Assembly: GCA_031520405.1 (NCBI GenBank)
Contig: GCA_031520405.1_4842.1
DNA: 64,000 nt
Origin: a phage
Reading direction: 5' to 3' (one strand)
A program made the position numbers and the translations under genes. Every line of letters begins with the position of its first letter. Position 1 is the first letter of the stretch. The notes beneath the pieces were generated by a model, which saw only the letters and a program-made list of their open reading frames with translations, was not told the origin of the DNA and did not search any database. Below, in pieces: positions 1 through 64,000 of the stretch.

Positions 1-8210: not shown

Positions 8211-8336
8211 TGGAGCCGTTTTAGGGAGTCGAACCCAAATGCTTGGCCAGCGCTGACCTTACATCCCATCTGACTTAGGCAACCCACCTCTGCTTACTCA
8301 GGAGCTTATCCCCTTTGGACAGTCAGATATAACGGC
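8211..8336 (-). ncRNA. tRNA-like stable-RNA candidate (about 122 nt) with encoded CCA, acceptor-like stem and T-arm, internal 8-bp hairpin, no anticodon arm found
   Basis: plus strand reads TGG-A-GCCGTTT-TAGGG-AGTCGAA-CCCAA; partner TAACGGC at 8330-8336 gives 6 of 7 acceptor pairs; internal IR 8268-8275 with 8321-8328. Confidence 0.3.
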
Positions 8337-8942
8337 TTTGGGATTGGAGGAAGGACTCGAACCTTCTCATGTACGCTCCTGATTTCTCAGAAGTAGTCTG
8401 CTCCCATCGACCTATTAAGTACACGCTCCGCTCATTGTCGGCGGGAGATTATTAATCACACCCTCCCGCCTATTTTAGTGCGCCGAATTTTGTTATGAGG
8501 AATCGGAAGACCTCACTGGTGTATGGCTATTAAGCTACTGCCAGGAACGTGTTATCATTAGCGATTATTTTTGTGGTCAGTTTCTAAAAACCCGCAAAGT
8601 CACGCACAACGAAAACGAAAACCTGTTTGAGTCCTAAACCTACCTGTCTTGGTCTCACATCGCTATGAGTGGCCAGGACTCAAACAGCTTGCCGTTCAGT
8701 GAGTTAACTATACTTTGTAACCCGTTATTGATAAAACCTTTTATTTTGTTGGCGAGGGTGCGGAATCGAACCACACTTCTGAGCGCTACCCCGTGTCACC
8801 AATGCACCACCTCACCATCGATTTGCCGGAACTTACGCATCCGGCCTCGTCCTGTCGGTGTTCTTCTGAATCCGGGAAGATCAGCAGGAACTATGAATCA
8901 AGTTAATTCAACCAACAGGAATCCTCTTGTTGCCCTTTGACG

Positions 8943-8979
8943 CAACATTATGAACCCTCTATGAAGACTCATAATGTTG
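8943..8979. repeat. 11-bp inverted repeat with 15-nt spacer
   Basis: CAACATTATGA at 8943-8953 pairs with TCATAATGTTG at 8969-8979. Confidence 0.85.
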
Positions 8980-9274
8980 TCGGCGTGATGGAGATTAGCG
9001 CCCCCGACCTCCCCTTATATGTTGGTGTCGACTTGCCAACAGGGTGCTCTCTGATTCTGAGCTAATCACGCTACAACAGGGAGTTTCGTTCTCCGACGGT
9101 CAAGTGCGTCCACTGACACCAGCGAGGTGGCTATTACGCCTCTATTCACACAAGCCCCTGAGACTAGGGGTTAACTGGTTTTGGGCTGCAAACCCGACTC
9201 CCACTGTGTTATTTCCCTCATGTTTAATACTTTACCGCAGCCCAGCTAATTTGAAAAGTCCTCTCCCCTTTGAG

Positions 9275-9421
9275 CTACACTGCCCACAGCAGTGCGGACG
9301 AACCTTCACTCAAAACCGGATGCGCCGAAGTGGGCAACTGTTTACCGGACTGATCGGGTAGACCCAGGAGAGAGCAGGTAATCCCGATCAGGAGGATGAG
9401 GAGTAACATCATGTAAAACAT
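9275..9421 (-). CDS. small hydrophobic protein, 48 aa (predicted N-terminal membrane helix); below the ORF-track size cutoff
   Basis: minus-strand ORF MFYMMLLLILLIGITCSLLGLPDQSGKQLPTSAHPVLSEGSSALLWAV; GAAGGGAGGG RBS 5-8 nt upstream of ATG. Confidence 0.55.
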   Translation of the reverse strand: MFYMMLLLILLIGITCSLLGLPDQSGKQLPTSAHPVLSEGSSALLWAV

Positions 9422-9478
9422 AGTGTTCCCTCCCTTCCATGCAACTAACTTTACTACAATTATTTATTGAATAAAGCG

Positions 9479-10048
9479 TTATTTTAACACTTCTAACTTC
9501 ACAACACGACGCAGAAGGTAAACATATTCGCCAGCAGCTTCATGCGTCATATAATGGGTAGAAGGTGTGGAATGATTGTTCTGGGTTTCTTTTAATCCAA
9601 CACGTTCTGCCCAACCATTAATAGAGTTCCCATAGAAACCGATAATCGCGCCAAAATAAATGCGCTGGCTTTCTGGCTCTAAAACATAGTTGACAGTGAA
9701 GCAAATATCAGAACGAATAGACTCCAGTTTCATACCAACACGACCTTCGGAGAATTCGTTACGAACATATAAATGACGGAAACGATCGCGCCGCGCTTGT
9801 GATGATTCTTCCAATTCTTGTCGGAGTGAAGAAGTTACGTCAATATTAAATGAAAATGTTGGATTCTGTAAATCGGAACGGGCCAACTCTAACGCAGATT
9901 CAACAACGCGACGGAAATTGATACTTTTACCTGTCAGGCGTTTCACTTCATCTGTGATTGTTCCAAAAGGGATTTTCGTGGCGCGTTCCCCTTCGTATTT
10001 TGCCAATAAAGGAATAATGTGTTTCATGATTGCTGTGTTAATGTGCAT
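9479..10048 (-). CDS. hypothetical protein, first gene of the minus-strand unit that runs into the RNA array
   Basis: 189-aa ORF; divergent from the plus-strand structural genes. Confidence 0.6.
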   Translation of the reverse strand: MHINTAIMKHIIPLLAKYEGERATKIPFGTITDEVKRLTGKSINFRRVVESALELARSDLQNPTFSFNIDVTSSLRQELEESSQARRDRFRHLYVRNEFSEGRVGMKLESIRSDICFTVNYVLEPESQRIYFGAIIGFYGNSINGWAERVGLKETQNNHSTPSTHYMTHEAAGEYVYLLRRVVKLEVLK

Positions 10049-10364
10049 TCCGGAGCCTCACCGAATTGATTAAATGTCTCCATTATTATATTGGAGATAC
10101 GTTTATTGAATATAAACACAGGAATGGCCAATAAAATAATGACAGTGATTATTAATAGGTAAAAACTACTTTTCTACAACATCAAGAAACTGTATCTTAA
10201 CGCGGTGCCCTTCGAGTTGTGAGTGTTAACGAACAACGAGAAGCAGCCACCATGGCTGCGGAATGGGACTGCCTGTCAAGGCGGTGTTACGAGCGAGGGC
10301 GTCAGCCCCCTCGCGAGTATATTCGAATAAATTAAACGCGCGCGAGCGTTTTGATTCCCGTTGG

Positions 10365-10372
10365 CTAAATAT
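10365..10372 (+). promoter_or_regulatory. T4-late-promoter-like box CTAAATAT upstream of the baseplate wedge gene
   Basis: matches the recurring CTAAATA(C/T) motif found upstream of many structural genes here; resembles T4 late consensus TATAAATA. Confidence 0.35.
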
Positions 10373-10411
10373 CTTCAACACCATATTCAAACTCAGGTGA
10401 TGGAGATTATC

Positions 10412-12193
10412 ATGGCCACGCAAACAGTTCCTTCACTCGACGTCAGAGCATTTGAATACATTATTAAACAGCGAATGAAAGCTGATCCCACCTTTAAAGA
10501 TTATGACTTTGAAGGTTCTGGTCTTAGTGCGATTATTCGTTTGTTGGCATCTGACGCGAACGCCATAGCCTTTATGCAAAACATGCTTAATGGTGAAGGC
10601 CATTTGAAGACAGCAAATCAACGTTCAAACGTCGGTTTATCTGCTGCATTTCTTTCCTACACGCCTGACAACTATCGGGCAGCATACATGTATGTCAACA
10701 TCAAAGTTACGCCTTATGACGCCAGCACAGCCCCCAATGAGATCATCATGGATCGGCGCGTAATGTTCGTTGGGGCAAAAGACGGCAGTTCCTACAACTT
10801 TACTGTTGAGAAACCAGTGTCAGCAACGTTGACTGCAGACGGTTATTACATGTTCAACAATGTAAAGTTGGTACAGGGGAATTGGTTGTACAAGACATAT
10901 GATGTTGAAGGAAGCGCGATTTCAACATATACGATTCCTTCTGGGAATGTCGATATCAATCATATGGTCGTGCAAGTACAAGAATCAGAGTCTTCCGACG
11001 TTTCGACGACATATCAACGTTACAACAGTCCATTTGATCTGAGCCAATATGCTTACCTGTATTTCGTAGAATTGGGTATTGACGGTCTGTATGTGTTTGA
11101 ATTCGGGGATGGTTATCTTTCGCGTCGAGTAGAAGATGGGAACGTCATATTCCTTCAATACTTGGAAACTTCTGGTGCTGATGGGAATGATATCACAAGC
11201 CTGTCATCAGCGTCATCCATAGGCGGGTTTAACCAGGTCGACGTAGAATTGGTTTCCGAACGTAGCGCAGGTGGAGACGATCCAGAATCTATTGAGGACA
11301 CTAAACGGTTGGCTCCTTTAGCTTATCAGGCTGATGGTGCTGCGGTTACAGAAACAGATTATGGTGTATTGACTGAAAGGTTATTCTCCAACGTCTCCCG
11401 AGCTAAATCATATGGTGGTGACACGCTGTCTCCTCCTGATTCTGGCTATGTTTACATCGCTGTTATACCTTCTGTTGGTGAGACACTTTCGGACGCTGAG
11501 AAGGCCGATATCGTTGCTGCTCTGGACAAGTATAATGTGGGATCTATTACCCCCAAAATAGTAGACTCCGAGATCACATATATCCAAGTCTCAACGACTA
11601 TATTTTGGGATCCTACTTCTACAGTCTACGTTGAAGAACAGATGAAAGTTGTTGTTGGAAACAGTATCGTTAAATGGGGTGAAAATAATCTCGGCGGATT
11701 TGACCAATTGTTTGACAAAGAAATATTGCAGGAAGCAATTACAAAAATGGAACGTTCTATCAACTCGAATATTACTTCAGTTGGTTATAAACGCCATTTC
11801 AAACCTGATTATGGAGTCTTAGACAGTTTCACATTCAGTTATGGACGAAGTATCAAACCTGGTTCTGTGAAAATAACGGGGTTCAAACCGCTTCCTGCCG
11901 AGGTGGATTTCACTTACTACATGCGCGACAATAATGGCGATCTGAACATGTATAAAGTGAATAACAATGACACGACAAAAGAGTTTTTAGTTCAAAAAAC
12001 AGGGGTTGTGGATTATGCAAATGGGGTTGTAGACCTTCAGCAGATCACGGTCTCTAACTATAACCCTGAAGGGGTGACCATAGTCGTGTTACCGGATGGA
12101 CTGAACCAGAACATACAGGCTACACAAAACCAAGTATTCAAGATTGGTGATGTGGTTGTTACGCCAGAGGTGCGCTATGTCCAAAGATCTTAA
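10412..12193 (+). CDS. gp6: baseplate wedge protein, T4 gp6-like
   Basis: about 593 aa from ATG at 10412 (GGAG RBS); size, position ahead of the tail-fibre genes and remembered similarity to T4 gp6; the track's 10361 start lies inside the promoter box. Confidence 0.6.
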   Translation: MATQTVPSLDVRAFEYIIKQRMKADPTFKDYDFEGSGLSAIIRLLASDANAIAFMQNMLNGEGHLKTANQRSNVGLSAAFLSYTPDNYRAAYMYVNIKVTPYDASTAPNEIIMDRRVMFVGAKDGSSYNFTVEKPVSATLTADGYYMFNNVKLVQGNWLYKTYDVEGSAISTYTIPSGNVDINHMVVQVQESESSDVSTTYQRYNSPFDLSQYAYLYFVELGIDGLYVFEFGDGYLSRRVEDGNVIFLQYLETSGADGNDITSLSSASSIGGFNQVDVELVSERSAGGDDPESIEDTKRLAPLAYQADGAAVTETDYGVLTERLFSNVSRAKSYGGDTLSPPDSGYVYIAVIPSVGETLSDAEKADIVAALDKYNVGSITPKIVDSEITYIQVSTTIFWDPTSTVYVEEQMKVVVGNSIVKWGENNLGGFDQLFDKEILQEAITKMERSINSNITSVGYKRHFKPDYGVLDSFTFSYGRSIKPGSVKITGFKPLPAEVDFTYYMRDNNGDLNMYKVNNNDTTKEFLVQKTGVVDYANGVVDLQQITVSNYNPEGVTIVVLPDGLNQNIQATQNQVFKIGDVVVTPEVRYVQRS

Positions 12194-13031
12194 TAATGGA
12201 CACAACGGGGTTAAGTATGAAACTCCGTTGTTCTACCAGAATGATTTCCCTCTGTTCATAGAATTTATGGACACGTTCTTCAATTGGTTGTATAGACAGC
12301 AGGGGTTCACTCAAGAAGAGATCTTGGCATATCTGGCAGATACGTCTAGTTGGATGAATCCCGAGAGTGAAGATTCTCCGGTTAAACAGCTGATTGATTT
12401 AAAGGCTGACAAGACTCCAGGCTCAGAGGCCAAGGATTATTTGTCTGATAAATTCTTGGTTCGTACCTTTGAGAACATGATGGCTCTGGATGCCGAAGAA
12501 CTTTTAGATGCCGACGGAAGGCCGCTATTGTCAATAGAAGATAAGAACAAACAGATAGATGACTGGTATAATGATTTTGGTTTCCAACGAACTGTTGATA
12601 AATCATTTCAAGAATTTGGACATTTTATCCCAGTCGGTTCGGATTCTTTATTGACGGCCACGGGCGATACGTTCTCTGTTTATATCGAAGGAACGAAACG
12701 GAGAACGCTAGATCATCCACGTTGGTTGAAACTGTTAAAACATATCTATAAAATCCGCGGAACCAAGAAAGCAATTGAATTGTTCTTTTGGATATATTTT
12801 GGTTGTCCAGTCAGTGTCTATTTCCCAAAAGAGGAAATAGGCGGTCTGGATGGCAATTTTGAATGTGACGGTATGACAGGGATGCGTGATGACTATTATT
12901 ATGATGAGTACACTTACGTGATAAGAGTCCCAGGCGACGTATCTGATTTCGAAGGCGTATTTGAACGTGTCTTCCGTCAGCATTTCCATCCTGCTGGGTT
13001 TACTGTATTCCTAGAAAGTTCAAGGAGCTAA
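12177..13031 (+). CDS. baseplate-associated structural protein (function uncertain)
   Basis: ORF in the baseplate/fibre block; likely start ATG 12177 overlapping the upstream stop by 17 nt. Confidence 0.5.
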   Translation: MSKDLNNGHNGVKYETPLFYQNDFPLFIEFMDTFFNWLYRQQGFTQEEILAYLADTSSWMNPESEDSPVKQLIDLKADKTPGSEAKDYLSDKFLVRTFENMMALDAEELLDADGRPLLSIEDKNKQIDDWYNDFGFQRTVDKSFQEFGHFIPVGSDSLLTATGDTFSVYIEGTKRRTLDHPRWLKLLKHIYKIRGTKKAIELFFWIYFGCPVSVYFPKEEIGGLDGNFECDGMTGMRDDYYYDEYTYVIRVPGDVSDFEGVFERVFRQHFHPAGFTVFLESSRS

Positions 13032-13033
13032 AA

Positions 13034-14224
13034 ATGGCCGATTTCCTGAGTCAATATACAGGTCAGCAGATAGATCAGATATTGGGTTCTGTTGACGACA
13101 AAGTAAGTAAAAATGACGTTATTAACGATTTTGAAGTTAACGACCCATTGTTTCCACCATCTGCTCGCCTGACATATGAGTTGAAAAGATCTGTTGACAC
13201 AATCAATGATACTCTGGCCAACAAAGTTATTCGTACAGATAGTGGTGAACAAACAATCAATGGCAAAAAGACTTTCAATGCGTTGTTGGTGACCAATGGG
13301 GGCATACAAGTTCCCGCCGGAAAATCCGTTTCAATCACAGATGAACCAACGAACTCGACAGATGGTGTTAACCTGAGCATGTTGAGAAAGCATGGCGTCA
13401 GTGAAGACACTACCCCGCCTGGTTCTGGTTTGGCTGGGGAGTTGTTGACATCCGGATATTACAAATTCAATTTGGACTTCACCAGGTTGTCTGCGTATAC
13501 CGGACCAACGTTGCCGACTTCAGTTCCAGTACAAACAGATTCTGGAGCGCGTTATTGGACAATGACTGCATTTTTTGATGCGTTGTTTGCAGACAACCGA
13601 TTTAATGGATATGTGACAACGACAGCGTATGACGCAGATATGCTGAGTCTAGAATCCCAGATTAATAACATCAACACGTCGTTGAACGGGAAAGTCAACA
13701 CCTCGACTTACAACACTAAGATGGCGTCATTGGATTTGAGTATCTCCAATATCAATACGTCTCTGGGTAATAAAGTCGAGGTCAGCACGTACAACACGAA
13801 GATGGCATCTCTGGATAACAGCATCAGTTCTCTTTCCAGTGATAAAGTTAGTGTATCAACGTATAATGCCAAGATGACCTCTATCGACAATAGTTTGGGG
13901 AACGCCGTTTATCGTACCAAAACGAATTTGTCGTCATACACGGTTTCGGCTTCTGGAACGACGGCTCTTCCAGATTTTGATTTGGTGAACCTTTGTCAAA
14001 TACTGGTAACTGCGCAATGGGGGATAGGTAACGTTGTTGACACATATCGAGTAACCATAACTCGTGACGGAACGATCAAATCAGAGTTGTTAGTTCAGAA
14101 AAGTACGAGTGGTACAGTGACGTTCACAGGGTCTGTGGTGGGCGGTAAATTGAGAATTTCCGTTGTTAATGCGAATACAACAACTGCTTGTTCTGTTGAT
14201 TATTCTATTGCAGCTTCTTTCTAA
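13034..14224 (+). CDS. fibre-like structural protein with tandem 22-aa repeats
   Basis: 396-aa ORF; AAGGAG RBS; three tandem NTSxxNKVxxSTYNTKMASLD repeats. Confidence 0.6.
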   Translation: MADFLSQYTGQQIDQILGSVDDKVSKNDVINDFEVNDPLFPPSARLTYELKRSVDTINDTLANKVIRTDSGEQTINGKKTFNALLVTNGGIQVPAGKSVSITDEPTNSTDGVNLSMLRKHGVSEDTTPPGSGLAGELLTSGYYKFNLDFTRLSAYTGPTLPTSVPVQTDSGARYWTMTAFFDALFADNRFNGYVTTTAYDADMLSLESQINNINTSLNGKVNTSTYNTKMASLDLSISNINTSLGNKVEVSTYNTKMASLDNSISSLSSDKVSVSTYNAKMTSIDNSLGNAVYRTKTNLSSYTVSASGTTALPDFDLVNLCQILVTAQWGIGNVVDTYRVTITRDGTIKSELLVQKSTSGTVTFTGSVVGGKLRISVVNANTTTACSVDYSIAASF

Positions 14225-14226
14225 AA

Positions 14227-14264
14227 CTAAATACCCCTAGATGACATGAATACATTTAGGGGTA
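14227..14264 (+). promoter_or_regulatory. CTAAATAC late-promoter-like box fused to a 5' hairpin (TACCCCTA/TAGGGGTA) ending 6 nt before the ATG
   Basis: read directly; same architecture recurs at 17375, 19433, 30909, 41158 and 47170. Confidence 0.4.
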
Positions 14265-14270
14265 TTACAA

Positions 14271-17200
14271 ATGGCCAACAAACCAACACAGCCTCTTTTC
14301 CCTTTGGGTTTAGAAACTTCTGAGTCTTCGAACATAAAAGGCTTCAACAACTCCGGCACTATTGAGCATTCCCCTGGTGCCGTAATGACATTTCCTGAAG
14401 ATACTGAAGTTACAGGTCTTCCATCTTCTGTGCGTTACAATCCTGATAGTGATGAATTTGAAGGTTATTACGAAAACGGTGGTTGGCTGTCTTTGGGGGG
14501 CGGTGGAATACGCTGGGAAACGCTCCCTCACGCTCCCTCTAGCAATTTGTTAGAAGGTCGTGGCTATCTCATTAATAATACCACAGGGACATCTACAGTG
14601 GTTCTCCCTTCCCCTACGCGTATTGGGGATTCCGTTACTATTTGTGATGCTTATGGGAAATTTGCCACTTACCCATTGACCGTGTCTCCTTCTGGAAATA
14701 ATTTGTATGGTTCCACTGAAGACATGGCTATAACAACTGATAATGTTTCAGCAACGTTCACTTGGTCTGGACCTGAACAAGGTTGGGTTATCACATCCGG
14801 AGTCGGTCTTGGTCAAGGCCGTGTCTACAGTCGTGAAATCTTTACACAAATTTTGGCGTCTGAAACAAGTGCTGTCACTCTCAATACTCCACCAATAATC
14901 GTGGACGTGTATGCTGACGGAAAACGTCTTGCGGAATCCAAATATTCACTAGATGGGAATGTAATCACTTTCAGTCCTTCTTTGTCAGCCAACACAGAAC
15001 TTCAGGTGATTGAATATACTCCTATTCAATTGGGTAATGGCGGTGGTTCTGGTTCTTCTACGATTACTTGGGTCTATAATGGGGGTTCAGCGATTGGCGG
15101 TGAAACCGAAATCACGTTAGACATCGTTGTTGATGATGTTCCGGCCATTGATATAAACGGAAGTCGCCAGTATAAAAATCTGGGGTTCACATTCGATCCA
15201 TTAACCAGTAAAATCACTCTTGCGCAAGAACTGGATGCAGAGGATGAAGTTGTTGTAATTATCAATGGAACGCCAAACATCTATAATCAAATTGATTATA
15301 CTTTGCGGGAAGTGGCTCGTGTAACCAATGTTAAAGATACAGAGGTCATTTATTTTAGTGTTGGTGCTGTGTTAAGCGGGTATAAAGTTATCTATGATAA
15401 AGTAACACAGAGATCATATTTTATTCCAGAGCTACCGACTGGAACCACGGCAGTCAGCCTTAGTTCTTCGGCTGTACTTGTGCATTCTGCTGGTAGTGTT
15501 GATCTGGGCGCATTAGCTGTATCTCGTGAAGAATACGTAACATTGTCTGGGACATTTGATTCTGGTGCTGTCATCAATACTAAAAATGAATTACTCACTC
15601 ACACGGATGGAAAGTATCGTTGGGATGGTACACTTCCTAAAACCGTTGCTCCTGGCTCAACTCCTATTACAACAGGCGGCGTTGGTGTTGGCGCATGGAT
15701 TAGTGTTGGTGATGCTTCATTGAGAAGTGACTTATTAAAAGATGATGGATACACACTTATTCCATCAGTGCAAATTCAGCAATGGAGAGCTGAGGGTGAC
15801 ATTAGAGGGTGGGGGGCTGTAGACGGTGGATTCAATGATTCAGCCATTTTAGCGGCTCTAAACTCTGATTCACCGAGTATAAAGCTCGGCGGAAGAGGAT
15901 TTGTTTCCAAGGTTTCCGATACCATTAACCACAAAAGCAATAAAGTGATACATAGTGGTTCCCTGAATTTTCAGTTTGTTGGAGGAACTCAGCAAGAGAA
16001 ATCCGGGATACTTATGGCTAACATCGCTAATGCCAAAGTGATTGATGTTGATATAACCGGAACCCTGGACGGCGGCATTCGTGGGTACGGTGGAAGCAAT
16101 ATCGTTATTGACGGAGTGAGTGTTCACGACATCGGGGTTTCAGCATTGACTGGCGAGTGCGGCATGGGGATCTGGTTCGGAGACTACGCACACTATGAGA
16201 ATCAAACTGATGGACTATTAATACAAAATTGCCGCATTAACAATATTGGCGGTGTAGGCATCATGCGCGGTGACGGCATTGGTGTTTATAATGCTAAAAA
16301 CTTTACTATCAGAAACAATAACATCACCACTGTAAACAGAATGGGGATATCAGCAGGTAGTGATTGTTTATATTTCAAAATACACGGGAACTATATTGGC
16401 GATATCTTATTGGCAGGTATAGATATAGAACCAGATGCACATTATACCGCTTCAAATTTCAAGATATACAATAACACTATTATTGGTTTTGCCTCTAGAT
16501 TCGTGACTGCGACTGGCGGTGTTGGTCAGCTTTTTGGTATTGATGTACACGCCAACACTTCATACGGTAAAGTTTACAAGAACATACTGTCGGCAGGTCA
16601 GTATGGAACAGAAGCATTCCATATAGGAAATAATGCAGATGAGATTGAGATTACAGATAACGATCTGATAGGCGGTGCTGTTGTAATCCCATTATTCATT
16701 AAGACATATGATGGTAGTGGTAGTAAGCACATCAAAATAAACCGCAACAGGGCAAAGAGAACATGTAAATCATTTGCAGATGTTGCCATGTCTGAAGATG
16801 TTTATATTTCTGAAAATGTATTCTCTGGAAATAGTTCTGCTGATAGCTTTTTCTTAAGGCTATCGACAATATCTGGGCTTAATGTTGACTATAACCGGTC
16901 CAGTGATACAACAAACTTCATTAAGGCATTTGACGCTGGAAACACATCAAGTATGAAGGTCACTAATAATAATGCATACACTCTTTCAGATGGTATAGAC
17001 ATACTAACTTCTGGTCCACTGGCTGAATTTATTGCTTCTGGAAACACTATTTTATGCCCAGCATCCAACAAAGGAATTTCACTGGAAGTAACAGGTTCAG
17101 GTTCTATTTCTAATATTAGGCTCCGTGGCAACATAATTTATAATGCCACAACTAAAATATATGTATCACCTGCTGCCACTGGATGGGATATGTTAACCAA

Positions 17201-17306
17201 AAATAGCAGGTATGATCTGTCTGGAGTCGCAAATGGCACTCAGCTATTCGAACTATCAAGGAATAGAGTTACTCAATTTTTAAACGGAACATGGTATGAT
17301 GGTTAA
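14271..17306 (+). CDS. tailspike protein 1 (1011 aa) with N-terminal anchor modules and beta-helix-like repeats
   Basis: shares a conserved block (VxYFSVG..SGYKVIYD..YRWDG..GAWxSVGDxSLRxDL) with the two tailspikes at 17415 and 22293; NxxITTVNRMGISAG-type parallel beta-helix repeats. Confidence 0.75.
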   Translation: MANKPTQPLFPLGLETSESSNIKGFNNSGTIEHSPGAVMTFPEDTEVTGLPSSVRYNPDSDEFEGYYENGGWLSLGGGGIRWETLPHAPSSNLLEGRGYLINNTTGTSTVVLPSPTRIGDSVTICDAYGKFATYPLTVSPSGNNLYGSTEDMAITTDNVSATFTWSGPEQGWVITSGVGLGQGRVYSREIFTQILASETSAVTLNTPPIIVDVYADGKRLAESKYSLDGNVITFSPSLSANTELQVIEYTPIQLGNGGGSGSSTITWVYNGGSAIGGETEITLDIVVDDVPAIDINGSRQYKNLGFTFDPLTSKITLAQELDAEDEVVVIINGTPNIYNQIDYTLREVARVTNVKDTEVIYFSVGAVLSGYKVIYDKVTQRSYFIPELPTGTTAVSLSSSAVLVHSAGSVDLGALAVSREEYVTLSGTFDSGAVINTKNELLTHTDGKYRWDGTLPKTVAPGSTPITTGGVGVGAWISVGDASLRSDLLKDDGYTLIPSVQIQQWRAEGDIRGWGAVDGGFNDSAILAALNSDSPSIKLGGRGFVSKVSDTINHKSNKVIHSGSLNFQFVGGTQQEKSGILMANIANAKVIDVDITGTLDGGIRGYGGSNIVIDGVSVHDIGVSALTGECGMGIWFGDYAHYENQTDGLLIQNCRINNIGGVGIMRGDGIGVYNAKNFTIRNNNITTVNRMGISAGSDCLYFKIHGNYIGDILLAGIDIEPDAHYTASNFKIYNNTIIGFASRFVTATGGVGQLFGIDVHANTSYGKVYKNILSAGQYGTEAFHIGNNADEIEITDNDLIGGAVVIPLFIKTYDGSGSKHIKINRNRAKRTCKSFADVAMSEDVYISENVFSGNSSADSFFLRLSTISGLNVDYNRSSDTTNFIKAFDAGNTSSMKVTNNNAYTLSDGIDILTSGPLAEFIASGNTILCPASNKGISLEVTGSGSISNIRLRGNIIYNATTKIYVSPAATGWDMLTKNSRYDLSGVANGTQLFELSRNRVTQFLNGTWYDG

Positions 17307-17317
17307 GTTATTTAAAA

Positions 17318-17341
17318 ACCCCGCTTCGGCGGGGTTCTTAT
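17318..17341 (+). terminator. intrinsic terminator (UUCG tetraloop)
   Basis: ACCCCGC-TTCG-GCGGGGT followed by TCTTATTAT. Confidence 0.65.
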
Positions 17342-17382
17342 TATACCTTTGTTCATAAATTTTATTAGTTCAGACTAAATAC
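17325..17382. repeat. direct repeat copy 1 (about 58 bp, identical to 19383-19440)
   Basis: identical string spanning terminator 3' half through the CTAAATAC box. Confidence 0.9.
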
Positions 17383-17409
17383 TCCATATTGGTCATCCTT
17401 TATGGAGTA
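17375..17409 (+). promoter_or_regulatory. CTAAATAC box plus 5' hairpin TACTCCATA/TATGGAGTA upstream of tailspike 2
   Basis: 9-bp stem, 12-nt loop; 3' arm contains the GGAG RBS; ATG at 17415. Confidence 0.4.
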
Positions 17410-17414
17410 TTATC

Positions 17415-19328
17415 ATGATTTCTCAATTCAATCAACCACGCGGCTCCACTTCCATAGAAGTTAACAAACAATCTATCGCTCGAAATTTCGGTGTCAAAGA
17501 AGACGAAGTCATTTATTTCACTGTCGGTATTGATCTCAGCGGATTTAAAGTAATTTATGATGAGTCTACCCAACGGGCTTATTCTCTTCCTTCGGGTATT
17601 GTTTCAGGAACGATTGCGATAAGTCTGAACGAACAAGCCATCCTTACTCATTCTTCTGGCTCTGTTGACCTTGGGGAATTAGCAGTAAGCCGCGAAGAAT
17701 ATGTGACTTTACCTGGTTCTTTTAATTTCGGTCATACCATTAATGTGAAAAATGAACTTCTTGTTCACGATGATAAAAAATATCGATGGGATGGTTCTTT
17801 GCCAAAGGTAGTTGCCGCTGGTTCTACACCCGATAACTCAGGCGGTGTTGGTTTAGGTGCATGGTTGAGTGTTGGTGATGTATCATTGAGAGCGGATTTG
17901 GCTAGTGGCACACTTGGTAAAGGTGCGAATCTTTTGACATATAAGTCACAAGTATCAAACTCGGTTGCTATAAGCCAACAAATTAAAAATAGTGAAAGGG
18001 TTTCTGTTTTTGAGTATTTGGCTAAGCCTATTCCTGGTTTTGATAATGCATCAGCATTCGCTGCTATGAAAGCTGATGCTGAAGCAGGTGTTGTAATAAC
18101 AGTACCTTCAGGAGTATATGAAACATCTGAACCACTGAGATTCACAAAACCTGTTCAAATATGGTTTGATGTAGGAGTGCGAATAAAACTTACATCTGGT
18201 GCACATGACCATGTTGTGGAAATAGATTTACGTGGACAAGATGAGGGGTATTGGGGGTATAAACCTTTCTTTGGTGGTGGCAGGGTTATTCTTGATGGTC
18301 TTGGTCATGCTAAGTACGGGCTATCACTTCGTGGCGTAATATCTGGTGGTTTTCCTGGTATTCAAGCAACCAATATAACAACTGCTGGGTTATATCTGGC
18401 TTGGACTCAATGCTGTACATACACTGATTTTATTTGCTCTAATAACGTGGAGGTTTTCACAACAAAACCCCTGCACGGTATTTTAGTAGATAAAGATAAC
18501 AATCCGTCAAATCCACGTGGTACATCATGCGATATCTTTATTAACCCATGTGTAGAGCACACTGCGGGTGATGGGTTTGTAGGACTAAGCCTGATGAACT
18601 CAATGGTTATAAACGGAACAATCGAGGGAAACCTTGGCGCAGGCATTTCATTGGGGCATCCTACAGATAATACTTACACTGCACTGGGTAATACATTTCT
18701 TGGTATTGACCTTGAGGTGAACACGCTAACTGATATTGTGATTAACAAGTTTTCACACATGAACGAGTTCATAGGACTCAAATCAGGTTATTCATCTCCA
18801 TCAGTTCAGGTCAGAGGTTTTCGTAACTATTTCTCTGGAGGTACTGTTAGCGATTTCGACTTCAGGCCAGATAGCCATGACAACCACGTACAGGATGTAA
18901 CACTTTTAGCTGAGTTTCCTGTTGTTAATGATGAAGGGATAAGAAACACTTATGAAAGATTATGGAATCTTAACAATGCTCAAGTTAACGTAAGCACAAA
19001 CCCTGTTAACACAAGAAGCAATCAGCCTATAGCGGGAGGTGAGACAGTAACGTTAGACCCATATAAAGCATCCTATGTTGTATGCACCGCAACAGGAACA
19101 CCTATTAATATAGTTTCTGCCACCAAAAAATTAGATGGAGCAAGAATAGATTTGACAATTCACAATGCATCAGGAACAGATTCATTAGTCATTAACTGGG
19201 CATCAGATATTAGAGTTGGCAATTTTACTCCTCCACCAGCAGGTAAACATAAGGGGTTATCACTAAGATATGATGCTAATTACGGTTATTGGACTGTAGT
19301 TGGTGTTGGACTGGACGCTTTATCGTGA
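17415..19328 (+). CDS. tailspike protein 2 (637 aa)
   Basis: N-terminal anchor block shared with the tailspikes at 14271 and 22293; Gly/Asn-rich beta-helix-like C-terminal region. Confidence 0.75.
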   Translation: MISQFNQPRGSTSIEVNKQSIARNFGVKEDEVIYFTVGIDLSGFKVIYDESTQRAYSLPSGIVSGTIAISLNEQAILTHSSGSVDLGELAVSREEYVTLPGSFNFGHTINVKNELLVHDDKKYRWDGSLPKVVAAGSTPDNSGGVGLGAWLSVGDVSLRADLASGTLGKGANLLTYKSQVSNSVAISQQIKNSERVSVFEYLAKPIPGFDNASAFAAMKADAEAGVVITVPSGVYETSEPLRFTKPVQIWFDVGVRIKLTSGAHDHVVEIDLRGQDEGYWGYKPFFGGGRVILDGLGHAKYGLSLRGVISGGFPGIQATNITTAGLYLAWTQCCTYTDFICSNNVEVFTTKPLHGILVDKDNNPSNPRGTSCDIFINPCVEHTAGDGFVGLSLMNSMVINGTIEGNLGAGISLGHPTDNTYTALGNTFLGIDLEVNTLTDIVINKFSHMNEFIGLKSGYSSPSVQVRGFRNYFSGGTVSDFDFRPDSHDNHVQDVTLLAEFPVVNDEGIRNTYERLWNLNNAQVNVSTNPVNTRSNQPIAGGETVTLDPYKASYVVCTATGTPINIVSATKKLDGARIDLTIHNASGTDSLVINWASDIRVGNFTPPPAGKHKGLSLRYDANYGYWTVVGVGLDALS

Positions 19329-19373
19329 CATCACCAACATTATAAAATGATGTTGTTGCTGTTAAAATTTAAA

Positions 19374-19400
19374 TAACCCCTCTTCGGCGGGGTTCTTATT
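19374..19400 (+). terminator. intrinsic terminator (UUCG tetraloop, one stem mismatch)
   Basis: ACCCCTC-TTCG-GCGGGGT followed by TCTTATT. Confidence 0.55.
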
Positions 19401-19440
19401 ATACCTTTGTTCATAAATTTTATTAGTTCAGACTAAATAC
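19383..19440. repeat. direct repeat copy 2 (identical to 17325-17382)
   Basis: identical string. Confidence 0.9.
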
Positions 19441-19468
19441 CCCATATTGGCAAATCCTTTATGGGGTA
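19433..19468 (+). promoter_or_regulatory. CTAAATAC box plus 5' hairpin TACCCCATA/TATGGGGTA upstream of tailspike 3
   Basis: differs from the 17380 copy by a compensatory T-to-C / A-to-G pair that preserves the stem. Confidence 0.45.
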
Positions 19469-19475
19469 TTTTCAA

Positions 19476-22241
19476 ATGACCAGAAATGTAGAAGAATTAT
19501 TCGGCGGCGTAATCACAGCTCCTCACCAGATTCCTTTCACGTATAAATCAAATGTCGGTGGAGAAACTTTCCTTTCTTTGCCGTTCCATCCCGTCACTGG
19601 TGTTATCACAATCAACGGTGGTATGCAAGTTCCGTTAGACAACTTTGAAATCGAAGGAAATACGTTGAATCTCGGGCGCGCATTGTCCAAAGGCGATGTT
19701 GTGTATTGCTTATTCGATAAAATTCTTTCGCCAGAAGATACAGCCAAAGGTATCCGCATATACAAATTTCAGGCCGTGGGAGGTGAAACCGAGTTCACTC
19801 CTGATTTCACATCCTATGGTGTCCAATCTCTTTATATCGGTGGCGAGTACAAAACACCCGAAATTGAATATTCCTATAACAGCACGACAGGGAAAGTGTC
19901 TTTGCAAACTGCACTGACTGCAGGCGTTTGGGTAGTCGCTGAAATGTCTGTTAAACAACCGAATATCAGTCCGGCGTTTGACCGAAGTATTCAAGAAATC
20001 GCCCGTTCTGCTAATGTAAAAGACTCTGAAGTCATCGTTAGTACGGACACCATATCTTTGTTGGATGGGAAGAAAGTTGTTTATGATATAGCGACGCAAA
20101 CCAGTTATGGTTTACCAACCATTCCTGATGGTTCTGTCATTTCTTCTGTATCTGCTGGGAAATTGAATTACAACCCAGGTGATGTGCAGGTTGATTTGTT
20201 GCCTTTAGAAGATTCATTTATTAATGTGATAAACACTCTGGGGCGCAATGATGGTGCCAAGTATATTGGAGAATGCCATTCTGTTGCTGATCTCAGGAAT
20301 ACTGAACCCACTATGGATGGACAACGCATTATTCTTAAGCAACACACTGCGGGTACTCTTCTTGGTGGAGGGGTATTCCGTGCGTTAATTGATGGTACAG
20401 GAAAGACTGATAATAACGGTACTGTGATCAAAACTGTTGGCGGCGCGGCATGGTTACGTGTTAATGCTGATAGAGTTAACCCATTCATGTTTGGTGCTTT
20501 GGGTGGTTCTAATGATGATACTATTCCAGTACAATCTTGTGTGGATAGTGGTAAGGCCACACAATTAACTGATGCACATTACGTTAGCAATATCCAGTTA
20601 AAATATAATACGTCGTCTATTTATGGGTCTGGATTACATTACTCAAGGTTGCATCAGTTGCCTTCTGCTACTGGGAATTGTATTACCATAAAAGATACAT
20701 GCTCCCTTATTGTATTAGACGCCTTTGGGGTATATGGCACAGGTGCACAACAAGGCATGCCATTTACTGCGGGCACAACAGGTATCTATGTAGAAACTCC
20801 TTCAGGTCTCTCAGCCGATTATCCGTTCCACACTACCGCAGACCCAAGACGCGACTTGTGTATTTCTAAGGTCCATATAGCAGGTTTTGATGAATATGGG
20901 TTAAATATTGATAGTGGTAACTTTAGTGTTACTACAGATTCTCTTTTAGTCAACCACATCAATCAGGTGGGTGTCCGTTGTGCTACTACTGATTGGACTT
21001 GGACAAATATCCAGGTTAATACCTGCGGTAAACAATGTCTGGTTCTTGATGGTTGTGGTAATGGTCGTATTATTGGCGGTAAATTCATTTGGGCTAACTG
21101 GCAACCTTATGGTACAGTAGGACAGTTCCCAGGCATTACTATTAATAACAGCCAGAATATGGTTATTAATGGTATTGAGGTACAAGATTGTGGCGGGAAT
21201 GGCATTGAGATTAGCGATTCATATTCAATTTCCATGAACGGATTGAACACCAATCGTAACGGCATCAATGCTAACAACACTTTCTACAACATCGTATTTA
21301 ACAAAAGCGATGCAGTTATCAACGGATTCGTAGGACTCAATTATGCCGCGAATAGTGGTTCAGGTGCTAACTCTAGTGCAGGCAATTTTCAGTTCCTGTC
21401 TAATGATTGTAGTGTCACCATTAATGGTGTGGTTGAGACTGGTTATATGGGCATTAACTTTATTGGTGATAACAATATTATCAACCCCACCAATTCCGAC
21501 CTGAGCATTAACGGATTGGTTAATTATTCCAAGACTGGTTTGCAAACCATGAACGAGACCCCTACATTTGATGGTGTTAGCACTACACCTGTTTATGTAA
21601 GTGTCCCATCTTCTGTAGGGCAAGTAAATGGTCTGAGACTATCACAAGCCAACAAAGATAAATTACTGTATTCAAGAACAGCAGGTCCAGAAGGTATTAC
21701 CATGGCTGCTGTTGTAGTACCCACCATATCTGGAGCTGAAGTATTTAACTTCATGGCCATTGGTTCAGGGTTTAGTGATACATCCAACAGTCTTCATCTT
21801 CAATTAGTTATAGACGCTTCTGGAAAACAAACAATTGCTTTGCTATTGGGGGGCGATGGTACAACCCAAATTTTATCTGGGGATTTACCTAACGACCTTA
21901 AACTACAAAGTGGTGTACCATATCATATAGCTATTGGTGCTAAACCTGGATATTTCTGGTGGAGTATTCTTAATATTCAGACGGGTAAGAGAATCAGACG
22001 GTCATTCCGAGGCGCTTATTTAGCCGTACCATTTAATTCTATATTCGGATTAACTTCTTCATTAACATTCTTCTCGGATAGCAATGCTGGTGGGGATGCT
22101 TGTTCTGGGGTTGGTGCTAAAGTGTATGTTGGTATGTTCTCTTCTGAGAACGATTATGTAGCTTCACGATACTACAACCTGATTAATCCTGTAGACCCTA
22201 CTAAGTTAATTAGTTACCGTATATTGGATTCTTCTATTTAA
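19476..22241 (+). CDS. tailspike protein 3 (about 921 aa)
   Basis: start placed at ATG 19476, 7 nt after the hairpin as in the paralogs; carries a more divergent anchor block (NVKDSEVIV...KVVYDIATQTSYGLP) and a beta-helix-like region. Confidence 0.7.
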   Translation: MTRNVEELFGGVITAPHQIPFTYKSNVGGETFLSLPFHPVTGVITINGGMQVPLDNFEIEGNTLNLGRALSKGDVVYCLFDKILSPEDTAKGIRIYKFQAVGGETEFTPDFTSYGVQSLYIGGEYKTPEIEYSYNSTTGKVSLQTALTAGVWVVAEMSVKQPNISPAFDRSIQEIARSANVKDSEVIVSTDTISLLDGKKVVYDIATQTSYGLPTIPDGSVISSVSAGKLNYNPGDVQVDLLPLEDSFINVINTLGRNDGAKYIGECHSVADLRNTEPTMDGQRIILKQHTAGTLLGGGVFRALIDGTGKTDNNGTVIKTVGGAAWLRVNADRVNPFMFGALGGSNDDTIPVQSCVDSGKATQLTDAHYVSNIQLKYNTSSIYGSGLHYSRLHQLPSATGNCITIKDTCSLIVLDAFGVYGTGAQQGMPFTAGTTGIYVETPSGLSADYPFHTTADPRRDLCISKVHIAGFDEYGLNIDSGNFSVTTDSLLVNHINQVGVRCATTDWTWTNIQVNTCGKQCLVLDGCGNGRIIGGKFIWANWQPYGTVGQFPGITINNSQNMVINGIEVQDCGGNGIEISDSYSISMNGLNTNRNGINANNTFYNIVFNKSDAVINGFVGLNYAANSGSGANSSAGNFQFLSNDCSVTINGVVETGYMGINFIGDNNIINPTNSDLSINGLVNYSKTGLQTMNETPTFDGVSTTPVYVSVPSSVGQVNGLRLSQANKDKLLYSRTAGPEGITMAAVVVPTISGAEVFNFMAIGSGFSDTSNSLHLQLVIDASGKQTIALLLGGDGTTQILSGDLPNDLKLQSGVPYHIAIGAKPGYFWWSILNIQTGKRIRRSFRGAYLAVPFNSIFGLTSSLTFFSDSNAGGDACSGVGAKVYVGMFSSENDYVASRYYNLINPVDPTKLISYRILDSSI

Positions 22242-22245
22242 AAAT

Positions 22246-22272
22246 ATACCCCTCTTCGGAGGGGTCTTTACT
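22246..22272 (+). terminator. intrinsic terminator (UUCG tetraloop)
   Basis: ACCCCTC-TTCG-GAGGGGT followed by CTTTACT. Confidence 0.6.
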
Positions 22273-22292
22273 AGAAAAACAATGAGGTACTT

Positions 22293-24338
22293 ATGAACGA
22301 AATGTTTAGTCAAGGTGGTAAAGGTTCGACTGGAATCTTAACCAATAAACAAGCAGTAGCCAGACACTTTGGTGTTAAACAATCTGAGGTTGTTTATGCC
22401 AAATCAGGACAGTCCTTGTCTGGTTATAAAGTGATCTACGATAAGGTATCTCAACGTGCCTACGCTCTCCCTTCTAACATTGGTACTGTAACGGTCACTA
22501 GTTTAGTCGACGGCATTCTCACGCACTCTGGAGGCACCGTAGATTTGGGTGCATTGGCTGTGTTAAGGGAAGAGTATGTTACTCTTGTTGAAAATTTTAC
22601 TTCTGGATTTACGATTCGTGTCAAGAACGAAGTCGTGAGCGATGGGGTGAGTCTATATCGTTGGGATGGTGCTTTACCTAAAACCGTTGCACCTGGCTCA
22701 ACACCTGAAACAACTGGTGGCGTTGGTTTAGGTGCATGGTTGAGTGTTGGTGATGCCACATTAAGAAGTGAATTAACATTGAATGTTTCAGATATTAATG
22801 GATTGATTAACGTTAATACAAGAAACAAAAATTTCATGTATGTTACATCATCGTTTCGAGGGGGTGGAGGTGCTGGTGTATATGTATGGAATCCCACAAA
22901 AAATAAATCATTACATAACGGAGCGACTATCATAGACCCATCAAGGACTCTACCGATAAACTGGGATTCTCAGTCGCAAATAGATGATTGGTTTACAATT
23001 TCATCCACAGATGGGGTGGGATGTTTTGAATTAATTGAGGGGGAGAGCTCGGTTAATCCATTGCAGTGGGGCTGCTTGGGCGATTCATCAAAAGACAACC
23101 CACATAGTGGGTATGATAACTCTTTAATATCTGATTATGTTGATGACTACGCTGAATCAGTAAATAAAACAGTATTTTGGCCTCACGGTATATTTAGATT
23201 CACTGGTCCACAGCAAAGAAAGACAAGGCATGATGGACATGAATACATTAGAATGAATAGTGAGTTTTCTACTGTTTTTATTATTGACAATCAGACGCCA
23301 ATAACTTTTCTAAAAGGAAAAGGGATTGGGACCGACCATCAGAAACTGTATGCCCACGGTTCAAGAGGAATAGAATATATTGGCAACCCTAAACGAATCC
23401 ATACTCTTCTTGATGCATACATGTACACGACATCATGGAAGCATTTTGCTGTTCGTGGATTTAAATATGGATTTGATATAAATTTTGTCTCTTTCCATAT
23501 TCAGAATTTCTATTTTACTGATAATGAAATTGGAATTTACCCAAAACCACTAATGCCGCCATTGCAAGCTGCCGCACCAAGTACAATGCTATCATTATCT
23601 TACGGTGCATTTGATTTCAGTAAGAATGGAATAGTATTCACTGAGAGATTTGGGCTTGGCGAGGCAGAAAACGTCATAAACGTAAATCTATCTTCTGTTG
23701 TGTTCGAACAAAATGAATTTGACGGATTCAGTTGTGCTAACTATCCATTACCTGTCGGTGTGAAAAACGCCAACAACAGGGTTATGAACCTTACAGTAAA
23801 TAATTGCTGGGCTGAACTTAACGGTAGAGCTGGTTTCAACTTCGAGAACGCTGACGTAACTGCGAATTCATTGAGAATAAATGAAGCGGATGAATTGATT
23901 TATCCAGCAGGGGCAAGGACATACTCTATTGATGTAAATGGTGTAAGGGAAACAAACGTACTAAAATCGTCACTTTATGGAGCGCATAATATAGAAGCTC
24001 CGGTATCTGGTCAAATGATAATAAAACCAGATGGTAGCATTTATTCTGGTGCGACAATGCCTTTTACTGTTACAAAGACATCGGAAGGTCAATTTAAATT
24101 AACGAATGCATCATCTACTCAGGGGTTTCAATACGTATCAATAGAGGTTATGCCATTCGATAGAGCAAGGATTGATACTGTTGTGACATGTGACCCATCA
24201 GATGTCGCAGCGTTCGTTCAGTTTGGTACAATATCAAGCTATAAGATTGAATTTACATCGAGAGGCACATCTACATTTGTAACTCCAGAGGCTGGTTTCG
24301 CAGTTAAATTCTCATGGGTTCACCCTCTTAATAATTAA
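22293..24338 (+). CDS. tailspike protein 4 (681 aa)
   Basis: N-terminal anchor block nearly identical to tailspike 1 (LYRWDGALPKTVAPGSTPETTGGVGLGAWLSVGD). Confidence 0.75.
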   Translation: MNEMFSQGGKGSTGILTNKQAVARHFGVKQSEVVYAKSGQSLSGYKVIYDKVSQRAYALPSNIGTVTVTSLVDGILTHSGGTVDLGALAVLREEYVTLVENFTSGFTIRVKNEVVSDGVSLYRWDGALPKTVAPGSTPETTGGVGLGAWLSVGDATLRSELTLNVSDINGLINVNTRNKNFMYVTSSFRGGGGAGVYVWNPTKNKSLHNGATIIDPSRTLPINWDSQSQIDDWFTISSTDGVGCFELIEGESSVNPLQWGCLGDSSKDNPHSGYDNSLISDYVDDYAESVNKTVFWPHGIFRFTGPQQRKTRHDGHEYIRMNSEFSTVFIIDNQTPITFLKGKGIGTDHQKLYAHGSRGIEYIGNPKRIHTLLDAYMYTTSWKHFAVRGFKYGFDINFVSFHIQNFYFTDNEIGIYPKPLMPPLQAAAPSTMLSLSYGAFDFSKNGIVFTERFGLGEAENVINVNLSSVVFEQNEFDGFSCANYPLPVGVKNANNRVMNLTVNNCWAELNGRAGFNFENADVTANSLRINEADELIYPAGARTYSIDVNGVRETNVLKSSLYGAHNIEAPVSGQMIIKPDGSIYSGATMPFTVTKTSEGQFKLTNASSTQGFQYVSIEVMPFDRARIDTVVTCDPSDVAAFVQFGTISSYKIEFTSRGTSTFVTPEAGFAVKFSWVHPLNN

Positions 24339-24343
24339 TATAA

Positions 24344-24370
24344 AAACCCCGCTAATGCGGGGTTTTATTT
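24344..24370 (+). terminator. intrinsic terminator
   Basis: CCCCGC-TAAT-GCGGGG followed by TTTTATTT. Confidence 0.65.
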
Positions 24371-24392
24371 CTATCTGTTTGTTGGCTGTATA

Positions 24393-24400
24393 CTAAATAT
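24393..24400 (+). promoter_or_regulatory. CTAAATAT late-promoter-like box
   Basis: motif match about 33 nt upstream of the ATG at 24433. Confidence 0.3.
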
Positions 24401-24432
24401 CTCTATAAAATGGCACTCGATGGAGCATCAAA

Positions 24433-27400
24433 ATGCAATCTACAAATTTAAACCGTCGCCCGTATTGGGATGACTGGAATCCTGGGAAACGTTTTTCACG
24501 GATTCTTTTTCGTCCGATGCCTATCAAGGTTCAGACTCGCGAACTGAACCAGATGCAGACTATTCTTCAGGATCAAATTGAAAAACTGGGCAACCATTTG
24601 TTCAAAGATGGTTCTATGGTTATCCCTGGCGGTCTGACGATCACTAACGCCGCAGTCTCTTTGAAATTCACTTTGGCGGGTGGTACTGAATTCACTGATC
24701 TGGAAGGTATTTCTGAACTCTACGTTTTGGGGAAAGACAATAACGCCAAAGCGCGTGTGCTGTCTCTTGAACGTGATCTGTCTGCTCCTGATACAATGCT
24801 GGCTATCCTTGAGATGACTGAAGCGGGTAATGCTGACGGATTCCATGTTAACGATAATCTGTATTTCCAGACTTACGACGTGAATGATAATTTCATTCGT
24901 ATTGGTTATGGTATCGCAGCTGCAGTGACTGGTTCTATCGTCGCTCGTATGACGAAAGGCGTTTACTTCATTCGTGGGATGTTCCTAGACGTTGATGACG
25001 CAACTCTTATCGTTGACAAAACTTCTAACATCACTTCCCACCGCATCGGATTTAAAGTCACCGAAACCATTGTCACTGAAACAGAAGATGAATCCCTTTA
25101 TTCAAATGCTCAGGGAACGATTAACTCCAAAGCCCCAGGCGCTCATCGTCTTCGAATAGATCTGGTCTTATCTCGATTTGATTATGATGCTGTGGTTGAA
25201 GACTTTGTTGAACTGGCCAAAGTTCGTGATGGTAAAATCCAGTCTATGGTGACTCAGTCCACCTATAATATTCTGGAAGACACGTTGGCCCAACGGACGT
25301 ATGAAACCAACGGCGATTACAACGTTTCGACCCATCAGATCGATATCCGTGAACACCTGAAAGTCAATAACAATGGCGGGGTATTCGGTGCTGCTGATGG
25401 CGGTGACGAAAGTAAATTCGTGTCTGTAATGAAACCAGGTATTTCCTATGTTCGTGGTCGCCGTATCGAAAACGTCGGGGAAGAGTTGGTGATCGTTGAT
25501 AAGGCGCGGGATACCGATGTCCTGAATAACACCCCTGTTGCGGTGGCCACAGGCAATTATCTGGTCACCAAGAATTCTAAAGGTGTGCCAGTGATATCCC
25601 GCACCGTTCGATACAAATTACTGAATGCTTCAGGCGTTACCCAGGCTACAGCACTTTGTATATCAGCTGAACGTAATTCAACAGAATTTCGTCTGTATAT
25701 GCGCGACCTGGTCGTTACTGGCGATGCATCCACTATCACCAAAGTGTCTTACGAAGAAAGCGGTATCACCATGTTCTCTGCTGAACTGGAATCCAATCAG
25801 TTTAACCAGAGTTCTATGATAGATCTGATCTTCTCTCTTCCGGTATTCGGTGTCAAGACTTTAGCACCAACTGGCTCCGTGGATATCAACTACACTGTTC
25901 TCAGAACGTATAAAGTGACGCTAGACAGCAGTGGTTCTGGTTCTATTTCAGCCCCGCTGGGATATAGTTTTTCCCCAGAATTTTCGTTATACTCTGCAGC
26001 GAAATCTGATGGTTCTGAAGCGCAGTTCGATATCTCTGGTTCTTTGTCTTTGACTGGTTCTCCGGTCGGTTCGGCGCTGCAGATTTCTCTGGGCAGTGGT
26101 AATGCTAACCAGTCAATCAATTTGCTGGCGCTGATGATTCGTACCACGGCCACAATCAAAACGAAGACCATCACTGAAACAACTGAAACAGTGACGTTCA
26201 CCTCGCAGACTAGCCGCCCTTTGGCGAATCACGATGGTTGGAAATTGGTGTCGGTCAAAAACGATACTGGCGCAGACGTGACCTCCAGCTTCGTCCTAGA
26301 TGGCGGACAGCGTGATGCAGGGTATTACAAGTCTAACTTGTTATCCAGCGCTGGAGCAATCTCAGGGACGTATACAGTGGTGTATCAATACTTCGCCCAC
26401 AGTTCCGGTGATTTCTTCTCTGCTGATTCGTATACTTCGATGGATTATAAAGATATCCCGAATTATACATCTTCTACATCAGGCGCGGTGTACGGCCTGG
26501 CAGATAGTTTGGATTTCCGTCCGAAAATCACCAACGGAACTTCTGACACAGATATGGTTCGTCCAAACACTGCAGTTATTCTGGACACAGAATATTATCT
26601 GCCGCGTATTGACGCGATTTATCTGGCAGACAACGGTGTGTTTGGTGTGGCTCGAGGCATTAGTTCTAATAATCTGGCTTCTCCAGCAATCCCAGCGAAC
26701 GCCATGCGTTTGTATGAATTGTTGATCCCGCCGTATACACCGAATATTGATGATATCCAAATTCGAACTATTGATAATCGTCGTTATACGATGCGCGATA
26801 TCGGTAAACTGGAAACCCGTATTTCCAATGTTGAATACTATACCTCTCTGTCACAGCTGGAATCTTCAGCGATGACACAGCAAGTGTTTGACCCCATTAC
26901 GGGTAATCCTCGTTTCAAAAATGGTATTGCAGCTGATCCGTTCAAAGACTTCCGGTTGATTGATGACTTGTCTGAAGATTGGATGGGTTCTATCGATACC
27001 GAAAACGGACGTCTGCGCCCGTTTGTACAACAAAACGTTGTTGACATGACTCCGGTTGGCTGGAACAAAGTGATGGATGGGATGGTGGTTTGTAATTACA
27101 CGCCTGAAATCTCGGTGAACCAAGAATATGCGACGACGACGATCAACGTTAACCCGTATGCAGTATTCAATTGGGAAGGTTTCTTGAAGATTAACCCGAC
27201 CACAGACTACTGGTTCGAAAACTATTATGTTTCACCGCGTATTATCAATGAAACGATCAACACCCGTGGTACTGTACAAGAAGGTTCAGTGTATGGAACA
27301 TGGCGTACTGTTTCTGTTTCTGATCGTGTTTGGGAACCGCATGGTGCTGGTGGTGTGTGGTGGGGATATCGTTACCGCACGACTGTTTCTGCCCGTGATG

Positions 27401-29271
27401 TCACCACATATACATACACGGACAAAACAACCACGACCATGACTGGTGAACAGATTGTGGAGACGCAAGTTATCCCATACATGCGAGAGATCGATATTTC
27501 TTTCGACGCATCTGGGCTGCGACCTTTCACTCGTATGTATGCGTTCTTCTCTGGTCGTGACGTCAATCTGTATTGCAAACCGAATGGTGGTAATTTCGGT
27601 GACCAAATCACCACTGATGCCAATGGTGCTGTTAAAGGTATATTCCACGTTCCACAGAACGATACAATCAAGTTCAACACAGGCGACAACGTGTTCCGCT
27701 TAACGGATAGCCCTGTTGACAGTAAATCTGCGGATGATACACTGACCAATGCAGAAATTGTTCATAAATCTTTCGGTAAGAAACAAGGTATTCAAAAGAC
27801 CTTTGTCAACACTCGTGTCCTGGGTTACACTGCTAGTACTCGCACCGAAACTTCTACTTCTGAAGTGGTTGTTGATCAATGGCGTGATCCGATTGCCCAA
27901 TCGTTTATGGTGGCGACTAAGAATGGCGGCGAGTATATCGAAGGCGTGGAAGTATTCTTCTCTACCAAGTCACGTGATGTTCCGATCACTCTGGAAATTC
28001 GCGAGATGGAGAATGGCTTACCTTCTCATACAGTCATTACTCGTAAAACTTTGAACCCGTCTGAAGTGACGATCTCTACAGACTCTTCCGGCGGTACGAA
28101 GTTCACCTTTGATTATCCGGTGTATCTGCAAGCATCGACTGAGTTTGCTATCGTTTTGTTGGCGAATACTCAGGATTACAACGCGTATATCGCGGAAATG
28201 GGCAAGAAAAACCTTCTGTCCAACGAATATATCGCCAAACAACCGTATACAGGGGTGTTCTTCACTTCTTCAAACGGTTCTACATGGTCTCCAAACCAAA
28301 TGGCTGATATGAAATTCCGCATATATCGTTGTAACTTCGCTGCGGGACAGAACGTTGTAACATTTGATCCGAAGCTCGGGCCAAAACAACGTCCGTTGGG
28401 ATTGAACACTCTGAACTGCGTAAGCGGGTCTTCTGTTGTGACTGTGTTTGCACCTGGTCATGGTTTGGTTGCTGGGAACAATGTCACTCTTTCTGAATTG
28501 ACAGGCGGTTGTGGCTTTACTCCTGAACAACTTAACAAAACGTTTACTGTGACAGATGCGAGCTATACTTCATTCAAGATTGACGTCGGTACGGCAGCAG
28601 ACAGCAATGGACAAATCGGTGGAGATAATGCTTCTTTCTTGGGCAATTATCTGGTTGATATGTTCTATGCCAGCGTTACCAATTCGGCTCTGGAAGGTTC
28701 AATTCTGAAATTGGAATACCGTTATCGCGATGCCACTTCAAATTCTATGTCTGATTGGGCTGAGTTTGAAACTGACACTGACGTGGCATTGCCGACTGAA
28801 GGTATCTATCGTCAGGTCGGGGATTTCCAAATCCGAGCCACCATGACGCGTAGTGAAAACAACGTGTACACTGCTCCAATGATTGATGGCGATGACCTGA
28901 GCGTAATCTTCAACTCATACGGTGTGGATCCATTTGAAGATGTCTTCAAATACGTGACAAAGGACATCGGATTTGATAATCCGTGTTCTACTGTGAAGTT
29001 GTTCTTTGGTGCAATGCTCCCATCTCAGTCTTCGATGAAGGTGCAGGTGAAACTTCTACGAGCAGGGCAAGAGATGGATAGTGTGGCTTGGGAAGACGTC
29101 ACCCCAACTTCGCCTCTGGTTAACGACGGTTCCACATTCTTTGAATATGAGTATGACAAGACTGTGGCGAGCAATAACCCGTTTGTTGGCCTGAAAGTCC
29201 GAGCGCTTGTACGGGGGAACCGCGTTGCTCCTCCATCATTCAAAGACTTCCGTCTTATTGCTCTGGCATAA
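24433..29271 (+). CDS. large virion structural protein (1612 aa), probably baseplate or fibre associated
   Basis: single long ORF between the tailspike and neck genes; Ser/Thr/Gly-rich segments; exact T4 homolog not assigned. Confidence 0.6.
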   Translation: MQSTNLNRRPYWDDWNPGKRFSRILFRPMPIKVQTRELNQMQTILQDQIEKLGNHLFKDGSMVIPGGLTITNAAVSLKFTLAGGTEFTDLEGISELYVLGKDNNAKARVLSLERDLSAPDTMLAILEMTEAGNADGFHVNDNLYFQTYDVNDNFIRIGYGIAAAVTGSIVARMTKGVYFIRGMFLDVDDATLIVDKTSNITSHRIGFKVTETIVTETEDESLYSNAQGTINSKAPGAHRLRIDLVLSRFDYDAVVEDFVELAKVRDGKIQSMVTQSTYNILEDTLAQRTYETNGDYNVSTHQIDIREHLKVNNNGGVFGAADGGDESKFVSVMKPGISYVRGRRIENVGEELVIVDKARDTDVLNNTPVAVATGNYLVTKNSKGVPVISRTVRYKLLNASGVTQATALCISAERNSTEFRLYMRDLVVTGDASTITKVSYEESGITMFSAELESNQFNQSSMIDLIFSLPVFGVKTLAPTGSVDINYTVLRTYKVTLDSSGSGSISAPLGYSFSPEFSLYSAAKSDGSEAQFDISGSLSLTGSPVGSALQISLGSGNANQSINLLALMIRTTATIKTKTITETTETVTFTSQTSRPLANHDGWKLVSVKNDTGADVTSSFVLDGGQRDAGYYKSNLLSSAGAISGTYTVVYQYFAHSSGDFFSADSYTSMDYKDIPNYTSSTSGAVYGLADSLDFRPKITNGTSDTDMVRPNTAVILDTEYYLPRIDAIYLADNGVFGVARGISSNNLASPAIPANAMRLYELLIPPYTPNIDDIQIRTIDNRRYTMRDIGKLETRISNVEYYTSLSQLESSAMTQQVFDPITGNPRFKNGIAADPFKDFRLIDDLSEDWMGSIDTENGRLRPFVQQNVVDMTPVGWNKVMDGMVVCNYTPEISVNQEYATTTINVNPYAVFNWEGFLKINPTTDYWFENYYVSPRIINETINTRGTVQEGSVYGTWRTVSVSDRVWEPHGAGGVWWGYRYRTTVSARDVTTYTYTDKTTTTMTGEQIVETQVIPYMREIDISFDASGLRPFTRMYAFFSGRDVNLYCKPNGGNFGDQITTDANGAVKGIFHVPQNDTIKFNTGDNVFRLTDSPVDSKSADDTLTNAEIVHKSFGKKQGIQKTFVNTRVLGYTASTRTETSTSEVVVDQWRDPIAQSFMVATKNGGEYIEGVEVFFSTKSRDVPITLEIREMENGLPSHTVITRKTLNPSEVTISTDSSGGTKFTFDYPVYLQASTEFAIVLLANTQDYNAYIAEMGKKNLLSNEYIAKQPYTGVFFTSSNGSTWSPNQMADMKFRIYRCNFAAGQNVVTFDPKLGPKQRPLGLNTLNCVSGSSVVTVFAPGHGLVAGNNVTLSELTGGCGFTPEQLNKTFTVTDASYTSFKIDVGTAADSNGQIGGDNASFLGNYLVDMFYASVTNSALEGSILKLEYRYRDATSNSMSDWAEFETDTDVALPTEGIYRQVGDFQIRATMTRSENNVYTAPMIDGDDLSVIFNSYGVDPFEDVFKYVTKDIGFDNPCSTVKLFFGAMLPSQSSMKVQVKLLRAGQEMDSVAWEDVTPTSPLVNDGSTFFEYEYDKTVASNNPFVGLKVRALVRGNRVAPPSFKDFRLIALA

Positions 29272-29323
29272 ATAATGTTGAAAGGTGGGCGTAAAGCCCA
29301 CCAAACCAATAGAGGATAAAGAT

Positions 29324-29572
29324 ATGCGTGGAGTGAAAGTACAGGGGCACGCATCCATGTTGAGAAGCAGTTCTTGCCCTGGCGCGATTATTTGCACCGA
29401 TCACGCCGCTGGCATGGCTGCATTGCAAGCCCGTCAACGCAATGAAACCCGTGAAGCCACCATTGTTGAACAATCAAACCAGATATCTAATCTGGAGGCG
29501 ACAATCAAAATGATGGCCGAAAAGTTGGGGATCGAAATCCCCGAAGGAGGTCAGAATGGCGACGCAAGCTGA
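29324..29572 (+). CDS. hypothetical protein
   Basis: start set at ATG 29324 preceded by GAGGA RBS. Confidence 0.45.
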   Translation: MRGVKVQGHASMLRSSSCPGAIICTDHAAGMAALQARQRNETREATIVEQSNQISNLEATIKMMAEKLGIEIPEGGQNGDAS

Positions 29573-29897
29573 AAGAACGGGGCTTGACATCCGTGGTATC
29601 TTAACCGCTGTCGTGGCTTCTGCATTGGTCTCGGCAGCATCGTTCCTTTGGTTCATGGGCGGGATGGAAACGCGCGTGAATGTATTGGAACGAGATTCCA
29701 ACAAGATGGATCAAGTTCTTCAGAAAGTGAATGACATGAGTGAACGTATGGCGATCATGAATACTGACCTCGCATATGTCAAACAAAACATGGCTGAGTT
29801 AAAACTCAATAGCAGCAGTCTTTCAGATGATGTTCGCACACTGCGGATTACTGTATCTGATTTGCAGCAAAAGGGGAATAACAATGGCCGTCAATAA
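29556..29897 (+). CDS. membrane-anchored coiled-coil protein (N-terminal TM helix)
   Basis: 113-aa ORF; AAGGAGG RBS; hydrophobic segment ILTAVVASALVSAASFLWFMGG followed by heptad-like sequence. Confidence 0.55.
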   Translation: MATQAERTGLDIRGILTAVVASALVSAASFLWFMGGMETRVNVLERDSNKMDQVLQKVNDMSERMAIMNTDLAYVKQNMAELKLNSSSLSDDVRTLRITVSDLQQKGNNNGRQ

Positions 29898-30636
29898 GAT
29901 TCGAGACAAAAAATCTTTTATGAATTATGTCTTGCGTAAATTGGGTGCTCCTGTGATCCAAATTAACCTTGACAGTTCACAAGTCGAAGATGCAGTCGAT
30001 GATGCTCTGCAGAAATTTTGGGAATATCATCGTGATGGTAGCCAAGATGCGTTCTTCCTGTACCAAGTTAAACAAGAAGATATCGACAAGGGATATATAG
30101 AATTTCCCGATGATATTGACGATGTGATTGAAGTTATCCCTGGACCTCCTATTGAGTCAATCGGAAACTGGGCAACTCCTCAATGGCAAATGGCTCAAGC
30201 AATGCTTGTCCCCAAAGCAGCGCTGGTTTCTATTCGTCTCATTGATTATGTTTCCATGCAACAACGCCTGTCGGATATCACAAGCGTCTTAAATGTTCGC
30301 CGTAATTTTGTGTACAAGAAGTTCCAGCGACGCCTTTACCCGCAGTTTGCTGCCATTGTTGATGAAACTCTGGCTTTTCGTTGTTATCAAAATATCGACC
30401 CCGAATCGGAAGAAAACGCTGAAGCATGGAATGATATGTGGTTGAAAGCGTATGCGACTGCATTGGTCAAGCGCCGTTGGGCAGAGGTGCTTAAGAAGGC
30501 AAGAGGCATCCGTCTCCCTGGTGGTATCGAACTGGATGGTGATAGTATGTTCAGTGAGGCCGAGACCGAGATAGAGCGGCTGGAGGAAGAATTGCGTACT
30601 GGTCAGCAATACCCTATCGATTTTATGATGGGATAA
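29884..30636 (+). CDS. gp13: neck protein, T4 gp13-like
   Basis: position in the gp13-gp14-gp15-gp16-gp17 order; start at ATG 29884 after AAGGGGA RBS; N-terminal motif VLRKLGAPVIQINLD. Confidence 0.55.
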   Translation: MAVNKIRDKKSFMNYVLRKLGAPVIQINLDSSQVEDAVDDALQKFWEYHRDGSQDAFFLYQVKQEDIDKGYIEFPDDIDDVIEVIPGPPIESIGNWATPQWQMAQAMLVPKAALVSIRLIDYVSMQQRLSDITSVLNVRRNFVYKKFQRRLYPQFAAIVDETLAFRCYQNIDPESEENAEAWNDMWLKAYATALVKRRWAEVLKKARGIRLPGGIELDGDSMFSEAETEIERLEEELRTGQQYPIDFMMG

Positions 30637-30668
30637 GAGAAGGCGGGTTATCCCGCCTTTCTTTTTAT
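30637..30668. terminator. bidirectional intrinsic terminator
   Basis: AAGGCGGG-TTAT-CCCGCCTT followed by TCTTTTTAT; lies between convergent genes. Confidence 0.6.
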
Positions 30669-30877
30669 AACTTGATGTCGCGTCCGGAAGGATCTGAATT
30701 TGCTAGAATATAACCATCAACCACGTTCTTTTCGTCCCACCATTCAATAAAATCATTATCCTTTTCGCCTTTGATAAGACCCACAATGTTATATGAACCA
30801 TCGGCGATTTTAGCATCTACACAGATAATTCTCACACGCCTTCCGTCACGAGTTTCTTTAATATCTTCAACCTTCAT
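30665..30877 (-). CDS. hypothetical small protein encoded antisense within the neck module
   Basis: 70-aa ORF; GAGGA RBS on minus strand. Confidence 0.5.
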   Translation of the reverse strand: MKVEDIKETRDGRRVRIICVDAKIADGSYNIVGLIKGEKDNDFIEWWDEKNVVDGYILANSDPSGRDIKL

Positions 30878-30908
30878 TTATCAATTCCTCAAAAGAATTA
30901 ATGATTGA

Positions 30909-30933
30909 CTAAATACCTTCAAAATTGAGGGTA
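30909..30933 (+). promoter_or_regulatory. CTAAATAC box plus 5' hairpin (TACCTTC-AAAATT-GAGGGTA)
   Basis: same loop AAAATT as the copy at 47175-47194. Confidence 0.35.
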
Positions 30934-30938
30934 AAGTC

Positions 30939-31580
30939 ATGGCTACTTCAAAATATTTCAACTATACAGCACATCAAGGTACTCAAAAATTAATTGATGA
31001 CTTGGTGGTCGAGATGATACAATTGCGTGGGATTGACGTCAAGTATATCCCACGTTCTATTGTTGAAAAATACCCAATTTTAAACGAGGCCGAACACAAA
31101 TTCGACCAAGCGTTTGACATCGAAGTGTATATGCAGGATTATCAAGGCTTCAACACACAGATGTGGGAAAAGTTCGGCGGTATCCAATTACAAGATGAAG
31201 TGACCTTCACTATTGCTCGTCGTCGTTTTTCAGAAGTTATTGGTAATGGTCCAGGCCTTGAACAAATGCCTCAAGAAGGTGATTTGATATATCTGCCTAT
31301 GGCTAACAAAATATTTAAAGTGAATAACCCGAACAACGATGAAGAATTCATGCAATTTGGGAAATGGTACACATATTCCCTACCATGTACGTTGTTCCAA
31401 TACGGTAACGAAGATTTCGATACAGGTGTATCTGAAATAGACGATATCGATAAACGGTTGCAGGATCTGGAAGGAGACGGTGTGTACAAAGACGCCAGCC
31501 TGCAAACGGATAACCAATTTGCGGACGAAATAGAGAAAGATCTTTCGCCCAATAAAATGAAGATAGACTTCGGGGAATAA
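30939..31580 (+). CDS. gp14: neck protein, T4 gp14-like
   Basis: synteny and size. Confidence 0.5.
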   Translation: MATSKYFNYTAHQGTQKLIDDLVVEMIQLRGIDVKYIPRSIVEKYPILNEAEHKFDQAFDIEVYMQDYQGFNTQMWEKFGGIQLQDEVTFTIARRRFSEVIGNGPGLEQMPQEGDLIYLPMANKIFKVNNPNNDEEFMQFGKWYTYSLPCTLFQYGNEDFDTGVSEIDDIDKRLQDLEGDGVYKDASLQTDNQFADEIEKDLSPNKMKIDFGE

Positions 31581-31582
31581 TC

Positions 31583-32281
31583 ATGGCCAGACCATTTGAA
31601 AAATATTTCTACCATGAATCGTTGTTGAAATATATCCATGTTTTCAACGCTATCATGTCGGATTTAAAAGTCAAAACCGAACGTGGCTTGATGGAAATCC
31701 CGCTGCATATGGCCATTGGCCGCCGTAATGACCTCAACAGGAACGTGCCAGCCAATATGCTGCCATTTGCAACAATGTCCTTTGGTCAGTTCGAAATCAA
31801 TAAACAGGTGACCAAGTCGTATCATAATCAGATATCGACTGCAACTGCGCGGTCCAAACAACGAATTCCGATCATTATAGATTTTGAATATAACATCAGA
31901 ACGAAGAAACTGGTCGAAATGCTACAGGTGTTGGAACAAATTTATTCTGTGTTCACTCCTTCTGTTGACTGTCAGATAAAGGACAACGACACTTTATCTC
32001 AAGATCAGAACGTGAAGATAATGTTGGTAAATCACACGATTTCTGACAACTGGGAAGGAGACGCAACAGAATCACCACACATAGATTGTTCATTCAATTT
32101 TCAATTACATGGTCACATCTATGGAGAAGATTATTGGGTTGATGATGGTTCGGGCGGTGGGGATCCAAACGTCATCAAAGAGATAATTATTGAAATGTCT
32201 AATGATTTGAACATGCCATGGTCGGAACTTCCTGAATGGTTCCGAGTTGATAAAGACGGCATACATCATCCGGAGGATTGA
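31583..32281 (+). CDS. gp15: tail sheath stabiliser / tail completion protein, T4 gp15-like
   Basis: synteny and size. Confidence 0.5.
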   Translation: MARPFEKYFYHESLLKYIHVFNAIMSDLKVKTERGLMEIPLHMAIGRRNDLNRNVPANMLPFATMSFGQFEINKQVTKSYHNQISTATARSKQRIPIIIDFEYNIRTKKLVEMLQVLEQIYSVFTPSVDCQIKDNDTLSQDQNVKIMLVNHTISDNWEGDATESPHIDCSFNFQLHGHIYGEDYWVDDGSGGGDPNVIKEIIIEMSNDLNMPWSELPEWFRVDKDGIHHPED

Positions 32282-32964
32282 TCATGAGCAATATGTCAGA
32301 AAGGTTACTCGCCACACTTGATGCGGTGACTGCCCGAGACGAAGTTGGGAAGGAGGCAATGGAGGCTGTCGCCCCTCGTCCAGGTATTGACTTCGATGAA
32401 AATACAGGTGAATGGTTTGGTGAACGTCCGGAAGGGTATCAGCCGATTCCTGAACCGCCTTCATTGGAGGATATTGCTTCCAAGGAATCCAAAGTACCTG
32501 AGTTTGCGGACACTGATGCTACAACGGATTACAAACGGATACGCGACACAACATATGCCATGCAAGAAGCCACAATGTTCATGATGGGACAAGCCGCTAA
32601 ATTGGCTGCATCCACAGAAGCTCCGCGAGCATTTTCTGTTTTCCGTGAATTGGGTGAACTCATGCGAGGTCTGAATAAAGACTTGATGGAAAACCAGAAA
32701 ACCATCAAGGCGGTAACAGGTGATAAAGAACCACCTGTTGATGACACGACAGTGGATGTTACAACTTCACCAGACGGAACAACAACAGTATCGGTTGGGA
32801 AAAAGGCGCGATCTTCTCGCGATTTATTGAAGACGATCGAAGATGCACGCCGCCGCGCTGAAGAAAGAGCACAAGCAAAGGCCGCACAACAACCAGAAGA
32901 TGAAATCATTGATGGTGAAACAGTTGATGTGAAGGAAGAAGACGATGGCGTATCAGAAGCGTGA
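32278..32964 (+). CDS. terminase small subunit (gp16-like)
   Basis: position immediately upstream of and overlapping the terminase large subunit; charged C-terminus. Confidence 0.5.
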   Translation: MIMSNMSERLLATLDAVTARDEVGKEAMEAVAPRPGIDFDENTGEWFGERPEGYQPIPEPPSLEDIASKESKVPEFADTDATTDYKRIRDTTYAMQEATMFMMGQAAKLAASTEAPRAFSVFRELGELMRGLNKDLMENQKTIKAVTGDKEPPVDDTTVDVTTSPDGTTTVSVGKKARSSRDLLKTIEDARRRAEERAQAKAAQQPEDEIIDGETVDVKEEDDGVSEA

Positions 32965-35155
32965 TATAGAATATGCCCCAATTAAAACGGGGTTCAAAAT
33001 AGACGATGTGAAATTGCGTATGGACCAAACGTTCATGCGCAAACCTTCTGTGCGTGCTCCTCGAGTCGAGTTAATGCTGACAGATGAACAAGAAGACGAA
33101 TTCGTTGAATGTTCTATGGATGCACACTACTTCGCCGCCAACTATTACAAGATAACCACGATCGATAAGGGCTTTATCCTTTTCGATATGCATGATTATC
33201 AGAAGCAGTTGTTCCACGACTTTCAGGACTATCGATTTAATGCGGTCGTCCAGGCTCGTCAGTCCGGAAAATGTGTAAAAGGCGACACGCTTGTCACAGT
33301 TTACGATACTCTCAGCCAAGAGGAGTTGCTCCTGACTATAGGGGAGCTTCACAGCCGCTTCGAGGACGTCAACCACGCTGTGCCGCTGAATACCATTGGC
33401 AACCATGACAAGTTCGTGGACAGCCGCTTCGGCAAACGTTACTTTGTACAATCCGATAGTGGCTGGGTTCCGGTTATCGCAGCGCATAAGACGAAGAAAT
33501 ATGCGGAATTCGTTATTGTCACCGTTACCGGAAGGCGAATTAACGTGGCTGATGAACATATGTTCTTCACTCCGGACATGAAGGAGATATTTGCCAAAGA
33601 CCTGAATGCTGGGTCATACATCATGACGACAGAAGGTCCAGAAGAAATCCGTGAGATTTGGCAGACTGGTGAATATCACCATATGTACGATCTTCAGGTC
33701 AAATCTAGTGATCAACGTTATTACACGAATGGCTTTCTCAGTCATAACACGACCGTGGTGGCGGCGTTTCTTCTTTGGTATGCGATGTTCCATTCTGATA
33801 AGGAAATCGCAGTACTGGCAAACAAAGAGAAACAAGCGATAGAAATTCTTGACCGTATCAGAAAAGCATACCAAGACCTTCCATTCTTCCTTCAGCAGGG
33901 TTGTGAGAAGTTTGGTTCTACCCTGATAGAGTTTGAGAATGGTTCTAAGATATACGCTTATGCCACGTCTTCGGACTCCATCCGTGGTCGTTCTGTATCG
34001 CTCTTGTACGTTGACGAAGTCGCGTTTATCGAAAACGACTTTGAATTTTGGGAATCAACTTTCCCAGCCATTGCATCTGCCGATACATCACGCTGTATTT
34101 TGACAAGTACTCCGAAAGGCCAGCGAGGGTTGTTCTATGATATTGTCACCAAAGCAGATCCGCGCCATCCACAATACAACGACTTCCACCTAACTGAAGT
34201 CCCATGGTATAAGGTTCCGGCATATACCAAAGATCCAGATTGGGAAACCAAACAACGTGCCCGTCTGGGGGATGCTCGTTTCGATCAAGAATTTGGCATT
34301 AAGTTCCGTGGTTCCGTGGGTTCATTGATTCCGGCCAAATGCTTAGATAAAATGACGTCCAAGTTGTATCGGGAACCTAATGAATTCACCAAGATTTATA
34401 AGGAATACGACCCACAACGTCTCTACTTTGGGATTGCGGACACTGGGAAGGGGGTGGAAGGAGATTATTCCGTCTTAACAATTCTGGATATAACTGAATA
34501 TCCGCATGTCATAGCAGCCAAGTACAGGAATAATACGATACCTCCTATGATGTATGCATACACGATAGCTGATATGTGCACCGAATACGGGGAATGTCCT
34601 GTCCTTGTTGAAACAAACAACGACGTCGGCGGTCAGGTTATTACAATTCTTTATCAAGAGATAGAATATCCAGAAATCATATTCACATCAACAGATAACA
34701 AAGGGACGGGGAAACGGATTGGTGGACGTAAACCGGAACCTGGTATCAATACCAACAGAAAAGTCCGATCTATCGGTTGTGCTAACCTGAAAGCGCTCAT
34801 TGAGAAAGAAATGTTGGTGATAGAAGACCAGGACACGATAGATGAACTCAGTACATTTGTGTTCAAAGGCGCTCGGTATGAAGCCGATGACGGTTGTCAC
34901 GATGACTGTGTCATGCCGTTGGTCTTATATTCATGGGCAGTAAAACAAGAATGGTTCAGTGATTTGACATCTACAAGTATTTCTCAGGACATGAGAAACC
35001 GAATGTCTTCAACTGAATCTCAGCAGGTATTCCCATTTGGTGGTTTAGTCGTTGGAGACACCCCATCCGAAACTGAGCATTTGCCTGGTTTCGGGGGTAT
35101 TCAAGTTTTCAACGAAATGTCAGGGATGACCATGGATGAGTGGGTTAAGAATTGA
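32945..35155 (+). CDS. gp17: terminase large subunit, T4 gp17-like, interrupted by a mini-intein
   Basis: flanking sequence RQSGK / TTVVAAFLLWYAMF...LYVDEVAFIEN matches remembered T4 gp17 RQLGKTTVVAIFLAHF...IYIEDCAFIPN. Confidence 0.85.
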   Translation: MAYQKRDIEYAPIKTGFKIDDVKLRMDQTFMRKPSVRAPRVELMLTDEQEDEFVECSMDAHYFAANYYKITTIDKGFILFDMHDYQKQLFHDFQDYRFNAVVQARQSGKCVKGDTLVTVYDTLSQEELLLTIGELHSRFEDVNHAVPLNTIGNHDKFVDSRFGKRYFVQSDSGWVPVIAAHKTKKYAEFVIVTVTGRRINVADEHMFFTPDMKEIFAKDLNAGSYIMTTEGPEEIREIWQTGEYHHMYDLQVKSSDQRYYTNGFLSHNTTVVAAFLLWYAMFHSDKEIAVLANKEKQAIEILDRIRKAYQDLPFFLQQGCEKFGSTLIEFENGSKIYAYATSSDSIRGRSVSLLYVDEVAFIENDFEFWESTFPAIASADTSRCILTSTPKGQRGLFYDIVTKADPRHPQYNDFHLTEVPWYKVPAYTKDPDWETKQRARLGDARFDQEFGIKFRGSVGSLIPAKCLDKMTSKLYREPNEFTKIYKEYDPQRLYFGIADTGKGVEGDYSVLTILDITEYPHVIAAKYRNNTIPPMMYAYTIADMCTEYGECPVLVETNNDVGGQVITILYQEIEYPEIIFTSTDNKGTGKRIGGRKPEPGINTNRKVRSIGCANLKALIEKEMLVIEDQDTIDELSTFVFKGARYEADDGCHDDCVMPLVLYSWAVKQEWFSDLTSTSISQDMRNRMSSTESQQVFPFGGLVVGDTPSETEHLPGFGGIQVFNEMSGMTMDEWVKN
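33272..33748 (+). mobile_element. mini-intein (159 aa) in the terminase Walker A P-loop
   Basis: begins Cys-Val-Lys-Gly-Asp-Thr-Leu-Val, ends His-Asn, +1 residue Thr; excision restores GK-TT; too short for an endonuclease domain. Confidence 0.8.
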
Positions 35156-35158
35156 TCA

Positions 35159-35166
35159 CTAAATAT
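35159..35166 (+). promoter_or_regulatory. CTAAATAT late-promoter-like box upstream of the tail sheath gene
   Basis: motif match. Confidence 0.3.
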
Positions 35167-35207
35167 CTTTCAAATTGAGCGAAACTCTACCGAGAAGGAA
35201 TGATATT

Positions 35208-37103
35208 ATGGCAACTCAAAGCTTCAGCGTTGCGCCGTCCGTTCAGTGGACTGAGCGTGATGCCACGCTTCAGACGTCCCCGTCCGTTGTTGTTCAGGGC
35301 GCGACCGTCGGCAAATTTCAATGGGGTGAAGTTGAACTTCCAGTGCTGGTGACTGGTGGTGAGACAGGTTTGGTGAAGAAATTCTTCAAACCCAACGACA
35401 GTACTGCGACCGATTTTCTTGTAATCGCGGACTTTTTGTCTTACAGCTCTATGGCATGGGTGACCCGTGTTGTTGGTCCTCTGGCCAAGAACTCTGTTAC
35501 CAAAGGTCAGACAGCGATTGCGATCAAAAACAAACTGGATTTTGAAACAGCAAGTCCTTCGGCGTCCATCACTTGGACTGGTCGTTATCCAGGTTCCCTG
35601 GGTAATGATATTGCTATCAATGTTTGTGATGCTGCTGGATTCTCAACTTGGGAATTCCGTAATAACTTTGCATACGCACCTCAGTCTGGTGAATTCCATG
35701 TAGTTGTCGTAGACAAAGTTGGTCGCATTACCGACTCTGCTGGCGCGGTCGGTCAGGTTGACCGTATCTCCGTTTCTGGTACGGCTACTGCTGCTGGCAC
35801 CATCAGTGTGGCAGGTGAAGATATCGCATATCTGGATACTGATACTCCAGCCGATTTGGCAACCAAAATCGGTACAGCACTAACTTCCCTGACAAGTGTT
35901 TATTCTTCTGTTGTCGTGAAGTCCAACACTGTCATCGTGACCCATAAAGCTATTGGTCCCCAGACAGTTACTGCTATTGTTCCAGATGATAAGGGGCTGA
36001 CTGCAACCGCCGTGATTACCACTGTTGGCGCATCTGGTTCTATTATCGAAAAATACGAACTCATGCAGAACACACAGGGTTCCAAAAAGTCCGATGGCGC
36101 GAATGCGTACTTCAAAGATGTCATCAATGATACATCAAATTGGGTGTACACCTTCGCTACCGCTCTGGCCGCAGGTGTTGTTGAATTAGAAGGCGGCGTA
36201 GACGATTATAACATCAACCGCGTGGCAGCTATCCAAGTCTTGAACAATGCTGAAGCATATGATGCGAAGCCAGTATTTGCGTACTGTGAAGAACTGATTG
36301 AGCAACAAGCATTGATCGACTTATCTACTGAGCGAAAAGATACGGTATCTTTCGTATCCCCGCTCCGTGATACGGTTGTTGGCAACCGTGGTCGTGAAAT
36401 GGATGATGTCGTTGCTTGGCGTGAAAGCCTTGTTCGCGACTCTTCTTATTTCTTCATGGATGATAACTGGGCATATGTGTACGACAAGTACAACGACAAA
36501 ATGCGTTGGATTCCGGCTTGTGGTGGCACCGCAGGTGTTTGGGCGCGAAGCATTGAAATCGCGGGTATCTACAAATCTCCGGCGTTCCACAACCGTGGTA
36601 AATACAACAACTATAATCGAATGGCGTGGTCTGCTTCTTCTGATGAACGTGCTGTGTTGTACCGCAATCAGATCAACAGCATCGTAACCTTCTCCAATGA
36701 AGGCATCGTCCTGTATGGTGACAAAACTGGCCTGACCCGCCCGTCGGCGTTTGACCGCATCAACGTTCGTGGTCTGTTCATCATGGCTGAGCAGAACATC
36801 GCCGCAATCGCCAAATACTATCTTGGTGAGAACAATGACGCGTTTACACGTGGTCTGTTCAGCAATGCGGTTCGTCCATATATTCGCCAGCTGGCAAATA
36901 TGGGCGCGATTTACGATGGTAAAGTCAAATGTGATGAAGACAACAACACTGCTGATATCATTGCGGCAAACCAAATGGTTGCTGGTATCTGGTTGAAGCC
37001 TGAGTACAGCATAAATTGGGTGTATCTTGACTTTGCTGCAGTTCGACCAGATATGGAGTTCAGCGAAATCGAATCCGGTGGCGGCATCGTTGCTGCTTCA
37101 TAA
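35208..37103 (+). CDS. gp18: tail sheath protein, T4 gp18-like
   Basis: about 632 aa; synteny between terminase and tail tube; start at ATG 35208 after AAGGA RBS. Confidence 0.75.
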   Translation: MATQSFSVAPSVQWTERDATLQTSPSVVVQGATVGKFQWGEVELPVLVTGGETGLVKKFFKPNDSTATDFLVIADFLSYSSMAWVTRVVGPLAKNSVTKGQTAIAIKNKLDFETASPSASITWTGRYPGSLGNDIAINVCDAAGFSTWEFRNNFAYAPQSGEFHVVVVDKVGRITDSAGAVGQVDRISVSGTATAAGTISVAGEDIAYLDTDTPADLATKIGTALTSLTSVYSSVVVKSNTVIVTHKAIGPQTVTAIVPDDKGLTATAVITTVGASGSIIEKYELMQNTQGSKKSDGANAYFKDVINDTSNWVYTFATALAAGVVELEGGVDDYNINRVAAIQVLNNAEAYDAKPVFAYCEELIEQQALIDLSTERKDTVSFVSPLRDTVVGNRGREMDDVVAWRESLVRDSSYFFMDDNWAYVYDKYNDKMRWIPACGGTAGVWARSIEIAGIYKSPAFHNRGKYNNYNRMAWSASSDERAVLYRNQINSIVTFSNEGIVLYGDKTGLTRPSAFDRINVRGLFIMAEQNIAAIAKYYLGENNDAFTRGLFSNAVRPYIRQLANMGAIYDGKVKCDEDNNTADIIAANQMVAGIWLKPEYSINWVYLDFAAVRPDMEFSEIESGGGIVAAS

Positions 37104-37108
37104 ATGAC

Positions 37109-37137
37109 CAACCCCGCTTCGGCGGGGTTTTCCTTTG
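37109..37137 (+). terminator. intrinsic terminator (UUCG tetraloop)
   Basis: ACCCCGC-TTCG-GCGGGGT followed by TTTCCTTT. Confidence 0.65.
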
Positions 37138-37159
37138 TCTTATTGATTTGAGTTATTGA

Positions 37160-37618
37160 ATGATATACGCATACAAAATTGAAACGATAACTAATGGAAA
37201 GGTCTACATCGGTGTGACCAATGACCCACAACGAAGATATGATCAGCATTTTGCGAATGCTTTTCATCATGGAGTCCAAAGTGAATTGTATGATGCCATG
37301 CGTAAGTATGGAACATCTGGATTTACTTTCGTTGTAATTGCTCAGACCGATGAAGTCCATAAATGGGAATTAGAGAAGCAACTCATCTCTCAATATAATT
37401 CTTATGAGATGGGTTACAACATGAATAAAGGCGGTAATGATGGAAGTCATATGCTGGGTAAAACTGCAGCAAAATTGACATCCACAGGTGAACACATTGG
37501 TCTTGTTTCTCTCATAGATCCCCGTTGGGAATTGTGTGAAATCGAACCCGTTTTAAGCAATGTTGACCACGGATTTGATTTTTCTTCCATGAAGATTAAA
37601 AGATTGACGACTAATTAG
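37160..37618 (+). CDS. free-standing GIY-YIG homing endonuclease (Seg-like)
   Basis: N-terminal IYAYKI...KVYIGVT...RRYDQH matches the GIY-YIG signature; inserted between sheath and tube genes. Confidence 0.75.
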   Translation: MIYAYKIETITNGKVYIGVTNDPQRRYDQHFANAFHHGVQSELYDAMRKYGTSGFTFVVIAQTDEVHKWELEKQLISQYNSYEMGYNMNKGGNDGSHMLGKTAAKLTSTGEHIGLVSLIDPRWELCEIEPVLSNVDHGFDFSSMKIKRLTTN

Positions 37619-37648
37619 AATTGTGTACTCTTATTTGGAGATATAAAA

Positions 37649-38182
37649 ATGGCGACAGTCAATGAGTTTCGCGCAGCCATGTCACGAGGGGGCGGCGTAC
37701 AACGCCAACACCGCTGGCGTGTGACTGTAAACTTTCCTTCTTTTGTTGCTGGTTCCGACACAATTCGTGACGTGTCCTTGCTGGCTGTAACCACCAACAC
37801 CCCAACAGGTCAGCTGGGCGAAATTCTGGTGCCCTGGGGTGGTCGTGAACTTCCGTTCCCAGGGGATCGTCGTTTCGAAGCGCTTCCTGTGACGTTCATT
37901 AACGTGGTGAACAACGCTCCATACAATGCTTTTGAAGTGTGGCAGCAATTCATCAACGGTAGTGAAAACAACCGCGCCAGCGCGAATCCAGATGATTATT
38001 TCCGTGATATCATCATGGAACTTCTGGACGCGAATGACAACGTGACTAAGACATGGACTTTACAGGGCGGCTGGCCTCAAAACCTCGGCCAACTGGAACT
38101 CGATATGTCGGCAATGGACTCTTACACACAGTTCACTGTCGACTTGCGTTATTTCCAAGCCGTTTCTGACAAGTCATTGTAA
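37649..38182 (+). CDS. gp19: tail tube protein, T4 gp19-like
   Basis: 177 aa; C-terminal GGWPQNLGQLELDM resembles T4 gp19 GLWPTNVGELQLDW. Confidence 0.75.
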   Translation: MATVNEFRAAMSRGGGVQRQHRWRVTVNFPSFVAGSDTIRDVSLLAVTTNTPTGQLGEILVPWGGRELPFPGDRRFEALPVTFINVVNNAPYNAFEVWQQFINGSENNRASANPDDYFRDIIMELLDANDNVTKTWTLQGGWPQNLGQLELDMSAMDSYTQFTVDLRYFQAVSDKSL

Positions 38183-38249
38183 TGTCCTCGGTGCTGGGGG
38201 AATGTTATTCCCCCTCACTAATTACAAGAAAACGTTGAGGACTTAGATC

Positions 38250-39932
38250 ATGGCTGGATACGGCAGAGGGTTCTTCGGTTTGTTTGGTGGTGGCGGTTTA
38301 GTCAATGCCAAAGTCGACACCGATAAGTTAGCCCAAAAACAAGATGAATTGTTGCTCACCAAGGCGACAGTTGTTGCTCTGGACGATGCTCAAGACGGTT
38401 CTATAATCCTTCAGGGCGGTGCAAACACCTACAACTATGTTGGCGTTGAGAGTGAACTTCTCAGCGTTAAAACAGTTGTGGAAGAATATCAGTCCATGGC
38501 CCAGCAGCCAGAAATACGCAAAGCTGTGGACATCATTGTTAATGACGTTGTCACATGTGAGGAAGACGAAACTCCGGTGACAGTCAATCTTGACAAAGTT
38601 GATGGTATTTCTGAATCAGTCAAAGAATCTATCACCGAATGTTTCAAAGAAGTGATTCATTTGATGGATTTTGAAAATACGGCGTATCAAAAGATTCGGA
38701 AATGGTATGTAGATGGTCGACAAGCGTATCATGTGATTGTTGACCCAACGAATAAGAAGGGCGGGATCAAGAAATTGGTCATGCTGGATTCTCGTTGTAT
38801 TCGTCCTGTGTACATCGTTGAAAAGGCAATGCGTGAAGGTGGTATAGAAGCGATCGAATCTGTAACGCTGAAATACTATTACAATCCGAATTATAATCGA
38901 AACCAATTCACTGGTCAATCAGGTACTTCTCAAAACTTCCAACCTTCACAACAAGAACTCGTGTTTGATGACGAAAGTATCGTTTATATCGATAGTGGTG
39001 AAGAACCATTGGCTAACGGTATTGTCCCAGGGCTTTTAAATCCTGCAATCCGCCCGTTGAACAACTTGGTTACGACTGAAGACGCAACAGTAATTTATGC
39101 CATCACTCGCGCCCCTGAGAAACGCGCATTCTATCTTGACGTCGGTACTCTCGGCAAGAAATCTGCTGAAGAATACATGACCATGATGATGGGTAAATTC
39201 AAAAACCGCAACGCATATGACCGCACCACTGGTAAGATAACAGGTAATGCCCATCTTATGGGTATTGCAGAGGATTATTGGTTGCCGCGCCGCGAAGGTC
39301 AGAATGCTACAGAGATTGCGACTGTTGGGGGTGGGAATCAATTGGGCGAAATGGATCACGTGAACTATTTCCGTGAAAAACTCTATGATGCTCTAATGAT
39401 CCCTAAGAGCCGCCTCCAAGAGGAAGGATCTATTAACATTGGGGGTTCCAACCTCGCGGAGATTACACAGGAAGAGCTGCGTTTCAGCAAGTTCTGTGCT
39501 GGGTTACGTCGTCGTTACTCCCATTTCTTTATGGAGTTTTTACGTCGCCAATTAATTTTGAAAGGCGTGACTGACGAAAAAGATTGGAATGAAAAAATCA
39601 AGCCGTTTATTAAGTTTGAATTCACTTCTGATAGCTATATTCGTGAGCAACAAGAAAACGCCATATTAAATGATCGCCTGGCTTCTCTGAACACTGTTGA
39701 GCCTTTTGTTGGTTCTATATTCTCCATAGACTACGTCATGAGAAATGTATTGCGTATGTCTGATGAAGAAGTTAAAGAACAACAAACGAAGATCGCGGAA
39801 GAGAAGAAGAAAGGTCTCTATCCGAAGGTTCAAGCAGATGAAACTGGCAATTATAGCGGTTCAGATGTTAGTCCGTTGAAGTTTAAACCTGAGACTATCC
39901 CATTCTCCGGTTCAACAGACGATAGTATTTAA
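38250..39932 (+). CDS. gp20: portal protein, T4 gp20-like
   Basis: 560 aa; block IYAITRAPEKRAFYLDVGT...EDYWLPRREGQ matches remembered gp20 VIYRITRAPDRRVWYVDTG...EDYWLQRRDGK. Confidence 0.85.
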   Translation: MAGYGRGFFGLFGGGGLVNAKVDTDKLAQKQDELLLTKATVVALDDAQDGSIILQGGANTYNYVGVESELLSVKTVVEEYQSMAQQPEIRKAVDIIVNDVVTCEEDETPVTVNLDKVDGISESVKESITECFKEVIHLMDFENTAYQKIRKWYVDGRQAYHVIVDPTNKKGGIKKLVMLDSRCIRPVYIVEKAMREGGIEAIESVTLKYYYNPNYNRNQFTGQSGTSQNFQPSQQELVFDDESIVYIDSGEEPLANGIVPGLLNPAIRPLNNLVTTEDATVIYAITRAPEKRAFYLDVGTLGKKSAEEYMTMMMGKFKNRNAYDRTTGKITGNAHLMGIAEDYWLPRREGQNATEIATVGGGNQLGEMDHVNYFREKLYDALMIPKSRLQEEGSINIGGSNLAEITQEELRFSKFCAGLRRRYSHFFMEFLRRQLILKGVTDEKDWNEKIKPFIKFEFTSDSYIREQQENAILNDRLASLNTVEPFVGSIFSIDYVMRNVLRMSDEEVKEQQTKIAEEKKKGLYPKVQADETGNYSGSDVSPLKFKPETIPFSGSTDDSI

Positions 39933-39939
39933 AGTTCAA

Positions 39940-39947
39940 CTAAATAT
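39940..39947 (+). promoter_or_regulatory. CTAAATAT late-promoter-like box
   Basis: motif match upstream of the ATG at 39974. Confidence 0.3.
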
Positions 39948-39973
39948 AGAAAATTAATTCGGAGATCAAAATC

Positions 39974-40144
39974 ATGAGCGCAATTGATATCGTTCGTGCA
40001 GTAATTGACGGTGACACTGAAACTGCTGTTGCAGAATGCAACATGGAACTTGATGCACGTAGTCAAGAACTATTAAACCAAGGCACAGCATATGTTCTGG
40101 ATTCTATCGCAGCTGATATGAATTCAAACAACAACGGCCAGTAA
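39974..40144 (+). CDS. small prohead core protein (gp67-like position), 56 aa; below the ORF-track cutoff
   Basis: ORF MSAIDIVRAVIDGDTETAVAECNMELDARSQELLNQGTAYVLDSIAADMNSNNNGQ with GGAG RBS; sits between portal and core/protease genes. Confidence 0.5.
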   Translation: MSAIDIVRAVIDGDTETAVAECNMELDARSQELLNQGTAYVLDSIAADMNSNNNGQ

Positions 40145-40152
40145 GGAGATGC

Positions 40153-40470
40153 ATGATGGAAATCACAGAGATCGCCACGTTCGCTGATTTCCTGGCCTCT
40201 CGTATGGACGAGCAGCGAGTCATCGATAAAGTGAACGCTCGTGGTAAACGCCGCCGCCGTCTGAAATGTGCCCCTGGGTTCAAATTGTCGGCTGATGGTT
40301 CACGTTGTGAAGTCATGGATGCCAGCGAACGTCGTGTTCGCAAGATCGGCAACCGCAAAGCCCTCCGCTCTAAAAAGCGTATGGGAATGGGCTATCAACG
40401 TAAAATCGAGCGCCGCAAGAAAAAGGCTATGAAGTTCCGCAAAATGATGGGACTGAGTAAGAACAAGTAA
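40153..40470 (+). CDS. prohead core protein (gp68-like position), highly basic
   Basis: 105-aa Arg/Lys-rich ORF between portal and protease. Confidence 0.5.
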   Translation: MMEITEIATFADFLASRMDEQRVIDKVNARGKRRRRLKCAPGFKLSADGSRCEVMDASERRVRKIGNRKALRSKKRMGMGYQRKIERRKKKAMKFRKMMGLSKNK

Positions 40471-40477
40471 GGAGTTT

Positions 40478-41146
40478 ATGATGAAACTGTTGCGTGAGAT
40501 CACAGCGATAGGGAAGGATCTTCTAATCGGTGAGGCCACAACCTCAACTGGTGGGAAGGCCATGTTCATCGAAGGTCCGTTTGTGATGTGTAACCAAGTC
40601 AACCGTAACGGGCGTAACTATGATCTGCAGAAAGTGGGTATTCCTGCTGTCGAAGCATACGACAAAGAGTATATCCAAGATCGTCGCGCAATCGGTGAAG
40701 TCACACATCCTGACTATCCTTTCCCTAATCTGGTGGAAGCAGCGCTCAAAACCGAATCCCTTCGCTGGGAAGGCACTAATGCCATCGGTCGGGCGCGAAT
40801 TTTAAATACACCAAAAGGCCAAATCATACGTGCATTGGCTGAAGCAGACTTCAATCTGGCCGTGTCTACACGTGGCCTGGGTGAGACCAAGTCAGTAAAC
40901 GGTTATGATGACGTTCAGCCTGGCTTTATGCTCACCGCTGTTGATGCAGTCGACCGTCCTTCTGGACAAGTTTGTTATGTTAAGGCTGTGAGTGAATCTG
41001 TTGAATGGCAGCTTGATGAGGCTTCGGGTATTTGGATGCCTCGTGATGTTAAAGGGAAAGTTGTAGACCAGTTGGTGAAAACCAATATCCAGGTTGAAGA
41101 CGATTTCCTGCGCCGCCTTGATGCAGCATTGAATCATCTGGGCTGA
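40478..41146 (+). CDS. gp21: prohead core scaffold/protease, T4 gp21-like
   Basis: 222 aa; position immediately upstream of scaffold and major capsid genes. Confidence 0.6.
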   Translation: MMKLLREITAIGKDLLIGEATTSTGGKAMFIEGPFVMCNQVNRNGRNYDLQKVGIPAVEAYDKEYIQDRRAIGEVTHPDYPFPNLVEAALKTESLRWEGTNAIGRARILNTPKGQIIRALAEADFNLAVSTRGLGETKSVNGYDDVQPGFMLTAVDAVDRPSGQVCYVKAVSESVEWQLDEASGIWMPRDVKGKVVDQLVKTNIQVEDDFLRRLDAALNHLG

Positions 41147-41157
41147 AATTCAGCTCA

Positions 41158-41181
41158 CTAAATACTGAAAAATCGTTCAGA
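41158..41181 (+). promoter_or_regulatory. CTAAATAC box plus short 5' hairpin (CTGAA-AAATCG-TTCAG)
   Basis: read directly upstream of the scaffold gene. Confidence 0.3.
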
Positions 41182-41192
41182 AGGAAACTATC

Positions 41193-42032
41193 ATGAAACC
41201 TGAATTGCAAAAACTGTTTGAAGGCGTTAATGGCCTCAGCACCGATTTCTTGGACAAAGTATCTGGTCTGCTGGAATCTAAAGTTGAAGCCGCCCGTCTG
41301 CAAGCTATTCAAGAAACTGAAGCGGCTGGTAACGTTGAGCGCCTGACTCTGGTAGAAGCCCACCAGAAAGAAGTCGCAGACCTTAAAGAAAATTTCACTC
41401 TTCAGTTGGCGGAAAAAGTTGATTCGTTCCTCAACGCGGTGGTTGAAGAATGGGCTAACAAAAATGCTCCGGCTATTGACGCTCAGATCAAAACCGAAGC
41501 TGCTGAACGCTTCCTCACTGGTTTCTCTAATGTTCTGAAAGAAGCAGGTGTTAGTTTCGCCACTGACCCAGACGGTCAGATTGCAGCTCTCACCAACCGC
41601 CTGGCTGAAGCAGAGCAACGCGCCAGCATTGCCAATACTGAATTGGCCCAGCTCAAAGAAAGTGAAACCAAACGCCAGCGCAATGATGTCATTGATCGTA
41701 TTTGTGAAGGTATGGTTGACACCAAGAAAGACACTGTTGTCAACCTGCTGGAAGGTATTGAATTCCAGACCGAGTCTGAATTTGAATCCCGTGTGCGCAC
41801 CTTCCGTAACCTGGTAGAAGGCAAAGATGACTTCTCTGATAAAGTCGGCAAAGACAATGAAAAAGGCAAGCCGGATGGCGACAAGTCTGAAAAAGACATC
41901 AAAGAAGGTAAAAAACCGAAGAAAGAAGGTGAAGCCGACGATGATGACGATGACGATGATGACAAAGACGAAGTTGGCAAAGAAGTCAACGAAGCCGTCC
42001 GTCGCCAGATCAGTGCTTTGCTGAACGGCTAA
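41193..42032 (+). CDS. gp22: prohead scaffold protein, T4 gp22-like
   Basis: 279 aa, coiled-coil-like with poly-Asp/Glu tail; precedes the major capsid gene. Confidence 0.7.
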   Translation: MKPELQKLFEGVNGLSTDFLDKVSGLLESKVEAARLQAIQETEAAGNVERLTLVEAHQKEVADLKENFTLQLAEKVDSFLNAVVEEWANKNAPAIDAQIKTEAAERFLTGFSNVLKEAGVSFATDPDGQIAALTNRLAEAEQRASIANTELAQLKESETKRQRNDVIDRICEGMVDTKKDTVVNLLEGIEFQTESEFESRVRTFRNLVEGKDDFSDKVGKDNEKGKPDGDKSEKDIKEGKKPKKEGEADDDDDDDDDKDEVGKEVNEAVRRQISALLNG

Positions 42033-42123
42033 TTTTAGCAGCCACAGCCCTCGAAAGGGGGCTTGATTTTGAACTACTAAGTAATTTCAACTTAACTGAA
42101 TATCAATGTAAGGAACGAGCATC

Positions 42124-43446
42124 ATGACTAAGAAACTTGTAACCGAAGAAATGCGCAAACAGTGGCTGCCAGTTCTCCAAAAAGAATCTGAAGCTATTCA
42201 ACCTCTGTCTGCCGAAAACGTAACCATCCGTCTGATGCAGAACCAGGCTGAATGGAACGCAAAAAACCTGGGCGAATCTGACGCACCTGGTTCTGTGAAC
42301 AGCACTGTCGGTAAATGGCAGCCAGTTCTGATCGACATGGCAAAACGTCTGGCGCCGATCAACATCGCGATGGACTTCTTCGGTGTTCAGCCGCTGTCTG
42401 GTCCTGACGGTCAGATCTTTGCACTGCGCGCTCGCCAGGGTGTTGGTGACAGTTCCAACACCGCACAGTCTCGTAAAGAACTGTTCATGCAGGAAGCCGA
42501 TTCCGGCTATTCCGGTGATGGTACTGTACAGGCTGGCGACCCGTCAGGCTTTAGTCAGGCTGAGATCGAAGGTTCCGGCTCTGTCGTGACCACTATCGGT
42601 AAAGGTATGCCGTCAACCGACGCGGAACTGCTGGGTACTACCACCAATCCGTGGGCGCGTGTTGGTATCACCGTTCAGAAAGCGACCGTTACTGCCAAGT
42701 CTCGCGGCCTGTACGCTGATTACAGCCATGAACTGCGTCAGGACATGATGGCAATTCACGGCGAAGACGTGGACAATATCCTGTCTGACGTGATGGTAAC
42801 TGAAATTCAGGCGGAAATGAACCGTGAATTCATCCGTACCATGAACTTCAGTGCTGTTCGCTTCAAAAAATTCGGCACCAACGGTGTTGTTGATATCGCG
42901 CAGGACATCTCCGGTCGTTGGGCGCTGGAAAAATGGAAGTTCCTAACTTTCATGCTGGAAGTTGAAGCGAACGGTATCGGTGTTGACACCCGTCGTGGTA
43001 AAGGCAACCGTGTTCTGTGTTCTCCGAACGTGGCATCCGCTCTGGCGATGTCTGGCATGCTGGACTATGCTCCGGTTCTACAGGAAAACACTAAACTGGC
43101 TGTTGACCCGACTGGCCAGACCTTCGCTGGTGTTCTGTCCAACGGTATGCGCGTCTATGTTGACCCGTATGCTGTAGCAGAATATATCACTCTGGCATAC
43201 AAAGGCGCAACTGCGCTGGATGCCGGTATCTTCTTCGCGCCGTATGTGCCGCTGGAAATGTACCGCACCCAGGGTGAAACCACCTTCGCTCCGCGTATGG
43301 CGTTCAAAACCCGTTACGGCATCTGTGCTAACCCGTTCGTACAGATTCCGGCTAACCAAGACCCGCAGGTTTACGTGACTGCTGACGGTATTGCTCAAGA
43401 CAGCAACCCGTATTTCCGCAAAGGTCTGATCAAATCTCTGTTCTAA
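42124..43446 (+). CDS. gp23: major capsid protein, T4 gp23-like
   Basis: 440 aa; blocks FFGVQPLSGPDGQIFALRA and FKTRYGICANPF match remembered gp23 ICGVQPMNSPTGQVFALRA and FKTRYGIGINPF. Confidence 0.85.
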   Translation: MTKKLVTEEMRKQWLPVLQKESEAIQPLSAENVTIRLMQNQAEWNAKNLGESDAPGSVNSTVGKWQPVLIDMAKRLAPINIAMDFFGVQPLSGPDGQIFALRARQGVGDSSNTAQSRKELFMQEADSGYSGDGTVQAGDPSGFSQAEIEGSGSVVTTIGKGMPSTDAELLGTTTNPWARVGITVQKATVTAKSRGLYADYSHELRQDMMAIHGEDVDNILSDVMVTEIQAEMNREFIRTMNFSAVRFKKFGTNGVVDIAQDISGRWALEKWKFLTFMLEVEANGIGVDTRRGKGNRVLCSPNVASALAMSGMLDYAPVLQENTKLAVDPTGQTFAGVLSNGMRVYVDPYAVAEYITLAYKGATALDAGIFFAPYVPLEMYRTQGETTFAPRMAFKTRYGICANPFVQIPANQDPQVYVTADGIAQDSNPYFRKGLIKSLF

Positions 43447-43464
43447 TCGACAGGTTTTGATAAC

Positions 43465-43492
43465 AAACCCCGCCGAAGCGGGGTTTTTCTTT
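43465..43492 (+). terminator. intrinsic terminator after the capsid gene
   Basis: AAACCCCGC-CGAA-GCGGGGTTT followed by TTCTTTA. Confidence 0.7.
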
Positions 43493-43540
43493 ATAGGGAT
43501 ATGTAAGATAATAAAGCCTCATTTATCAAAGGAGGTTAAA

Positions 43541-43777
43541 ATGTCTCATCAATTATCCGGCGGTGCCGTCGATACTCTATTCGTTCTTTTCTGGTTTGGA
43601 CCTCGTGAAGCTGGGGAAATACCTGCTAAATCTGGAGAAGCCGAATTGGCCTCCCTGGGGTTTTGTAAACGAGTTGATGTTAAAAACGTACCAAAAGGTC
43701 GAGATACACATCTGTGTGTACTCACCGAGGAAGGTTACAAATACGCATATCTGAAATATGTTTCTCAAAATACGTGA
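43541..43777 (+). CDS. hypothetical protein
   Basis: start at ATG 43541 after AAAGGAGG RBS. Confidence 0.5.
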   Translation: MSHQLSGGAVDTLFVLFWFGPREAGEIPAKSGEAELASLGFCKRVDVKNVPKGRDTHLCVLTEEGYKYAYLKYVSQNT

Positions 43778-43864
43778 TTGTTTATCGTAACGATTTAATA
43801 CGCGAATAGTTCAATAACAATTCCTGTTGTACGATATAACTTTCTTACAACAGGAGTATCAGTC

Positions 43865-44179
43865 ATGACAACCCGAAATATTACCTCTGAACAATCCGTG
43901 TCACAAATCCTCATTAATTCCCGCACCCAAAAAGAACGTCTTTTTGACATCCTCACTAATGTGATCAATATTCGTCGACAATTAGATGGTGAATTTCCCG
44001 AATCTGATTCTGAAGAAAAATCAACACACAATCCAGGTCTTGTTGGTGCTATCCTTAACATACAAGGAGAGCAGGACGATATCATCGATAGAATCAATGC
44101 TCACATGGACGTCATCCATACTAAACTGGGAACGTTTTATCACCCAAATTGTGAAGACGAGTCTAAAGATAATTGTTAA
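43865..44179 (+). CDS. hypothetical protein
   Basis: 104-aa ORF with AGGAG RBS. Confidence 0.5.
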   Translation: MTTRNITSEQSVSQILINSRTQKERLFDILTNVINIRRQLDGEFPESDSEEKSTHNPGLVGAILNIQGEQDDIIDRINAHMDVIHTKLGTFYHPNCEDESKDNC

Positions 44180-44240
44180 TGTTTTCAATAAATGGGTAAT
44201 GAACCATCATTACCCAACTTTCACAATAGGAATACAACTC

Positions 44241-44435
44241 ATGGCAAAAGAAACTCTTAACAATGAAAACTCCAACTTTGCAGAATGGCATACCGAATTA
44301 GAGCGCGTTGCCCGTTCTCAACATGGTTCTGCCGCTGATGCAGATGCTTGGCGTGAAGATTATGAATCTGGAAAAACTCCACGTCAGGCTTGGGAAGACG
44401 AATGGGGGTGGGATGATGCCGACTCTAATCCGTAA
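44241..44435 (+). CDS. hypothetical small protein (Trp/Asp-rich C-terminus)
   Basis: internal ATG of track ORF 43986..44435; the upstream part overlaps the previous gene in another frame. Confidence 0.4.
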   Translation: MAKETLNNENSNFAEWHTELERVARSQHGSAADADAWREDYESGKTPRQAWEDEWGWDDADSNP

Positions 44436-44646
44436 GATATATCTGGATAAGAACTATTTGGAATCTAAAATCGAAGTTTTCACGGCTCAAAAAATATTTG
44501 AAGACGGTGAAACGAGATATTATCTGAATCCAGACCTTTATCTCCCAGGAAGTAATTTGAATCGCGACATATCCCAAATAGATGGCACAATCATTCGTTG
44601 GGAAATAGCGACGCAAGAAGACAACTGTCACAACATAACACTTTGA
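44413..44646 (+). CDS. hypothetical small protein
   Basis: ATGATG start overlapping the upstream gene end. Confidence 0.4.
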   Translation: MMPTLIRKIYLDKNYLESKIEVFTAQKIFEDGETRYYLNPDLYLPGSNLNRDISQIDGTIIRWEIATQEDNCHNITL

Positions 44647-44661
44647 AGAGAGAACTACATC

Positions 44662-45108
44662 ATGTCTAAACAAAATTATATCTTTATTAGTCCAGGACGT
44701 TCCCAGTTTTTTCGTAGCGACATCGATACACCTATCGAAGGTTTTCGCATTTTCAAATGCTATAAATTGGCCAGCGGTGACATTGATTATCAAAGTCACG
44801 ACAATGACCGCCAAGACTTGGTTGATAACGGTTGGGAAGAAATAGATTCTCCTCAATATCTGACCGTCAACCTTTATTATATGAAGGAAAGCGGTAAATA
44901 TTATTCGACTGGGGAGTTGAAAATCCGAGTTTCAGAAGCCCAATCCAATCCAGCAAAAAGTTGGTATGACACGCAAGAGTTAGTGCGTGATCTCCTGAAG
45001 AAAGGCGAACTGCCTGGCTTGGTTAAAGGTTCCCGTTTTGATACCTTCATGTCCTGCGAACAACACCCGTGCTATGTTCCGACTTTATTTAAAATCAGCA
45101 ACATGTGA
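44662..45108 (+). CDS. hypothetical protein
   Basis: 148-aa ORF. Confidence 0.5.
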   Translation: MSKQNYIFISPGRSQFFRSDIDTPIEGFRIFKCYKLASGDIDYQSHDNDRQDLVDNGWEEIDSPQYLTVNLYYMKESGKYYSTGELKIRVSEAQSNPAKSWYDTQELVRDLLKKGELPGLVKGSRFDTFMSCEQHPCYVPTLFKISNM

Positions 45109-45119
45109 GAGATTAATAT

Positions 45120-45494
45120 ATGAGCAATTTACCACTGCTTCAAGTCGGCGATGTGTTCGTTCTCACAGAAGAAATGACCATTGAAACTCAGGTGCCTAAG
45201 CATTTCTTGTATTCTAATTGCAAGGGAGATTGGCAAACGGACTCTGGTTATATCACCCCTGAGGGATTCTTCGGTTACATGCAAGGGCATTATGTCGTTA
45301 CCAAAACAGCTCTACAAGGAGGTAGCGCTGGTCACGACCCATACCCAGACGGTCATCATGTTTGGGCACAGCATACCGAAAATGAACGCATCAGGATCTG
45401 TTTTTATCAGACAGGCAGCTTCAGAAACATGCACCGTAACGTTCCAGTAGTCGGAAAAGCCAAGGCGCAAACATGGACTTGGGAGAAATTATGA
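45120..45494 (+). CDS. hypothetical protein
   Basis: 124-aa ORF. Confidence 0.5.
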   Translation: MSNLPLLQVGDVFVLTEEMTIETQVPKHFLYSNCKGDWQTDSGYITPEGFFGYMQGHYVVTKTALQGGSAGHDPYPDGHHVWAQHTENERIRICFYQTGSFRNMHRNVPVVGKAKAQTWTWEKL

Positions 45495-45727
45495 GAATCA
45501 AAAAGATTGGAGCAAGCCCGTTGACGGGCACTATCTTCCAGGGCACTCTGAATACTAAGACCAGCATGTGGGTCGGTGAGAAGACTGATGTGACTAACGA
45601 CTGTGTAGCGGCTACGGCTGAACACATGCGCCACATCAAGAAAGACTACTGCTTCCCTACTAAAGACGGCAAGTTCCTGGTGCTGAGCGCTGAGGTTCAC
45701 GACACTCTTCCTGATCGCTTCAAATAA
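45491..45727 (+). CDS. hypothetical protein
   Basis: start at ATG 45491 after GGGAGA RBS; ATGA overlap with upstream gene. Confidence 0.45.
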   Translation: MRIKKIGASPLTGTIFQGTLNTKTSMWVGEKTDVTNDCVAATAEHMRHIKKDYCFPTKDGKFLVLSAEVHDTLPDRFK

Positions 45728-45829
45728 ATTTAAAATTTATTCAATAAACGGGGTTTACTTCTTCAATAAACCCCGTATACTTCATTCCATAAGCAGCACA
45801 ACACTGACTCTGAAATGAAGGACTACACC

Positions 45830-46126
45830 ATGAACAACATGCCAACCACCAAAACTGCTCTGGAAATCGATTCTCGCTTTATCGTTGAAGCATGGGCCAA
45901 CAGCCAAAACTCTTATGTGTATTCCCTTTATGTCGGTGACACTTATGTTTCTTGCCTCGGCATCGACGGCTCCAAGAACGAGCACGGCGTGAACGAGCGC
46001 TATACCAAAAAGCAGGCTATCGCTGATGCTACCAAATTCGCGACCGACATTCTGGGTCGCATCAATGCGGGTAAACCGTACAAACGCGGTGAAAAGGGCT
46101 ATGTCACCCAATTGCTTGGTGCTTGA
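45830..46126 (+). CDS. hypothetical protein
   Basis: start at ATG 45830 inside the GAAGGACTACACC-ATG leader motif. Confidence 0.45.
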   Translation: MNNMPTTKTALEIDSRFIVEAWANSQNSYVYSLYVGDTYVSCLGIDGSKNEHGVNERYTKKQAIADATKFATDILGRINAGKPYKRGEKGYVTQLLGA

Positions 46127-46195
46127 TTTGTTCTAAACCTTTGAACGGGGTATGTTAACCGCATACCCTATCCCCTACAAATAGAGGACTTTACC

Positions 46196-46540
46196 ATGAC
46201 AGTCGACACCAAACTGAATAATTCCGTGGAGATCCCCCACATCGTCAAATTCGAAAAGCCGAGCGAGCGTAAGCCACGCAAAACGCGCCGCCTGGTCACC
46301 AAGCTGGATCTTCTGAAACAGAAGTTCGGCGATCACAGTGTGTTCACTCGCATCCGTAACGCATTAAAGGAAGGGCGAACCGAGTTGGAGCTATATCGTC
46401 CAAACGGTTCCACTCGTGCGTATCAGACCACCGACGGCTTGCTGGAACTGATCCGCCTCTCGGGAATGAGCATAGAACCTCGTTCATCAGGGACTCCCTT
46501 GTGCAGCCTGTATGTAATCGGCAATCTTGGGGCGCTGTGA
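46196..46540 (+). CDS. hypothetical protein
   Basis: 114-aa ORF. Confidence 0.5.
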   Translation: MTVDTKLNNSVEIPHIVKFEKPSERKPRKTRRLVTKLDLLKQKFGDHSVFTRIRNALKEGRTELELYRPNGSTRAYQTTDGLLELIRLSGMSIEPRSSGTPLCSLYVIGNLGAL

Positions 46541-46545
46541 GTTCT

Positions 46546-46968
46546 ATGAAGAAGTATATCGTTCTTATAACGGGTTCCCGTTCTATAACTGAGCGGGATA
46601 AAATATTTGCCAAATTAGATGAACTCTTAATCCCTCACGAGATAGAGACGTTTATTGAAGGTGAAGCAGTAGGTGTGGATCTGATATCCCGTGATTGGTG
46701 TGAAATCAATTATGTGCATATTACACCAATGCCGATTCCTCAAAATTACCATACGTTATATGGGAAAGGTGCGGGCAATCAACGTAACAAAGATATGCTG
46801 GACAAGGCTCTAACATTGGCGAAGCAAAAAGATCTTGAGGTCTTTGGAATTGCATTATGGGATGGTTCGTCTACTGGGACGCAAGACATGATCAAGCGCA
46901 TGAAGAAAGCGGGAATAAATGTCAATATCACTCTCATGGGCAAACCCAAAACCAAACGATTGTTATAA
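46546..46968 (+). CDS. hypothetical protein (Rossmann-like; ITGSRS motif)
   Basis: start at ATG 46546; motif resemblance is weak. Confidence 0.4.
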   Translation: MKKYIVLITGSRSITERDKIFAKLDELLIPHEIETFIEGEAVGVDLISRDWCEINYVHITPMPIPQNYHTLYGKGAGNQRNKDMLDKALTLAKQKDLEVFGIALWDGSSTGTQDMIKRMKKAGINVNITLMGKPKTKRLL

Positions 46969-46998
46969 ATAAATTTGCCACCCATGAGGAGTTATACC

Positions 46999-47169
46999 AT
47001 GTTACAAATACTGTTGGTGCTTTGTGTCGCATTTACCATGTACTTCATGGCGCGCATCTGTTTTATTACTTTAGATGACATGAAGGGTATCCCACGTGAC
47101 CACAAATTCATCTTTCTGAAGAAGTTTGCCAAAAAGTTCTCAGAAAACTTTATTTATCATCTACCATGA
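46999..47169 (+). CDS. small membrane protein (single TM helix), 56 aa
   Basis: GAGGAG RBS; hydrophobic MLQILLVLCVAFTMYFMARICFI. Confidence 0.45.
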   Translation: MLQILLVLCVAFTMYFMARICFITLDDMKGIPRDHKFIFLKKFAKKFSENFIYHLP

Positions 47170-47194
47170 TTAAATACCCCCAAAATTGGGGGTA
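47170..47194 (+). promoter_or_regulatory. TTAAATAC box plus 5' hairpin (TACCCCC-AAAATT-GGGGGTA) followed by TTTTT and the ATG
   Basis: read directly; also terminator-like. Confidence 0.35.
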
Positions 47195-47199
47195 TTTTT

Positions 47200-47928
47200 A
47201 TGAACGCACAAATCTACGATGTCCTTTCCTCTGGTAACGCATTTAGCAATCCGCTTCCGTCCCTCTCCGGTCCCTCACAGGATTTAATCACCAGTGGTAG
47301 TACCAATATACCATTGATAACTGCCAACGCGACTCCGGAAATGCAGGTGGCTATGTCAGCAGGTGGATTAACACCAGATAAACTTACAGCAGCCACAAAC
47401 ATGTATAGCTCTGCCAACACGGGGATAACGACACTGAACACATATGGCGACCAGAGCATAAATGAAGCGTATTCAAGAATTGGGACTTCCGTTTCATATA
47501 AATCAGGTTTGAAAAGTATATCACGGGAACCAAACAATTGTGACCTGATCAACAAAGCATTCGGTGTTATTCAGGATCTAGGCCGCCAATGGTTAAACGC
47601 TATGGAAGGCGCTCTCCAGACTGTGACTAACAAGATATCGGAATTGTATGACATGATTATGGAAGGTGCCTCAGAAGGGATGGCAAAACTACAGCAATTG
47701 GCTGCTGAAGTAACAGGACATATCAATGAGGCAATAACCGCCGTCAATGGAGTTATAAATGATATCACCGATGGGATAGCTGCAGAACTTGCTCATATTG
47801 AAAGTATGATCAAAGAATGTCTAAACTTCTCTTTTGCGAATGTTCTTGGAGAATGGGCCAAAGATCTCTGTGCTGGAGGCGTTATTGATAAAATAGGGAC
47901 TCCAGAATTAAAAGAGTCCCTGAAATAA
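47200..47928 (+). CDS. hypothetical protein
   Basis: 242-aa ORF. Confidence 0.55.
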   Translation: MNAQIYDVLSSGNAFSNPLPSLSGPSQDLITSGSTNIPLITANATPEMQVAMSAGGLTPDKLTAATNMYSSANTGITTLNTYGDQSINEAYSRIGTSVSYKSGLKSISREPNNCDLINKAFGVIQDLGRQWLNAMEGALQTVTNKISELYDMIMEGASEGMAKLQQLAAEVTGHINEAITAVNGVINDITDGIAAELAHIESMIKECLNFSFANVLGEWAKDLCAGGVIDKIGTPELKESLK

Positions 47929-48549
47929 TCAATGTCTAGCGGGGAGAACTCCCACTGGTTCGATACCTTCCATCACCAGGGAGTTCACCCCAACATCACT
48001 CATTCGAATCCATACTTTACCGCCTGGTCTTATTTCATAGATGTTCATTTCATTACCCACAGCAGATCCATTAACGAAAACACCCTGAGTGGCAATTCGG
48101 ATCGGAGATTTGGTGTTATTAACTATCTGAAATGATATTGCAACGTCTCTGGTGATTTCTACGTCCCTTGCTTGAGTATTCCTTCTGAGTTTGTCAAAGA
48201 AAGAAGGGTTGAAAGTCGCTATGATGCTATTATTCTGAGAGTAATAAATACTTGCGGATAGATATGGGATCTTTCCTTCGTCACCTTTCCTCAATAGGGG
48301 AATCGTGGTTTTCCAGTATGGTCTCAGTGACTGGTTGTTATCATCAAAACAACCAACAGCTTGAAGAGTCTGGAAGTTCTGAAAATCAGATACTACTTGA
48401 TTCAGAATATTTTTATTGCATTTATCAATGTCGGCTGAGATGTTAACAGGTATGGTTCTGATTTCAGGATCCCAGAGGTCGGTTACAGAAATGACGGACG
48501 TGACAAAGATACGGCAACTTGTGAGTGCAAGCACCATTATCATCGTCAT
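47929..48549 (-). CDS. predicted lipoprotein or secreted protein encoded antisense to the surrounding cluster (start codon uncertain)
   Basis: minus-strand ORF; N-terminal MTMIMVLALTSC resembles a short signal peptide with lipobox LTSC. Confidence 0.45.
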   Translation of the reverse strand: MTMIMVLALTSCRIFVTSVISVTDLWDPEIRTIPVNISADIDKCNKNILNQVVSDFQNFQTLQAVGCFDDNNQSLRPYWKTTIPLLRKGDEGKIPYLSASIYYSQNNSIIATFNPSFFDKLRRNTQARDVEITRDVAISFQIVNNTKSPIRIATQGVFVNGSAVGNEMNIYEIRPGGKVWIRMSDVGVNSLVMEGIEPVGVLPARH

Positions 48550-48612
48550 GATCCATTTTCTGAATCCGCGTGTCAGGAACACTAAAACGTTCTCCACAGC
48601 AAAGGTGCTAAC

Positions 48613-49110
48613 ATGACAGGTGTACAATTCAAAAACGAAAATCCTAATTTCGCGGCTTCCGATAAATGGCGCTTAACTATCGGAGACCTGATATTGCTTA
48701 CTCGTTCAATACATGACTTCAGTATTCCTGGAGTGTATTCTGAAGGTATCGAGGGTCCATCCCCTGGCGATGTGCTCAACTCCATACCTTCAGAACGTCT
48801 CACGTATGACCCCATCGTATTTACGTTCGTTATCGATGAGAGTTGGTACAACTGGGAACAGATTTACAATTGGATTGCGTCTAATGCTGGATCTGATTTA
48901 GCTGTTAGCCGCGACATCACCATCGACCTTCTTGATAACATGAATCGACCTATTGGTCTACAATTGTTGTTGGAAGAAGCCCGTCCCACAGCTTTGGATA
49001 ACGTATTGGTGGATGTGGATGCTGCGGTTCCCCAACTGGTCACGACTGTTACGTTCAAATATTTGAAACTGACTCCGACTCGCGTCACCCGCGAAATTGA
49101 TAAACAATAA
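48613..49110 (+). CDS. hypothetical protein
   Basis: 165-aa ORF. Confidence 0.5.
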   Translation: MTGVQFKNENPNFAASDKWRLTIGDLILLTRSIHDFSIPGVYSEGIEGPSPGDVLNSIPSERLTYDPIVFTFVIDESWYNWEQIYNWIASNAGSDLAVSRDITIDLLDNMNRPIGLQLLLEEARPTALDNVLVDVDAAVPQLVTTVTFKYLKLTPTRVTREIDKQ

Positions 49111-49148
49111 GTTATAATACAGAGAGTTGAAACAGCAGGGAATAAATC

Positions 49149-49604
49149 ATGAGCGAAACAAAACTTGAAACGATGAAAACCGAAGATATAATGGCAGAAT
49201 TGGAACCTCTTATTTCGGTAAATCCTGAAGACATGAACTTGGACCAAATGTCATTGAAAATTGGTCGTTCGTGGATGACTGTGCAACGCCATTATATTCG
49301 TGAAGGAAGATATCTGGAGTATCTAACTGGCAAATTCCGCCAAATAGATCTCTATTTACGCCGATTTTATGCAGGGGAATTGCCGCCCAACGTTTATGTT
49401 GAACGCCCATTAAAAGTTCGACCCCTGAAATCTGATATAGATGTATGGGTAAAAGCAGATGATGATTATATCGAATTGTCTAGCATGCTTCAAGAGCAGA
49501 AAGCCAAAGTCAAGTTCATCGAAAGTTGCTTAGATCGTTTGAACAAACTCGGATATGAAGTGAAGAATGCTATTGATTGGCGAAAATATTTGGATGGGAT
49601 GTAA
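49149..49604 (+). CDS. hypothetical protein
   Basis: 151-aa ORF. Confidence 0.5.
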   Translation: MSETKLETMKTEDIMAELEPLISVNPEDMNLDQMSLKIGRSWMTVQRHYIREGRYLEYLTGKFRQIDLYLRRFYAGELPPNVYVERPLKVRPLKSDIDVWVKADDDYIELSSMLQEQKAKVKFIESCLDRLNKLGYEVKNAIDWRKYLDGM

Positions 49605-50350
49605 TGGTTTCTCTACAGGCTTTGCGCAAACTTAATGACTTTGAAAATCGTCATCATACATTTCAGCAATATTCCTTGCCGTTTAAGGAACTGACTTGCG
49701 TAACTACCGAAAATGGTCGTCACTATGTTTCTCCCACTGGAGTCAAACTGACTTCAGTGACGACCATGTTAGGGCGTACTGGTGACCACACATGGTTAGA
49801 AGCCTGGCGGGACAAGTTGGGGCATGAAGCTGCTGATATAGAAACGCATCGTTGCGCAGACCGTGGGGAAAAACTTCATTTGGCTTGTGAGTTGTATCTC
49901 AAAAACAGACCAATGAAAGAAGTTCTGGAAGCTGCAGGGGAATACGTGTTTATGTTCAAACAGGTTTTCCCCTACCTTAACAAAATGAGCAAGATATATG
50001 CACAAGAGATTCCATTATATAGCGAAGTCCTGGGTCTTGCTGGTCGTGTTGACCTCATCGGGGTTTACGAAGGAATTCCAAGCATAATCGATTTCAAAAC
50101 ATCCAACACCCTAAAAACTCGAAGCATGATAGAAGATTATAGTATTCAATTGTGTCTATACTCAGTCATGTTTCAACAAATGTTTAATGTCAAGATAGAG
50201 CGTTTAATCAATATTATATCCAACGAAAATGCCCTTGTTCCCACCATAATCGAATTCGATCGCAAAGACGTTATTTCTAAAATGTTTGACCGTGTCCGTC
50301 TGTATCACAAAATGGACAAAGAACAGAAAGGAATCTGGGCGGATCGCTAA
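49604..50350 (+). CDS. putative PD-(D/E)xK family nuclease
   Basis: TAATG stop-start overlap; motif GRVDLIGV...IIDFKTS fits the D...(D/E)xK pattern. Confidence 0.45.
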   Translation: MVSLQALRKLNDFENRHHTFQQYSLPFKELTCVTTENGRHYVSPTGVKLTSVTTMLGRTGDHTWLEAWRDKLGHEAADIETHRCADRGEKLHLACELYLKNRPMKEVLEAAGEYVFMFKQVFPYLNKMSKIYAQEIPLYSEVLGLAGRVDLIGVYEGIPSIIDFKTSNTLKTRSMIEDYSIQLCLYSVMFQQMFNVKIERLINIISNENALVPTIIEFDRKDVISKMFDRVRLYHKMDKEQKGIWADR

Positions 50351-50354
50351 ATAC
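50347..50354 (+). promoter_or_regulatory. CTAAATAC late-promoter-like box
   Basis: followed by CTCCATAATATTGG, similar to the tailspike upstream copies. Confidence 0.3.
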
Positions 50355-50376
50355 TCCATAATATTGGGGGAAATTA

Positions 50377-51879
50377 GTGATGTCTGAGATCCAAATAGTC
50401 AAAGTGAACGAAGTTAGAATGCGGATCCTTGCCGAGGATTATATCCGTGAAGAACTCAACGATTACTTCAAATTTGAAGATCCTAATTTCCAACCGAATC
50501 CGTTCAGTAAATGGGACGGCGTAGTGCGGTTGTTCACAAAGAGTTCTGGGCTTATCGACATCGGCCTGTTATTTGAGGTGTTCAAATTCTGTAAGATGAA
50601 CGGTTACACCATCAAATTAGATCCGGCCTTAAAATATATTCAAGATATTCCGGATGAAGAAATTCATGCGTTCATCGATACATTGAATGCGGTGTACCGA
50701 GACGAAAACAAACAATATCAAAAAGCGATTGTCCGCGATTATCAATTTGATTCTGTTGCCACAGCAATACGCCAAAGCAGATGTGTCCTCGAAGCTGCCA
50801 CGAGTGCTGGCAAATCCTTTATTTTGTACATCATGGCGCGTTACTACAGGCAACGCAGAGATGCCCTCGAAAGTAATCTGAGGACGTTAATCGTTGTACC
50901 ATCCATTCATTTGGTGACTCAGTTGTATGACAACTTCGAAGAATATAGCCACGGGACAGAATGGAAACCATTGATGAATGTCCAGACAATATACGAAGGG
51001 GCAACGAAAGAGATTTTCAAACCCATAGTTATTTCAACTTGGCAAGGTATCCAGAACCAACCCAAAGAGTGGTTCCATCAATTTGGAGATATCGTCGTCG
51101 ACGAAGTACATACATCAAAATCAGATAAATTGTCTTACATCTTGAATAACTGTATTAACGCTGATCAACGTTTGGGAGTAACCGGAACCCTGGCGAATAC
51201 AAAGGTCGCAGGGTTACAAGTCGTTGCTCACTTTGGCGCATATCATAAAATTATTACAGCGCGCGATTTAATCGATCTAGGATATGCGGCAGACATCAAT
51301 GTTAATATGATTGAAGTCATACATCCTATGGCAGACTGTATTGAAATGCACGGTGCTGAGTATCAAAAGGAAATAGAATTCCTCATTGCTAACGAACGCC
51401 GCAATGAATTGATAGCTCGAATGGCTCTATCTTTGAAAGGGAACGTCGCAGTAATGTTCGAACGTATCGATGCACACATGATGTTGGTTTATGAAATGCT
51501 ATCGACAGTCAAGAAAAACGTATTCGTCATCAACGGGGAAGTCAAGACAGAAGTTCGTAAACAGATTCAGGCTGCTATGGAAGAAGGTGAAGATATAACA
51601 CTGTTGGCTTCATACGGTACTATGCAACAGGGCGTATCTATCAAAAAACTCCATCATCTGATATTGGCCCATCCCAGCAAATCTTATATCCGTGTTATAC
51701 AGACATTGGGGCGTTTGATGCGTCAGCATTCCTCTAAGGATGTTGCGCGAATCTGGGACCTGGTAGACAACCTGCGTTACAACGGTTCCTACAACCATGC
51801 TCTCAGGCATTCTCATGAGAGATATAAATTTTATCTTATGGAGCGCCACCCTGTTAAAATGAAAAAAGTGGCGCTCTAA
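50377..51879 (+). CDS. uvsW: SF2 helicase, T4 UvsW-like
   Basis: 500 aa; Walker A EAATSAGKS, DExH box VVDEVH, motif III VTGT, motif VI QTLGRLMR. Confidence 0.7.
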   Translation: MMSEIQIVKVNEVRMRILAEDYIREELNDYFKFEDPNFQPNPFSKWDGVVRLFTKSSGLIDIGLLFEVFKFCKMNGYTIKLDPALKYIQDIPDEEIHAFIDTLNAVYRDENKQYQKAIVRDYQFDSVATAIRQSRCVLEAATSAGKSFILYIMARYYRQRRDALESNLRTLIVVPSIHLVTQLYDNFEEYSHGTEWKPLMNVQTIYEGATKEIFKPIVISTWQGIQNQPKEWFHQFGDIVVDEVHTSKSDKLSYILNNCINADQRLGVTGTLANTKVAGLQVVAHFGAYHKIITARDLIDLGYAADINVNMIEVIHPMADCIEMHGAEYQKEIEFLIANERRNELIARMALSLKGNVAVMFERIDAHMMLVYEMLSTVKKNVFVINGEVKTEVRKQIQAAMEEGEDITLLASYGTMQQGVSIKKLHHLILAHPSKSYIRVIQTLGRLMRQHSSKDVARIWDLVDNLRYNGSYNHALRHSHERYKFYLMERHPVKMKKVAL

Positions 51880-51884
51880 CTATT

Positions 51885-52250
51885 TCAAAGATCTTGGTTC
51901 ACATAGGCGGGGGTTGCCTCGCCTTCTTTGTTGGAACCAAATAAACAGTCGATCGTGCCAATACATTGTTGTAGCACTTTCGGCTCAAGAATCTGAGAAA
52001 ACAATTCTTCATTAGATGCCAGCAATGGAACAACTTTCACTTCCCGCGCCTGGCCTTGTTGAATAATGCCAACATACAGACCTTTGTTATTTGGGAGTAA
52101 TGGTATCACCATCATCGGTGTCACAACAAACCCCGATGTACAGAAAAGGCTTTGTAAATAAACGCCTTTTAATGACGAACGTTGTTCTGATATGGAAAGA
52201 ATTGCTTCTTGGTCTTCCCCTACTGCGTATAAACCAACAAATTGCTTCAT
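51885..52250 (-). CDS. hypothetical protein
   Basis: 121-aa minus-strand ORF between uvsW and the clamp gene. Confidence 0.4.
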   Translation of the reverse strand: MKQFVGLYAVGEDQEAILSISEQRSSLKGVYLQSLFCTSGFVVTPMMVIPLLPNNKGLYVGIIQQGQAREVKVVPLLASNEELFSQILEPKVLQQCIGTIDCLFGSNKEGEATPAYVNQDL

Positions 52251-52588
52251 ATGTATTTCTCGCGTGTTAGCAAACTTGGCTACATAATAATGTCATGCTC
52301 TGTTTAGACCAAATAAAATATTTTAATTGTTGAATAAAAATCGCTTTCTTGTTGAACAATCCGTGCGTAATATACGAGTTGTGAGCTTTGCGAGCAACGA
52401 GTATTATCACGAGCGAAGCGAGTAGACTGATAAAGAAAGGTTTTATTAAAACAGAATATTATAAATGCCGTCAGGCATTTATTTATCGCGCGTAGGGCAA
52501 TTTATCACTTGTTCTATAACTACAAACACGCGATACTAATTTGCGTCAAATATGACTTGAACCCCACTATATTTTGAGGATACAACTA
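52251..52588. promoter_or_regulatory. AT-rich divergent intergenic control region
   Basis: 338 bp without ORFs, AT-rich, contains hairpin AAATGCC-GTCA-GGCATTT and TTGAAC-type hexamers. Confidence 0.3.
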
Positions 52589-53257
52589 ATGCAAGAGATC
52601 ACTCTCTCCGAACGCACTTTACAACTGCTGGCTAACTTTGAAACCATCTGCCCCTCTATCGTTCTGGCACCTGGTAAAAAGTTGCGCACTGTTAACGATT
52701 CCAGTACAGTTATCGCTATTGCCGACATTGACGAAGACTTCCCGTTCGAATTCCCGATTCTGGATCTGACCAAATTGCTGGCAATCCAGCGTCTGCCGAG
52801 TTTTAAAGGCGGTAAAATTGAAATGTCGGAAGACCACATTTTGCTGAAAGGTGAAAACTCCCAACTGCAATTCTGGCGTTCCGCTAAAGAACTGACTGTC
52901 GTTCCAGCAGACAGCATCGATCTTCCGTCTGTAGAATTTGAAGCAACAGTCACTCCTGAAAAAATGAAAGAGCTGACTCGCGCCTGTTCTACTCTGGGCC
53001 ACAAAACTGTACGCCTGGTGGCCAGCGGCGGTAAAACTCGTCTGGTGGGCACGACCACTACTATCGACAATTCCAACGATTACACTGTTGAGTTGGGTGA
53101 AACAACTCTGGGTGATTTTGCTATGCCTGTTGATGTGGTCAACCTGAAAATGATCGAAGGCAACTATGTGATCCGCGCCTGTGCCGAAATGCAACTGGTT
53201 AACTTCCAATCCGCAGATGGCACCATCAACTATTACGTCGGCATGCAGCTGGATTAA
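52589..53257 (+). CDS. gp45: sliding clamp, T4 gp45-like
   Basis: 222 aa from ATG 52589 (TGAGGA RBS); N-terminal LQLLANFETICPSIVL resembles gp45 TALLKNFATINSGIML; precedes clamp-loader genes. Confidence 0.7.
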   Translation: MQEITLSERTLQLLANFETICPSIVLAPGKKLRTVNDSSTVIAIADIDEDFPFEFPILDLTKLLAIQRLPSFKGGKIEMSEDHILLKGENSQLQFWRSAKELTVVPADSIDLPSVEFEATVTPEKMKELTRACSTLGHKTVRLVASGGKTRLVGTTTTIDNSNDYTVELGETTLGDFAMPVDVVNLKMIEGNYVIRACAEMQLVNFQSADGTINYYVGMQLD

Positions 53258-53334
53258 TCAATAACGATTCGGCGCTTTATTATCGGTGGCGGGGTTTCCC
53301 CGCCCTTTGAAACGTTTTATCTAAAGAGGCTGCA

Positions 53335-54324
53335 ATGTCTAACATCACTATCGTCACAGATCAATACGCGTGGGAAAACAAATATCGCCCTGACAATCTG
53401 GATGAGATCGTCCTCCCTTCAGACGTCCGTGCAAAAATCCATGGCTATGTTACATCAGGCAATGGAAACATCCCCTCAATGCTGTTCTATTCCCCTCAGC
53501 CTGGTACGGGCAAGACTACTTCTGCTCTGGCTGTTTGCAACGAAATCGGTTGTATCAAACCGTTGATGATCAATGCGTCACTGGATAACAGCATTGATGT
53601 CATCCGTGACCGTGTTATTCAATACGCAACTGGCGTCAGTGTTTTCGGTGGCCGCAAAGTCGTTATCCTCGATGAAGTTGAGCGACTTTCCATGGCGGCG
53701 CAGGAATCCCTGAAAGGCATCGTAGAGAAAGTCTCAAAAAACTGCTCCTTCATCCTGACGACTAATGCGAAACAGCGCGTTAACGAACCTCTGCGTTCCC
53801 GCTGTCGTGAAATTGATTTTATCTGGTCTGAAAAGGAAGCAGATGAAGTTAAACTTCAATTCATGCGTCGTTGCGCAACTATCCTGACAGAGGAAGGCAT
53901 TCCGTATGAAGCTGGTGTAATTGCTTCCATTGTGAAATCATATTTCCCAGATAATCGCAAAATTATGGGAACTCTTCAGGATAATGCCACCACGTTTGGT
54001 AAAATCGATGAACGCGCTCTGGCACAGGTTAAAGCAGGGGAATTCCAAGCGTTGGTGGATTTCCTAAAAACCAATGATTGGGCTGGGATGAAGCAGTGGG
54101 TGACCGACAACCAAAACTACATCACTGAAGATTTTTATTCCCGTTTCTTCCATTTCTGCGTTCCCCAGAACAAGGAAAAGACTCCTTTGATTCAAAACGA
54201 GTCAATCCCTGATCTGGTATGCGTCTGTGGTCAGTCTCAGATTGAACATCGTTCCGTCGGCGACGTCTGGTTACACGGCGTTTACTTCTTGACTAACGTC
54301 ATGCTCAACATCAAATGGAAGTAA
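53335..54324 (+). CDS. gp44: clamp loader large subunit, T4 gp44-like AAA+ ATPase
   Basis: Walker A PQPGTGKTT, Walker B ILDEVE, sensor SRC motif. Confidence 0.8.
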   Translation: MSNITIVTDQYAWENKYRPDNLDEIVLPSDVRAKIHGYVTSGNGNIPSMLFYSPQPGTGKTTSALAVCNEIGCIKPLMINASLDNSIDVIRDRVIQYATGVSVFGGRKVVILDEVERLSMAAQESLKGIVEKVSKNCSFILTTNAKQRVNEPLRSRCREIDFIWSEKEADEVKLQFMRRCATILTEEGIPYEAGVIASIVKSYFPDNRKIMGTLQDNATTFGKIDERALAQVKAGEFQALVDFLKTNDWAGMKQWVTDNQNYITEDFYSRFFHFCVPQNKEKTPLIQNESIPDLVCVCGQSQIEHRSVGDVWLHGVYFLTNVMLNIKWK

Positions 54325-54328
54325 TATT

Positions 54329-54751
54329 ATGGCCGCTCCGTCACTGTTCGATTACCTCGGTGCGTTGAATAGCACCAAAGAGAATCTGTTGATGACCGAA
54401 GACCCCGAAATCAGAAAGGCATTTGATCCTTTCATGACTCGGCGCGGCCTTGCTCAGAGTAAAGACACGCTTGTGGTTGCCGAACAAATGAACCGCTTCC
54501 ATGCCATTACTCCTTGGATGCAATGGAACCTGGCGTTTCATAGCATTCCGGCAAAACGTCGCTATGACAAGTGGTCTAAGAAGGGAGCTATGGATCCTGA
54601 TGTGAAATTGATTTCTGAGTATTATTACATCAGTCCTGAAAAGGCTTCAGAATATGTTCGATTCCTGCCGAAAGAAGTCCTGGCTGAAATCAAGGCGAAG
54701 GTCGAACGTTCCAACAGCAACGAAAAAGCCAAACCGCGCAAGGCTAAGTAA
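54329..54751 (+). CDS. gp62: clamp loader small subunit, gp62-like (by position)
   Basis: 140-aa ORF immediately downstream of gp44. Confidence 0.5.
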   Translation: MAAPSLFDYLGALNSTKENLLMTEDPEIRKAFDPFMTRRGLAQSKDTLVVAEQMNRFHAITPWMQWNLAFHSIPAKRRYDKWSKKGAMDPDVKLISEYYYISPEKASEYVRFLPKEVLAEIKAKVERSNSNEKAKPRKAK

Positions 54752-54849
54752 TTCAAATAATTGTTAAAGGGGTATGAGTCATGGCGCGTAATACGCTGGA
54801 CATCTTAAAACTTTCAGCTGTCAACGATGAGGCCAGCATTGTTGACTGT

Positions 54850-55245
54850 ATGGTTGAAGTCCAATTGAACCAAGACAAACCAGGGATTTTCCTGGGTATC
54901 AAGGAAACGCTGAGTCGGATAGGGGTTAACACTCGTCAAGAGCCTAACACCTTGTATCAAACGTGCCATATCCTGCATAAATTTGGCAGATATCACATCG
55001 TGCATTTCAAGCATTTGTTCATGCTAGATGGGCACTACAACGGCTTTACGCGTGAAGATGTCCTGCGTATGAATCGGATTATACGGCTTCTGGAGCAATG
55101 GAATATGGTTAAGATCTTGCATCCGGAACAAATAACCGAAGTGGCTGACATGTCTCGGATCAAAGTTGTAAAACATGACCAAGTTTCTGAGTGGAAATTG
55201 GTTCCAAAATACACTATTCGCCCAAGTCGGGCAAAAAGCGAATAA
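54850..55245 (+). CDS. regA: translational repressor RegA
   Basis: LYQTCHILHKFGRYHIVHFKH and EWKLVPKYTI match remembered T4 RegA LYQSCHILQKKGLYYIVHFKE and EWKLVPKYTI; start placed at internal ATG 54850. Confidence 0.8.
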   Translation: MVEVQLNQDKPGIFLGIKETLSRIGVNTRQEPNTLYQTCHILHKFGRYHIVHFKHLFMLDGHYNGFTREDVLRMNRIIRLLEQWNMVKILHPEQITEVADMSRIKVVKHDQVSEWKLVPKYTIRPSRAKSE

Positions 55246-55261
55246 CTGGAGTCGCTATATT

Positions 55262-64000: not shown

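Follow-up and report, generated by a model that had tools for sequence, protein, structure and literature searches.

T4 Spackle (Sp), a phage factor of the cell envelope, acts in the periplasm and inhibits the tail lysozyme, and o-spanins, the outer-membrane subunits in phage lysis, are typically short, proline-rich and unstructured. Two exclusion lipoproteins that face the periplasm are described in more depth. Llp of phage T5 has 61 residues with a conserved Cys11-Cys58 pair and blocks the protein receptor FhuA. Rtp45 of phage Rtp is a periplasmic outer-membrane lipoprotein of ~6 kDa that mediates superinfection exclusion and binds LptDE, an essential, conserved outer-membrane machine that is not revealed by transposon screens.

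Here, we analyse a candidate lipoprotein gene of the Ackermannviridae against this background. The gene, its character as "putative lipoprotein" and its Pfam family, DUF7424, are already present in databases: the label appears in the GenBank records of the phages rabagast, pertopsoe, moki, dinky, barely and kage (citing Marshall), a Vibrio-phage paralogue is annotated as "membrane lipoprotein", and the authors of the LIMEstone1 genome noted "putative signal peptide present" for the homologue ORF128, which was SignalP positive. In the literature library searched, we found no study of the gene and no paper mentioning DUF7424, and lipoprotein, superinfection and spanin are all unmentioned in the 2024 review of the family Ackermannviridae.

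An antisense gene beside the tail terminator gene

The window, i.e. the whole 64,000-nucleotide stretch that was analysed, is a Kuttervirus (CBA120-like) genome of the family Ackermannviridae. Over positions 47000-49300, its sequence agrees fully (100%) with that of Escherichia phage vB_EcoM_JN03, and identities of 97-99.7% are reached with CBA120, Det7-like and many further genomes of Kuttervirus. Within this region, a minus-strand ORF extends from 48627 down to the stop codon at 47929-47931, with CBA120 orf170, Sajous1 gp167 and LIMEstone1 ORF128 as homologues. The locus and the genes used for orientation are as follows.

47929..48582, minus strand: DUF7424 prolipoprotein coding sequence, 217 aa plus stop (ORF; start as annotated in CBA120 and rabagast; Pfam and PHROG matches; dN/dS)
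48591..48595, minus strand: Shine-Dalgarno sequence GGAGA, 8 nt upstream of GTG 48582
47200..47928, plus strand: convergent neighbour, DUF7217 virion protein, CBA120 orf171 (Pfam; CBA120 annotation; found in virions)
48613..49110, plus strand: divergent neighbour, gp3-like tail terminator, a tail completion protein (PHROG; CBA120 and rabagast annotation; found in virions)
42124-43446: major capsid gene
14271-24338: four tailspike-sized genes, with a Tail_spike_N domain in three of them

The stop codon of the DUF7217 gene abuts that of the lipoprotein gene with zero spacer, and at the other end the start codons of the lipoprotein and gp3 genes are only 30 nt apart; genes for UvsY, an exonuclease and UvsW follow downstream of the gp3-like gene. 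A sequence-only reading of this DNA had described the ORF as the only sizeable minus-strand gene between 43541 and 51879, which is borne out in that it is the sole annotated minus-strand gene of this interval in the records of JN03, CBA120 and rabagast. The remaining minus-strand ORFs of the interval overlap plus-strand genes and are unannotated. A published "gp214-217 tail-completion / molybdate / ferritin operon" of Sajous1 was considered as the same locus and rejected, as the GenBank record places it elsewhere, with gp167 being the homologue.

The annotated starts of the gene disagree, GTG 48582 being used for CBA120 (orf170) and rabagast, yielding 217 aa, and ATG 48537 for JN03, while the N-terminus given in the sequence-only reading, MTMIMVLALTSC, corresponds to a third start at ATG 48549. 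No ribosome-binding site comparable to the one listed above is found upstream of ATG 48549 or ATG 48537. The GTG codon and GGAG are kept at the same spacing in all 11 relatives inspected, including a distant contig (L007) with ~38% protein identity. Initiation at the GTG adds 11 residues (FLTRGFRKWI) that form a positively charged n-region, absent from the ATG 48549 version, and these residues are conserved as protein in an alignment with 24 relatives (consensus xLMRGIxRxx). The true start is hence most likely GTG 48582 and not ATG 48549, as judged from these conserved signals. The correction is useful regardless of function, since the signal peptide is cut short in JN03 and records like it.

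Expression signals differ between the two strands. The motif aCTAAATAc, derived from upstream regions, precedes many plus-strand genes of the window, including uvsW (50377) and the DUF7217 gene (47200), upstream of which the late-type motif reads ATTAAATAC. On the lipoprotein strand it is absent within 1.5 kb upstream of the gene in 11 of 11 relatives. Of the T4 late consensus TATAAATA, the 64 kb contain a single copy, fewer than expected by chance, and the phage does not use it. The relatives contain no positionally conserved sigma-70-like site upstream of the lipoprotein gene. The best local match, TTGAAG-17-TATAAT at 49493-49465, was rejected as its promoter, being ~900 nt upstream and confined to close relatives. 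No terminator is found between the abutting convergent stops, and the window copy has only a weak terminator-like site. By its orientation, the lipoprotein gene is nonetheless autonomous in the window. Upstream of the gp3 gene, aCTAAATAc is found only with two mismatches, in a form that Klebsiella-phage relatives have not kept, and late transcription reaching gp3 may run through the lipoprotein gene in antisense. Our literature search found no Ackermannviridae transcriptome.

Lipoprotein signal, family and predicted fold

Translated from GTG 48582, the protein begins with MFLTRGFRKWIMTMIMVLALTSC, in which three basic residues precede a hydrophobic core free of charges and a lipobox. The elements of the protein are as follows.

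48517..48582, minus strand: signal peptide, residues 1-22, with R5, R8 and K9 in the n-region, followed by the h-region
48514..48525, minus strand: lipobox L20-T21-S22-C23, with Cys23 as predicted lipid-attachment and cleavage site and Arg at position +2
47932..48516, minus strand: mature protein, residues 23-217, 195 aa, computed 21.9 kDa and pI 7.9 (AlphaFold)
48418-48420, minus strand: Cys55, nearly invariant
48349-48351, minus strand: Cys78, nearly invariant

The h-region that follows R5, R8 and K9 is WIMTMIMVLAL, giving the charged n-region and uncharged h-region demanded by a PROSITE PS51257-type rule, and LTSC with Cys23 agrees with the lipobox rule [LVI][ASTVI][GAS]C with a cysteine 15-35 residues from the start. 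Among 1651 start-defined candidates of at least 50 aa in the six frames of the window, the DUF7424 ORF alone carries a lipoprotein-type N-terminus. The n-region, h-region and lipobox are conserved in 24 relatives, and the lipobox cysteine is invariant in three family alignments. In a 33-member alignment with a mean identity of 18%, no column is invariant except those of Cys23 and Asn155, the latter in an N-D/N-T motif, and Cys55 and Cys78 are each at least 90% conserved. A strict heuristic, i.e. a hydrophobic stretch followed by [GAS]-Cys, was scored on 130 full-length members and was passed by at least 118 of them, 87 having a classic lipobox; the 12 that fail are mostly truncated gene calls or have a lipobox below threshold. 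The net charge of the n-region is +1 or higher in 114 of the 118 passing members.

According to the Lol-avoidance rule, lipoproteins with no Asp at position +2 are transferred to the outer membrane. Across members, this residue is Arg in 59, Lys in 40 and Asp in 14, and it is Arg in every enterobacterial-phage member, i.e. without an Asp among them. Via this rule, Arg +2 predicts the outer membrane as the destination of the protein.

Taken together, that the ORF encodes an exported lipoprotein is strongly supported by the sequence data. The lipoprotein-like N-terminus of the sequence-only reading thus stands, and strongly so, with the GTG 48582 start and its n-region, lipobox and invariant cysteine, but not with the ATG 48549 start then assumed, which lacks the n-region. 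It is very improbable that the lipobox is misleading and that the product is a signal-anchored or secreted protein, or a cytoplasmic one initiated at ATG 48537 or ATG 48549. Such a product would agree with the JN03 annotation of ATG 48537 and with odd residues at lipobox position -2 in some members (e.g. LNSC). However, the cysteine is invariant family-wide while the surrounding residues drift, the region 5' of the ATGs is conserved as protein together with the ribosome-binding site and the GTG, and the short ATG-initiated forms would have neither n-region nor ribosome-binding site.

The ORF matches Pfam DUF7424 with E = 1.4e-60 (204.9 bits against a gathering cut-off of 27 bits; profile positions 2-195 of 196) and phrog_3832, a PHROG of unknown function, with E = 4.9e-113; no other family in Pfam, PHROG, NCBIfam or PADLOC was matched. 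The sequence-only reading had named two findings that would speak against it, namely no signal peptide with any plausible start and an ORF not conserved in relatives. Neither is the case, as GTG 48582 yields a lipoprotein signal and the ORF belongs to DUF7424 and is core in the Ackermannviridae. The gene is under strong purifying selection (dN/dS ~0.04 versus Kuttervirus alleles of 88-89% identity). A high synonymous divergence relative to gp3 was considered as a sign of an exchange hot spot; this was rejected, since sliding identity reveals a region-wide patchwork of ~83% and ~99% blocks. A word-indexed search returned 53 clusters, whose contigs, where long enough, are mostly ~137-161 kb and hence phage-sized. 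When 1.84 billion cluster representatives were searched exhaustively with an HMM, 81 clusters emerged, nearly all of 185-260 aa and aligning end to end, with the DUF7424 assignment confirmed for all 10 clusters tested. A repeat of the homologue search with a divergent profile gave only 7 proteins.

AlphaFold modelling with 24 close sequences reached a pLDDT of 67.5, and with distant members added (45 sequences) a pLDDT of 83.7 and a pTM of 0.80 (model me75d4bbed5ee). Confidence is low for residues 1-21, which suits a signal peptide that is cleaved off, and mostly above 90 for the remainder. The predicted mature fold consists of an alpha/beta N-terminal half and a beta-rich C-terminal half, and neither sequence-profile searches of the PDB nor fold searches returned anything specific, leaving the AlphaFold fold without a match among solved structures. 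Cys55 and Cys78 probably form a disulfide, judging from their conservation, which fits a periplasmic location. The predicted compact domain begins two residues past the lipobox cysteine; with the folded domain starting straight after the lipid anchor, the protein would have to act at the membrane surface.

Two published virion proteomes bear on whether the lipoprotein is part of the particle. The CsCl-purified Sajous1 virion proteome lists gp166 and gp168 with 8 spectra each and not the homologue gp167, and the virion proteins in Table 2 of the LIMEstone1 study include ORF127 (gp3) and ORF129 and not the homologue ORF128. With both neighbours detected in the two proteomes, the DUF7424 lipoprotein is not a virion protein. 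A role as virion or tail-assembly component, as the gene's position between structural-protein and tail terminator genes and within prophage tail operons might suggest, is accordingly hardly credible; beyond its absence from particles, tails are assembled in the cytoplasm, which cannot be reconciled with a conserved signal for secretion and lipidation, and the gene is on the opposite strand without the late motif that precedes structural genes.

Distribution and candidate roles

By tblastn, the lipoprotein is found in 349-351 phage records, compared with 368 for the tail terminator gp3. The counts for the two genes are equal in phages of Salmonella (164), Klebsiella (44), Escherichia (29), Dickeya (19), Serratia (10), Shigella (6), Erwinia (4), Enterobacter (3) and Aeromonas (3), and Vibrio records contain 64-66 lipoproteins versus 73 gp3. 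Every enterobacterial Ackermannviridae genome that was searched contains the gene, invariably in antisense orientation next to that of the tail terminator, and the divergent antisense pairing is kept in Miltonvirus, an uncultured relative and Vibrio phages (22-25% identity). Presence, pairing and orientation maintained across the family identify it as a core gene of the Ackermannviridae. The lipoprotein diverges faster than gp3, with identities of 70% versus 87% in Klebsiella phages and 22-25% versus 39% in Vibrio phages. Some Vibrio Ackermannviridae carry a second paralogue, located within a run of small genes in phage 207E48.1 and immediately upstream of a pectin-lyase-fold tailspike gene in phage 1.244.A.

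Homologues are also found outside the family. Pasteurella multocida and Haemophilus haemolyticus carry theirs in E217/Pam3-like myovirus prophages, where the place within the tail operon differs: the homologue follows the tape-measure gene in one prophage and a gp41-like gene in the other. In the short spacer that precedes each copy there is a sigma-70-like promoter (TTGAAA-17-TATACT; CAGACA-17-TAGAAT), and just past the stop codon a strong GC hairpin with a T-run forms an intrinsic terminator. As read from these signals, the prophage homologues are self-contained promoter-gene-terminator cassettes with the classic layout of morons. In genome bins of gut Alphaproteobacteria, homologues lie in recombinase-flanked islands, between serine recombinases, an integrase, and SHOCT-domain and ankyrin genes.

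Based on these contexts, we propose that the single most likely role of the lipoprotein is to keep further phages out or to protect progeny from cell debris; on circumstantial grounds, we assign this role a probability of roughly 40%. Following established lipoprotein biology, the precursor would be exported via Sec, acylated by Lgt, cut before Cys23 by signal peptidase II and N-acylated by Lnt, and the 21.9-kDa domain, presumably stabilised by the Cys55-Cys78 disulfide, would lie flat on the periplasmic face. In what is the weakest step of the model, the protein would then bind, at the outer membrane, some conserved component of the envelope, such that later phage particles fail in adsorption or penetration. 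The outcome would be superinfection exclusion, progeny spared from waste on cell debris, or both, a logic like that of T5 Llp, T1 Cor and Rtp45 but with a far larger, unrelated protein. This role is favoured because the product is a predicted envelope protein that is absent from virions, the gene would by its orientation be transcribed on its own, it recurs in prophages and mobile islands as stand-alone cassettes, the 1.244.A paralogue adjoins a tailspike gene, and periplasm-facing exclusion lipoproteins have precedent in Llp on FhuA and Rtp45 on LptDE.

Several observations weigh against exclusion. The mature protein is ~3 times the size of known exclusion lipoproteins and is unrelated to Llp, Cor and Rtp45 in sequence or fold, no relative has a recognisable sigma-70-like or late-type promoter upstream of the gene, and the gene is 24 kb from the tailspike genes. 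The sequence-only reading had cited four tailspikes as fitting an exclusion function; the genome does contain four tailspike-sized genes, but their number bears on the question in neither direction. Furthermore, the host determinants of CBA120 that genome-wide screens have identified are confined to genes for the O-antigen and the LPS core, and the O-antigen is the sole receptor of GSP004. It follows that there is no known protein receptor for the lipoprotein to block, unless an essential machine is hidden from such screens. DUF7424 could in that case represent a new structural class of exclusion lipoprotein that clamps an essential outer-membrane machine, e.g. LptDE or BAM, acting as the terminal penetration site of the Ackermannviridae. 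We consider this specific target rather unlikely; if correct, it would explain the core status of the gene across phages of Salmonella, E. coli, Klebsiella, Dickeya, Serratia, Aeromonas and Vibrio, its borrowing as a stand-alone cassette by other mobile elements, and a site invisible to transposon screens.

Exclusion genes are usually accessory, whereas the DUF7424 gene is a strongly constrained core gene, and family-wide core status in lytic phages together with strong purifying selection better fits an important function during infection. Tentatively, and with nearly the same likelihood as exclusion, the protein may thus be an exported envelope lipoprotein with another core periplasmic task in host takeover. 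Examples of such tasks are LPS or capsule export, envelope-stress signalling, outer-membrane integrity and inhibition of a periplasmic host or phage enzyme, the latter after the manner of T4 Sp and the tail lysozyme. A host-takeover task would be compatible with the reliance of Kuttervirus on surface polysaccharide, with a domain that directly follows the lipid anchor and so acts at the membrane surface, and with a novel fold that gives no functional hint. However, Pfam, NCBIfam, PADLOC and PDB searches returned no homology to a known inhibitor or regulator, and the prophage and island cassettes point to an advantage for the cell carrying them, not to a stage of lytic growth.

The outer-membrane type of the signal, the embedding of the gene among late and structural genes and the core status of lysis genes in lytic phages would also agree with a lysis protein, either an oversized outer-membrane spanin subunit or another lipoprotein that breaches the outer membrane. 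We regard this as unlikely. The mature 195 residues are globular with 5.1% proline, no i-spanin partner is adjacent or embedded, the neighbours being a virion protein and the tail terminator, and other authors have annotated separate Rz-like and i-spanin genes in Kuttervirus. In addition, the prophage copies are tail-operon cassettes and not part of a lysis cassette, and the lipoprotein strand has no late-type promoter.

Significance and comparison with known systems

To the existing database entries, the present analysis adds a corrected start, a predicted lipid-attachment cysteine that is invariant family-wide, core status and a constant antisense position, absence from virions according to published data, a confident model with a fold unlike solved structures, and the moron and mobile-island contexts. 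Overall, it provides a reasonable experimental lead of modest to moderate interest and not a discovery. The Ackermannviridae (CBA120, ViI, Det7) count among the most widely used phages in the biocontrol of Salmonella and E. coli O157, and a core, non-virion lipoprotein, predicted to hug the membrane and to have a novel fold, offers a handle on how they cross the outer membrane after cutting the O-antigen, as identifying its binding partner might uncover a terminal receptor or else an envelope process over which these phages need control. If exclusion is the true function, the design of cocktails would be affected, as co-applied phages might block each other, and DUF7424 would become the third structurally distinct case in the very small set of exclusion lipoproteins that are mechanistically understood. 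If not, the data still provide a functional hint for an uncharacterised Pfam family.

Within DUF7424 and PHROG 3832, families without assigned function, the ORF of the window is a full-length member. Lipoprotein morons such as lambda Bor and plasmid-borne TraT differ from it in that there is no Pfam match to them and in that the Kuttervirus copy resides in a strictly lytic phage; TraT is similar in size to the DUF7424 lipoprotein. Rz1-type o-spanins share the signal of a phage outer-membrane lipoprotein with a non-Asp residue at +2, whereas the DUF7424 protein is large, globular, not proline-rich and without a partner gene, in a genus with separately annotated spanins. T4 Sp and Imm are envelope-located exclusion factors of a related large lytic myovirus, but neither is a lipoprotein and no similarity to DUF7424 was found.

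The exclusion lipoproteins Llp of T5 and Cor of the T1/phi80 type resemble the DUF7424 protein in its conserved cysteine pair, as in Llp, and in what, by its orientation, would be a transcription unit of its own among tail genes. They differ in sequence and fold, in length (195 mature residues in DUF7424 versus 61 in Llp), in gene position, with the Kuttervirus gene being away from receptor-binding genes, and in their target, as Kuttervirus has no known protein receptor comparable to FhuA. Of the traits common to Llp, Cor and Rtp45, a gene beside a receptor-binding gene is seen only for the Vibrio phage 1.244.A paralogue, and the small mature size of ~6-8 kDa contrasts with 21.9 kDa here. Rtp45 itself, at ~6 kDa, has no detected homology to DUF7424, and nothing links the latter to LptDE. 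Nevertheless, both are periplasmic outer-membrane lipoproteins, as predicted in the case of DUF7424, and a target of the LptDE type would fit the conservation of the gene in phages of many host genera.

Mosaicism around the lipoprotein gene

Over window positions 44929-51582, compared with loci L010, L013-L015 and L026, Kuttervirus genomes form a patchwork of blocks with about 83% and about 99% identity, and one block edge, at about 48529, coincides with the lipoprotein gene's 5' end. In comparisons with two of these loci (L014 and L015), synonymous divergence reaches about 1.3 in the lipoprotein gene vs 0.05-0.23 in gp3, its divergent neighbour. The window and Escherichia phage vB_EcoM_JN03 (OR885871.1; L008 and L028) are not strictly collinear: up to about 31 kb their coordinates differ by 4 nt, and an offset of about 372 nt arises somewhere within 50-61 kb.

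Two GenBank records, OR844942.1 and MN871475.1 (matches H31, H114 and H25), include sequence that is almost the same as that of this Kuttervirus. They carry the names 'Enterococcus phage Efm 3-10' and 'Pseudomonas phage Pa-sanjiao', and are probably mislabelled or contaminated. The published Sajous1 'gp214 tail completion protein / molybdate-binding / ferritin operon', located near the primase gene (L004, Sajous1 151641-155300; compared with L032), is actually a 795-aa hypothetical protein with three small genes, the true gp3-like tail completion protein being gp168.

Other embedded genes

Two further solitary minus-strand genes sit within the plus-strand cluster, and a homing endonuclease gene lies between two tail genes:

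30665-30877, minus strand, 70-aa product, between neck genes
51885-52250, minus strand, 121-aa product
about 37160-37620, GIY-YIG-type homing endonuclease gene between the genes for tail sheath and tail tube, labelled a group I intron endonuclease in JN03

Neither solitary minus-strand product has a signal peptide. At the same place as the 30665-30877 gene, the LIMEstone1 paper describes an insertion between neck genes with its own promoter and terminator.

DUF7424 in other genomic settings

Two DUF7424 paralogues occur together in the genomes of some Vibrio Ackermannviridae. The copies located in these phages are as follows:

L037 5001-5630, Vibrio phage 207E48.1
L038 2486-3055, Vibrio phage 207E48.1
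L029 4001-4630, Vibrio phage 1.244.A

The extra Vibrio-phage copy is closer to the Pasteurellaceae prophage version than to the core copy, and in 1.244.A a tailspike gene follows it directly downstream. In genome bins of gut Alphaproteobacteria (L033 and L034), the DUF7424 genes are flanked by several small serine recombinases or invertases, and likewise by SHOCT-domain and ankyrin-repeat proteins, a setting suggestive of a surface-protein island that is invertible or mobile.

Tailspike cassettes and a promoter-like motif

Near-identical intergenic cassettes of about 100 nt precede two tailspike genes (about 17310-17414 and 19370-19460). Each consists of a GC hairpin, CCCCGCTTCGGCGGGG, followed by TTCTTATTATACCTTTGTTCATAAATTTTATTAGTTCAGACTAAATAC; the hairpin recurs ahead of other genes, and the tailspike-gene cassettes may represent module boundaries for tailspike exchange.

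The motif aCTAAATAc recurs in the window about 30-45 nt 5' of many plus-strand genes, which are structural for the most part and also include uvsW:

starts near 17415, 19461, 24433, 30939, 35208, 39976, 41195, 47200 and 50377, plus strand, genes preceded by aCTAAATAc

This motif is probably the late promoter of the phage; the T4 late consensus, TATAAATA, occurs a single time in the whole window.
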